From contig NIVC01000175.1 of assembly GCA_002269645.1 (NCBI GenBank), positions 773,029-837,028 on the forward strand: a stretch of DNA of 64,000 nt, in the 5' to 3' direction. Positions 1 through 64,000 of this stretch are shown here, one piece after another (position 1 is the stretch's first letter; each line of letters starts with the position of its first letter). A model generated the notes under the pieces. That model saw only the letters and a program-made list of their open reading frames with translations, had not been told where the DNA came from and did no database searches. The position numbers were made by a program, and so were the translations under genes. The DNA is from Macrostomum lignano (Eukaryota).

Positions 1-279
1 TGTATCATCGTCGTTTTAGAGTCGTCTAGATTCGCTTCTTTTCTAAAACAACCTTCTAAGGGACGAAGGGACGCTTCTTCGTCTTACGTAACCGTTTTCA
101 TCGGGTTGATAAATTTGTTAGTGCACATCTAAATAAAAAACACATACTTGCTCCATTTGAAATTCAGTAGTTCAAAAGGTGAGATGCTGAGTATTTAATG
201 CTAACTGGTAACTTCCTGTGTGAACTTCTATGTATACAATATGCTGTGGTGGTTCTTGCTAAATTTTACATCAATGCAG

Positions 280-465
280 ACCGAAAAGACAAGTCGGGCA
301 ATGGCAGTGGCAGTTTTCTTCAGCAGCCGCAGCAGTCAGAGCATCGGCAAAGCCTTCAGCAGCAGCAGCAGCAGCAGCAGCCGCAGCATCCAGGACCAAG
401 CCCTGGCCTAGAAGAAATGGCGATCTGCGATTATGAACGATCACCTGTCAATTTTAGCGGCAAAG
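280..465 (+). CDS. TRPM exon (phase 1-1, Q-rich disordered)
   Basis: atgcag|acc acceptor and aaag|gtgag donor; 186 nt open (DRKDKSG...QQQQ...NFSGK). Confidence 0.65.
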
Positions 466-3400
466 GTGAGAGCAAATCTGATGCTTGTGTTTCTTCCGCG
501 TCAAAATTGTAACAATTGTGTAGAATTTCAAACCATCTTTTCACAAAAAAACTAATCTGTTTGCTTTTTCAAGATCACGCCAGAAAGCGAGACCTGGCCA
601 TTGCTAATAAAATTAGCTCAGATTCAAATGTCACCGCATTTAGCGGAATTATGTTTATGGACGAAGGTATTTTACTTAATTAGGATTAAGCCGATATTTT
701 TTTAAACTTGATATTCAATTGTTAAATATCATTAAAAGTTTTATGTTGTGTTAAGTACGAACTATATTTGCTAAAAGGAGGTCAAGCTGGTGAAGTGGAT
801 TGAGGGTTCATTTAAACAGAAAACAGAAGCCTGAACCCGCCCAACGAACACAGTAGCGATAAAATGGGGCTTTGGGGTTGAGTGGACGAACGAAAGAACT
901 GTTAAGCCAGCACCAATCCAATAAACACAGTAGCGATAAAATGGGGTGTTGGGGTTGAGCGGACGAACAAGAGAACTGATAAGCCAGCGCCAATCCAATG
1001 AACACAGTAGCGATAAAATGGGGTGTTGGGGTTGAGCGGACGAACAAGAGAACTGATAAGCCAGCCAATTCAATGAATACAGGAGCGATAAAATGGGGTG
1101 TTGGGGTTGAGTGGACGAACGAGAAAACTGATAAGCCAGCACCAATCCAATGAACACTGAAACAATAAAATGGGGTACTTGGATTGAGGGGACGAACGAG
1201 AAAATTGATAAACCTTACCTTTAAATGAAGCCAGCACTATTACGAAAGTGACATTTCAGTTTTTTGGGTAGAGAAAGTCCATTTATATAACCTTGCCAGT
1301 TTTCTCAAAATGATTTGGTTATTTAAATCAACAATTTTTTTCGGCATGCGATACTAGCTGTTAATTACTTTTTGCATGCTCGTGGATTATATTATTCGCT
1401 AAACACTCCAATGAACGATCCCCAGACTAAAATTTTAAAGCTTTTCAAAGAAACATGTCCCAAATTTTGTTCAATATTCCGCAGAGGACCAATCATTTGA
1501 CACCAAAGGGATGGGATTCGCTAATCCCATGCTCGACCTGGCCGGAGTCGAGTCGCCCTCATCGGTAGCCGATTTCAACGGAGCTAGCAGGGACGGCTCA
1601 TCTGGGACAAAGAAGGTCAAGAGTAAGTGGACCGTTTTTATTGGTACTGTTTTATTGCGCTCATATTTTTTATATCTTGAGCAGTATATTTAAAGAAATA
1701 TTCAATTATTAATTTGTTTTATTCTGTTCTGTGTAGTGGGAAACTACAGAGGGAAATTATTTTGGGAAAAAGAGAGACAAGTAGGATAAATAGAGCGCCA
1801 GGTAGGATTGATGGAGTGACAAGTAAGATTAATTTAGTGACAAGTAGGATAAATGGAGTGAAAAATAGGATAAATGGAGTGACGAGTAGGATAATTGGAA
1901 TGACAAGTAGGATAAATGGAGTGACAAGTAGGATAAATGGAGTGACAAGGTAAGATAAATGGAGTAACAAATAGGATAAATAGAGTGATAAGTAGGATAA
2001 ATGGGGTTACAAGTATGATAAATGGAGTGATAAGTAGGATAATTGGAATGATAAATGGAGTGACAAGTAGGATAAATGGAGTGACAAGGTAAGATAAATA
2101 GAGTGATAAATAGGATAAATAGAGTGATATGTAGGATTAATAGAATGACAAGTAGGATTAATCGAGTGAAAAGTAGGATAAATGGAGTGAAAAGTAGGAT
2201 AAATGGAGTGACAAATAGGATAAATGGAGTGACAAGTAGGATAAATGGAGTGACAAGTAGGATAAATGGAGTGAAAAGTAGGATAAATGGAGTGACAAAT
2301 AGGATAAATGGAGTGACAAGTAGGATAAATGGAGTGACAAATAGGATAAATAGAGTGACAAGTAGGATTAATGGAGTGACAAATAGGATAAATAGAGTGA
2401 TAAGTAGGATTAATAGAATGACAAGTAGGATTAATAGAGTGAAAAGTAGGATAAATGGAGTGAAAAGTAGGATAAATGGAGTGACAAATAGGATAAATGG
2501 AGTGACAAGTAGGATTAATGGAGTGACAAGTAGAATAAATGGAGTGATAAGTAGGATTAAGAGAGTGACAAGTAGAAGAGAGAGTGACAAGTAGAAGAGA
2601 GAGTGACAAGTAGAAGAGAGAGTGACAAGTAGAAGAGAGAGTGACAAGTAGAAGAGAGAGTGACAAGTAGAAGAGAGAGTGACAAGTAGAAGAGAGAGTG
2701 ACAAGTAGAAGAGAGAGTGACAAGTAGAAGAGAGAGTGACAAGTAGAAGAGAGAGTGACAAGTAGAAGAGAGAGTGACAAGTAGAAGAGAGAGTGACAAG
2801 TAGAAGAGAGAGTGACAAGTAGAAGAGAGAGTGACAAGTAGAAGAGAGAGTGACAAGTAGAAGAGAGAGTGACAAGTAGAAGAGAGAGTGACAAGTAGAA
2901 CAGAGAGTGACAAGTAAGATACAGAGATTGACAAGTCGGATAAAGATAGTAGACAACGCGGATCATGAAGTAACACCCGTGGGTGATGCTGCTGTCAAAA
3001 TTCACATCAGGAGGCAACCGCAAGCTGGTGGTTGCCAGCAGCAACCTCAGACCGGCACTGCGGCGTCGCCGCTCGTCCCTGGAAATGCTCGAACCGGAAG
3101 CGGCCGCGGCACTCCGGCGTCACCAGAAAAGTTTTGATGCCTCCGCTCAGAGCGGAGAAGATTCACCTGCTGTTGAAGGTGGATTGAAAAACTCGACGCT
3201 TTTACAATGCCATCTTTCCTAGAACTAATATAGTCAAATCATGTTTCCTCATAGTTCCTCTTTTAAAATATTTTAAATTTTGTAAATTAATATTTGTACT
3301 TTATTATCGGTGCTGGGTGGTGTTGACGCAATACAATTCCTGTGGTTTAATACGGTTGAATGATTGAGGTGAAGGGAGATGCACAATCGTGAAGGGCTGA

Positions 3401-6400
3401 GACGTAGGGAGATGCACAATCGTGAAGGGCTGAGACGTAGGGAGATGCACAATAGTGAAGGGCTGAGACGTAGGGAGATGCACAATCGTGAAGGGCTGAG
3501 ACGTAGGGAGATGCACAATCGTGAAGGGCTGAGACGTAGAGAGATGCACAATCGTGAAGGGCTGATATGTAGGGAGATGCACAATCGTGAAGGGCTGAGA
3601 CGTAGAGAGATGCACAATCGTGAAGGGCTGAGACGTAGAGAGATGCACAATCGTGAAGGGCTGAGACGTTGGGAGATGCACAATCGTGAAGGGCTGAGAC
3701 GCAGGGAGATGCACAATCGTGAAGGGCTGAGACGTAGAGAGATGCACAATCGTGAAGGGCTGATATGTAGGGAGATGCACAATCGTGAAGGGCTGAGACG
3801 TAGGGAGATGCACAATCGTGAAGGGCTGATATGTAGGGAGATGTACAATCGTGAAGGGCTGAGACGTAGAGAGATGCACAATCGTGAAGGGCTGAGACGT
3901 AGGGAGATGCACAATCGTGAAGGGCTGAGACGTAGGGAGATGCACAATCGTGAAGGGCTGAGACGTAGAGAGATGCACAATCGTGAAGGGCTGATATGTA
4001 GGGAGATGCACAATCGTGAAGGGCTGAGACGTAGGGAGATGCACAATCGTGAAGGGCTGAGACGTAGAGAGATGCACAATCGTGAAGGGCTGATATGTAG
4101 GGAGCTTTCTAATCGCAAAGGGCTCAGATGTAGGGAGATTTCTTATCGTGAAGGGCTGAGATGCAAGGAGATGCACAATCGTGAAGGACTGAGATGTAGG
4201 GAGCTTTATAATCGTGAAGGGCTGAGATGTACTCGTAGGGAGCTTTATAATCGTAAAGGGCTGAGATGTAGGGAGCTTTATAATCGTGAAGGGCTAATAT
4301 GTAGGGAGACTCATAATCGTGAAGGACTGAGATGTAGGGGTGATTTCTAATCGTGAAGGGCTGAGATGTAGGGAGATGCACAATTGTGAAGGGCTGAGAT
4401 GCAGGGATACGTTATGGCGAAGGATTCACAGTGCTTAACTAACACGACAGAGCAGACGCAGGTGTATTAAACCGCGCATCTCCCATCCCCCTGACCTCAG
4501 ACCCACTGCTCGCCCTCCCAGGCAATTTTTTTCGTCTGAAGCGGCGTCGATCTTCATTAGAGTTCATGGAGGCCGTGCGGGCGCCCGCCTCCGGCTCCTC
4601 CGGCCACTCCGGAAAGGGCGCGAATTCACAGCAGATGGGGTCCAAACAGCATCTCAGACAGCAGGAATTGTCAGGGGCCGCCGCTAAGGCTACGAAAGAA
4701 GAAGGTGAGGATCTACTGCCCCATTCCGGTCTCTACTGCCTCCATTCCGCTCTCTACTACCTCTATTCCGCTCACTACTGCCTCCATTCCGGTCTCTACT
4801 GCCTCCATTCCGCTCTCTACTACCTCCATTCCGCTCACTACTGCCTCCATTCCGCACTCTACTGCCTCCATTCCGCTCACTACTGCCTCCATTCCGCACT
4901 CTACTGCCTCCATTCCGCTCTCTACTGCCTCCATTCCGCTCTCTACTGCCTCCATTCCGCTCTCTACTGCCTCCATTCCGCTCTCTTCTGCCTCCATTCC
5001 GCTCTCTACTGCCTCCATTCCGCTCTCTTCTGCCTCCATTCCGCTCTCTTCTGCCTCCATTCCGCTCTCTACTGCCTCCATTCCGCTCTCTTCTGCCTCC
5101 ATTCCGCTCTCTACTGCCTCCATTCCGCTCTCTTCTGCCTCCATTCCGCTCTCTTCTGCCTCCATTCCGCTCTCTACTGTCACCCATCCGCTCTCTACTG
5201 TCACCCATCCGCTCTCTACTGTCTCCCATCCGCTCTCTACTGTCTCCCATCCGCTCTCTACTGTCACCCATCCGCTCTCTACTGTCACCCATCCGCTCTC
5301 TACTGTCACCCATCCGCTCTCTACTGTCACTTATCCGCTCTCTACTGTCACCAATCCGCTCTCTACTGTCACCCATCCGCTCTCTACTGTCACCAATCCG
5401 CTCTCTACTGTCTCTACTGTCACCCATCCGCTCTCTACTGTCACCAATCCGCTCTCTACTGTCACCAATCCGCTCTCTACTGTCACCAATCCGCTCTCTA
5501 CTGTCACCCATCCGCTCTCTACTGTCACCAATCCGCTCTCTACTGTCACCTATCCGCTCTCTACTGTCACCCATCCGCTCTCTACTGTCACCCATCCGCT
5601 CTCTACTGTCACCCATCCGCTCTCTACTGTCACTTATCCGCTCTCTACTGTCACCAATCCGCTCTCTACTGTCACCAATCCGCTCTCTACTGTCACCAAT
5701 CCGCTCTCTACTGTCACCAATCCGCTCTCTACTGTCTCTACTGTCACCCATCCGCTCTCTACTGTCACCAATCCGCTCTCTACTGTCACCAATCCGCTCT
5801 CTACTGTCACCAATCCGCTCTCTACTGTCACCCATCCGCTCTCTACTGTCACCAATCCGCTCTCTACTGTCTCTACTGTCACCCATCCGCTCTCTACTGT
5901 CACCAATCCGCTCTCTACTGTCACCAATCCGCTCTCTACTGTCACCAATCCGCTCTCTACTGTCACCCATCCGCTCTCTACTGTCATCAATCCGCTCTTT
6001 ACTGTCTCTACTGTCACCCATCCGCTCTCTACTGTCACCAATCCGCTCTCTACTGCTTCAGCTAATGTTGATTCTACTTTACTCATTACTGCCTCAAATC
6101 CGTCCTCTACCGTCAACTTCTTTCTACTCTGGGATGTTTAATCTATCAGTCAGTTTCCATCCGTGAGAAAACGGAGCGATGAATCATTCCTAATCCTCTA
6201 CGTTTCGATATCCCGCTCGCAGAATCGAAGCTCAAAACGATTAATCTGGAACGTCCGGCGCGCGAGCTCTTAATCTGGTCTCTGCTTGTTGGCAAGCTGC
6301 AGATGGCCGAACTGTTCTGGACTATGGAGAAGGTGGGATTTGGCTTGCTTGTGTGGGATTTGCGTGGGCCCCCATTATTTGACAAAATCTTCACAGTAAA

Positions 6401-9400
6401 TGTAAAATCAGCAGTAAATGTATACTGCTGAGCGTTATTTTCATCTGGGCTGCTCTACCTCTTACCCTTCACCCACTCTACCTCCCACCCTTCACCCACT
6501 CTACCTCCCACCCTTCACCCACTCTACCTCCCACCCTTCACCCACTCTACCTCCCACCCTTGATCCACTTTACCTCTCACCATTTATCTACTCTACCTCT
6601 CACCGTTCACCCACTCTACCTCTCACCGTTCACCCACTCTACCTCTCACTGTTCACCCACTCTACCTCTCACCGTTAACCCACTCTACCTCTCACTGTTC
6701 ACCCACTCTACCTCCCACCCTTCACCCACTCTACCTCTCACTGTTAACCCACTCTACCTCCCACCCTTCACCCACTCTACCTCCCACCCTTCACCCACTC
6801 TACCTCTCACCCTTGATCCACTCTAACTCTCACCCTTCACCCACTCCACCTCTCACCGTTCACTCCCTCTACTTCTCACCATTTATCCACTGTACCTCTC
6901 ACCATTTATCTACTCTACCGCTCACCGTTCACCCACTCTATTTCTCACCCTACCTATCACCCACCAGGAGCCGGTAGCGGCCGCTCTACTCTCCTCAATG
7001 ATCCTCAAAGCCATGGTTGGCCGCACAGACGATTTCACTGACAAAGAGGATTTCCAACGCGGCGGTGCTCAGTTCGAGGATCACGCCTGGGGAGTGCTGG
7101 ACCAGTGCTACCGGGAGGACGAGCGCAGGGCTCTGCTGCTCATTAACAGGGAGCTGAAGTTCTACGGTGACAGCTCCTGTATCTACCTGGCTGCCGAAGG
7201 TGAGAGCATCAAGTTCATGGCGCACCCGTGCTGTCAAGACTTCCTGACCAGCACTTGGATGGGCCGGCTGAGCGCCAAGAACTCCATGACAAGATTTTCT
7301 ATTGGGATTCTGTGCGGCATCGTGTGCCCCTGGCTTGTGCCCAGCGTCATGTTGTACAAGCTGACCGACAGGGAGATCGAGAGGCAGGTGGCGGAGCAGC
7401 AGCAGCAGAAGACTCCGTCTTTGACTGCTAGAAGCGAGGATGCAGCTGCGGATCCGGAATCTGGCGGGCCGACCTACGAAGGTGGAGACAGGTGAAACTG
7501 GCCTGTGGTTTCACGGACGCTTTTGTTTGTTTGAATGGGTTCCATTTACTCTGTTGTATCCCTTCAACCACTCTACTCTCACACAGCAGCCACTCTGCTC
7601 TCTCCCTTCACCCGCTCTACTCTCTCCCTTCACCCACTCTACTCTCTCCCTTCACCTGCTCTACTTTCTCTCTTCACCAGCTCTACCTCTCACGGTTCAC
7701 CCGCTCAACCTCTCACCCTTCACCCGCTCAACCCTCACCCTTCACCCGCTCTACTCTCTCCCATCACCTGCTCTACTCTCTCTCTTTACGAGCTCTACCT
7801 CTCATGACTCCACAGAGTTGAAATATCCAATACATTTATGGTTCAATCTATTTGATTTGGCGTGTCAGACAGTCTGAGATTCTGTCAGGGATCAGGGTGT
7901 AATGATATTCCTGCATTTGCATCATGTCTATTCTTCTCCCTAATGTCTATATACCTTGAGGAAGCAGATCTGCATAATGCGGGCATATGATAATTACAGC
8001 GTATTAGGCTAAAGAGGAAATTAGTACCATTGTAATTTGTACCGTCCTTTTCCTTTCTTTAGCCTAATTAGTAACTTTGTAAGTCAATCTCACTGAAGCA
8101 GCCAAAGAGTGGCTTTTGTACATCCTTGCAAAACGGAACCAACCCTTTCGACCGCTATTACCTTCTAATTCTTTGAATTGTAAAAGTACACAATTTGATT
8201 CTTTCCTGGGAAGTTGGTCAAGATATTCTTCTAGCGGAAAGCTATTGATATCTGAGAAATATAAGTGACGCAAATGGGAATATCTATTAGATTTTAACTA
8301 AAATATAGATTTGAAACAATGCTGTGAATTTAGAGAATAGAGGGAGATAGGAAATGTAGGGATATGGGGATATGGAGGTGGGAGATGTAGAGAGAAAGGA
8401 GATGTAGGGAGATGGGTAGAGAGATAAGGAGATGGGTAGAGATGTAGGGAGATGGGCAGAGATGTAGGGAGATGGGTAGGGATGTAGGGAGATGGGTAGA
8501 GATGTAGGGAGATGGGCAGAGATGTAGGGAGATGGGTAGAGATGTAGGGAGATGGCAGATGTAGTGAGATGGGAGATGTAGGGAGACAGGAGAGGTAGGG
8601 AGATGGGAGATGTAAGGAGATGGGAAGAGATAGGAAGATTGGAGTTGTAGGGAGATGTGAGATGTAGGGAGATGGGAAATGTAGGGAGATGGGAGATGTA
8701 AGGAGATGGGAAGAGATAAGAAGATTGGAGATGTAGGGAGATGGGAGATGTAAGGAGATGGGAAGAGATAAGAAGATTGGAGATGTAGGGAGATGGGAGA
8801 TGTAAGGAGATGGATTGGTATATTTAAAGACAGACCCTCTGCATTAGCAAGATCAGTATTGTCAGCTCTTCATCTCTCTTACCTTCTTTTATTAGAACAT
8901 ATTCTGCATGGTAACATCTATAGAATTTGGAATTCGATGACTGAGATAGCTTTGTTCAATGTCAAACTTTAAGACCACAAACTTTCAGGAAATCTTTGCT
9001 CAGCCACATCCGGCAGGCCAGCGTGCTCAACTGCGGTCAGACCTGCCAAAGAATGAAAGAGTTCTACATGGCTCCCGTGGTTCGATTCGTGTATAACACG
9101 GTGAGCTTTACCGCCGAGTTCATGCGTCTAGGGAGCCTAATTTGATGTGTCTGTAGTGCCTAATTTGATGTGTCTGTAGTGCCTAATTTGATGTGTCTGT
9201 AGCGCCTAATTTGATGTGTCTGTAGCGCCTAATTTGATGTGTCTGTAGTGCCTAATTTGATGTGTCTGTAGTTCCTAATTTGATGTGTCTGTAGTGTCTA
9301 ATTTGATGTGTCTGTAGTGCCTAATTTGATGTGTCTGTAGTGCCTAATTTGATGTGTCTGTAGTTCCTAATTTGATGTGTCTGTAGTGCCTAATTTGATG

Positions 9401-12400
9401 TGTCTGTAGTGCCTAATTTGATGTGTCTGTAGTGCCTAATTTGATGTGTCTGTAGTGCCTAATTTGATGTGTCTGTAGTGCCTAATTTGATGTGTCTGTA
9501 GCGCCTAATTTGATGTGTCTGTAGTGCCTAATTTGATGTGTCTGTAGTTCCTAATTTGATGTGTCTGCAGTGCCTAATTTGATGTGTCTGTAGTGCCTAA
9601 TTTGATGTGTCTGTAGCGCCTAATTTGATGTGTCTGTAGTGCCTAATTTGATGTGTCTGTAGTGCCTAATTTGATGTTTCTGTCTGTCAGGGATGTCTAA
9701 TGTAGTGTGTCAGGGATGCCGTATGTAGTGTGTCAGGGATGCCTAATGTAGTGTGTCAGGGATCCCTAATGTAGTGTGTCAGAGATCCCTAATGTAGTGT
9801 ATCAGGGATCCCTAATGTAGTGTGTCAGTGATGCAATGCGTCAGGAATGTCTAATGTAGTGTGTCAGGGATGCCTAATGTAGTGTGTCAGGGATGCCTAA
9901 TGTAGTGTGTCAGGGATCCCTAATGTAGTGTGTCAGAGATCCCTAATTTAGTGTGTCAGGGATCCCTAATGTAGTGTGTCAGTGATGCAATGCGTCAGGA
10001 ATGTCTAATGTAGTGTGTCAGGGATCCCTAATGTAGTGTGTCAGTGATGCAATGCGTCAGGAATGCCTAATGTAGTGTGTCAGGGATCCCTAATGTAGTG
10101 TGTCAGAGATCCCTAATTTAGTGTGTCAGGGATCCCTAATGTAGTGTGTCAGTGATGCAATGCGTCAGGAATGCCTAATGTAGTGTGTCAGGGATCCCTA
10201 ATGTAGTGTGTCAGGGATGCCTAATGTAGTGTGTCTGAGATAGAATGTGTCAGGGATGTCTAATATGTCAGGAAAGCCGAATGTAGCGTGTCATGACATG
10301 TCAGGGTGCCAAAATGTGTCCTAAATAGGCACAGGTATTTTCTTTGGTAGTGGAAGCGAAATGGTATTCATTGCGATATGATATAAAAAGTACATAGAGC
10401 CCTTTATCCAGTATCAATAAATAACATTGAACACCTTCCGTGCACTTAAATTTCAGTTCTCCTATCTAACCTTCCTATTCATGTTCAGCTATTTGCTTCT
10501 GTTCGATTTGAAGCACGATTTCACCGTGATGGAGTATATTGTAATTTCCTGGATTGTCACTTTGCTTTTAGAGGAGGTTAAGCAGGTAAGCAGGTGCATC
10601 ACGTGAGGTCTAATGACAATGCTTTCTGAGTCTTTTAATAAAACAATGCCAAACTCAAAGAGTGTAATTGTTGCTTTGAGTTAAGTAATTTTTTAAAAGC
10701 TTTTTGGAATCGAATTGCTCTTGACTGGGTGTGAATCGCAATTGTCAATATTGTGTCTGTTCTCTGACTGCCACCTAAGTGAAATTTGAGGATCGAGAAG
10801 AGAAGAGACTGCAGAAGGACGGGAGAAAAGTTATGACAGATAGCTGAGAGAAGAGATGAGAGGAGGGTAAAGAAGGAAAGATGAGAGCGAGAAAGAGGAG
10901 AAGGGAGAGAGGCGTGAGAGGGGGGATGAGGGGGAGAGGGGAGATGAGGGGAGAAAGGGGGGAGATGAGAGGAGAGAGGGGGAGATGAGGGAGAGAAGGG
11001 AGAGATGAGGGGAGAGAAGGGAGAGATGAGGGGAGACAGGGGGGAGATGAGGGGAGAGAAGGGAGAGATGAGGGGAGAAAGGGGGGAGATGAGGGGAGAG
11101 AAGGGGGAAATGAGGGGAGAGAGGGGAGATCAGTGGAGAGGAGGGGAAAGGAGGGAAGAGGAGGGAGATGAGAGTAGAGAGAGAAGCTTAGATATTTGTT
11201 AATTTTATTTGGCTAATGCTTTGAGTCTGGGAGCGACATAAAAAATCCCAGTGCGTATTTGAACACAGTTGGCACAACTCAGTATTTGAGTTGGAAAATA
11301 TTAGAATCCTAACTAACAGAATCCGTCAATACCTGATCCCATTTCACTTGCCTGTCAACAGCTTCATTATATCCAGTGACAAAGCAAATCCGTGAATGTG
11401 AAATCAACTTCCAAAAATCGTAACTATAGGAATTCGAGCTTTTAGAAGTTTCGCGGAATTCAATTCCGTACTTTTTTAACTCGAATATTAAAATCCATTT
11501 TCATCTTATATATTGGCTAGATTAGCGATCCGCAGCTGTTTCTCACTGATGCTAGCATAGAGCGGCTTAAACTCGTAGGCAGGCTGTGGTTTCAGCCGTG
11601 TGTGTCAATTTTGTTGAATTAATAGTACATACGAGCTATAAATCTATACTTTTTGCTCTGACTAATTATTATTCGTTAAATGAGCTGCAAGAATTTTCCG
11701 GATGGCCTGACGTTTCCTTTCTCGCATTACTAGTATACTTTTACATGTGATAAGCAAGCGCACAGATGCCATGATTAAATATAGCCATTAGAAAATTCTT
11801 AGCTCCGCCTCTGCAGCTTCTTCAAGTTTTCTGCAACAGCTCTATCCTGTTTGAGGCGACATTTTTCCCTGCGTTGGCGACACACGAGCTGTATGACTGC
11901 TATGGCAATTTCAATACATGTAGTTATATCTACAGCACCCCAATGTACACTTTCTTCTGACCAGTCCCTCTCTAGCCCACGCCACCCCAATGTACACTCT
12001 CTCCCGATCAGTCCGTCTCTATCCCCCGTCACCCCAATGTACACTCTCTATCTACCAGCCCCTCTCTATTCCTGCCACCCCAATGTACACTCTCTCCCAA
12101 CCAGTCCCTCTCTATCCCCGCCACCCCAATGTACACTTTCTCCCGACCAGTCCCTCTCTATCCCCCGCCACCCCAATGTACACTCTCTCCCAACCAGTCC
12201 CTCTCTATCCCCGCCACCCCAATGTACACCTTCTTCTGGCCAGTCCCTCTCTATCCCCCGCCACCCCAATGTACACTCTCTCCCGACCAGTCCCTCTCTA
12301 TCCCCCGCCACCCCAATGTACACTCTCTCCCGACCAGTCCCTCTCTATCCCCCGCCACCCCAATGTACACTCTCTCCCGACCAGTCCCTCCCTATCCCCC

Positions 12401-15400
12401 GCCACCCCAATGTACACTCTCTCCTAACCAGTCCCTCTCTAGCCCTCGCCACCCTCATCTGCATTAACCATCGCAACTCCAACCCAACCTCTGTGCAGGC
12501 CACCCTATCCGGAATCAGTTTCTCAACGTACATCTCAGACAGTTGGAACAAACTCGATTGTACAGCTGTGGGCTTATTCGTACTTGGCCTCGTACTGAGA
12601 CTAATATCTTTATTAAGTGAATCGCCCGAAACTGTACTCTTGTCCGGTCACGCCTATGACGTCATCCTCACGGACGGATTGTTTGTCGCGGCGAGAATTT
12701 GCTACGCCTTCAGTCTGTTCGCCTTCTGCATCCGACTGATGTACATCTTCAGTTTCCACATTGCCCTGGGACCGAAACTGATCATGATTGGCAAGATGGT
12801 TATTAACGATTTAGTGCCGTTCATGGTGATCTTGCTGGTGTTCATCCTCGGGTACGGGGTGGCGGCCCAGTCTATCGCTTATCCAACTGGATTTTACACG
12901 CCTAATCAGGATTTTAATAAGACATCGCCTAAGAAGATGACTCACACGGAGATTTTTATACACTTTTTAACTAGAGCCTATTTTCAAATGTTTGGCGACT
13001 TTGGATTGGACTCAATTCAGGCTGAGGGTGAGTGCGCCTGCTGGCTACTTGAGTGAGTGGAGAAGAGATTAGACAGGGTGAGATTAGAGAGAAAGATGGT
13101 GAGAATAGAGTAGGTGAGATTAGAGTAATAGAGAGGAGGAGACAGGAGTAGATGAGATTAGAGTAGGTGAGATTATAGCAGGTGAGATTAGAGTAGGTGA
13201 GATTGGAGAGCGAGATGGTGAGATTATAGTAGGTGAGATTATAGCAGGCGAGATTAGAGTAGGTGATATTAGAGAGCGAGAGGGTACAAGGGTGTGATTC
13301 GACAATAATGTAGAGAAAGTGGATGATAATACGTGAGATTTGAGAGCGAGAGGGTGAGATTAGAGTAAGTGAGATTAGAGAGTGTGATAAGTACGCTGGT
13401 ATTTGAGATGAGAGTGAGGCAGCAATCTTAATATCGGTTAAAAATCATAATGAATTCAATTAAATAAAGCAAAAGCATTTTGCTATTATTATTGATTTGC
13501 AGACAGCGGCTGCCTTGATGAGGGCAAGTGTCCCCACTGGACAGCAAAATGGCTACTGCCGATCATGCTCGGTGTCTACGTTCTCTTGACCAACATCCTC
13601 ATGTTTAACCTGTTGATCGCCATGTTCTCCAGCACCTACGAATCGATCAATCAGTTCTCTGCTCTGCACTGGAATTACCAACGGTACAGCATGATCAAGG
13701 AGTACATTGAAAGGTCACCGCTAGCTCCACCGCTGATCATTTTCTGGCATGCTTACGAGCTTGTGTTCTTTATCCAGTTGCGATATCAGGGTCGCAAACT
13801 ATCGGAACTGGAGGACCCGCTGAGAATCAGTTATAAAGACAATGTTAAAAAGGAGCGCGAACTCGTCAAGTGGGAGCACATGAAGGCGATGGACTTTTTG
13901 AGACAGGATCAGGAGTGTCATGGAAAGAAGGTGGGTTTTGATTGGCTGGGCGATGGTGAGTGCTTGGGCAGAGAATCGGAGGATGGGGTGGTGGGTGCTT
14001 GGGCAGAGAATCGGAGGATGGGGTTGTGGGTGTTGGGGCAGAGAATCGGAGGATGGGGTGGTGGGTGCTGGGGCAGGGAATCAGAGGATGGGGTGGTGGG
14101 TACTGGGGCAGAGAATCGGAGGATGGGGTGGTGGGTGCTGGGGCAGGGAATCGGAGGATGGGGTGGTGGGTGCTGGGGCGAGAATCGGAGGGTGGGGTGG
14201 TGGGTGCTAGGGCGAGAATCGGAGGGTTGGGTGGTGGGTGCTGGGGCAGGGAATCGGAGGATGGGGTGGTGGGTTCTGGGGCAGAGAATCAGAGCCTAGT
14301 GGTCTAGCGCGGCGCTCTGATGTGCCAGCGGCCCAGGCTCGATTTCAAGTGCAGTCCCATTAATTTGGTGCTAATTTGGAATCTCGGCTTGGCTCTGCTC
14401 GTGCAATTAAAGTCCTTGAGGGCCAACCCCCAAGGCACAGTGAAGTGTGCATGTCTAACGATAAAATAAAGTCAGGGCCGCTGTACACTCCTGTGTGAGT
14501 GTGTGCCTGTGCGTATGACTGCGTACGTATCCGCGCGCTGGTGTACCTGCTCAGGGGAGCCGGCGGAATGGGCAGAAAATGCCTCTCGCCGGTTGTGTGA
14601 CAATGTCGCTTAAAGTGCGCCAGGGTGCACACAGCCTCTAACTAAACGGGGTGGCGGTTGCTCGGTCGAGAAATCGGTGAATGGGGTGGCAGGTGTTAAA
14701 CCATCTCTACATCTCAGTAAAAAATAACAAAACACAGGGCGGTCGCTCGGACTCAAAGTCTGTCATAGTCAGGACTTCTGGTCCCCAGCTGGGTGCCGGC
14801 GGCCTTCTCCCGGCAGCGGCTGACGTGGCCAAGCAGATGTCGGACGCGACTAGCGGCATCGGGATGGAACTCGAAAAGAAATTCAAAAGCGTAGACACTC
14901 AGCTGACAAAGATTAGCACTGATTTCGATCAGAGATTGACCGACCTGTCAAACACGCTGAATGGATTCAGTGTTGCTGTGCAGGCGCTTCGGGAAGGCCA
15001 GGAGCGGCTGGCCTCGGTGCAGCAGGCGCGAGCAGTGGCCGGGTCGGTAAACACAGCCGAGGCGCAGCAGCAGCAGCTGAACCAACTCGAGCAGCGAGTT
15101 CTGGAAGCCGTCACCACAGCTTATCAGTCAGCCCCGCCAGCCTGGTTCCAGGAAATCGCCAGAACAGCCGCTGCGGAAGCTCTGGCCTCCACTCCGGTGT
15201 CAGTGGGGCAGCTGGACCAGGAGGTGCTGCAGCAGTTGGCTTCGGCCAGCTCCAGCAGCGGCACAGCGGAGAGGCGCTGGCGTCGACGGGGCGCCGCTCC
15301 GGCCAGTTCGGCAGGTGCAGATCCGACCTCCGGCAGCGCTGCTGTTGAAGGCGGCGGATTGCAGGGCTCCAGCCTGACTTCTGCTGCTTCAAAAGCGGCT

Positions 15401-18400
15401 GGTGCGACAACGGCGGGTGTCGCTGAGCCCAGAGGAGCCGCGGCGGCGACAGCAGCAACGGGAGCCACCGCCGCGGAGGAAGGAGACGACGAGGAGGACG
15501 ATTTTGACGACAACGAAGATCTGGAAGAGGACGCGGCCACCATAAGGCCGGTGGTGGACGATCCGGGAACCGGGCGTCTGATTGAATACCGGAGCCTGCA
15601 GCACCGCCTGTGGCGCTACGTGCCGTTCAACTTTGAGCAGTACCCGGGCATGCGGATGAATGTGCCGCCGGACAAGATCCCGTGGGAGGTGAGACTGGGG
15701 AGCCTGGCAGGTTTGGCTGTTTCACCGGCTACATTTACCTGTTTTACCGGTTAGATTTACCTGTTTCACTGGTTAGATTTACCTGTTTCACTGGTTAGAT
15801 TTACCTGTTTCACATAGTTAGATTCACCTGCTTCACTGGTTAGATTTACCTGCTTCACTGGTTAGATTTACCTGTTTCACTGGTTAGATTTACCTGTTTC
15901 ACTGGTTAGATTTACCTGTTTCACTGGTTAGATTCACCTGTTTCACTGGTTAGATTTACCTGTTTCACTGGTTAGATTCACCTGTTTCACTGGTTAGATT
16001 TACCTGCTTCACTGGTTAGATTTACCTGCTTCACTGGTTAGATTTACCTGCTTCACTGGTCAGATTCACCTGTTTCACTGGTTAGATTCACCTGTTTCAC
16101 TGGTTAGATTTACCTGTTTCACTGGTTAGATTCACCTGTTTCACTGGTTAGATTCACCTGCTTCACTGGTTAGATTTACCTGCTTCACTGGTTAGATTTA
16201 CCTGCTTCACTGGTTAGATTCACCTGTTTCACTGGTTAGATTTACCTGTTTCACTGGTTAGATTTACCTGCTTCACTGGTTAGATTTACCTGCTTCACTG
16301 GTTAGATTTACCTGCTTCACTGGTCAGATTCACCTGCTTCACTGGTTAGATTCACCTGTTTCACTGGTTAGATTTACCTGTTTCACTGGTTAGATTCACC
16401 TGTTTCACTGGTTAGATTCACCTGCTTCACTGGTTAGATTTACCTGCTTCACTGGTTAGATTTACCTGCTTCACTGGTTAGATTCACCTGTTTCACTGGT
16501 TAGATTTACCTGTTTCACTGGTTAGATTCACCTGCTTCACTGGTTAGATTTACCTGCTTCACTGGTTAGATTTACCTGTTTCACTGGTTAGATTCACCTG
16601 TTTCACTGGTTAGATTTACCTGCTTCACTGGTTAGATTTACCTGTTTCACTGGTTAGATTTACCTGTTTCACTGGTTAGATTCACCTGTTTCACTGGTTA
16701 GATTTACCTGCTTCACTGGTTAGATTTACCTGCTTCACTGGTTAGATTTACCTGTTTCACTGGTTAGATTCACCTGTTTCACTGGTTAGATTTACCTGTT
16801 TCACTGGTTAGATTTACCTGTTTCACTGGTTAGATTCACCTGTTTCACTGGTTAGATTCACCTGCTTCACTGGTTAGATTTACCTGCTTCACTGGTTAGA
16901 TTCACCTGTTTCACTGGTTAGATTCACCTGTTTCACTGGTTAGATTTACCTGTTTCACTGGTTAGATTCACCTTTTTCACTGGTTAGATTTACCTGCTTC
17001 ACTGGTTAGATTTACCTGTTTCACTGGTTAGATTCACCTGTTTCACTGGTTAGATTCACCTGTTTCACTGGTTAGATTTACCTGTTTCACTGGTTAGATT
17101 CACCTGTTTCACTGGTTAGATTTACCTGCTTCACTGGTTAGATTTACCTGTTTCACTGGTTAGATTCACCTGTTTCACTGGTTAGATTTACCTGTTTCAC
17201 TGGTTAGATTCACCTGTTTCACTGGTTAGATTCACCTGTTTCACTGGTTAGATTTACCTGTTTCACTGGTTAGATTTACCTGTTTCACTGGTTAGATTCA
17301 CCTGTTTCACTGGATAGATTTACCTGTTTCACTGGTTAGATTTACCTGCTTCACTGGTTAGATTTACCTGCTTCACTGGTTAGATTTACCTGCTTCACTG
17401 GTCAGATTCACCTGTTTCACTGGTTAGATTCACCTGTTTCACTGGTTAGATTTACCTGTTTCACTGGTTAGATTCACCTGTTTCACTGGTTAGATTCACC
17501 TGCTTCACTGGTTAGATTTACCTGTTTCACTGGTTAGATTCACCTGTTTCACTGGTTAGATTTACCTGCTTCACTGGTTAGATTCACCTGCTTCACTGGT
17601 TAGATTTACCTGCTTCACTGCTTAGATTTACCTGTTTCGTCCGTCAGATATTCTCGTTTCACCTGTCACATATAATATTTACCCTATTTTTTCTTTTCAA
17701 ATTAGTAGTATATAACAGTATCAAGCCTCATAAATATTAAATTTCAGATTGACTACCGTGATTACTTTGCATTCGATGCGTCTGAAGAGGTGCTTATCTT
17801 TCCTAACGAGGAGAGCTTCGATGGGCCAACAGTGTAAGCATACGAATTAGCATACAATGCCTCATTCTTTTGTAATTATTTAGCTACTAATTAGTCCTTT
17901 TTATTAACAGTTTCGAAAAACTTAATGATACCCGTCACGTGCTTTCATTTTGAGATACATTTAGAAATGTATTTTAATGACTAGATGAACTTTTTTAGGA
18001 AATTTTAAAAGATATTGCAACGAACCCGAACCATAACCCGTTCTCTATCATCACTTTACAATTATACGATAAGCGGAGATAACAGATAACAAATTCAAGT
18101 GCTTTCAATTTTACAAATGCAATTAGTGTAGAGAATTTTAGGCTGTTGTTATAAAGATTTCACAATATTCTCTATAGAGGCTCTTTAATCGATCCATGAA
18201 AAATATAAAAGCCACTCATAAAAATCGCTTCTATACAATATAGAAAATTATAAGAATCCCCTAAAGAATCGCCCACAGACAGCTGAAAAAATCGCCCATA
18301 GACAGTTTCTCCGATCCCATCTTCTCTCCCACCCTCCCAACCTCTCTCCCACCCCTACTCTCCCTCTCTAACACCCTCCCACCCTCTCTCCCACCCTTAC

Positions 18401-21400
18401 TCTCCCTCTCCCACCCCTACTCACTCTCTCCCATCCCAGAGAGCTTACTAAATCGCCCATAGACATTTTGGAAAATCGCCCATAGACAGTTTGGAATATC
18501 GCCCTTAGACAGCTTACAAAATCGCTCATAGACAGTTTGGAAAATCGCCCATAGACAGTTTGGAAAGTCGACTATAGGCAGCTTACAAAATCGCCCATAG
18601 ACAGTTTGAAAAATCGCCCATAGACAGCTTACAAAATCGCCCATAGACAGCTTGGAAAATCGCCCTAACGATGACTTGCAGGCCGCTGCAATCCATCAAC
18701 TTTAACCAGCTGGACAGTCGATCAGGACTCCGTCGGCAGAGCATGATGGGCAGATACCGCTTGGACACGGTGTCCTCTGCCCCCTTGAACCCCATGGGTC
18801 GAACTGGACTGAAGGGCAAGGGCCTGCTGCCTCGCTGGGGACCCAACAATGCCGTGGTGATCGCCATGACTCGATGGAGCCGCGCCCCTTCAGGCGCAGT
18901 CATTCATCGATTGGGTCATCCGATTCTGCAAGTGTTGTCGCTGTTTCGACACAAGCAGTTCTGCCTGCCATGGGTGAGCGGTTTCAAGCTTTCTCGATTA
19001 AACTGAGGGAACTATTTGGAAGCATTACAAAAGCTGGTTGTTAATATGGATACAACTTTGAAAAATCTCATAATTACCCAAAAGAGAAACTAAAATACCC
19101 AAAAATACATAATGACCCTAAAACTACACAATGAGCAGAAGACTACGCAATGACCCCAAAACTATACAATGACCCGAAGACTACGCAATGAACCCAAAAC
19201 TATACAATGACCCTAAAACTATACAATGATCCCAAAACTACACAATGACCCTAAAACTATACAATGACCCCAAAACTATACAATGACCCAAAGACTACGC
19301 AATGAACCCAAAACTACACAATGACCCCAAAACTATACAATGACCCCAAAACTACACAATGACCCAAAAACTACACAATGACCCCAAAACTACACAATGA
19401 CCCCAAAACTACACAATGACCCAAAGACTACGCAATGAACCCAAAACTATACAATGATCCCAAAACTACACAATGACCCCATAACTACACAATGACCCCA
19501 TAACTACACAATGACCCCAAAACTACACAATGAACCAAAAACTGCACCATAATGACCCCAAAACTACAGTGACTCCAATACTGCAAAATCACCCTAAAAC
19601 TACACAATGACCTCAGAACTGATCCCAAAACAATTTATTGACCAAACCCAAACTACACAATGACCCAAAACTATTTAATGCCAACCCAAAACTGCACAAT
19701 GACCCAACTTGTTTTAGTTTCTGACCGATCACTTCGATAACTGCGACTATGACGACTGCGTCCCGGCCCTGCTCAAGAACTTCATCAGCCGGCGACTCAA
19801 ACAGCTGCTGCAGAAGAAAGATGCTAGACAAGAGATCAACGCCATTATGAAGGGGCGGGCTGAACAGGTAGGCGGTGGGGTGAGAGTAGAGTGCGACGAG
19901 CCCGAGACTAGAGATAGCGGTCGTGAGAATAGACAGGATGATTACAGACTCTGATCTCTTGTGAGATAGGAGCCAGAATAGATGTAGAGATCAGAGTGAT
20001 ATTAGATTTAGAGATCGAGTGAGATTTAGATATAGTCGATCAGAGTGAGATTAGATATAGAGATCGAGTGAGATTTAGATATAGTCGATCAGAGTGAGAT
20101 TAGATATAGAGATCAGAGTGAGATTTAGATATAGTCGATCAGAGTGAGATTAGATATAGAGATCGAGTGAGATTTAGATATAGTCGATAAGAGTGAGATT
20201 AGATGTAGAGATCAGAGTGAGATTTAGATATAGTCGATCAGAGTGAGATTAGATATAGTAGATCAGAGTGATATTAGATATAGTAGATCAGAGTGAGATT
20301 AGATATAGTCGATCAGAGTGAGATTAGATATAGTCGATCAGAGTGAGATTAGATATAGTAGATCAGAGTGAGATGAGATATAGTAGATCAGAGTGAGATT
20401 AGATATAGTAGATCAGAGTGAGATTAGATATAGTAGATCAAAGTGAGATTAGATATAGTAGATCAGAGTGAGATTAGATATAGTAGATCAGAGTGAGATT
20501 AGATATAGTAGATCAAAGTGAGATTAGATATAGTAGATCAGAGTGAGATTAGATATAGTAGATCAGAGTGAGATTAGATATAGTAGATCAGAGTGAGATT
20601 AGATATAGTCGATCAGAGTGAGATTAGATATAGTCGATCAGAGTGAGATTATTACATGTACATGTATATATACAGATCAGAGTGAGATTATATAAGAGTA
20701 GATCAGAGTGAGCTTAGCTATAGAGATCTCATGATATATTTTTCCTCACTTCAGGCCCTTAGAAACTCGATGTCAGATGTGGTTAGTAAATGTTAAAGTG
20801 CACGCTATATGAACTAATTATAATGTCTACTTTTTAGTGGCCTGCTTTGCCTGCTCCAGACAAGCATGTTTTGGTTGAGTTCTTGCACAGTCCGATAAAA
20901 ACCAATCGGAGCTACAAAAGTAGGACTCAAAAAAACATTTTTCAGCCCCTAGTAGATCTACCATTTTGCATCTACCATCAGTCAGGATCAGATGGGCATG
21001 AGTGCTCAGCAATGAACAGAGCCATGTTGTGAAAAAACTGCCACGCCAGTTCAACAAAAGCTCAAGCGTTACTGAAGTTCAGATTTCGTATTCATATTTG
21101 TGACATTTATATGTTTGCTTTTGTTCTCTTCAATGTCGCTAAGCAAATATGCATGTTTTGCTGCTCTCATCCCCTTGTCAGGGGGTTGCAAGCAGAGCAG
21201 CTCAACCTCAACCATTAAACCCTCCCTCCAACCCTCCCACCCTCTCTCCCACCCCTCCCACCCCTCCCACCCCTCCCACCCTCTCTCCCACCCCTCCCAC
21301 CCTCTCTTCCACCCCTCCCACCCTCTCTCCCACCCCTCCCACCCTCTCTCCCACCGCTCCCACCCTCTCTCCCACCCTTACTCTCCCTCTCTCCCACCCC

Positions 21401-24400
21401 TACTCTCCATGTCTCCCACCCCCACTCTCCCTCTCTCCCACCCCTACTCTCCATGTCTCCCACCCCCACTCTCCCTCTCTCCCACCCCTACTCTCTATGT
21501 CTCCCACCCCCACTCTCCCACCCCTACTCTCCATGTCTCCCACCCCCACTCTCCCTCTCTCCCACCCCTACTCTCCATGTCTCCCACCCCCACTCTCCCA
21601 CCCCTCCCACCCTCTCTCCCACCCCTCCCACTACTCTCCCTCTCTCCTACCCCTACTCTCCCTCTTTCCCACCCCTACCCTCCCTCTCTCTCTCAACCCT
21701 ACTCCCTCTTTCTCTCTCTCTTTCTCTCCCACCCGTAAAAAATATAAATTATCGTAATTAACTCTCCGGTTTCCAATCCAGATTTTCAAAGGCTACATGG
21801 ACGACCATCTGAACGCGGACAACGCCTGGATTGAAGCCGTCGTGATCAACGTGCACGAGTCTGACAACTGGAAGTTCTCTGACGCCATGCTCAAGGTGAG
21901 GCAGATACAGATGAGCGAGACGGGGAGTGACACAAGGGGTGATGCAGGGGTGATACACGGACTGATTAACTAAGGAGTGACATATGAACTAGTGCCAGTG
22001 GCAGGGACACAGGGAGTGACACAGGGAGTGACACTAGAAGTGACACTAGGAGTGACACAGGGAGTGACACGGAGTGACACATGGAGTGACACTAGGAGTG
22101 AGACAGGGAGTGACACTAGGAGTGACACAGGGAGTGACACAGGGAGTGACACATGGAGTGACACGTGGAGTGACACTAGGAGTGACATTAGGAGTGACAC
22201 AAGGAGTGACACAGGGAGTGACACTACGAGTGACACAGGGAGTGACACTACGAGTGACACAGGGAGTGACACAGGGAGTGACACGGGGAGTGACACTAGG
22301 AGTGAGACAGGGAGTGACACTAGGAGTGACACAGGGAGTGACACAGGGAGTGACACATGGAGTGACACGTGGAGTGACACTAGGAGTGACACAGGGAGTG
22401 ACACAGGGAGTGACACTAGAAGTGACACTAGGAGTGACATTAGGAGTGACACTACGAGTGACACAGGGAGTGACACTAGGAGTGACACAGGGAGTGACAC
22501 AGGGAGTGACACTAGGAGTGACACTAGGAGTGACATTAGGAGTGACACAAGGAGTGACACAGGGAGTGACACTACGAGTGACACAGGGAGTGACACTACG
22601 AGTGACACAGGGAGTGACACAGGGAGTGACACGGGGAGTGACACAGGGAGTGACACAGGGAGTGACACTAGGAGTGACACAGGGAGTGACACAGGAAGTG
22701 GTTGCAGTTGCACTATACAAAGTAAGCCATACAAGCGCGGTCAGGTTGTCTGTTTGATTTTTAATACTCGATTAAAAAAGCCTTGCAAATGTCCTAATTA
22801 GTGATTGACTAAAGACTTTCCTAATTAGTTTTTAGCTTTACTTTCTTCATAAGCCTTTTCATTTGCAAAATTTATTTATTACGCTGCAGATCTTTAGCGT
22901 TTTTGGGAAATAATTAACTTTTTTAATCTCTTTGAGTCCGCAACTCTTTTTTGAATTTGCATTTGTCAAAAATTGAACTTTCAAAGTGGAACTATCAGCT
23001 CATTAGGCGGTTTGAATAAGAAGGTGAAAAAATCTCGGCAAAAAACTACAGCCTTGAAAGTTCAATGCCCCCGAAAAGTTTTCTCGTCTCTGGCAAGACT
23101 TTCTCGCGCGAATTTTCAAATGGGAAATAATGCTGTCTATGGGCCAACCATCCCGGCCGTGAAATGAGTGCTTTTTTCTCTCTGTTGATTGGTACCCGAA
23201 TTGCAGGAATAGTCCTTTTTGCGGCCTAGTTGGTACTGCAAGCGTTCAATTTAATCATAGATACGGAAATCTGACTTGCGAGACTGAAAATTTTCTGTCC
23301 ATGGTCGACACTCGCTGGCATAGCGGAGTTCAATTTAATCTTGGGGGCATCAATTTGATCATTCTATGCATACAATGCACATTTTTACTGTCATGGTAAC
23401 TTGTTTTTAGCTTGTCTTTTACATCATATGATCCTTGGAGAGACTATGATGGCATCCAGGTTCCAGAAGTTCAGGTGCAAAGTGTGAAGAGTCGTGATGT
23501 ACTTGATGGCGAGGAGTTCTGTGTGATCATGAATGGAGCCCGTTTTCATCATGGAGTGACAATCCCAGATCAATTTCAGCCCGCTTGGTGCCTGGTGACA
23601 TTGCCTCCTTACTCGCAGTTCCTCAATCCTGTGGAGAACGCGCACGCCTGTCTGAAGGCAGCCAAAAGCCAGCTGGCTCAACCACAACTGCAAGAAGAGC
23701 TGGACACTCCGCCTGATGGTCATTCGCTACGAGAGTGGAGAATCCTTGTCCTACAGAGGGTTGCAGAGGACGCAACCCGTGAAGTGACCGTTGCAAAACG
23801 CGGAGGCTGGTACCGGCAGATGCTGAGGTTTATTCCAGCCTGCATCGCTGGACAGCCAGTCAATCTAAACATTTTTTGACTCGACAACACAGGATATCTA
23901 ACGTTATTTGATTAGAATGATCAAATTGATGCCCCCAGGATTAAATTGAACTCCGCTATGCCAGCGAGTGTCGACCATGGACAGAAAATTTTCAGTCTCG
24001 CAAGTCAGATTTCCGTATCTATGATTAAATTGAACGCTTGCAGTACCAAGGCAGCAAAAAGGAATAATACCCATGGAATTCCTATCGCTTGAATTCTTGT
24101 AAAAATATACCAATATTGATGGGCTGCAGAGGGCAGAAACTAGCTATAGCGCCGAGGCGCGAAGCAACTACGCTAAGCATAGTTAGCCTAGGCGTGTTGA
24201 AACGGGCTGAAACGCACAGGTATCTAGTTAATGTTGCTACAACTTGTAAATTTTAAAAGTAAAGCTTAGTGCTGCTTAATACACCTTTTCACGTTTAATT
24301 TCGATCAAAGTCCAGTTCTTAAAAAACTAGTTGAAATTCAATTCAGACAATTCAGACTGGGACAATGCTTACGGAAAATCGATAAAAACAAACCCCAATT

Positions 24401-24477
24401 CAAAAAATTAAGGTTTAGCCATAGACAAAATTGTCCTCAATTTATATATATATTTATATTTATATATTTCACGCATC

Positions 24478-24515
<38 letters not shown>

Positions 24516-25596
24516 CCGGAGAGACCGGATATTGCTAGAGAGATAGAGAGATAGAGTGAGAGTGAGAGAGAGAGAGAGCGAATTCAGAGCAGACAACAGT
24601 CTAATCTACAGTGTAAAAAAAGCAGAGGGCCCAGCTGAAGCAGGAACAGAAGCATAGAGCCGGAATAGAAGTGCTCTGATGCACGCTAATCTCTTTAGCA
24701 ATATCCAACAGCAGGGAAGTGAAAATTTCTTAGGTATCAGAAGTGTAATCTCCATCTTCTTGTTTTGTGGGACAAAGCACTTCTTCTGTCTCTGTTTATT
24801 GCTGGAGAAAATGGTCCGTTAGAAAAGAGATTTTCGTCTCCACCCTCTCCTGTCTTCTCTTTACCCTCTCCTGCCTCCTCTCTACCGTCTCCTCTCTAAC
24901 CTCTTTTGTTTCCTCTCTACCCTCTCCTTTTTCCTCTCTACCCTCTCCTGTTTTCTCTCTACCCTCTCCTGTTTCCTCTCTACCCTCTCCTGTTTCCTCT
25001 CTACCCTCTCCTGTTTCCTCTCTACCCTCTCCTGTTTCCTCTCTACCCTCTCCTGTTTCCTCTCTACCCTCTCCTGTTTCCTCTCTACCCTCTCCTGTTT
25101 CCACTCTACCCTCTCCTGTTTCCTCTCTACCCTCTCCTGTTTCCACTCTACCCTCTCCTGTTTCCTCTCTACCCTCTCCTGTTTCCACTCTACCCTCTCC
25201 TGTTTCCTCTCTACCCTCTCCTGTTTCCTCTCTACCCTCTCGTGTTTCCACTCTACCCTCTCCTGTTTCCTCTCTACCCTCTCCTGTTTCCTCTCTACCC
25301 TCTCCTGTTTCCTCTCTACCCTCTCCTGTTTCCTCTCTACCCTCTCCTGTTTCCTCTCTACCCTCTCCTGTTTCCTCTCTACCCTCTCCTGTTTCCTCTC
25401 TACCCTCTCCTGTCGCCCCATTTCTCCTTTTCAAGTCTCAGACCCCCCGACCCCCTCCTCTACCGCTCAGGTGTTTAGCGAGGTGGACTCGGACGAGCAG
25501 GCACGCTGGATGGAGGTGGCATACAGCACGGCTATGCGCTCCAGCCATTGCGAGATGTTGAAAACCATCGCTTCAAATCACCGAGCATATTTTTAA
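280..25596 (+). CDS. TRPM2: TRPM2-like cation channel with C-terminal NUDT9-H domain (flatworm TRPM_PZQ-like); 17 exons in window, 5' part missing
   Basis: Joined exons total 4385 nt with all intron phases matching. They give MHR4 motifs ([17 protein letters not shown]; [13 protein letters not shown]), pre-S1 [10 protein letters not shown]1-S6, the TRP box WNYQRY, a coiled coil, and NUDT9 motifs [20 protein letters not shown] and [15 protein letters not shown]. Stop TAA at 25594-25596. The symbol reflects domain architecture; orthology was not tested. Confidence 0.93.
574..666 (+). CDS. TRPM exon (phase 1-1)
   Basis: tttttcaag|atc acceptor and gaag|gtatt donor; 93 nt ([30 protein letters not shown]). 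Confidence 0.6.
845..1215. repeat. Minisatellite, about 77-bp unit x5
   Basis: aacacagtagcgataaaatgggg recurs at 847, 924, 1001, about 1076 and about 1152. Confidence 0.9.
1485..1622 (+). CDS. TRPM exon (phase 1-1)
   Basis: ttccgcag|agg acceptor and aaga|gtaagt donor; 138 nt ([18 protein letters not shown]...KKVK). Confidence 0.65.
1775..2935. repeat. Minisatellite: 21-bp unit switching to a 19-bp unit
   Basis: gataaatggagtgacaagtag up to about 2560, then agagagtgacaagtagaag. Confidence 0.95.
3011..3178 (+). CDS. TRPM exon (phase 1-1)
   Basis: cacatcag|gag acceptor and gaag|gtgga donor; 168 nt ([26 protein letters not shown]...PAVE). Confidence 0.6.
3372..4405. repeat. Minisatellite, 33-bp unit
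   Basis: gggagatgcacaatcgtgaagggctgagacgta, about 30 copies, degenerate at the 3' end. Confidence 0.95.
4456..4704 (+). CDS. TRPM exon (phase 1-1; acceptor could instead be 4501 or 4522)
   Basis: taactaac branch-like motif then agcag|acg; gaag|gtgag donor; 249 nt (..[19 protein letters not shown]). Confidence 0.6.
4712..6055. repeat. Minisatellite, 21-bp unit in two variant blocks
   Basis: ctctctactgcctccattccg, then ctctctactgtcac(c/a)atccg. Confidence 0.95.
6223..6332 (+). CDS. TRPM exon, start of MHR4
   Basis: ctcgcag|aat ... gagaag|gtggg; encodes [36 protein letters not shown], matching the TRPM P..DLLIWA....A..FW motif. Confidence 0.9.
6455..6960. repeat. Minisatellite, 23-bp C-rich unit
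   Basis: cctcccacccttcacccactcta; a related array lies at 7560-7805. Confidence 0.9.
6968..7491 (+). CDS. TRPM exon, MHR4 and pre-S1
   Basis: caccag|gag ... acag|gtgaa; [16 protein letters not shown]...[20 protein letters not shown]...[16 protein letters not shown]. Confidence 0.92.
7560..7805. repeat. Minisatellite, about 23-bp C-rich unit
   Basis: ccttcacccgctctactctctc variants. Confidence 0.8.
8340..8815. repeat. Purine-rich minisatellite (gatgtagggagatgg core)
   Basis: 15-20-bp units. Confidence 0.85.
8989..9100 (+). CDS. TRPM exon, pre-S1 and start of S1
   Basis: actttcag|g ... aacacg|gtgag; KSLLSHIRQ...[16 protein letters not shown]. Confidence 0.92.
9135..10260. repeat. Two abutting 23-bp minisatellites
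   Basis: gcctaatttgatgtgtctgtagt (9135-9680), then gggatccctaatgtagtgtgtca with higher-order blocks (9685-10260). Confidence 0.95.
10457..10585 (+). CDS. TRPM exon, S1-S2
   Basis: atttcag|ttc ... aagcag|gtaag; [43 protein letters not shown]. Confidence 0.93.
10890..11165. repeat. GA-rich repeat, about 21-bp unit
   Basis: gagatgaggggagagaagggg. Confidence 0.85.
11930..12460. repeat. Minisatellite, about 46-47-bp unit
   Basis: ccccaatgtacactctctcccgaccagtccctctctatcccccgcca. Confidence 0.9.
12499..13027 (+). CDS. TRPM exon, S3-S5, pore helix and filter
   Basis: tgtgcag|gcc ... gagg|gtgag; [18 protein letters not shown]...[24 protein letters not shown]. Confidence 0.93.
13060..13400. repeat. 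Degenerate 15-bp repeat
   Basis: gtgagattagagtag variants. Confidence 0.75.
13503..13930 (+). CDS. TRPM exon, pore loop, S6 and TRP helix
   Basis: atttgcag|ac ... aagaag|gtggg; [44 protein letters not shown]. Confidence 0.93.
13950..14293. repeat. G-rich minisatellite, 35-bp unit
   Basis: gggcagagaatcggaggatggggtggtgggtgctg. Confidence 0.9.
14294..14645 (+). mobile_element. tRNA-derived SINE, copy 1 (TRPM intron)
   Basis: A-box-like gcctagtggtct and B-box-like ggctcgattt; body ggaatctcggcttggctctgctcgtgcaat...gcgtatgactgcg is shared with copies at 49341 and 50286. Confidence 0.75.
14738..15688 (+). CDS. TRPM exon, coiled coil, long linker and start of NUDT9-H
   Basis: aacacag|ggc ... gggag|gtgag; coiled coil ELEKKF...LASVQQ, Ala-rich and acidic linker, then HRLWRY...VPPDKIPWE. 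Confidence 0.88.
15715..17640. repeat. Minisatellite, 22-bp unit, about 87 copies
   Basis: gttagatt(t/c)acctg(t/c)ttcactg, starting about 25 bp after the donor at 15689. Confidence 0.97.
17748..17833 (+). CDS. TRPM exon, NUDT9-H N-terminal subdomain
   Basis: atttcag|att ... acagt|gtaagc; [28 protein letters not shown]; its phase-2 end matches the next exon. Confidence 0.8.
18285..18665. repeat. About 23-bp repeat interrupted by a C-rich tract
   Basis: aaatcgcccatagacagtttgga. Confidence 0.8.
18682..18973 (+). CDS. TRPM exon, NUDT9-H
   Basis: cttgcag|g ... tgg|gtgag; [32 protein letters not shown], matching the NUDT9 signature. Confidence 0.93.
19085..19710. repeat. Minisatellite, 19-bp unit
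   Basis: atgaccccaaaactacaca. Confidence 0.9.
19718..19867 (+). CDS. TRPM exon, degenerate Nudix-box region
   Basis: gttttag|ttt ... gaacag|gtagg; 150 nt, [31 protein letters not shown]...AEQ. Confidence 0.8.
19985..20725. repeat. Minisatellite, 25-bp unit
   Basis: agatcagagtgagattagatatagt. Confidence 0.93.
21225..21735. repeat. C-rich low-complexity minisatellite
   Basis: ccctcccaccctctctccca and ctcccacccctactctccatgt units. Confidence 0.85.
21782..21895 (+). CDS. TRPM exon, NUDT9-H
   Basis: aatccag|att ... caag|gtgag; [28 protein letters not shown], similar to NUDT9 YKGYVDDPRNTDNAW. Confidence 0.93.
21975..22697. repeat. Minisatellite, 12-bp unit
   Basis: gagtgacacagg and gagtgacactag. 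Confidence 0.95.
23236..24043 (+). mobile_element. Internally deleted IS630/Tc1-mariner-type DNA transposon
   Basis: 131-bp TIRs (23236-23366, 23913-24043, one mismatch) with TA on both sides; internal transposase remnant IMNGARFH...[19 protein letters not shown]. Confidence 0.9.
24140..24227 (+). mobile_element. Possible Helitron-type 3' end fragment
   Basis: GC-rich gcgccgaggcgc, an imperfect hairpin and a terminal CTAG followed by T; no 5' end or Rep/helicase seen. Confidence 0.25.
24445..24580. repeat. Compound (TA)n(GA)n microsatellite
   Basis: Read directly from the sequence. Confidence 0.9.
24840..25412. repeat. Minisatellite, 21-bp pyrimidine-rich unit
   Basis: tcctctctaccctctcctgtt. 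Confidence 0.95.
25471..25596 (+). CDS. TRPM terminal exon
   Basis: cgctcag|gtg; [41 protein letters not shown], similar to the NUDT9 C-terminus (W..I...L.ASH...). Confidence 0.88.
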   Translation: MFSEVDSDEQARWMEVAYSTAMRSSHCEMLKTIASNHRAYF

Positions 25597-26243
25597 ACGC
25601 GCCAGCCTTTTTAACTCAACTGAACTGAACTTTACACACGCTAACTTTAAGTACGTCGTATTTTGAGTGAGACTCTTTCTTCCTTTCTTTACCTTTGGGA
25701 ACACAGTCATACGCCATGAGACTACTTTGTAGGGTTTCCTTTGACTCCTCCAGACATTGTTCGTTTTAAGTGAGTGTGCTTTCTTAGAAAAGCTTTCGTT
25801 GTGTGTTTGAACTTTTGTTAAAAGCTTCCCTTAAAAAGTCGACTGAATCTGAATGTATAAACATTACTTTTTCAAACTTTTGCGCCCCTAATATTGGTTA
25901 TAAGCAGGCTTTCTGTGTCTTTTCGTGTAGTACTTCATTTATTTAACTGTTTTTTCTCATTTTAAACTGTTTGTGTCTAAGCCTTGGACAGCTGATGTAC
26001 AAGGACGCTTATACTTTATTTTCTTACGGTCGATAAGGAACGTCGCATTGTAGTGAATTTAGCATGCTCTAGAGGACGCATATAGATCTGAATGGGAATT
26101 TTGCCATAGAAAAATTTAGTCTATGGCAAAAACATTCGGCGCAAGAAAAAATTGTTTTATCCCTCACTTGTCTATGCGATCGTTGACCATAATAGCGGTC
26201 CCGACCATAGACTATTGAGTCAGTTTATACAGACCTGTAATAG

Positions 26244-26665
26244 TATAGTATTTGTCATGCTATCTCAGCCTAGAGACATCCAAACTCAGCCAGCCCATCT
26301 CAACAGTGCGATTTTTTACGTAAGCCAGTCAAGTTTTACCATAGACATGCTTCTTAAGGCCATGCTATCTCAGCCTGGGACATGCAATCTCAGCCACTTT
26401 TCAGATTCTTACTGACTTTTCTTGCTGCGTTCATTCATTGCTGTTTGTTGCCATTTCATGTCACGTTACAGAAATGATAGCATTGAGATCTGTTTGCAAT
26501 TGAAATCTATATTGGCTGAGATTGCATGTCCCAGGCTGAGATAGCATGGCCTTAAGAAGCATGTCTATGGTAAAACTCGACTAGCTCGAGCCAAAAAACG
26601 CATTGCGGAATGGGGCTGGCTGAGTTTGGATGTCCCTAGGCTGAGATAGCATGACAAAAGCTATA
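26244..26665. mobile_element. MITE with about 153-bp inverted arms
   Basis: Arms 26244-26396 and 26513-26665 are reverse complements (tttgtcatgctatctcagcct...catgcaatctcagcca); TATAG...CTATA ends; internal catgctatctcagcct sub-repeats. Confidence 0.85.
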
Positions 26666-27779
26666 TAATATTACCCAGGCTTTAAGGGCGATAATGGGAA
26701 AGCCAGAGACAACTGCTGCCCCTATAGTCTATGGCCAAAAAGTCTGACTTAATCTTTCGAGCATTAGCTTAGTCCTCTCATGTCTGCTAAAGGCTTACCA
26801 TCGCACTCTAGCCTACAAATCAGCAACAATACGAGTATGAGCTTGGAAGATGAAGCTAGCGACACTAGCTATGAAACGGCCCAGACAAGCAGGATGGCGG
26901 GCCGCAACCAAGAACGCGGACAAAGATCAGTGATGAGAGATGCACAGCCTAGTCATCGAAGTCTTGGGACAGAGGTTGAGTGACCGATCGATATCGCAAA
27001 ATGACGAAGATTAACACGATTTCAATTGCTTGCATTAATTTGCGACAGATAATAAGAAGGAAATCAAAACCCAAAGGAGGCAAACTAACCAAGTTAATGC
27101 TCCAAAGAAGCAGTCTTTGGAGCATTTTGTCTATGACTTTGCAGAATTTTATCTATCATTAACTTAAGACACCAAAGTTTGCAGCAATGCACCGTTCTAC
27201 TGCGGATTACATTTCGAAACTACTGACTATTCAATCTGTTGTGTTATTATTCGCTAATCTACTTTCTCTTTAACAGAATTTTTTCATCCCGCCTATTGTT
27301 CATCTTTGCCATATGGAAGCTGCGTTCTCTAAGCCTTAGTAACAGAGGGCAATGTCTGAGCACTTAGCTTATTTGATAACCATGAAAGCAATATTTTGAA
27401 GGCCCAATTTTGTTTTTTTCAAATGAATTAGTGAGATAGGAACTCGTCAGTTTTTTATTACTGAATTGTCCATGTCAAAGCTCCACTGGTATGTGTTTGA
27501 CATTGATATGCGGGTTTATCTGCAAATTTGTCGAATTACTTTTTTAATCGTTTGGAGACGAGACAAGTCAAAGTACTGTGTTTTCTAAACTGATTTTTTG
27601 CATCGCATTAATTTGAGTTTTTATTTCCTCGTGTGTTGTGTTCTGCACTGCGCCGCATGACTCTGTGCATCTGTCTGTCAACCCCCACCCCCTCCACCCC
27701 TATTGTTTTGGTTTATTTTTGGTGTTTTGGTCCGCGGAAGGGCTGATTGGCTGGGCCGGACAGCTGGCTCAGTTTCTCT

Positions 27780-28120
27780 CTCCCCTCGCGTTGTGCTTGG
27801 CTGACGTGAGCTAGGGCCGGTCGGGAGGGGTTGTGGGTGATGGGGTGGTGGGCTTGCAGCCTTCTCCCCCCTCGCGTTGTGATTGGCTGGCGTGGGCTAG
27901 GGCCGGTCGGGAGGGGTTGTGGATGGTGGGGTGGTGGGCTTGCAGCCTTCTCCCCCCTCGCGTTGTTCTTGGCTGGCGTGGGCTAGGGCTGGTCGGGAGG
28001 GGTTGTGGGTGGTGGGGTGGTGGGCTTGCAGCCTCCCCCCAGCGCGGTGTGCTTGGCTGGCGTGGGCTAGGGCCGGTCGGGAGGGGTTGTGGGTGACGAA
28101 GTGGTGGGCTTGCAGCCTTC
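27780..28120. repeat. G-rich tandem repeat, about 86-bp unit x4
   Basis: ctagggccggtcgggaggggttgtggg recurs at 27811, 27897, 27983 and 28067. Confidence 0.9.
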
Positions 28121-29810
28121 TTCTTAGCTTTTATTTAGTCCATGCTTTTGTTTTGGCTTTCGACTTGCTGTCGGGTCGCTCTGATAGTCTGCTAGTGTGA
28201 AGACTTATCTATGCTTGTTTTGTGGGGCAAGATAAACAGCTTTAATAAAAAGAAAGTGGCCTCAAGAGGCTCGTGCCGGCCCATTCGTGCCGCCAGCTCC
28301 AGCCACCAAGGAAGTGAGTGCGCACACTTCTTTATCTTCTTTCCTTTGGTTGCCAAAGGGGGCAGCTAAGGGTTTGTATGTCTTGACGCCGATTAAGTTT
28401 AGGCTTTCGTAGGCATGCATACCGTACGCTATAGGTCAGGTGTGCATTCAGGAATGGAACCTGCATACAGTCTTGGGAGACTTGGCCTTTAACTGAATTT
28501 CCATTAAACGCCAGAGGTACATCCTGATACAGCCTTCAATTTTTTATTGTCCTTTTGCTCCTCCAATGAATCCTCTGCTTAAACAAAAAGAAATGTTGTT
28601 TTTTTTGAACATTTTTTTTACTGAAACAATTGACACGTTTTACAAATTGTCTCACTTGACAATGATGATAACAGTGCTTCTGTGAAGCGTAATTAGGAAA
28701 TCTCAAGCAGACTTACTTTCCTGGTGACCTTTCCTGTTTTATAGCCGACGAACGAGCGCGTGGACGCAAGAACTTTGACCTTACAAGCATAAAATGATTA
28801 AGATTAAGATTAACTTGCGTGACGGTTGAGCACGATAGAATGAAATCAATTATCAGATTATAATTGAATTAATCTGTCTTACAGACGGAACAAGGAGCTG
28901 CATACGGATTCATGTGACCTCGAAAACTTTGCTGAAGGCCAAGAAATGACTGAATAAAACACGGCCCTAAAAAAATTTCTAAGACAGATTTTACAAAGAT
29001 TTTCTGTTTTGCACAGCGCCAACTGAGGCTTTGACAATTAAAGTGTGTCCTGATCAAGAACGAAAATTATTCAAAGTTATTGAATCCCTTTGACCGTTCA
29101 TTCGTGAGTCGGTCGCTCTAAGTACTAAACTACGACCCTCTCATAGTTTCATATCATAAAAATTTTGAGTAGCTATACAGCTCGGACAGACACACTTTTT
29201 GCATTTGGAACTCGGTGGTTCAGAAGGTGAGAGATTGAGAATTCTGCTGAGCAAGAACTGTAAAAAATAGAATCTTTCTATCTCCCTAATGCATTTTTGC
29301 AGCGGAAACTGACCTCTAGCAGTATAGCGGCGTCCTTCTGGTTGAGTTGTCCATGCTTGTAGATTAATGCAATTTCGGAAATTGCGAATATTTGTGTAAA
29401 TCTGGACGAGACGTTGAGCTCTAGGGCCTCCGGATATCAGAGAAACAGTTTACTTAGTCAGAGTATGGAGAAAAATGTTTAATGCGGCTTTTTATCCATC
29501 TTAATCCAGCAATAGGAGTATTAGGCTCTCTTAGCTGGGCCGTTTTTATCACAGCTTAAATCAAGGTTTATCATATAAATAGGCACTTTAAGCGTGTGAT
29601 ATAGGGTATAGCAAGATTTTCGCCTATACTATCGGGTAATATATTGCAATAGCTGATGGGGCAGCATCTGATTTTCCTGAGGTTCATGCAGATTAACGAT
29701 CAAGATGAGGATCTGCTTGTTGTTATAGCTACTGAACTTAGAGCCCGGGAAAATTTGTCGTCCCGAAAACCCCGAGCAATAAGTGTGAAGCAAGTGTAAG
29801 GAATCTTTCT

Positions 29811-29915
29811 ATTGGTTAGTAGGGCCACTACGATTTCCTATTGGATGCTGGAGCGTTGGTTATTTCTACTATACAGCTGGCTAGTATATATGTGAGTGCG
29901 ATCTGCCGCCATCTT
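29811..29915 (+). promoter_or_regulatory. Candidate core promoter of the GPCR
   Basis: Two ATTGG (inverted CCAAT) boxes at 29811 and 29840, TATATA at about 29886, YY1-type GCCGCCATCTT at 29905, about 50 bp before the ATG. Confidence 0.4.
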
Positions 29916-29965
29916 ATCAAACTTACCGATTGAATAAATCATTTGCCAAGGATTCGTGCTAAATC

Positions 29966-31672
29966 ATGTCCTCAAGCGCTGATCCAGCTAATGACGACGA
30001 AAAGTACAGAGAGTTCGCCGAAATGTCGCAGTACATCACAGCTCTGGTGCTGTACCCGATCGTGTCGCTTGTCGGCATGGCTGGGAGCGTGCTGTGCATC
30101 GTGGTGCTGAGCCAGCGTCAGATGCTAACCAGCACCAATGCCTACCTAATAGCCCTGGCCGTTGCCGATCTAATGAAGCTGGCCAACGATTTTTTGTACT
30201 TTCCAGCAACGCTGCTCCAAATGAACGCGTCCCGTCGAGGAGGTGCCGTGTTTGCTCACCTGTATCCGTACGCGTTCTTTCTGTCGCAGTACACCAGCGG
30301 ATGCGCGGCCTGGCTCACTGTGGTGGTCGCCGGAGAGCGTTTCCTAATGGTGACGCACCCGAACTGGAGCCGGTACACCTTGACTGTGCGCAAGTCTCGA
30401 ATTGTGTCAGCGATCACCTTCTCGGCTGTCCTGTTGGTCACCTGGCCCTACCTGTTGCGCTACGAAACGGTGTGCGATGCGTCCGACAACAATTCGACGA
30501 ATAGTCTAGACGGCGGCAACAATGACCCGGCGAATTCGACCGAGTGCACTTGGAAACCAGTGCCAAGCCGTCTCTGGTCTAGCAGCGCTCTGGCCAGCTA
30601 CTCCAAGTACTATGTGCAATGCCAGAGCTGCTTAAAGTCCCTGGTGCCGCTGATCATTCTGATTGTGCTGAACATTAGAATCGTCATGGCTGTTCGAGAA
30701 ACTCGCGCCAACAAAAAGTTGGCATCGAGGAATCGAGTCACTGTCATGCTGGTGGTGGTGATCCTGTGCTACATCGGCTTCACCATGCCAGACTCGGCCT
30801 TGTCCGCTTTGGGCTGGGGCTACACCGAAGTCACCTCCAATTTTCGGCGGGGAGTTCGCGAGATTAGCGACCTCCTTCTGGCCGTTAACTCCTCCGTCAA
30901 CTTCTTTCTGTACGTAGTGTTCAACAAGGTGTTCCGGCAGAATCTGCTGGCTCTGTGCTGCAGGTCGGCTGCGGGCCCAGTGGAGGGGCGGCAGCAGACA
31001 GCCGGACTGGGCTGTCAGGGCGATGGCTGCAGCCGGGCAGCGGCAGTGGCAAAGCACAACCTCCAGAAGCAGACCCGGGATACGACCGCTTGCGGTTCGT
31101 CGGCCACGAGCTGCGCTAAGAATGGGCAGAGGCACGGCTGCGACAAGCCCCAGCAGCAGCGATTGAACCGACCGGCTGGAGGGGGCAGCGAGTGCATCGC
31201 TGTGTCTGGCACCACCGGCGGGACAGCACTCGCCGAAGAGTGCGCAGCGGCGAAGACAAACCGAGCTCCGAATTCTGGCGCCACCAAACCCGACAACGAT
31301 TTCGAGTTCGACAACGAGCTGAGTCCGCAGAGTTGGAACTTCCGTCGGCACAGTCACTGCCACGCCAAAAGCTTGGAGATTCATCCCGAGCATCAGCGGC
31401 TTCGTCCGACTGGCAGCAACCGGCGCCGCTGCGGCTCGCATCAGCAGTTCAGTCAGCAGGGCAAGCAGCTGCTCCATCATCAAGATCCCGGGATCGCCCG
31501 ACAAAAAGAAGCAGCTGATGCAGCTGACCTGAACCTCAGCAGGAGAACTGCTAAACGCCAAGTTGAAGTTGTTGTGACGCTGGTTGTTCATCATCACGAA
31601 TACGCGGCTCCAACTGAATGCGATGAACAGGAGGAGAGAGTGGCCAATGCCCCGCAAGTTAGCGATCTGTGA
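29966..31672 (+). CDS. Class A peptide GPCR, FMRFamide/myosuppressin-receptor-like, single coding exon, 568 aa
   Basis: Seven hydrophobic segments; TM2 STNAYLIALAVADL, TM3 end ERF, TM6 P, TM7 NSSVNFFLY, helix 8 FNKVFRQ; long low-complexity C-tail. Confidence 0.9.
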   Translation: MSSSADPANDDEKYREFAEMSQYITALVLYPIVSLVGMAGSVLCIVVLSQRQMLTSTNAYLIALAVADLMKLANDFLYFPATLLQMNASRRGGAVFAHLYPYAFFLSQYTSGCAAWLTVVVAGERFLMVTHPNWSRYTLTVRKSRIVSAITFSAVLLVTWPYLLRYETVCDASDNNSTNSLDGGNNDPANSTECTWKPVPSRLWSSSALASYSKYYVQCQSCLKSLVPLIILIVLNIRIVMAVRETRANKKLASRNRVTVMLVVVILCYIGFTMPDSALSALGWGYTEVTSNFRRGVREISDLLLAVNSSVNFFLYVVFNKVFRQNLLALCCRSAAGPVEGRQQTAGLGCQGDGCSRAAAVAKHNLQKQTRDTTACGSSATSCAKNGQRHGCDKPQQQRLNRPAGGGSECIAVSGTTGGTALAEECAAAKTNRAPNSGATKPDNDFEFDNELSPQSWNFRRHSHCHAKSLEIHPEHQRLRPTGSNRRRCGSHQQFSQQGKQLLHHQDPGIARQKEAADAADLNLSRRTAKRQVEVVVTLVVHHHEYAAPTECDEQEERVANAPQVSDL

Positions 31673-32265
31673 CTCAGAATTGTAACAAAAGTTACATAAA
31701 ATACTGCCCGAATGTTGAACGCTCTATTACGAGTTACAGGCTCATGGAAAACTTAAAACATGTTTATAAAATTTTCTGTAAAAAGTTTTTAGCAAAAGAT
31801 GTGTCGTGACTTTTTTGAGGTTTTACAGTGATACATGTGAGCCCTGCACGCTCCTTAGTAGTCTCACCTGCAAAAGTAGCGATTGTTGTGTCTTGCGAAA
31901 GCTTGGTAGACAGGCATGACCCCGATAGTCAAGACTTCTATTCTGTCAAATTCTTAATTGTCAACTGATTTAAATAACTGTAATTTGTTTCGGAAATTGT
32001 TCCTTGGGAATACAAAATTGATTTGCTTGATTAAACAGAAATTCTGAAATAAAACTGTAAATGGACCTCATTTATTGTTATTAAAAGCAATTTTCAGCTA
32101 TAGTCAGTCACTCTGTTATTTTAACCTCCTGAGTCAATAAATGCGGTCGCGCTGACAAATGATAACAGCCAAAATCAACAGTGCTCGTTATCACAAAGCA
32201 CCTTTTCTTAGACGATGATGCTGCAAGCCTCTTCTTAGACGATAAACTTCCGCTTCCATTCCATG

Positions 32266-32676
32266 GGTGCTGGCGCCCCTTGGTGCTGGCGCCCCTTGGT
32301 GCTGGCGCCCCTTGGTGCTGGCGTCCCTTGGTGCTGGCGTCCCTTGGTGCTGGCGCCCCTTGGTGCTGGCGCCCCTTGGTGCTGGCGCCCCTTGGTGCTG
32401 GCGCCCCTTGGTGCTGGCGCCCCTTGGTGCTGGCGCCCCTTGGTGCTGGCGCCCCTTGATGCTGGCGCCCCTTGGTGCTGGCGCCCCTTGGTGCTGGCGC
32501 CCCTTGGTGCTGGCGCCCCTTGGTGCTGGCGCCCCTTGGCGCTGGCGCCCCTTGGTGCTGGCGCCCCTTGGTGCTGGCGCCCCTTGATGCTGGCGCCCCT
32601 TGGTGCTGGCGCCCCTTGGTGCTGGCGCCCCTTGGTGCTGGCGCCCCTTGGTGCTGGCGCCCCTTGGTGCTGGCGC
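32266..32676. repeat. Minisatellite, 16-bp unit, about 25 copies
   Basis: ggtgctggcgcccctt. Confidence 0.95.
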
Positions 32677-33294
32677 GCTTTAATCCACGCTACTGCAAGA
32701 ACTGCGGCTGTAACACACTGCACTAAAGTTAGTACAACATACAAAATACAATTGCCCATTCACGCTTATTTAGCAGTTTGCTAATTTAAGAATCTTCCAA
32801 AGTCAGTCAGTTTCCTCAGTCATCGACATTCACTTGCCGTGTCACTATGGATTATGTTTCCAGCGCACACGTTTGAGTAGCCGGAAATAAGAAACTCGAA
32901 CCTGTCAGGCAGCCTCTTCCTGCATTTCACAGAGCACGATTCGCTTCAATTTCAACTTACAAGACGGACATTGTCACGCGATATCTTCTACGAAACTATG
33001 GCCAGAAAAATCGTTGCAAAAGAAATGCGTTTAAAACAAAATTTGAATAGTTTTTTTGACCTCCTGATGGCATGATGCGCGGTTCGAAAAATGTGCGTAG
33101 GCGATTGGCACGAATCGAAGTCTCGAAAATTTTTCTAATTATTTTTGTGATTGGCTTTTACGTTTAATTATCACTGGTACATACACAAGCCATAAAGATT
33201 GCCTTCTAAAGGTACCAATGGATTTTACGGAATGATTTTCAATAGAATTGCAGACAGAAACATGTAAGAGTGTAGCGAGAGTTTTTTTAAAAGG

Positions 33295-33910
33295 CGTGCC
33301 ATTTCATTTGAGGGGGCGCCATTTAGGTGGAGGGGCGCGATTTCATTCGAGGGGGCGCCATTTCATTTGTGAGGGGCGCCATTTCATTTGAGGGGGCGCC
33401 ATTTCATTTAAGGGGCACCATTTCAGTGGAGGGGGCGCGATTTTATTCGAGGGGCGCCATTTCATTTGTGAGGGGCGCCATTTCATTTGAGAGGGGCGCC
33501 ATTACATTTGAAAGGGGCGCTATTTTGTTTGGAGAGGCGCCACTTCATTGGGGGGTGCCATTTCATTGGGGGGTGCCATTTCATTGGGGGTGCCATTTCA
33601 TTGGGGGTGCCATTTCATTGGGGGGTGCCATTTCATTGAAGGGGGGCGCCATTTCATTGGGGAAGAGTGCCATTTCATTGGGGGGGGCGCCATTTCATTG
33701 GGGGGGCGCCATTTCATTGGGGGGGCGCCATTTCATTGGGGGGCGCCATTTCATTGGGGGGTGCCACTTCATTGGGGGGGCGCCATTTCATTGGGGGGCG
33801 CCATTTCATTGGGGGGTGCCACTTCATTGGGGGGGGCGCCATTTCATTGGGGGGAGTGCCATTTCATTGGGGGGGCGCCATTTCATTGGGGGGGGGGTGC
33901 CATTTCACTT
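33295..33910. repeat. Minisatellite, 17-20-bp unit
   Basis: ggggcgccatttcatt(t); the same family recurs at 37912. Confidence 0.93.
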
Positions 33911-34424
33911 AAATCTTAAAAGTCATCCTAAAGGATCGCCCCTTCCAATGTCTTGGTATAGGCTACCAAGCAATTGAAATAAAAGCTTCCATTAAGTTAA
34001 TTAGTCACTCGTGAAAAACCTTTTTTTGCGTTTTTGCATCAGTGCTGGATGGAATAGCAAAATGTATTTCAGATTAATTCTTCAAGAATCATAATTTCAA
34101 GCGTTCGACAAAGACGTCACACACTGGCAAACCTGGAATCTCGACCGTACCCTCTACAGATTTTTAATTAGGCAGACCTGTAATATATCAACAGAAACTT
34201 TTTCCTTTTTCATTTCACTAACTAAGGGGCGAAAACTTTGCCAGGATTTCTTCGCGAAAATCAATTTAATTTAGATAAATCATTGAAATGGATTTCTTTT
34301 TATAATTATCAAAAATTTATTACCCACTTATTGTTTTGATTTGTTCTACAATAACATTTTACTTCGGCTAGACTTAACATCAATCATAATTTTTATGACT
34401 AAAGTAGATGAACCACAGCGAACC

Positions 34425-36073
34425 ACAGTCACTGAAGGTCATAGACAGTCACTGATGGTCATACACAGTCACTGAAGGTCATACACAGTCACTGAAGATC
34501 ATATACAGTCACAGAAGATCATATACAGTCACAGAAGATCATACACAGTCACCGGAGATCATACACAGTCACCGGAGATCATATACAGTCACAGAAGATC
34601 ATACACAGTCACAGAAGATCATACACAGTCACCGGAGATCATACACAGTCACCGGAGATCATATACAGTCACAGAAGATCATACACAGTCACAGAAGATC
34701 ATACACAGTCACCGGAGATCATACACAGTCACAGAAGATCATACACAGTCACCGGAGATCATACACAGTCACAGAAGATCATACACAGTCACCGGAGATC
34801 ATATACAGTCACAGAAGATCATATACAGTCACAGAAGATCATATACAGTCACAGAAGATCATACACAGTCACCGGAGATCATACACAGTCACAGAAGATC
34901 ATACACAGTCACCGGAGATCATATACAGTCACAGAAGATCATATACAGTCACAGAAGATCATATACAGTCACAGAAGATCATACACAGTCACCGGAGATC
35001 ATATACAGTCACAGAAGATCATATACAGTCACAGAAGATCATACACAGTCACCGGAGATCATATACAGTCACAGAAGATCATACACAGTCACCGGAGATC
35101 ATACACAGTCATTGAAGATCATACACAGTCACTGAAGATCATACACAGTCACTGAAGATCATATACAGTCACAGAAGATCATACACAGTCACCGGAGATC
35201 ATACACAGTCACTGAAGATCATATACAGTCACAGAAGATCATACACAGTCACCGGAGATTATACACAGTCACTGAAGATCATACAGTCACTGAAGATCAT
35301 ACACAGTCACCGGAGATTATACACAGTCACTGAAGATCATACAGTCACTGAAGATCATACACAGTCACCGGAGATTATACACAGTCACTGAAGATCATAC
35401 AGTCACTGAAGATCATACACAGTCACCGGAGATTATACACAGTCACTGAAGATCATACAGTCACTGAAGATCATACACAGTCACCGGAGATTATACACAG
35501 TCACTGAAGATCATACAGTCACTGAAGATCATACACAGTCACCGGAGATTATACACAGTCACTGAAGATCATACAGTCACTGAAGATCATACAGTCACTG
35601 AAGATCATACACAGTCACCGGAGATCATATACAGTCACAGAAGATCATATACAGTCACAGAAGATCATACACAGTCACCGGAGATCATATACAGTCACAG
35701 AAGATCATACACAGTCACCGGAGATCATACACAGTCATTGAAGATCATACACAGTCACTGAAGATCATACACAGTCACTGAAGATCATATACAGTCACAG
35801 AAGATCATACACAGTCACCGGAGATCATACACAGTCACTGAAGATCATATACAGTCACAGAAGATCATACACAGTCACCGGAGATTATACACAGTCACTG
35901 AAGATCATACAGTCACTGAAGATCATACACAGTCACCGGAGATTATACACAGTCACTGAAGATCATACACTCACTGAAGATCATACACAGTCACCGGAGA
36001 TCATACACAGTCACTGAAGATCATACAGTCACTGAAGATCATACACAGTCACCGGAGATCATACAGTCACTGA
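34425..36073. repeat. Minisatellite, 20-bp unit (18-bp variants)
   Basis: cagtcacagaagatcata(t/c)a and cagtcaccggagatcataca. Confidence 0.96.
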
Positions 36074-36436
36074 TGGAAAATAAACAGTCCCTAAAGGTTA
36101 TACAGAGTATCTGATAATGATGAACTTACGTCATAGAAGATTGCATGTACGTCATTGAATGTCATGCAACTGCAAGATGATAGAATGATTCAAGAGGCAA
36201 CAGAGGGCAGTACACAGTTTGGAGCAAAAATTATCAAGCAATTTGTGCTTTCTGACAGTAATTCGGCTTCTCAATGCCTATTGCGTGTCAGCATGCGGTT
36301 ACATAAGAAGATGAAGATTAGAATTTTTTATACGTAATTTTTTTATAGAATGCAAGACTGACATGGAGTACTGAATAGAGAATTCTTGTGAAATAAAGAT
36401 AGTAATACCTCGTAATAGCATAAAATTGTATTTACT

Positions 36437-37257
<821 letters not shown>

Positions 37258-37911
37258 CTCGCATAATACAATTGTTTTGATAAAACTGACGACACAAAAA
37301 TGTCAATAGATCCAATCATTCAATCAGAACCAATGCACTATGGGGCGCCCCATTTATATCTATACATTATATCTAAGTCAGAAAAACACGCAGCTTTGAA
37401 GTGCCGCCAAAAACAGCAGCTACCTCCTATTTGAATACGCAATCGTCAAGCCCTCCCACATTGTCTGCATAAAAAGGATGTTTCATTTAGGAATATCTCG
37501 TACTAAAGGTACAATTAATCCTCAATACTGTATTGAGCTGTATCTGCATAAATTAAACATTAGACTTTTGAACTCCATTGAGTTAGCTCGTAAGGTTGAG
37601 CAAGCTCACCAGCGTGAAAGATCAATGTCGATTTTTTAAACTAGTGCAAGAAATTACCGATACTAATGTGCCTCGCTTCTTCCTTTTAACTTTTTACGAG
37701 TTATGCCGACCAGGCTGTCTAAGCAATGAAACCAGAGTGTACTTTTAGCAGTTTTTTTTTCAGAATTTTCTTAACTGAACCTGTCAAAAATAGTGGCTCA
37801 CGGTTAATGAGTTCTATTGATCTATTGAATCGATGTCAAGAATTTAAACTTAGAACTTTTGTTTTAAACAAACCTTAATTTTTACACTCAATTTTACTAA
37901 AATAAAAATAG

Positions 37912-38815
37912 CGCTATTTCATATGAGGGGCGCTATTTCATTTGAGGGGCGCCATTTCATTTGAGGGGCGCTATTTCATTTGAGGGGCGCCATTTCATTT
38001 GAGGGGGCGCCATTTCATTTGAGGGGGCGCCATTCGCTTAAGGGGCGCTATTTCATTTCAAGGGTGCCATTTCATTTGAGGGGGCGCCATTTCATTTGAG
38101 GGGGCGCCATTTCATTTGAGGGGCGCTATTTCATTTGAGGGGCGCTATTTCATTTGAGGGGCGCCATTTCATTTGAGGGGCGCTATTTCATTTGAGGGGC
38201 GCTATTTCATTTGAGGGGCGCCATTTCATTTGAGGGGGCGCCATTTCATTTGAGGGGGCGCGATTTCATTTGAGGGGCGCCATTTCATTTGAGGGGCGCT
38301 ATTTCATTTGAGGGGCGCCATTTCATTTGAGGGGCGCTATTTCATTTGAGGGGCGCCATTTCATTTAAGGGGCGCTATTTCATTTGAGGGGCGCTATTTC
38401 ATTTGAGGGGCGCTATTTCATTTGAGGGGCGCCAGTTCATTTGAGGGGCACCATTTCATTTTAAGGGTGCCATTTTATTAAAGGTGGCGCTATTTCAGTG
38501 GAGGGGGCGCCATTTCATTTGAGGGGCGCCATTTCATTTGAGGGGCGCCATTTCATTAAAGGGGGCGCCATTTCAGTGGAGGGGGCGCCATTTCATTTGA
38601 GGGGGCGCCATTTCATTTGAGGGGGCGCCATTTCATTTGAGGGGCGCCATTTCATTAAAGGGGGCACCATTTCAGTGGAGGGGGCGCCATTTCATTTGAG
38701 GGGGCGCCATTTTATTTGAGGGAGCGCCATTTTATTTGAGGGGGCGCCATTTTATTTGAGGGAGCGCCATTTTATTTGAGGGAGCGCCATTTTATTTGAG
38801 GGAGCGCCTTTTTTT
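37912..38815. repeat. Minisatellite, 19-20-bp unit
   Basis: gaggggcgc(c/t)atttcattt. Confidence 0.95.
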
Positions 38816-39104
38816 TTGAGAGGGTCGCTGACAACTTAATTAGGCGGATGGGAAAATTCGTTTTATAGAAAAAAAACTCCTCAGACGTAGCAATTTTCAT
38901 TTTTAACGAAAAATTGGGGATTTAATTATCATCTGACTTTGACGATATTGTCTTTATTAGTGGCCTTTAAATTGGAAATAATAGTGCATTTTCTGCGAAA
39001 TTTCTGCAACCTTATACTGGAAGCGATCGATATTAAAATAGACAATCAATGCCAATCAAAATGGAATTTCTCTTTCAGTTTACCCAACGAAATTTTGAGA
39101 AGTG

Positions 39105-39745
39105 GAGAGGGAAGGAGAAAAGAGGAGAGGAGAAGAGATGAGATGAGAGAAGAGGAGATGAGAGGAGATGAGAGGAGAGGAGATGAGAGGAGAGGAGAGG
39201 ACAGGAGATGAGAGGAGAGGAGAGGAAAGGAGATGAGAGGAGAGGAGATGAGAGGAGATAAGAGGAGAGGATAGGAAAGGAGATGAGAGGAGAGGAGATG
39301 AGAGGAGATGAGAGGAGAGGAGATGAGAGGAGAGGAGATGAGAGGAGAGGAGATGAGAGGAGAGGAGAGGAGAGGACAGGAGATAAGATGAGAGGAGATG
39401 AGAATAGAGGAGATAAGAGGAGAGGATAGGAAAGGAGAGATGAGATGAGAGGATAGGATAGGAGAGAAGAGGAGAGGAGAGGATAGGAGAGGAAGGGAAA
39501 GGAGATGAGAGGATAGGATAGGAGAGAAGAGGATAGGAGAGGATAGGAGAGGAAGGGAAAGGAGATGAGAGGATAGGATAGGAGAGAAGAGGAGAGGAGA
39601 GGATAGGAGAGGAAGGGAAAGGAGATGAGAGGATAGGATAGGAGAGAAGAGGAGAGGAGAGGATAGGAGAGGAAGGGAAAGGAGATGAGAGGATAGGATA
39701 GGAGAGAAGAGGAGAGGAGAGGAGAGGAGAGGAGAAGACAGGAGA
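39105..39745. repeat. Purine-rich 5-bp-based repeat with a 60-bp higher-order unit
   Basis: gagag/gatag units; the lines starting at 39481, 39541, 39601 and 39661 are near-identical. Confidence 0.92.
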
Positions 39746-40389
39746 GTGAGGGATGATTATGATTCACCTAATACCCAGTAGTTTAGCTATGGTAGCTACA
39801 GTGTATTTCATACAGTGCAGTAAAGTATGTAGAGCGATTTCGGATGCACAATAATTATAAGGGAGATCGCAGGAATAAAACGAAGCAATGCATGATATGA
39901 ACAGACTGTGGCACAGGAAATAATATAAGAGATGCGATCAAGGAGAATCCAGTAGACTGCAGTATACATTTATACCATATATCTGGTAAGTACAAGCACA
40001 CACTTTCGATGGGAAAACATCCCTCAAATACATGTGATCCAAACGGCCGTTTTTTACAGCTTGTATTGCCTTCATAAACTATGTGTACCTATGATGCAGA
40101 ACGGTTGCAAATAACGTTTATGCTGAAAGCAAGAGCCTATATAGACAAAGTTATGGGCTAAACCAGAAGTCATTGACGGCTGTAAGAGCTTACACAACGT
40201 CCATCAGCTAATGCATTTCTGCCTCGAGTATGAACGCATTTGGACCAGCCTTCATCTAGCGGCCATTTTTTTAAAACCAGACACAGACAGTCAGAATGGT
40301 AAAGAAAAAAATGAAATCTTAGGCTCGAATTTCTAAGAATTCCAAATAAGATAAACATCTAGAATTTTTATACTAGCAGCTGGAAAATC

Positions 40390-41838
40390 GAGAGTGAGAG
40401 TTGAGAATAGAGATTGAGATTTTAAAATCGATGCTAAGATTTGAGAATCGAGGGTGAAATTTGAAAATCCAATGTGAGATTTGAGAATCCAATGTGAGAT
40501 TTAAGAATCCAATAGGAGATTTTAGAATCAAGGCTGAGATTTTAGAATCTAGGGTGAGATTTGAGAATCAAGGATGGGATTTTAGAATCGAGGGTGGGAT
40601 TTGAGAATCCAATGTGAGATTTGAGAATCGAAATTGAGATTTAAGAATCAAGAGTGGGATTTGAGAATCAAGGCTGAGATTTTAGAATCTAGGGTGAGAT
40701 TTGAGAATCAAGGATGGGATTTTAGAATCGAGGGTGGGATTTTAGAATCCAATGTGAGATTTGAGAATCGAAATTGAGATTTAAGAATCAAGAGTGGGAT
40801 TTGAGAATCAAGGGTGAGATTTGAGAATCTAGGGTGAGATTTGAGAATCGTGGGTGAGAGTTTAGAAATGAGGGTGAGATGAGAACCGAGGATGAGATTT
40901 GAGAATCGAGGGTGAGATTTGAATCGAGGGTGAGATTTGAAGAATCGAGAGTGAGATTTTAGAATAAAGGGTGAGATTTACGAATCGAGGGTGAGATTTG
41001 AGAATTGTAGTTAAGAATTTAGAATCGAGAGTGAGATTTGAGAATAGAGATCAAGCTTTGAGAATTCAGGGTGAGATTTGAGAATCGAGGGTGAGATTTG
41101 AGAATCGAGTGAGAGATCTGAGAATCGACGGATTTGAGAATCGAGGGTGAGATTTGAGAATCAAGGGTGAGATTTGATAATCAGGGGTAAGATTAAAGAA
41201 TCGAGAGTGAGATTTGAGAATCGATAGTGAGATTTGAAAATCAAGGGTGAGATTTGATAATCAGGGGTGAGATTTAAGAATCGAGAGTGAGATTTGAGAA
41301 TCGATAGTGAGATTTAAGAATCAAAATTGAGATTTATGAATCAAGAGTGAGATTTGAGAATCAAGGGTGAGATTTTAGAATCGAGGGTGAGATTTAAGAA
41401 TCGTGGGTGAGAGTTTAGAATCGAGGGTGAGATGAGAACCGAGGGTGAGATTTTAGAATCGAGGGTGAGATTTAAGAATCGTGGGTGATAGTTTAGAATC
41501 GAGGGTGAGATTTAAGAAACGTGGGTGAGAGTTTAGAATCGAGGGTGAGATGAGAACCGAGGGTGATATTGGAAAATCAAGGGTGAGATTTGAAAATCGA
41601 GGGTGAGATTTGAAAATCGAGGGTGAGATTTGAATTGAGGGTGAGATTTGAGAATCGAGAGTGAGATTTTAGAATCGAGGGTGAGATTTGAGAACTGGGG
41701 TTGAGAATTTAGAATCGAGGGTGAGATTTGAGAATAGAGATCAAGCTTTGAGAATCGAGAGTGAGATTTGAGAATCGAGAGTGGGATTTGAGAATCAAGG
41801 GTGAGATTTGAGAATCGAGTGAGAGATCTGAGAATCAA
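40390..41838. repeat. Minisatellite, about 20-bp unit, diverged
   Basis: gagggtgagatttgagaatc. Confidence 0.93.
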
Positions 41839-42694
41839 TTTAACCTAGGATTCGGGACACATACCTTTTGGGCATTAGGAAAACATTGCGCCAGGAAACA
41901 AGAACGCAATCTCGCGAAAGCAAATGACAAGTTTGACAAATCCTCTTAAAATGGTTTCCAGGGCGCAGTCGGCTCTCAAATTGCAGCTGATTGCGTGCTG
42001 CATAAGATTTCCAGGCAACAATTGTTTGTTGGAAAAATTCAGCAGCTTGCAGAAGCTATTTTAAATCAGCCTACTAGTTAGCCTACTAGTAGTAGAAGAA
42101 AAGCGTTTTCAGTAAAAAATGAATAAAAAAGCAAAATTCTCTTCACTAACGTGAAATAACATTACAGTAAAATTAAGAAGCTATCTGAGAGCTTTTAATT
42201 TAGAAAATCTTTATTATAAGCACACTCTACATGCCAGTTTAAACAAATATACACAAATACAGCAAAAAGAGTTTTATTAATAAGTTGGAAGTGAATTTTT
42301 GAATTAGAATACACGATGGAGTGAGTGCTTAATTGGCAGATTAATGCCAAATTTTGAACTGATAAAGCTGCACAGTTAAAGCTGCACAGTGAACGTGGAA
42401 TGCATCGCCAAAGTTTCTGTTTACGCTAATATAGATCAAAATCAATGGAATGTATTAAAAAGAATTGTAAATATCAATTTAAGGTAATTTAAGCTACTTT
42501 CAGTAGAAGTTTTGCAAATTTCGCGCGATAGTAACTTTACAAATGATGAGGAATGCTATTCAATAAATCTACTAAATATTTTTCGTAATTAAGTTGCGGA
42601 TGCAAACACAATGCATGGTATGGAACAATTACAGTTTCGATGCATAAATAACTATGCAATTTCATGTATGATTGATGGAGCTTACTTTATGCAT

Positions 42695-42850
42695 TTTCGA
42701 TACATATCGGCAATGTATAAAAGTGAACTTTTTACTATAATTTATCTAGTCTAATTTACATACTTTCGATACATATCGCCAATAAAAAAGTGAACTTCGT
42801 ACTAGTTTAGGCGAGTCTAATTTACATACTTTCGATACATATCGGCACGA
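42695..42850. repeat. 66-69-bp tandem repeat with a palindromic core
   Basis: tttcgatacatatcg, with its CGA at 42698, 42767 and 42833. Confidence 0.8.
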
Positions 42851-42953
42851 TAATTTAAAAAACACAAACAAGGACAGAGCAGCGTGATGAAGTGTATAAG
42901 AAGAATAAGTTAATTTTAAAAAACTTAGGCAACCCCCAGGATTCGAACCCCTG

Positions 42954-43163
42954 TTACGGCGCCCAAACTCGCATTGAACAATCAGCTGATCCGGTGAATA
43001 AGCGGCTATTGCACACTGCCATCGCTGTCACAATGCCTTGATGCCGTTGCAAAGTTTGAGTGCGCAGCATATTGTGCAGGCTCCACACCGCTACCGACAT
43101 GTCGTGCGACCCGGATAGCAGCTTCAGACCGGCGCTGGTTCGCATCACAGACAGGCAACTCAC
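42954..43163 (-). CDS. TRAF7: TRAF7 terminal exon, WD6-7
   Basis: tttttag|gtg; VSCLSVMRTSAGLKLLSGSHDMSVAVW...FTGSADCSMRVWAP*. Confidence 0.92.
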   Translation of the reverse strand: MSCLSVMRTSAGLKLLSGSHDMSVAVWSLHNMLRTQTLQRHQGIVTAMAVCNSRLFTGSADCSMRVWAP

Positions 43164-46100
43164 CTAAAAAGGTGAAAATTAAATTAATAATAACAATGAA
43201 CCATGCTGAGTGAAAATCTCACAATGACTCAAGTGAGAATCTAATTTATAACCCAAGTGAGAATCTCATTATGACCCAAGCTAGAATCTTATTTATGACC
43301 CAAGTGAGAATCTCATTTACGACCCAAGCTAGAATCTTATTTATGACCCAAGTGAGAATCTCATTTATGACCCAAGCTAGAATCTCATTTATGACCCAAG
43401 TGAGAATCTCATTTATGACCCAAGTGAGAATCTCATCTATAACCCAAGCTAGAATCTCATTTATAACCAATGCTAGAATCTCATTTATGACCAAAGCTAG
43501 AATCTCATTTATGACCAAAGCTAAAATCTAATTTTTGACCAAAGCTAGAATCTCATTATGACCAATACTTGTATCTCATTTATGACCCAAGCTAGAATCT
43601 CATTATGATCCAAGCTAGAATCCCATTATGACCCAAGCTAGAATCCCATTATGACCCAAGCTAGAATCCCATGATGACCCAAGCTAGAATCCCATGATGA
43701 CCCAAGCTAGAATCCCATTATGACCAATTCTAGAATCCCATTATGACCCAAGCTAGAATCCCATTATGACCTAAGCTAGAATCCCATTATGACCCAAGCT
43801 AGAATCCCATTATGACCCAAGCTAGAATCCCATAATGACCCAAGCTAGAATCTCGCCATGACTGATTTAAAACTGATCACTAACCTGACTGGAGTGCCCT
43901 CTGAGCACATGAGACGGTCTGGTTGTAGCTGACACAACCTCTTCAGTGCTCGTCACGGCCGATGAAGGAACTGCAGCCTCATCGTTACTGTGCTCTCCAT
44001 CAGTTTCGACAGCAGCAATGGCTGAAGCGCTACCCAAAGCAGTTGCAGCGGTGCCAGCAGCAGAAACAACCGGTTCTTCCAGAGCTTCCCAAACCAGTAG
44101 AAAGCCGCAACCAGTGCCAGCAATGACAAAGTCTGGCAGAACTAGAACTGAATGTACATTATTGCCCTCCTCATCTGTGCACAATGAGCGCACAGTGGAG
44201 AAGTTACACAGATCGATGACTAGCACCGAGTTGCCGCAGCCAACGTACAGCAGCTGTTGGCTGACCACCAGGGCGCGAACCCAGCGCACGAATCCAGTTA
44301 AAGTTCGCAGACAGATCCTGCTAGCCAGATCCCAGACCTTCACCAGAGTGAATGAGCCCGAGAATAAATAGAGCTTCGAGACGCACAGGGTGCTGACGCT
44401 GTCTGTGTGACCTTTGAGCGTCTGTTCAATAGAGGGGGGAGGGTAGCTTTGAAGAAATACCAACAGACATTAGGTATCTCCTAACTATACCCAAAGACAG
44501 AGAGTACCTCACGGACATGTGGCCGATTAAATAAATACCTACGCAGATGGATAGTCAATAAATACCCAAGGACACATCTAGATTAAACACATACTCAAGG
44601 ACACACACTAGATTAAACACATACCCAAGGACACAGACTAGATTAAACACATACCCAAGGACACAGACTAGATTAAACACATACTCAAGGACACACACTA
44701 GATTAAACACATACCCAAGGACACAGACTAGCTCAAACACATACCCAAGGACACAGACTAGATTAAACACATACCCAAGGACACAGACTAGATTAAACAC
44801 ATACTCAAGGACACACACTAGATTAAACACATACCCAAGGACACAGACTAGCTCAAACACATACCCAAGGACACAGACTAGCTCAAACACATACCCTAGG
44901 ACACACACTAGATTAAACACATGCCCAAGGACACAGACTAGATTAAACACATACTCAAGGACACACACTAGATTAAACACATACCCAAGGACACAGACTA
45001 GCTCAAACACATACCCAAGGACACAGACTAGATTAAACACATACCCAAGGACACAGACTAGATTAAACACATACTCAAGGACACACACTAGATTAAACAC
45101 ATACCCAAGGACACAGACTAGCTCAAACACATACCCAAGGACACAGACTAGCTCAAACACATACCCAAGGACACAGACTAGATTAAACACATACTCAAGG
45201 ACACAGACTAGATTAAACACATACTCAAGGACACACACTAGATTAAACACATACTCAAGGACACACACTAGATTAAACACATACCCAAGGACACAGACTA
45301 GATTAAACACATACCCAAGGACACAGACTAGCTCAAACACATACCCAAGGACACAGACTAGCTCAAACACATACCCAAGGACACAGACTAGATTAAACAC
45401 ATACCCAAGGACACAGACTAGATTAAACACATACTCAAGGACACACACTAGATTAAACACATACCCAAGGACACAGACTAGCTCAAACACATACCCAAGG
45501 ACACAGACTAGATTAAACACATACCCAAGGACACAGACCAGCTTAGAACATACCCAAGGACACACACTAGCTTAGAACATACCCAAGGACACAGACAAGA
45601 TAAAACAAATACCAAAGGACACAGACTGAATCAAACACATACCCAAGGACACTGACTAGATTAAACACATACCCAAGGACATAAAACCGCTTAAAAACAT
45701 ACCCATGGACACATGCTAGCCTAAACACACTAAATAGAAGAGCCCTCACCTTCAAGCAGGTACCGAACTCCGCAGACGCGGGTGCCACATCCCAAACTCG
45801 AATTGTATTATCCTGCGATCCAGAAAACAACACGGAACCAGTCAGCGCCAAGGACAACACTGGCCCGTCGTGTCCATCGAGAGTTTTCAGCAGCTCATTG
45901 CTACTGCTAACCTGCCACATTTTCACTGATTTATCGCCGCTAGCTGAGTACAGGTAGTCCCCGCCGCCCAGTAGGCACCAGATCGGGCCTCGATGACCTA
46001 CAAATGTACCCAGACATTTGAAGGTTTGCCAAACATTTCCTCCAGGCTGTACACTGGCTATAGATGACACCAGCTCGTTGACTACTACGATGGCTTCTTG

Positions 46101-48606
46101 TAGCCGATCTTGTTTGGCCAGCGAGTCCGCCAGGAGGTCCTGATGCTCAGCTTGGTTGATCTCCAGCAACTGTAGCCGGTCAGTCACGTGACGATCAAGA
46201 CGGTCAAGACGTTCGACAACGCCGCTGAGCATCACGCGTAGGCGTTCGGATTCCGCCGTACGCTGTTCTAGCTGTTCTTCTAAGTGGCGAATCTGATGGA
46301 CAAATAGATAAAATACACGTGTTGCTTTATTACACTACTGAGTTAGTAATGCTGAACGTTTTTCGTCATAGGAGTCCTAAAAAATCACAGAGTTTTGAAA
46401 AATCTCAGAGTATTAAAGTCCCGAAATTTTGTATCTCTCTCTCTAAGTCTTTGATACCAAAAAATTCTGAAGTCTTCAAATCCCCAAAAAATCTCAAAGT
46501 CTCAAAGCCCCAAATAACCATAGTTTTGAAGTCCCACCAAAAAATCTCAAAGTCCCGAAGTCTTAGAAAGTTCAAACTTTTGGAGTCCCAGAAAATCTCA
46601 AAGTCTCAAAGTCCCAAAAAGTCTCAAAGTTTAAAAGTCTAAGTCTCGAAGTCTCGAAGTCCCAAAAATCTAAAAAAGTCCCGGAGTCCCAAAAAATCTC
46701 AAAAGTCCCGGAGTCCCAAAAAATCTTAAAAGTCCCGGAGTCCCAAAAAAATCTCAAAAGTCTCGAAGTCCCAAAAAACCCGGAGTCCCAAAAAAACTTA
46801 AAAGTCCCGGAGTCCCAAAAAATCTCAAAAGTCCCGGAGTCCCAAAAAACTTAAAAGTCCTGGAGTCCCAAAAAACTCAAAAGTCCCGGAGTCCCCAAAA
46901 ATCCCAAGTCTCGAAGTCCCAAAAAACTCAAAAAACCCGGAGTCCCAAAAAATCCCTAAAGTCTCGAAGTCCTAAAAACTCAAAAGTCCCGGAGTCCCAA
47001 AAAAACTTAAAAGTCCCGGAGTCCCAAAAAATCTCAAAAGTCTCGAAGTCCCGAAAATGACGGCATAAACAAACCTGCTTCTCCATTCGCTGCCGGGCGC
47101 CAACGCAGACGCTGGAACAAGAAGTGCCATTGCCGCCGCAAACGGACTCGTGCTCCTGAAGATCACGCAGTTTCATAGTCAGCCCGCAGCCTCTGCTGCA
47201 AACTGCTTGACTATGTGGACAAGAATTCTCGTGCTCCAACCGGTTGCCCAGACGTATTTCGGCGTTGCAACCGGAAGGATCAACTTCATAGCTGGAGCAG
47301 CTGCCTACCAGAGACGATGGAGATGTTAATCCGGAGTCTGGAGACTCTGCGTTCGGTCGTTTGACCTGGAGACCGTAGCGGCATCGAATGAGAAGGTCTC
47401 CAACTTGATCGCATAGTGCTAGATTGACAACTAGAGGCTTGGCAGGCACGTTGTGACGGGGACAGGGCACTGGAGTGAAGGCGCGATTAAGAAAAGTTTG
47501 TATTAACTTTCTAGCAATGCTTTAGAGAGCGATTTGCAGTGGTAATTATGGCGATTATTCAATGGTAATTATGGCGATTATTCAATGGTAATTATGGCGA
47601 TTATTCAATGGTAATTGGGCCGATTTTTCAATGGTAATTGGGCCGATTTATCAATGGTAATTGGGCCGATTTTTCAATGGCAATTGGGCCGATTTATCAA
47701 TGGCAATTGGACCGATTTATCAATGGTAATTGGGCCGATTTTTCAATGGCAATTGGGCCGATTTATCAATGGTAATTGGGCCGATTTTTCAATGGCAATT
47801 GGGCCGATTTATCAATGGTAATTGGGCCGATTTTTCAATGGCAATTGGGCCGATTTTTCAATGGTAATTGGGCCGATTTTTCAATGGTAATTGGGCCGAT
47901 TTTTCAATGGTAATTGGGCCGATTTTTCAATGGCAATTGGGCCGATTTTTCAATGGTAATTGGGCCGATTTTTCAATGGTAATTGGGCCGATTTATCAAT
48001 GGTAATTGGGCCGATTTTTCAATGGTAATTGGGTCGATTTTTTAATGGCAATTGGGCCGATTTTTTAATGGTAATTGGGCCGATTTTTCAATGGTAATTG
48101 GGCCGATTTTTCAATGGTAATTGGGCCGATTTATCAATGGTAATTGGGCCGATTTTTCAATGATAATTGGGCCGATTTTTCAATGCTATTGGGGCGATTT
48201 TTCAATGGTATTGGGGCGATTTTTCAATGGTAATGGGGGCGATTTTTAAAGCGGTAATTAGGGCGATTTTCAATGGTAATTGGGGAGTTTTTTAAAGTGG
48301 TAATTGGGCATTGGGGCGATTATTCAGTGGTAATTAGGGAGATTTTCAAAGTGGTAATTGGGGAGTTTTTTAAAGAGATATCAAAGAGATATTTATCAAA
48401 GTACAAAGTGATTGGAATATTCTCTAAGAAATGACTACAGCAAAAAGCGTTCACCAACCAGTCTCATCCGCAATACACCGGTGACAGAAGCTGTCACCGC
48501 AAGAGGCTGTAAATGGATTTCTAAACACGTTGCCGCAGATTCTGCACAGCAAACCGTCTGGTGGCGGCGAGGCGAACACCGTCGGCGGCGGATCAGCGTC
48601 GGCTTC
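42954..48606 (-). CDS. TRAF7: TRAF7-like E3 ubiquitin ligase (RING, TRAF zinc finger, coiled coil, 7 WD40); 5 exons found, N-terminal exon(s) unresolved
   Basis: Exons total 1833 nt (611 codons) with matching phases. Motifs parallel human TRAF7: VFASPP..LLC..C..VF.NP, NLALCDQVGDLLIRCRYG, YEVDPSGC, FKCLGTFVGHRGPIWCL, WVRALV, RTQTLQRHQGIVTAMAV. Confidence 0.93.
43225..43855. repeat. Minisatellite, 22-24-bp unit (TRAF7 intron)
   Basis: gacccaagctagaatctcatttat. Confidence 0.92.
43885..44421 (-). CDS. TRAF7: TRAF7 exon, WD3-5 and start of WD6
   Basis: tgaacag|acg ... cag|gttagt; TLKGHTDSVSTLCVS...VKVWD...LLVWE...LRGHSSQ. Confidence 0.92.
44575..45665. repeat. Minisatellite, 30-bp unit (TRAF7 intron)
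   Basis: acacatacccaaggacacagactagattaa. Confidence 0.96.
45750..46292 (-). CDS. TRAF7: TRAF7 exon, coiled coil and WD1-2
   Basis: ccatcag|att ... aag|gtgag; IRHLEEQLEQR...GHRGPIWCL...GHDGPVLSL...IRVWD. Confidence 0.92.
46490..47055. repeat. Degenerate 27-28-bp repeat (TRAF7 intron)
   Basis: gtcccggagtcccaaaaaatctcaaaa. Confidence 0.85.
47075..47469 (-). CDS. TRAF7: TRAF7 exon, RING end and TRAF zinc finger
   Basis: actccag|tg ... cag|gtttgt; PCPRHN...EHENSCPHSQAVCSRGCG...MEKQ. Confidence 0.9.
47535..48370. repeat. Minisatellite, 23-bp unit (TRAF7 intron)
   Basis: tgggccgatttttcaatggtaat. Confidence 0.94.
48459..48606 (-). CDS. TRAF7: TRAF7 RING exon
   Basis: attccag|gaa ... actg|gttggt; EADADPPPTVFASPPPDGLLCRICGNVFRNPFTASCGDSFCHRCIADET (not in the ORF track). 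Confidence 0.88.
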
Positions 48607-48804
48607 CTGGAATTTTAACAATATTTTCGATACATATCGGTTTTATGGTAAAGGTTAGTTTAAAAGACTTAGCTTGTGAGACAATATATGTATGTACTAG
48701 CTAAACTCCTACATAATTTTGCTAGTTGTAAAAGTAGTTCAATAATAGTAGTATAGCATATAAAATATATTCGAAACAACGTTATAATTGGCGGCAAAAT
48801 TAAG

Positions 48805-49140
48805 GAATGGCGCCAAACTATAGTGATTAATGGCGCTAAACTATAGTGATGAATGGCGCCAAACTATAGTGATTAATGGCGCCAAACTATAGTGATGAAT
48901 GGCGCTAAACTATAGTGATGAATGGCGCCAAACTAGTGATTAATGGCGCCAAACTATCGTAACGAATGGCGCCAAACTGTATAGTGATGAATGACGCTAA
49001 ACTGATATGAGCAATTACGCCAAACTATCGTGATGAATGGCGCCAAACTATCGTGATGAATGGCGCCAAACTATCGTGATGAATGGCGTCAAACTATCGT
49101 GATAAATGGCGTCAAACTGAATTAAGCAATGGCGCTAAAC
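48805..49140. repeat. Minisatellite, about 23-bp unit
   Basis: tggcgccaaactatagtgatgaa. Confidence 0.9.
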
Positions 49141-49340
49141 TAGATCGTGGAAGGACAGCACCAAACGAAGGATGGTATAGAAGTACAAAAGACTCACTAA
49201 ATTACATATATGCAAACGTCAGTGAGTCAAGAATTGCTATAAAACACCTAGGTCTTAACACTGGAAAGCTGGACCACTTTCTGGATAAATATGCTCAATA
49301 AATAGCACAAACTAAAATGCACTTAAATGCTTGATCCTAC

Positions 49341-49700
49341 GAGCTACATAGGGTCGGTCTAGTGCGGTGCTCTTATGTGCTAGCGGCCCAGGCTCGATTC
49401 CAAGTGCACATATTAGTTTGGGGCCAAATTGGAATCTCGGCTTGGCTCTGCTCGTGCAATTATGCAATTAACGCCCTTGACGGCCAGCCCCCCGACGCAC
49501 AGTGAAGTGTACATGCCTAACGATAAATAAAGCCAGGGCCGCTGCAGTACACTCCTGTGTGCCTGTGCGTATGACTGCGTACGTATCCGCGCGCTTGTAT
49601 GCCTGCTCAGGGGAGCCGGAGGAATGGAGAATAATAGAATACCTCTCGCCGGTTGTGTGACAAAGAGTGCCAGGATGCATACAGTCCCATGCTTCTCATT
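49341..49700 (+). mobile_element. tRNA-derived SINE, copy 2
   Basis: ggctcgattcc B-box plus the same body as the copies at 14294 and 50286. Confidence 0.75.
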
Positions 49701-50285
49701 AAGAAGCTAGATGCCTACATCAGAAAAGACCCGCGCTCACAGCACAAAGAACCGTTAACGAACACACGAGCTTGCCCGAAAATGTTTTACTTTACAAGCC
49801 AGACCAAAAAATTTACGAAGCATTCAAGGGTGTGACAGACCAGCTCAGCTCAGCGTATAGGAAAATTAAATTATCCCATCAGCACCTCCCTTTGACTGGA
49901 AAATTCTCCGCCAAGAATGATAGATTGGATACCTAAGAACTGCATCCTTGAAACATGCATCTACCATCTGTATCTGCTCAAGACACTTCGGTGAGTAACA
50001 GAATATTAGATTGCGTGATGGGAAAGCTTTTTGCCACCAAAATCTTATTAAATATGAATGCAAGCAGACCGGTTGCTCTGTTTAGCTTCTAGAATTTTGG
50101 CGGGGACCGCCTGGCTAATTGGCTCATCTTGAAAATAAAAGTACGTACATCAAAATAACTGCAAAAAAAGCAAATGGTAGCAACTCTATTCAAAATTTCC
50201 ATCATTCATTCGTCAATCTACTGAGTTAAATAATGAAATGTTTTTTTACTTGGCTGGCAATGACCCAACTAACAGTTGGCCATGT

Positions 50286-50613
50286 GGTACCGTAGCCTCG
50301 TGGTCTTAAAGAGTTTCTACGTACCAGCGGCCTAGGCTCGATTCCAAGTGAAGTCGATTGATTTGGGGTCGAAATTGGAATCTTGGTTTGGCTCTGCTCG
50401 TGCAAATAACGGCCTTAAGGGCCAACCCTCAAGGCACAGTGAAGTGTACATGCCTAACGATAAATTAAGTTAGGGCCCCTGCGTATGACTGCGGAAGTAT
50501 CCGCGCGCTTGTGTGCCTGCTCAGAGGCGGAATGGGCAGTAATGCCTCTAGTCGGTTGTGCGACAATGTCGGTTAAAAGTGCGTTAAGGCACATAGTCCT
50601 ACCTAACTATTTA
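50286..50613 (+). mobile_element. tRNA-derived SINE, copy 3 (most complete head)
   Basis: ggtaccgtagcctcgtggtctt (A box) ... ggctcgattcc (B box) plus the shared body; a further fragment lies at about 51413-51445. Confidence 0.78.
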
Positions 50614-51457
50614 ACTTTGTGCCCGTAAAATACTCGTAATGAAACAATAATTTGACATTAACTATCCCTTTCTGGGAGAACCGTCACATTACAAATTTAC
50701 AACACAAAACAGTCGGCATTTGCATTAATACAGAAACATGTGCTCTAGAATTTAAGCATCTGTGTCTTTGCATAGCCATCTGTTAAAGACAGAAAATTCC
50801 ACGACTAGACAACCAAGGCGAGGGCGAGGAGAGAGGCACAGATTCCCCAGGGACTCTAATCTGTTCGGAAGACACGAGCTAGGGGGGGGGGCTGGAGGAC
50901 ACCAGCGAGTAGCGAGAAAATGTACTAAAAGAGCCGAAGGGAATATTATTAGACAAGAAAAAAGGCTGAGAGACGGCTGCTAAGCTAGGAGTCGAACGCA
51001 TCGGCCATATGGTCACAAAATAGGCACAGTTTTACTATCATCGAGGAGAGAATAGATACCGATCAAGTTTCTCGTCAGCTTAGGGTGAAAGCGACAGTAA
51101 TAGTACGCGTAGCACGTAGCTTGGGGAATTGTAGTCTATCTATCTAAATAAAAAAACAGATAGATTGTGTCATAAGTCATTTCGAATCGATGTTTTTTAA
51201 CGTCATAGCGTTTCCAAGTGAGGTGCTTTCACAGGGTTGAAATCTCGCAACGTAGAAAATTCAAATAGGTCCAATGAATCTTATGAATCCACTTTCATAA
51301 GGTCGAAATTTCTGCCTTATAAAGTCCCTTGCTAGAGTTTTCGAAGTTGTGTAATTTCGAGTTTGTGAACCCCCCCCCCCGTACAAGTGCAGTCACATTA
51401 ATTTGAAGCTGAATTGGAATCTCGGCTTGGGTCTGTTTGTGCAATCAATATTAATAT

Positions 51458-52453
51458 TGTAGTGATCCGCTAGTTGGTTTTAGGCGTCGCACTTTGTCAG
51501 CAGTCGCCCTTGCCCTCGCCCTCGCCCTGGGTTGCTGTCTGCCGCTGGTCAGCTTCCCGCCTCCCTCCTTTTTGTCTGTCTGTTGCTGCTCCCTTCCCTC
51601 GTTTTGCCTGTTTTGCCCCTTGTTTCTCAGCCCTCAGCTTCTCTGCTGTGGGCTGTCTCTGTTTCGCCCGGTCTTTGTTTCCCCTGTCATGTGAGCGAGT
51701 CACATGACATATCCTCTGTTCTTTGAGTCCTAAAGTACAGTAAACATGTTTACTGCACTTGTTGGCCCTGTTTACCGGGAGAGTCACATGCTTTCGGCCC
51801 CCTCCCTTCTCTAAGGAGAGGAGTGACTCATGTTGCTAAAAATAGCAACTGAGTCACAGCCATGTGCACTCTGCCGGGAGACCCTCAAGTGACGTCAGTT
51901 CTAAAAATAGAACGAGTCACGAGGTCTTCCGCACGCTTGTACCTTGCCCAAGACTCTCAAGTGACGTCAGTTCTAAAAATAGAACGAGGTCACGAGGTCT
52001 TGTGCGTGGGTGTTTCCCGGTTATAAATAGGACCCTCTCCCTTGTTTCCGTCAAGGAATGGCTTCTTATCTGCGGAGAATTCACTAAGATCCCGTGTGCG
52101 TCAGTGTCTAACTAAGTGCCCTTTGCGTACTGAATCCGTTTGTACTGGTCTGACTGAGACCCCACTAAAGCCCAAGCCTAAGGGAGGTTAACACTGCCTT
52201 CACAGCCACCCCTGAGCCCGGCGGGGATCTGCTGATCAGGACGCCTTGTTCATTAATCTACAAATCTGCACGCTGTGCTGTGTTCGTTGACTTCGTTATT
52301 TCGTTCCGACGGGAAGCTCACCTCATCGAAGGCCGAGACCTGAAGGAACTGGTGGCAGCACTACCTACGCTACTAAGAGTTAAGAAGGCTTCTGAGTGAG
52401 AGGACGGAGCCCAAGTCACTGCGCTGTACAGCAGGACAACCACAGGTACAACA
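51458..52453 (+). mobile_element. Solo LTR, 996 bp (probably Ty3/gypsy type)
   Basis: TGTAGTG...TACAACA termini, 4-bp TSD ATAT (51454-57 and 52454-57), TATAAATA at about 52022, duplicated enhancer-like block, no internal domain. Confidence 0.8.
51822..52030 (+). promoter_or_regulatory. LTR U3 enhancer/promoter
   Basis: 72-bp-period duplication, each copy carrying the CRE TGACGTCA (51890, 51962); AP-1-type TGACTCA/TGAGTCA at about 51824 and 51850; TATA box at about 52022. Confidence 0.5.
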
Positions 52454-53739
52454 ATATTTTTTGTCATCCTGAATTTGGACCCAGGATGCAGATTGCAGTG
52501 CGATTTTGAGGCTTAAAATTTCACTTCAAAATTCATAATCTGAATTGATGAATGAAACTGTGACAAAAAATTGATCAAAAAATGTCTCACGCTGGCATGG
52601 AAGCGTCTGTTAACCATGCAATTATAAAAATGAGACTGTAAGCTATAAAGATTAGAACGAATCGATAAACGGAATTGAAGCCCCCTATAACGAAGGTAAG
52701 CAAACACAGTTTAGGTGCATGCAGCATGCAGTGTTTTTATATTGGTTCTGTACTCCCCAATAATCTCAGTGTATTTACTTACTTCTCTCAAACCCGACCA
52801 ATCGTTCTGAGTACTTTAGCCTAATCCCAATATACACAAACCCTGGACAGACCTTGTGTGCCTATGAGATTAACAAACATTATTAAGCATTGGGAGAATT
52901 TCTTTAAACACAAAATTTGAGTCGGTTAGTTAAATATGGGAAAAAAAGAAACATTAAATTTCTCGGTCTGAATGATTTTTGGTTGATTGTTGAAAGTAGG
53001 CTACTAGTGGTCGATTGCTTAAGCAACTACTGAAGGGTACAAGAGTGCAGCCAATTGCTGCTAGTGCTATAAGGGCGCGGGCATGCATTCGGTGAGGGAT
53101 TAGGAACCAACAATTAATCATTTGCTTTTCCAGCACTCCAAACTTCAACCATACAATAATAATGCTTAACGCACCCCCTCTCTGAATTCACACGATTTTG
53201 GGAATCCTTGAAAAGACAAGAAAAGACTTGAAAATACATGTACAATACAAAAAGTAATGACTGCTTGAGAATTGAACTACAGTGACTGCTACTTACTAAA
53301 ACGCATTGAATGGTCACAAAAGTCTAGGATGTACTTATGCCGAATTTATGACCTCATAAATATATTCTATATTCTATATTAACTAAGATCTGCATGCTAG
53401 CTAGGGAGTGAAACTAATAAAACATACTAGCGTGAATAATTAGACAGGAAACTTTCGCGAGCTAATTTTCTAAGGATTAGGCCTCCAGGGTCAACAGAGA
53501 GGGCTGACAGAATTAACAGGCCGGGGAAAGGTTTAACTGGAAAAAGAAAATTACTTCTTAACTAAAGGCTACTCGCTCACTTCTCTGTCAAAAAATATAA
53601 TTGAAGACGCAATACGAAAGCCCTATGTAAGCGTGACCCACAGACAGAAAGTACAATTTTAAGCAAACCAGCAATAAGATGCTACATATCTATCTCACTC
53701 TACGAAGAGCAAATAAATACGTTTGTTAATAGTATAATA

Positions 53740-54719
53740 TAGGATTTTTCGTTTGATTTCATAAAATAGCCATTTGATTTCGTCCATAGAAGTTGGCAGC
53801 GCGGCCATAGAGTCTATGGCAATAAAGTGCACTGTTTTCCGATTGAATTCATAACTTTGCCACTTCATTTCGACATACCCAGTAGAAAGGCAACAGAAAA
53901 GTCGATGCGCTTGTCCAGTACAGAAAGAACTGTTAAAAACAGAAAGCTGTGTATTTAAGTCACATGAGGAAGTAGGCAGTTCAACAGTGAAATCAGTTAT
54001 GTCCGCCAAAGTTAATGCTCGTTCGCAGCAACAAGCTACAAATTTCACATTATCTGCTGCTCATTGATGCACAGGGGCAGAAACCGCATCACATGTCGTT
54101 CCTAGGCAAGGCACTTCGAGGCGGAAATTTCCTCTAGTGCAACGTAGCCGCAGCGGAAAAGCACCATGAGTCTCCACTGCGTTAGGTTGATGCCATCAGG
54201 CGGATTGCTAAGTTCCTGTTGAAGCTCAGGTGTTGCTAGCTGGCGTTTAAGCGAAGCCTTGAGACAACTGTGTGCCTGCTCCGCGGCGTTAAGAAATGGA
54301 GTACACTTCACTATGGAGTACACTGTCTGTTTGTTGATGTTGAGCCATCGTGCTATGTCCGTCACTTTCTCACCCCTGTTCATTGCTTCAATGACAAGAT
54401 GCCTTCTGTCGTTTCCAATGGACGCGTATGCAGCCATTTTTAGGCACACAAGGAAGGTGACTGTTGCCCAAGAAGAGGACACGTTCATATAGGCTTTTCA
54501 TTTCTATGAGAGGTTTGGCCATAGATATTCACCCACTGATATCCCAGCCCCCTCTGGCAGTGTTTGAGCCACTCCGCACGCCAAGTCGAAATGAAGTAGC
54601 AAAGTTATGAATTCAATCGGAAAACAGTGCACTTTATTGCCATAGACTCTATGGCCGCGCTGCCAACTTCTATGGACGAAATCAAATGACAATTTTATGA
54701 AATCAAACGAAAAAACCTA
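53740..54719 (-). mobile_element. Internally deleted IS630/Tc1-type DNA transposon (second subfamily)
   Basis: About 135-bp TIRs (53740-53874, 54585-54719) with TA flanks. The ORF fuses an HTH (GEKVTDIARWLNINKQTVYSIVK) to a C-terminal piece (PFLNAAEQAHSCLK...PPDG) homologous to the element at 23236. Confidence 0.88.
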
Positions 54720-56568
54720 TAATATTTTAGGGATTTCCTCATTATCGCTTTTAAAGCCTGGGTAATATTGTGATTATATCATAGACTATGTGGCAGAGTT
54801 ATACAAGCGCCTGAGCTGCCACAGATAATAAAACACTAGATATTTCACTCTGCATTGAGTAAAGCCATTTTTTGTGTTATAGTCTATGGCTCAAAAGAGT
54901 GTCTACTCATTGGGTGTGCGTCAGCGTGCGCATGACAAGAAAAAGTGCTATAGTTGCTCCAAAAATGAATTTTGACGCAAGGCACTGCTGTTTGACGACG
55001 CACCCATGTTCGTTCACGCTACTAACCAAAGAGTAGTTGCAAAAATCTAAACAAGAGCGAACTATCTAGGGTTATAGTATCTGTGTGAGCTGCATCGATG
55101 TATATGGGCATGGGGTGTGAGTGTCAACCATAGATTTAAAATGATTTAATGAGTAACTATACAGTTAAATTATAAAAGCGTGAATACAGAAGCAAAACGA
55201 AGCTATTAGGTACAATTTAGTATTTTATAGGATCCCATATGGAAGTTAAGGATTAACATCTAGCTATAAAAGCAGCTATAAAATGTTCAACTGACTTACA
55301 AATTGAAGATTGAAGATTTGTAAGCCCAAGCCATAGGGCAAAAAGGTTTTTTTGGAATTCAGCTAGCGGGCGAAAATTTAAGCCTCTAGAAAAATACATC
55401 TTCACTTCTAGCTAATGCATTACTGGAATTCTTCTTGGCTTTTTCCGCACAAAAAATCCCGTCTGGAATCAGCGTATGAAGCTTTAAGTTTTTGTCGAAT
55501 ACAATTTTGACTCCAATGACTTCTGTTCGATTTGAAATCTTGAACAACGGCGCATACACGTTTGCGTGAGGCAATGCAGAATTTTCTTCAATTAAAAATG
55601 CACGAACGGACGAGGTATGGAATATGAGGCTTTGAGAATTCGGAGAAAAATCACCTCCCCCCTCAGTGGCGGCGCAGGGGGGGCAGGGGGGGGCAGCTGC
55701 CCCCGGGTGACCACAGGTCACTGCCTCAATGGGGGTGCCCACCCCACCATCTCCACGGCCCTCAAAAAGACCCTAGGAAGGGAGGGCAGATGGTCATCCC
55801 TTGCTATGCAACTTGGATAAATGATTAAAAATGCATTTTTATAAGAAATTTCGTGTTGTACATTCATTTTGTAAGAAGTGTGTCAGAATTTGTTCGTAAT
55901 TTTTTACTTCCTTAGAAGGGTACTAAGAAAGTAAAAAAGTTTCTTAAAGGACTAAAACTGCACGTCTGGGGGGAGGGGTTCCATTTTGATCCATGACATT
56001 ATCTTGACTATAAGAAGCAATAGTGAAAAAAAAAACTAAAACCGCACAAAAATAATACTATTCGGAATGGGACACTAAATATAAGAGCTTTCTAGTCTAA
56101 AGGCCGGTGTTGGTTGTTGGTTACAAATGGAACGCTTGCATATTAGCTGGCGAAGAAGCAGTCAGTCTGGGCAATGCAATTAATATACAGCATTGCAATA
56201 AGTAGGCAATCAACAATCGTACTTTTCCAAGTTGCAATAGCAAGGCGCCTTTACGTTTCCTACAGTTTCCCACTCTTGACAGCAGGACCTGAAGGGAAGA
56301 GGTGCTTAATTTTCAATACTAATTTTCCTCACCCCCGTACATGCGGTTAGAATACTGCTGACCAATAATGCAAGACGGATCGAGCCATTGGACGAAGCAT
56401 ACACTGGACGCAAGAGAGAAGTAGTCATATAAGTGGGAACAGTTGGCTAGCTTTAGGACGAATCTGACGCTAGAAGAGTACTTTCATTTGGCATATAATT
56501 TACATGTAAAAATGAAAACTGAGAATTTCTCTAACGAAGGCAATGAAGAACAATAGTTCGAGACCAGA

Positions 56569-57873
56569 ATGACACAAGTTATTCGAGGCGATACAGTCTA
56601 TAGCTTGGGTCCGTGCCTTGGCAAAGGCGGTTTCGGCACCTGCTACAAGGCGGTGGAGCGATCCTCAACAGCACCCGTTGAGCGAGTAGTAGCTCTGAAG
56701 AAAATCAGCCAACAGATGGTTAAAGAAGCGGCCAAGGAGCCGTACCTCAGATACGAGATCGCGCTGCACAGCCAGCTGGCACACCAAAATGTCGTCGAAC
56801 TTTTTCTGACATTCTCGAGCAACGACAGTATCTATTTTGTTCTCGAATATTGTAATAAGAAGTCGCTGGCAGACATCATTATCCGCTTTACTACTCTGCC
56901 AGTCGATGTGGCGGCTTACTACTTTTGCCAACTAATTGCTGGTCTAAAGTACATTCACGGGTGCCGAATTCTGCACAGAGATTTGAAGCTCAGCAATATC
57001 CTTGTCGACGCAAACGACGTAGTAAAGATAACTGATTTTGGATTGTCCTGCACAATTACAAGAAGCTATTTGGAACGACACCTATCGTGTGGTACGCCGA
57101 ATTACTTAAGTCCCGAAGTTCTGCTGAGACAGGGTCACACAGTTAAGTCAGACATATGGTCATGCGGAGTTGTACTATACGCGTTGTTTGGCGGAGTACC
57201 GCCTTTCCAAGCGGAAGAACTCTTGGAAATATATAGAAACATTGTGTCCGGTAGCTACCAATTTACAAAGTATCACACTGACGATCATCTTAAGCATCTG
57301 ATAGCCCGACTGCTGCAACTAGATCAAGAGGAGAGACCGGAACTCGACGATATTCTGCAGCACGAGTTCTGTCGCTACGGAAAACAGTACGAACATCAGT
57401 TAATGCAAGACGAAAAATCAGCAACTACATGCGCAAATCTAGGCAATAGTTCAAGCATTAGTACAATGTCGAAAAGCCTCACTAACTTGTTTGGCAAGCC
57501 TAAACAGGCGACAAGCCAGGAAAAACCGGAGCAAAACGAAAAGCATCAGAAAGCTTTTCATCCTTCAAACTTGAACGGTGTACCACGGAGCCTCACAGTT
57601 GTCGATTTAAAACTGCGGCGTACAACCAATCTACTGCAGTATTTTCGTAATAGACCAGCTTGGAAAAAGCGTGCTACAGACTTTCAAGCTGGCTGGCTAA
57701 CTTGGTGGCGCGACAAGACCTCCACAGTTGGCTTCTATTATCAGTTGTCAACTGGTTACAACTGCGCTCTCTACAACGATGCCACCAGCTGTCTGTACCA
57801 TAGAGAAACCGGACAGGCCCACTTTCTAAACCTGGCAGTCAAGCCGACGCATTCACACCGAGAGCTCCGCTAA
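56569..57873 (+). CDS. PLK: Divergent polo-like Ser/Thr kinase: kinase domain plus first part of polo-box 1
   Basis: GKGGFGTC, VALK, HRDLKLSNI, DFG and CGTPNYLSPE are intact; PB1 start WLTWWRD...GFYYQLSTG...LYND. Confidence 0.88.
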   Translation: MTQVIRGDTVYSLGPCLGKGGFGTCYKAVERSSTAPVERVVALKKISQQMVKEAAKEPYLRYEIALHSQLAHQNVVELFLTFSSNDSIYFVLEYCNKKSLADIIIRFTTLPVDVAAYYFCQLIAGLKYIHGCRILHRDLKLSNILVDANDVVKITDFGLSCTITRSYLERHLSCGTPNYLSPEVLLRQGHTVKSDIWSCGVVLYALFGGVPPFQAEELLEIYRNIVSGSYQFTKYHTDDHLKHLIARLLQLDQEERPELDDILQHEFCRYGKQYEHQLMQDEKSATTCANLGNSSSISTMSKSLTNLFGKPKQATSQEKPEQNEKHQKAFHPSNLNGVPRSLTVVDLKLRRTTNLLQYFRNRPAWKKRATDFQAGWLTWWRDKTSTVGFYYQLSTGYNCALYNDATSCLYHRETGQAHFLNLAVKPTHSHRELR

Positions 57874-58255
57874 TTTAGAGACGATCAACAAATTCTACGA
57901 ACCAATGCTACGCGACATTATCGAAGAGTTTCAAGACGTCTCATCGACAAATCAGCTTGGCGAGCAACTTAGCTGGGTGAGCCAGAACAATGGCCAAGGC
58001 AACGAAACAATCGACTATCTCACTAGATGGACAACTTGTTGCAACGAAACCTATCGAGTATTCTATTTCTCGGATGACTCGATTCAAGTCAACTTTGCAA
58101 CTGCGTTTGTGCTTCGACTGTGCGGCCGTTTGTGTTATTTTTATCAGCAGCCAAGATGGAGCTTCCTGGTGGAGTCAAAACCATTCGATGCGTGGTGTTT
58201 CCAGGAGATCAATGCAGAACTAGTCGATGTGCTGTGTGATATATTCCTAGAATAA
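57830..58255 (+). pseudogene. Out-of-frame continuation of the PLK (end of polo-box 1 plus polo-box 2); frameshift, micro-intron or assembly indel
   Basis: Second frame is open from 57830: ..NLETINKFYEPMLRDI...YLTRW...VFYFSDDSIQVNF, similar to PLK1 PB2 LHLSNGSVQINF. Confidence 0.65.
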
Positions 58256-58278
58256 ACTGGGACTGCAGCTATGAATCG

Positions 58279-60841
58279 GGAATACAATGCAGAAATCTGT
58301 TTGGTACAGTGCATATCAAAGATATTACACTTCTTCAAAAATATTTAACAATTGTACAGTTGAAACAACAAATTTATACATATTTTAGCAGCATGAATAA
58401 TCTCATAGTTGGTAAATGTTTAGAAAAATACTTTTTGCTTCTTTCTTTTTATTCTAACAAATACACCAAAAATTAAATATTTGTATTATTGCTATTACTG
58501 TTATAAACCTATGCAAATAACTTTATACATAGAAAATGATTACTCTAATGCAACAAATAAACATAGTATAATGCACAATGTGCAAAAAACATGAAAAGTT
58601 TATTGAAAAAAATAACAATGAAATAAACTAAATTCTTGTATAAATAGTAATATCAAGCCATTGCAAATTGCAGGCACACTACTTATAGTAGGTGAGCAAT
58701 ATATAAAAGATAAACAAACAATTACATAATTTTTATGGTGATTATACTCATCACAATTTATATAGAAATAACATGAATAAATAAAAAGTTAAAATACAAA
58801 ACAAAACTAAGATTAAAAGACTTTGTACACTAATTTTGAATAGCCTAGCATATATACTTAATGATCCATTTTTATGATATAGCTGTTCTTTCTATCATAT
58901 GACTAAATAAATTTCAAACATAAATCTAATGAGAAGTCTAAGTACATTCTTAAATAGTGTTATATACTACAGAGTTCATTCTTTTATTAACCTAGAAATT
59001 CTCATATATATTTCTTAATAAATTCTTCTAGTAAATGTATCTTAGATTATCTAGGTATTTAGCTATCTGGAATAAGTTATTACTAGATAAGAGAGTCATG
59101 GCCTTCTTATTATTGTACTTAAGAGGTACTTATCTACTATGCTTTTTATCTAGTATCTTACTTAAAATCAGTAGTATACATTGGACTAGTGTGACCTTGC
59201 AGGTTTGGCTATTGGTTTATTATGGCTTAGTGGATATAACCAGGTTGAGTTTTGGTAGAGTGTTGCCACCAGGCTCCTGATATTCTCAAATCCTATGTTA
59301 GTGATTAATGAATTGAGTCAGAACACCAATGAATTTATTTACTCCAAAAATTGGAAAAGAAAGAAAATAATTAAGCATGCAATAGTTAATACAATAATTA
59401 ACCCTCAGTTGTACAATGTTATTTAGGCAAAGACTCCTTGTAGTGCATTGTTATAGCATTGACTACCTTTAATAGTTCTATGTATCCTTGCTCATATCAC
59501 CAGTCTTACCTTCTATATCCTATGCTGAATTGTCTAAAACCATAACATACATGCAAGTTTCTCTTCCCAGAACTCCAACTGCTTAGTAATTATGAAGAAG
59601 CCCAAAATTTGAATTTTTTATTTCACTATAATTACTTTTCCTGACTGAAACTACTGACAGTAGTGTAAAAGCATATTTATAACCTATTCCAATATTATGC
59701 CCTACTACATTATAGTATGTTTAGCTATTATTTCACTGTTTCAAAATTATGCATTTTAAAACAAAGTATTTACTACAGATTGAAAGTAATATTTTACATA
59801 TATATTTACTTATAATATGAAACAAATAGACATTAATACTTTAGATAGCTTAGCATATATTCTTAACAATCATTTTTTCTAAAAAGGATGTAGCCATTAT
59901 TTTTTTATCATGTGACTACATAATATAAAAGCAATAATCTAATGTACTCATAGTATTTTACTAAGAAATAGTCATAATACATATTTCATTAATATTTATA
60001 GCCTTGGTAATAAATAGGGGCTAAACTAATGTATGACCAAATTAACTTAAGGCCTAAGTAAATTTAGTGATTAATTAAAGATTAAATCTGTGGCAAAACA
60101 GTCTATAGATGAAACAAGCAACTATTCACACTCTAGAAGATGTCATTCATGCTAGAACTTTCTAGTATACATTGTATTTGGAGTGCAATATATATTTTTA
60201 GTTCTAGTTCTAGTATATTCTCTGGTATGCATTCAATATAATCTAAATCTAAAGTATAGCTAGTTACTAGTTATTAGTTGCATACTTGAGACTAGTCCAA
60301 ATTTGAATAATACAATAATGATAAAAGTAAAAGATAGCTTATTTAGATTAAGGTTGTTCAGTTCTAGTTCTTGAATCATACTTTGAAATGTGACTATAAT
60401 AAAATGGCACCTAATAAAACAATATTTTATTATTAAAATATTAAGATTGCCATAAAATAAAAATACATAACAATAAAAATAATTTTCATAAAGTTTGTCT
60501 TTTTTCATTTTGACTTTTTTTCTAAAATAACAAAAACTCTTTGACAAAGCTTAAATCAATTTTAATAAATTGTTTGCCAAAATAGCCAGGTTTATACAAA
60601 ATGGTCATTGCAAAAAATATTTTGGGTTATTGACTTTTGCCAAAAATACCTTGTCAAAGTGGGTTGAAACCAATTGGAATAGTCTACCAAATATATCTAC
60701 CAAAATAATGACAACCTCATTAGACCTATCTAACTAAAACAATTTATCCCATATGCACATTTTAATATAAACTGCATATGTACTTTGATTATAAGTCAAA
60801 AAGATAGCAGATCAAAAAGCAAAAGGCAATAGTCAGAAAGA
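58279..60841. other. AT-rich domain with no CpG dinucleotide
   Basis: A line-by-line scan found no CG between 58277-78 and 60842-43. Confidence 0.85.
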
Positions 60842-61714
60842 CGATAGTCGAAGGATGACAATCAAAGGGTGACAATCAATATATTTTAAAGCTAAAATTA
60901 CAAGTTCATATATACGAGCTATTATAACAATTAGACTTTTCTTTCTGGCGTACACCTTACCATCTGCATAATGGGTCCCTTGTAAGCCTTGACATATCAG
61001 CAGTTCTCCCACAAGCCTTAACATATAAACCCCCCCCCCCTTGACAACTTAGCAATGCCCCCATAAGCCTTGAAATCTTAAAAAAATCTGTCAACCTTCT
61101 AACCCTAGCCTTTTAGCCCAAACACTAACCTTAGCCTAACCCTAAAGTATTGACATCTTAATAATTCTTGTCAAGAGTCATGAGATAGGCCTTATTTAGC
61201 CCCGCTTGTTTTCTTAGAAGTATTGTATTTGAAACTAGGCTAATTTTTGTTTTAATGAGTGTAATATTGGTAATATTGTAAATATTATGAATGTTATGAA
61301 ATTTTATTCGTTTAAAACCAAACTGAAAAAGGAGTATAAATACATGAGCAGAATCAGAAGGAAACCAACTCGTCTGCTGCTTGCTTCAAGCTTAAAATTG
61401 CTCTAGTATTGAAATTGAAGCCTTGTTCAATACTTACTGACTTAGTTATTAAGAAGCCCTAAAATTGGGAGAGTCCAAACCATTCTCAGAAGAACAAGAA
61501 ATCTAGATCTAGAATATGAGAAATTGCCTTTAGAAGGCAGGAATCCTACTATAGGGTAGAGAAGTCCAGACTCAGAGTCTGAAAAACCCACCTCAGGGCA
61601 GGAAAACCCAGCAAAGTACACTATGACCCTCTGATCCTGGAACGGCCAGGACTGAGAATAATATATTTAGAATATAGGGATAGGATAGACAGTGCCTAAA
61701 GACTGCTCAGGCCA

Positions 61715-61815
61715 GAAAGTACAACAAAAGTACATATGCTACCAATAAAAGTACATACACTACCAATAAAAGTACATATGCTACTAATAGAAGTACATGC
61801 AGTACTAGTAAAAGG
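61715..61815. repeat. Short tandem repeat, about 22-bp unit x4
   Basis: aaaagtacatatgctaccaata. Confidence 0.75.
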
Positions 61816-61852
61816 CAAGTAATAACCAGTAAGATTAATAAGAAGAAATAAT

Positions 61853-62550
61853 TAGAGGTCGGACGGGACTGAAATCTTCGGGTGGGATCGGGATTGGGAA
61901 TAATTTTTTTCTCAGGATCGGGATCGGGATTCGAGAATTGGGATCAGGTCTTTTAGCGTTTTGTCCATGTAAAGTTAAACAAAATTGAGAAAAATTGTCA
62001 AGATCAAGAAGTAAAACACAACGAAATTGATATGAAGTTTTGTAACCAACAAAGACAAAGTAAATAATATAACAAGTCATACATGCGCAACCTCCAAAAT
62101 TCGGTCGGCCGTGCGACTTAGTTTTAACAAAAATGCGACATAGTTTTTGGCCAGAAATGCGACTTACATGTAAAAAAAACCCTAAAGCAAAATTAACGCA
62201 ACTTTGGGTAAACGGCAGGAGTAACTATGACTGTCTTATTAACCAAAAATGCCTCGTCAGCTACTTAGTACTACTACTTAGGTATTTTTTCGGGTGGGCA
62301 TTTTTGCGACTTCCTTGGTTGGTCACCAAATCAGTCGGCCGGATCGGCCGACTCGGCCGACTGTTGCGCATGTATGTAACAAGTACAAGTTAAATCAAAA
62401 TACCTTCAAGTAATCACTAATTCTATAAATTTTTAATCAAAAGACCTGTTCCTGAATCCCGAGTTTTTTAGGGTTGGGATTCTGGTCCCGTGGGAATTCA
62501 ATTTTTTCGGGATCCCGAGATTTCAGGATCGGGATCCCATCCGACCTCTA
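61853..62550. mobile_element. hAT-like non-autonomous element
   Basis: TIR TAGAGGTCGGAYGGGA at both ends; 8-bp flanks gaaataat and aaaataac (6/8 match, decayed TSD); subterminal gggatc repeats. Confidence 0.7.
62078..62376. mobile_element. hAT-type MITE nested in the 61853 element
   Basis: Perfect 14-bp TIR CATACATGCGCAAC and perfect 8-bp TSD TAACAAGT. Confidence 0.88.
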
Positions 62551-62899
62551 AAAATAACCCCTGTTATAACTTTGGTGGCAATTAGTAGGATAATTGGAGG
62601 ACAGAAGTAAACTCTAGGACAACTTTGGTGTCTCAGTGATGAGATTCTCAGTGTATAGGAATTACCACTGTAACAACTTGGTGGCATAATGGTGGAATTT
62701 TCATAGAGAGCCAAAAGGCATGTAACAATCATTATAGCACTACAGCATTATAGCAATTCCCTATAAGCCTTGACATCATAAGGATTCCTAACTGAATCTC
62801 TAGCTAGGCTTAGCTAAGGCTAGCTAGGCTGGCCAATGCAATCAAGACAAAATAATATTCCTATTAAAATTTAAGGTCAGACAAGGTCTTAATCTTGAT

Positions 62900-63859
62900 T
62901 GTCAAGATCTTGGCATTCTTTTGTTTACAATCCCCTTATATTTTTTCTATAGAACATGGCACTTTCATTATATGATCCCCTATGTAAAAGATACGAGTCT
63001 TGTTTGCATATCAATAGAGTATATTTGAAGTTCAATTAGGGCCTACCCTATTCAATTGTAAGCCACAATTCTTGGCAAGAGTAGGGACATATCTATATTC
63101 ACTTTTGTTATATGATCATTCAAATGGAGGAAATGTATGGAAAGGGATCAGATAACAAAACTTGGGCTTTTCATCAATTTTGTAGGCTTAATACAATCCC
63201 CCCAAGTTGAAAAATTGTTTGCAAGGGATTGTACCTTATTTATTAACCCCTTGTCTAGGCTACCTGATGTAGATTCCACAAAAGTAAACCATGATTTTTT
63301 TCTGGCGTTCCTCCCTTCTCTTTTTTTAAACCACCCTCACTTTTGTTATATGATCCCCAACAACGTAAAAAATGTTTGTCTATAGGCCTACTGTAAGGGG
63401 ATTGTAAAACGAAAGTACAGGGGGGGTCAAGCATGGAATTATTAGATAGTATGAACTATCTTTATTTCACCTAAAAGTGCGATACCTTGATTTCATTTTT
63501 GATATACAATCCCCTGCAAACAAATTTTCGACTTGGGGGAATTTGATGAAAAGCCCAAGTTTTGTTATCCGATCCCTTTGCATACATTTCCTCCATTTAA
63601 ATGATTGTATAATATAACCAAAGTGAATATAGAGACATCCCTCTTGCCATGAATATTTTCGAGGCTTTGTTTGCCTCTTTTTGGTTGAACTCCACTTCAA
63701 ATAGACATCAATTGAAACTGCCTTAATGCAGTGCCTTTGACTCATGGATAACGTTTCGTCTGATTTCTATTCTTTGACTGCGTATTTTACACGGGGATCG
63801 TATAACGAAAGTGCCTAAGAATGGGGATCGTAAAACGAAAGAATGCCAAGATCTTGACA
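62900..63859. mobile_element. Decayed long-inverted-repeat (foldback/MITE-like) element
   Basis: tgtcaagatcttggcattc at 62900 is inverted at 63841-63859; inner arms about 63075-63235 and 63505-63650 also pair; sub-repeat tttcgttatacgatcccc. Confidence 0.75.
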
Positions 63860-64000
63860 CTTTTTGAAATTTCAATCTCGGTTATGAGATCTTAAGATTT
63901 AGGACAAGAATCAATTACAAGCAAGCAACAAGCATTTCATTTTTAGTATATTAGATTTGCAATTACATGACTTTTTATAACTACGATATTTATTATGTGG

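What the first reader, a model, noticed from the sequence alone, without database searches (positions are those of the whole stretch)
18950..19815. NUDT9-H domain with an obliterated Nudix box: an invertebrate pseudo-enzyme
Seen: where NUDT9 has [12 protein letters not shown].....LKREFGEE, this protein has [31 protein letters not shown]. The GG, the Glu and the REF-EE are all absent, while the flanking NUDT9 motifs are well conserved. The P-to-K spacing (20 vs 14 residues) means no missing exon is needed. Known: characterised invertebrate and choanoflagellate TRPM2s are active ADP-ribose hydrolases, and loss of activity was described for vertebrates. Inference: independent loss of ADPRase activity, uncoupled from pore change, with a new Cys/Asp-rich loop that might bind metal.
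Basis: partly seen in the sequence, partly recalled or inferred. Interest (0 to 1): 0.7.

Follow-up and report, generated by a model that had tools for sequence, protein, structure and literature searches.

The report
Flatworm praziquantel-channel NUDT9-H domain without Nudix box
The C-terminal "enzyme" domain of this Macrostomum lignano channel, from the family that includes the praziquantel drug target, keeps the NUDT9 fold. Every residue needed to cut ADP-ribose has been swapped for a His/Cys motif conserved across flatworms, so it is almost certainly not an enzyme.

Summary
Exons 18682-18973 and 19718-19867 splice GT-AG, in phase, to give FCLPW|[27 protein letters not shown] where NUDT9 has [27 protein letters not shown]. 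The 304-aa domain is a clear NUDT9 homologue by sequence (E=3e-31) and by predicted fold (TM 0.71). It has no Nudix box, and no hidden exon in the window supplies one.

The window is Macrostomum lignano, gene BOX15_Mlig004938. Its channel belongs to the TRPM_PZQ clade: its pocket residues match the published 'NIE' barcode of Ml.TRPM_PZQ.

The loss is not peculiar to this gene. All 12 full-length sequences sampled from three flatworm NUDT9-H channel groups lack the box and share P-W-x4-H-x3-C-x4-C. Those five residues are among only 24 columns (W48 to H289) invariant across those groups. Two further, divergent M. lignano genes keep only His and two Cys.

ADP-ribose contact residues are also gone: R1433→Leu and Y1485→Arg in the domain, and 2 of 3 in the N-terminal site.

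Best reading: an ancient, selected pseudo-enzyme module, a third independent loss after vertebrate TRPM2 and TRPS. I found no paper in the searchable library that reports it. Metal or redox binding by the His/Cys loop is untested. Interest is moderate.

The parts
18682..18973 (+). NUDT9-H exon. It runs from the cap/core motifs [22 protein letters not shown] to ...HKQFCLPW. The last codons are F171 C172 L173 P174 W175 (18959-18973), followed by the donor GTGAGC.
   Evidence: Searches give the sequence and splice sites. One search gives the alignment to NUDT9. Searches show identical annotated models.
18974..19717 (+). Phase-0 GT-AG intron. Most of it is a 19-bp minisatellite (19098-19620, 27.5 copies). 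It holds no coding potential for a Nudix box.
   Evidence: The intron position after 'PW' looks conserved, by inference: several truncated gene models in other flatworms stop right after xPW or continue PWV.., as if reading into an intron.
19718..19867 (+). Exon encoding [50 protein letters not shown]. This is the replaced Nudix loop and helix.
   Evidence: The AF2 model keeps a helix at residues 186-205.
19730..19759 (+). Codons H180 (19730-32), C184 (19742-44) and C189 (19757-59). They form the H-x3-C-x4-C core of a 6-residue insertion, invariant in flatworm groups A, B and C. It is a candidate metal or redox site.
   Evidence: 24 invariant columns (W48 to H289), including P174, W175, H180, C184 and C189. 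One search gives the motif table.
19778..19798 (+). Codons N196 F197 I198 S199 R200 R201 L202. They occupy the place of the catalytic box R-E-F-x-E-E-A. The two Mg-binding Glu residues are replaced by Arg.
14735..15688 (+). Exon with a long linker rich in Ala, Gly, Gln, Asp and Glu, and the N-terminal start of NUDT9-H (from about 15542: [16 protein letters not shown]...PPDKIPWE).
   Evidence: tblastn of PAA88821.1 confirms it.
17748..17833 (+). NUDT9-H exon [28 protein letters not shown](V). Its end is phase 2.
20755..20781 (+). Optional 27-nt cassette exon (ALRNSMSDV) with AG/GT sites. It is present in NCBI model PAA88821.1 and absent from UniProt model A0A1I8GTE3 and from the orthologues. 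It lies after the box and does not restore it.
21782..21895 (+). NUDT9-H exon [38 protein letters not shown]. The family motif DDPRNTDNAW is [10 protein letters not shown] here, so the hTRPM2 R1433 equivalent is L235.
25471..25596 (+). Last exon [16 protein letters not shown]...[20 protein letters not shown], with stop codon TAA at 25594-25596. The hTRPM2 Y1485 equivalent is R286.
12496..13044 (+). Channel exon (approximate ends) covering S3 to S5, the pore helix and the filter [12 protein letters not shown]. It includes the S4-S5 'I' of the NIE barcode (MYIFSF).
13502..13936 (+). Channel exon (approximate ends) covering S6 and the TRP helix [14 protein letters not shown]. It includes the TRP-helix 'E' of the NIE barcode.
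6938..7492 (+). Exon (approximate ends) covering the MHR4/pre-S1 'TRPM2-like domain'. tblastn also places further upstream exons at about 282-665, 1484-1630, 4524-4715, 6222-6332, 8987-9109 and 10457-10642. The window starts at about residue 564 of the 1954-aa protein.
   Evidence: (PF25508, E=7.5e-20).

Best explanation
**What it is.** The region encodes the C-terminal NUDT9-homology domain of a Macrostomum lignano TRPM channel, gene BOX15_Mlig004938. The gene belongs to the TRPM_PZQ clade. It is either Ml.TRPM_PZQ itself or a close paralogue.

**What happened (shown).** The domain keeps the NUDT9 fold but is a pseudo-enzyme.
- The Mg-binding, catalytic Nudix loop-helix (GG...E...REFxEE) is replaced by P-W-x4-H-x3-C-x4-C...NFISRR, with a 6-residue insertion.
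- The ADP-ribose-contacting residues are also replaced.
- All 12 full-length sequences from flatworm groups A, B and C share the replacement. Two divergent M. lignano genes (group D) also lack the box and keep His and two Cys.

**Inferred history.** The replacement happened once, in the stem of the flatworm NUDT9-H TRPM clade. It predates the split into the three paralogue groups and the Macrostomum/Neodermata split. It has been under purifying selection since.

**Inferred mechanism.**
- The domain neither hydrolyses ADP-ribose nor binds it in the canonical way.
- The channel is probably no longer ADP-ribose-gated, because the N-terminal site is also degraded.
- The domain persists as a folded cytosolic regulatory or scaffolding module.
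- The new His/Cys loop stabilises the old active-site region or senses something else.
For: **Homology and fold.**
- NUDT9 E=3.3e-31.
- AF2 pLDDT 77, pTM 0.77, with the helix at 186-205 kept.
- Foldseek top hit NUDT9 1qvj, E=2e-19, TM 0.71.

**Box absent.**
- Searches show the substitutions.
- Pfam NUDIX does not hit the window domain even at E<=10, whereas a canonical NUDT9 hits at 29.8 bits.
- There is no alternative exon.

**Active-site remodelling.** 48 of 97 family-invariant columns are changed, concentrated at the active site:
- HAADP→NAVVI
- WAIPGGMV→FCLPWFLT
- REFxEEA→NFIxRRL
- PRNT→HLNA
- AGDDA→EVDSD

**ADP-ribose contacts.** The hTRPM2 contacts D1431, R1433 and Y1485 (PMC6759353) and Y1349 (PMC5473349) correspond to D, L, R and V here.

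**Organism and gene.**

**TRPM_PZQ clade.**
- Published Sm residues N1388, T1518, W1667 and D1677 map with a single offset onto S. rodhaini P0014.
- P0014 groups with the window gene at bootstrap 100 in the channel tree and 90 in the domain tree.
- The window has N/I/E at the barcode sites, as published for Ml.TRPM_PZQ (PMC9910428).

**Clade-wide motif and selection.**
-.
- Window identity to schistosome and cestode domains: 46-56% over MAFFT-aligned columns, 41-53% by BLASTP/phmmer.

**N-terminal ADP-ribose site.** hTRPM2 Y295, R302 and R358 correspond to K, R and G.

**Literature.** Deleting NUDT9-H does not change the praziquantel response of Sm.TRPM_PZQ (bioRxiv 10.1101/2021.03.09.434291).
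Against: - No enzymatic or binding assay exists. A 2024 review says the domain's enzymatic capacity and binding properties are unknown (PMC11731825).
- Nudix-fold enzymes can place the catalytic base outside the box (discussed in PMC6461439). The loop is acidic (D179, D182, D185, D187, D188), so non-canonical metal-dependent chemistry is not excluded.
- Residue mapping rests on alignments in a region with a 6-residue indel. phmmer and MAFFT place the gap differently.
- pLDDT in the loop is only about 72.
- Single origin is inferred from NJ trees of limited sampling.
- The published Ml.TRPM_PZQ numbering (E1495) matches none of the gene models at hand. Which paralogue was cloned is therefore unknown.
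Confidence: 0.8

Rival explanations
1. Annotation or splicing artefact. The true mRNA uses another exon or splice site that restores a canonical Nudix box.
For: - No RNA data could be examined.
- One alternative gene model does add a 27-nt exon nearby, at 20755-20781. This shows the models are not fully settled.
Against: - There is no + strand Nudix-box peptide in the gene. The single REUxEE match (24889-24906) is minus-strand translated minisatellite.
- Most of the intron is minisatellite.
- The splice sites are consensus and in phase.
- Two independent annotations use the same junction.
- Cestode, trematode and monogenean homologues encode the same contiguous [LF]PW[FYL][LF]x[DRQK]H..C....C peptide across the junction.
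Confidence: 0.02
2. The domain is still a hydrolase, of ADP-ribose or another nucleotide. It uses a non-canonical metal site built from the new His/Cys/Asp loop.
For: - The fold is intact.
- H180, C184 and C189 are invariant. A His-Cys-Cys triad plus water is a known catalytic-zinc arrangement (my own background knowledge, not tested here).
- The loop is acidic in the window protein.
Against: - The phosphate- and adenine-contacting residues are also lost (R→L235, Y→R286, Y→V137).
- The Asp residues of the loop are not conserved between groups.
- I know of no precedent for a Nudix fold working without the REUxEE helix glutamates. NUDT9 with RILGEE or REFGKK is inactive (PMC6461439).
Confidence: 0.07
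3. The domain is a neutral relic. It is decaying after loss of function and is kept only because it is fused to an essential channel.
For: - Branches of the flatworm NUDT9-H domains are long.
- Deletion does not alter praziquantel activation of Sm.TRPM_PZQ (bioRxiv 10.1101/2021.03.09.434291).
Against: - The open frame is intact over six exons.
- Identity is about 41-56% between Macrostomum and parasitic flatworms.
- The replaced loop itself holds 5 of the 24 clade-invariant columns.
- The domain is kept in at least five M. lignano genes and in three schistosome paralogue groups.
Confidence: 0.06
4. The channel is really a member of TRPS, the sister family of TRPM. In that case the missing catalytic residues would be the already described ancestral TRPS loss.
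For: - TRPS NUDT9-H domains lack the catalytic residues (PMC13143021).
- Neither large TRPM/TRPS phylogeny sampled Platyhelminthes (PMC7306681, PMC13143021).
- In my tree the node joining flatworms to TRPM2-like channels has weak support, 43%.
Against: - The channel domain is 36% identical to Lingula TRPM2 and 31% to vertebrate TRPM2. C. elegans TRPS (ced-11) is only about 18% identical to that worm's canonical TRPMs (PMC7306681).
- The best solved-structure hit is nvTRPM2, E=8.5e-73.
- The N-terminal MHR1/2 matches hTRPM2 best, then TRPM8 and TRPM4.
- Pfam TRPM2-like domain scores 178 bits.
Confidence: 0.05

Closest known systems
Sm.TRPM_PZQ / Ml.TRPM_PZQ (flatworm praziquantel-activated TRPM channels)
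   Same: - Same clade: bootstrap 100 with the S. rodhaini orthologue, whose N1388/T1518/W1667/D1677 equivalents map exactly.
- Same architecture: SLOG/MHR, TRPM2-like domain, channel, linker and NUDT9-H.
- The window has the 'NIE' pocket barcode published for Ml.TRPM_PZQ (PMC9910428).
- Schistosome orthologues carry the same replaced box, LCMPWYLTDHT[SN]KCDFDEC.
   Different: - Published work calls the domain an 'enzymatic domain' or says its capacity is unknown (PMC6901322, PMC11731825). Here the catalytic and ligand residues are shown to be missing.
- I could not settle whether this locus or its paralogue Mlig001812 is the cloned Ml.TRPM_PZQ.
Vertebrate TRPM2 NUDT9-H (inactive, ADP-ribose-binding)
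   Same: A channel-fused NUDT9 homologue that has lost hydrolase activity through Nudix-box change (PMC6461439). The fold is the same.
   Different: - In hTRPM2 only REFGEE→RILRQE changed. PGG, the Gx5E Glu, R1433 and Y1485 remain, and ADP-ribose still binds.
- Here the whole loop-helix is replaced, six residues are inserted, GG becomes WF and EE becomes RR. The R1433 and Y1485 equivalents are Leu and Arg.
- The loss is phylogenetically independent.
- The pore keeps invertebrate-like features.
nvTRPM2 / srTRPM2 chanzymes and standalone NUDT9
   Same: Homologous domain and, for nvTRPM2, the most similar solved channel. Both have cap and core regions.
   Different: Those proteins have canonical boxes (AEFGEE, REFMEE, REFGEE) and are active ADP-ribose hydrolases (PMC6461439). 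The window protein has NFISRR.
TRPS (CED-11-like) NUDT9-H
   Same: An invertebrate channel-fused NUDT9-H reported to lack the catalytic residues (PMC13143021).
   Different: The window channel looks like TRPM-beta/TRPM2-like, not TRPS. No TRPS sequence was available for a direct comparison of the replacement motif.
Non-catalytic Nudix-fold ligand sensors (NrtR, AraR)
   Same: A Nudix fold reused without catalysis as a regulatory module. Both appear among the weaker fold matches.
   Different: They are bacterial transcription factors with very low identity (10-12%). This is an analogy only.

Membership tests
Nudix hydrolase superfamily (active enzymes) | Nudix box Gx5Ex7REUxEExGU, with Mg-binding glutamates on the helix | tested here: not met
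   G175, G176, R196, E197, F198, E200 and E201 are W, F, N, F, I, R and R. The regex scan of the window found no box on the + strand of the gene.
Nudix hydrolase superfamily (active enzymes) | Match to the Pfam NUDIX profile PF00293 | tested here: not met
   No hit at E<=10 for the window domain, for the S. intercalatum orthologue or for the full-length protein. The canonical NUDT9 P0183 scores 29.8 bits against a cut-off of 21.1.
NUDT9 / NUDT9-H domain family | Sequence homology across the cap and core regions | tested here: met
   E=3.3e-31 to human NUDT9 over residues 33-303. 49 of 97 family-invariant columns are kept, including PLNPxGRTG, WGPN, KGYxDD and DNAWxE.
NUDT9 / NUDT9-H domain family | NUDT9 three-dimensional fold | tested here: met
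   AF2 model pLDDT 77.3. Foldseek top hit 1qvj, E=2e-19, TMq 0.71.
NUDT9 / NUDT9-H domain family | ADP-ribose contact residues (hTRPM2 D1431, R1433, Y1485, Y1349) | tested here: not met
   They correspond to D233, L235, R286 and V137, so only the Asp is kept. Residue roles are taken from PMC6759353 and PMC5473349.
TRPM channels, TRPM2-like (beta) group | SLOG/MHR N-terminus, TRPM2-like domain, six-TM channel and TRP helix WxxQR, with closest relatives annotated TRPM2 | tested here: met
   PF18139 at 147.7 bits, PF25508 at 178 bits and Ion_trans. nvTRPM2 E=8.5e-73. 36% identity to Lingula TRPM2. MHR1/2 matches hTRPM2 best.
TRPM channels, TRPM2-like (beta) group | ADP-ribose gating site in MHR1/2 (hTRPM2 Y295, R302, R358) | tested here: not met
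   PAA88821.1 has K, R and G at these positions. This part of the gene lies upstream of the window.
TRPM_PZQ orthogroup | Groups with schistosome TRPM_PZQ, and has pocket barcode residues at the S1, S4-S5 and TRP-helix positions | tested here: met
   Bootstrap 100 with S. rodhaini P0014. P0014 carries N, T, W and D exactly at Sm positions 1388, 1518, 1667 and 1677 with one offset. The window has N/I/E, as published for Ml.TRPM_PZQ (PMC9910428).
TRPM_PZQ orthogroup | Activation by praziquantel | not testable with these tools
   Published for an M. lignano orthologue, EC50 18 uM (PMC9910428). Whether that clone is this locus is unresolved.
TRPS (soromelastatin) | Clusters with CED-11-like channels and has only about 18% identity to canonical TRPMs | tested here: inconclusive
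   Identity to TRPM2-like channels is 31-36%, which argues against TRPS. No TRPS sequence could be obtained for a direct test.
Structural or sensory zinc site (hypothetical) | A conserved set of three or four Cys/His ligands | tested here: met
   H180, C184 and C189 are invariant in 15 sequences of three groups. C172 is conserved in groups A and B.
Structural or sensory zinc site (hypothetical) | Ligand geometry compatible with metal coordination, and bound metal | not testable with these tools
   Model coordinates are not exposed.

The most novel reading that the evidence does not exclude
The six-residue insertion with invariant His180, Cys184 and Cys189 (plus Cys172 in the TRPM_PZQ group and its sister group) turns the old Mg/ADP-ribose site into a zinc- or thiol-redox-sensing site. 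The NUDT9-H domain of the praziquantel-target channel family would then be a new kind of cytosolic sensor, one that couples metal or oxidative state to channel regulation. It would give a first lead to the unknown endogenous regulation of TRPM_PZQ.
Probability: 0.2. Interest if true: 0.75.

Novelty: new variant of a known kind. Interest (0 to 1): 0.5.

Why it matters
**1. A field generalisation needs amending.** One statement holds that Nudix boxes are canonical in all invertebrate TRPM2-type channels (PMC6461439). Another holds that catalytic residues were lost twice, in TRPS and in vertebrate TRPM2 (PMC13143021). Both studies left out flatworms. Flatworms show a third and far more radical loss. 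Some mollusc paralogues are also degenerate.

**2. It bears on a stated open question about a drug target.** The channel family is the target of praziquantel, the only drug in mass use against schistosomiasis. A 2024 review calls the enzymatic capacity and binding properties of its NUDT9-H domain unknown (PMC11731825). The sequence evidence predicts no ADP-ribose hydrolysis and probably no canonical ADP-ribose binding, at either site. That redirects the search for the endogenous activator.

**3. It offers a testable handle.** The replacement motif (P-W-x4-H-x3-C-x4-C) is among the most conserved features of the domain. M. lignano is a free-living laboratory model suitable for testing it.

Tried and rejected
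- **Word-index search with the S6-TRP exon.** It found a single fragment and was of no use for classification.
- **Group B as TRPM_PZQ.** I first took group B (S. spindale, 2328 aa) for TRPM_PZQ because of its length. I rejected this when the published residues N1388, T1518, W1667 and D1677 mapped exactly onto the group A S. rodhaini protein instead. Group B has E where trematode TRPM_PZQ has D, and cestode group B has N where cestode TRPM_PZQ has H.
- **Hidden-exon idea.** Rejected after the six-frame motif scan and TRF.
- **Biopython bootstrap.** It timed out and was redone with numpy distances.
- **Metal-site geometry.** Model coordinates are not provided, so Cys/His distances could not be measured.
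- **Supplements.** Those of Himmel 2020 and Rohr 2022 are not held. The Morini 2026 alignments are images. I therefore have no TRPS motif comparison and no accession for Ml.TRPM_PZQ.
- **Park & Marchant 2020 (PMC6937385).** Not held. It could contain a remark on the Nudix box that I cannot see.
- **Pfam PF25969.** This NUDT9-type model is listed in precomputed annotations but appears absent from the local library: even a canonical NUDT9 did not hit it at E<=10. Its absence means nothing.
- **dN/dS.** Not attempted. The only available comparisons are saturated, and no paralogue DNA was at hand.
Full report
**1. The observation**

- On the + strand an exon ends ...CAC AAG CAG TTC TGC CTG CCA TGG|gtgagc at 18973. 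The next exon begins ttgttttag|TTT CTG ACC GAT CAC TTC GAT AAC TGC GAC TAT GAC GAC TGC GTC CCG... at 19718 and ends CAG|gtaggc at 19867.
- I joined these to four neighbouring exons: part of 14735-15688, then 17748-17833, 21782-21895 and 25471-25596. All are GT-AG and in frame. The result is a 304-aa C-terminal domain ending in a stop codon.
- The domain matches human NUDT9 (1q33) at E=3.3e-31, the Nematostella TRPM2 chanzyme at 9.6e-30 and human TRPM2 at 2e-26.
- Where NUDT9 reads [30 protein letters not shown], the window reads [34 protein letters not shown].
- In a 90-sequence alignment of NUDT9-family proteins, 97 columns are at least 85% invariant. The window keeps 49 of them.
- The 48 changes cluster in the active site:
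  - HAADP→NAVVI
  - WAIPGGMV→FCLPWFLT
  - GE→DD
  - REFxEEA→NFIxRRL
  - PRNT→HLNA
  - AGDDA→EVDSD
- The fold-defining motifs remain: [14 protein letters not shown], KGYxDD and DNAWxE.
- The family alignment places a 6-residue insertion (H180-Y186) between the conserved Asp179 and the old Gx5E position. Pairwise phmmer shifts the gap, with the same outcome for the catalytic residues.
- One correction: the Gx5E glutamate position is Asp188 here and Glu in cestode and schistosome orthologues.

**2. It is not an artefact**

- A six-frame scan for REUxEE or Gx5Ex7RE finds nothing on the + strand within the gene. The one REUxEE match (24889-24906) is on the minus strand, in translated minisatellite.
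- Most of intron 18974-19717 is a 19-bp minisatellite, 27.5 copies at 19098-19620.
- The exhaustive representative search returned a 1229-aa protein that is 100% identical to my whole 304-aa model.
- Cluster look-up identifies that protein as Macrostomum lignano A0A1I8GTE3. It clusters with NCBI PAA88821.1 (BOX15_Mlig004938g2, 1954 aa).
- tblastn places residues ~564-1954 of PAA88821.1 in the window.
- The NCBI model adds a 27-nt exon (20755-20781, ALRNSMSDV, good AG/GT sites) after the box region. Orthologues lack it and it does not restore anything.
- Pfam NUDIX does not hit the window domain at E<=10. A canonical NUDT9 passes the cut-off.

**3. What the gene is**

- The full protein carries SLOG-in-TRPM, the TRPM2-like domain and Ion_trans.
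- The channel region hits nvTRPM2 best among solved structures, E=8.5e-73. All TRPM1-8 structures follow.
- The channel region is 36% identical to Lingula TRPM2 and 31% to vertebrate TRPM2.
- The N-terminal MHR1/2 matches human TRPM2 best (E=5e-39), then TRPM8 and TRPM4.
- These figures fit TRPM-beta/TRPM2-like membership rather than TRPS. C. elegans TRPS (ced-11) is only about 18% identical to that worm's canonical TRPMs (PMC7306681). No TRPS sequence was available for a direct test, and neither large TRPM/TRPS phylogeny sampled flatworms (PMC7306681; PMC13143021).
- A channel-domain NJ tree gives a monophyletic flatworm clade (bootstrap 100). Its subgroups are ((A,B),(C,D)).
- Group A holds the window gene, two M. 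lignano paralogues and a 1488-aa S. rodhaini protein (bootstrap 100).
- The S. rodhaini protein is an N-terminally truncated TRPM_PZQ orthologue. With a single offset of 766, the published Sm.TRPM_PZQ residues N1388, T1518, W1667 and D1677 fall on N, T, W and D. The implied length is 2254 aa against 2268 aa (residues from PMC9910428).
- At the three variable pocket positions the window protein has N (VYNTFSY), I (MYIFSF) and E (MIKEY). This is the 'NIE' barcode published for Ml.TRPM_PZQ, which was expressed and is activated by (R)-praziquantel at 18 uM (PMC9910428).
- Paralogue Mlig001812 is also NIE, and the published numbering (E1495) fits no model at hand. The window gene is therefore Ml.TRPM_PZQ or a near paralogue.
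- Groups B and C look like the two other schistosome 'nudix subclade' TRPMs mentioned in PMC11731825. Group B includes S. spindale (2328 aa) and Taenia. Group C includes the S. japonicum and S. mekongi proteins annotated 'TRPM2'.

**4. The loss is clade-wide and the replacement is selected**

- I took the 150 best NUDT9-H relatives from a library of 1.84 billion representatives and tabulated the box region.
- Most standalone NUDT9-sized proteins keep REUxEE. So do several TRPM2-like channels: S. rosetta, M. brevicollis and three unnamed long proteins. Lingula (RMEFAEE) and one TRPM-like-2 (KNEFGEE) keep the glutamates.
- All 12 full-length flatworm sequences of groups A, B and C read ...[LF]PW[FYL][LF]x[DRQK]H(x3)C(x4)C... 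instead.
  - Macrostomum (A): [18 protein letters not shown]
  - S. rodhaini TRPM_PZQ (A): CMPWYLTDHTSKCDFDEC
  - Hymenolepis (A): CLPWFFTDHESRCDYDEC
  - S. spindale (B): CLPWYLTDHREDCDFQDC
  - Taenia (B): CLPWFFVDHRESCDFRGC
  - S. japonicum (C): QLPWYLVQHPTHCNLKVC
  - Cichlidogyrus (C): QFPWFFLKHNRNCDGNTC
- The two group D genes (M. lignano Mlig003066, Mlig025325) also lack the box but are more divergent. Both keep His180 and two Cys; Mlig003066 reads FPS, not PW.
- Across 15 sequences of groups A to C only 24 columns, spanning W48 to H289 of the domain, are invariant. Five of them are P174, W175, H180, C184 and C189.
- Window identity to the S. rodhaini and Hymenolepis domains is 53% by phmmer/BLASTP. 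Over MAFFT-aligned columns the first hits give 46-56%.
- The domain tree is compatible with one origin of the altered domain and shows long flatworm branches.
- Several truncated gene models in other flatworms stop at, or read through after, '...xPW'. I infer that the intron position is conserved too.

**5. Ligand binding**

- In human TRPM2 the NUDT9-H ADP-ribose is held by D1431, R1433 and Y1485 (PMC6759353), and Y1349 matters as well (PMC5473349). The window equivalents are D233, L235, R286 and V137. Leu235 and Arg286 are shared by the flatworm orthologues.
- The orthosteric N-terminal site uses Y295, R302 and R358 (PMC6759353). In PAA88821.1 these are K, R and G. This lies outside the window and is alignment-based.
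- Canonical ADP-ribose binding is therefore unlikely at both sites.
- This fits the literature. The endogenous activator of TRPM_PZQ is unknown. NUDT9-H truncation does not change its praziquantel response (bioRxiv 10.1101/2021.03.09.434291; PMC10868838).

**6. Structure**

- AF2 with a 90-row alignment gives pLDDT 77.3 and pTM 0.77. The strands around C172 to T178 and a helix at 186-205 sit where the Nudix helix belongs.
- Foldseek's best hit is NUDT9 1qvj (E=2e-19, TMq 0.71). The choanoflagellate chanzyme and human TRPM2 follow.
- The fold is therefore retained.
Whether H180, C184, C189 and possibly C172 can coordinate a metal could not be checked.

**7. Pore**

- Aligned to nvTRPM2 (QMYGELFLDEIQGE), the window reads [14 protein letters not shown].
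- It has an acidic filter residue, no vertebrate-type Pro, and two of the three following acidic positions.
- The vertebrate pairing of 'box loss plus pore change' (PMC6461439) is therefore not repeated here.

**8. Comparison with what is known, and novelty**

- Channel-fused NUDT9-H pseudo-enzymes are known in vertebrate TRPM2 and have been reported for TRPS (PMC6461439, PMC13143021).
- The flatworm case is independent and much more drastic, and it carries a new conserved motif.
- The papers I could search describe the TRPM_PZQ domain as 'enzymatic' or of unknown capacity (PMC6901322, PMC11731825, PMC13020021). None reports the missing box. One relevant review (PMC6937385) could not be read.
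- I rate this a new variant of a known kind, of moderate interest.
- The speculative part is a Zn or redox sensor in the drug-target family. It would be more interesting if true, but it rests only on conservation of His and Cys.

**9. Verdict**

- The pseudo-enzyme reading is well supported at sequence and fold level (confidence about 0.8).
- It is an ancient, flatworm-wide feature of the praziquantel-target family, not a one-gene curiosity.
- The function of the new loop is unknown and is the point worth testing.

Noticed in passing
window 15717-17638, 18450-18665, 19098-19620, 19975-20651, 22006-22700, 24837-25414 (similar arrays upstream, about 1700-6100, 6400-7000, 8300-8850, 11800-12450): Almost every intron of this gene is filled with a different 12-25-bp minisatellite. 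One example is a 22-bp unit repeated 87 times with 94% matches. Their translations give long spurious ORFs on both strands.
   Followed up: partly
window 20755-20781: A 27-nt exon (ALRNSMSDV) with good splice sites. It is included in one annotated model (PAA88821.1) and skipped in another (A0A1I8GTE3), and it is absent from all orthologues. It may be an M. lignano-specific cassette exon in the loop after the Nudix-helix region.
   Followed up: partly
window 29963-31669 (+): A single-exon ORF of 569 aa encoding a rhodopsin-type GPCR (7tm_1 E=1e-18, Srw-like E=5e-17), just downstream of the channel gene. UniProt models A0A1I8IS91 and A0A1I8IJC9 (P0012, P0164) are named as G-protein-coupled receptors yet carry the NUDT9-H residues. 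They look like chimeric gene predictions fusing NUDT9-H exons to a GPCR, probably this one.
   Followed up: partly
protein PAA88821.1 (P0158) residues ~40-400, encoded upstream of the window: The N-terminal MHR1/2 ADP-ribose site of the same protein has lost two of the three key residues: hTRPM2 Y295→K and R358→G, with R302 kept. The channel seems to have left ADP-ribose control altogether.
   Followed up: partly
related proteins P0126 (Sinanodonta woodiana) and P0037 (Lymnaea stagnalis): Mollusc TRPM2-like channels with partly degenerate Nudix boxes (IKFSEE, IDFKES) while keeping PG or PGG. The statement that invertebrate boxes are always canonical also fails outside flatworms.
   Followed up: no
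window 43870-48642 (-): A multi-exon gene on the opposite strand with a RING finger (48454-48642) and WD40 repeats (43870-44469, 45570-46334). From memory it resembles TRAF7. Only the Pfam domains were tested.
   Followed up: partly
window 56557-58252 (+): A long ORF with a Ser/Thr protein kinase domain (Pkinase E=9e-64), followed by a second ORF with no Pfam hit. It may be a polo-like kinase, but this was not checked.
   Followed up: no
window 23400-23876 (+) and 54105-54497 (-): Two ORFs share a similar peptide: ...CLKA.K.QLA.P.LQ.EL..PPDG..L..WR.LVL... They look like remnants of one transposon family, one of them inside the last intron of the channel gene.
   Followed up: no
window 14363-14641 (-) and 49416-49706 (-): Two nearly identical about 95-aa ORF translations: ...[22 protein letters not shown]... 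This is a dispersed repeat present in an intron of the channel gene and again about 35 kb away.
   Followed up: no
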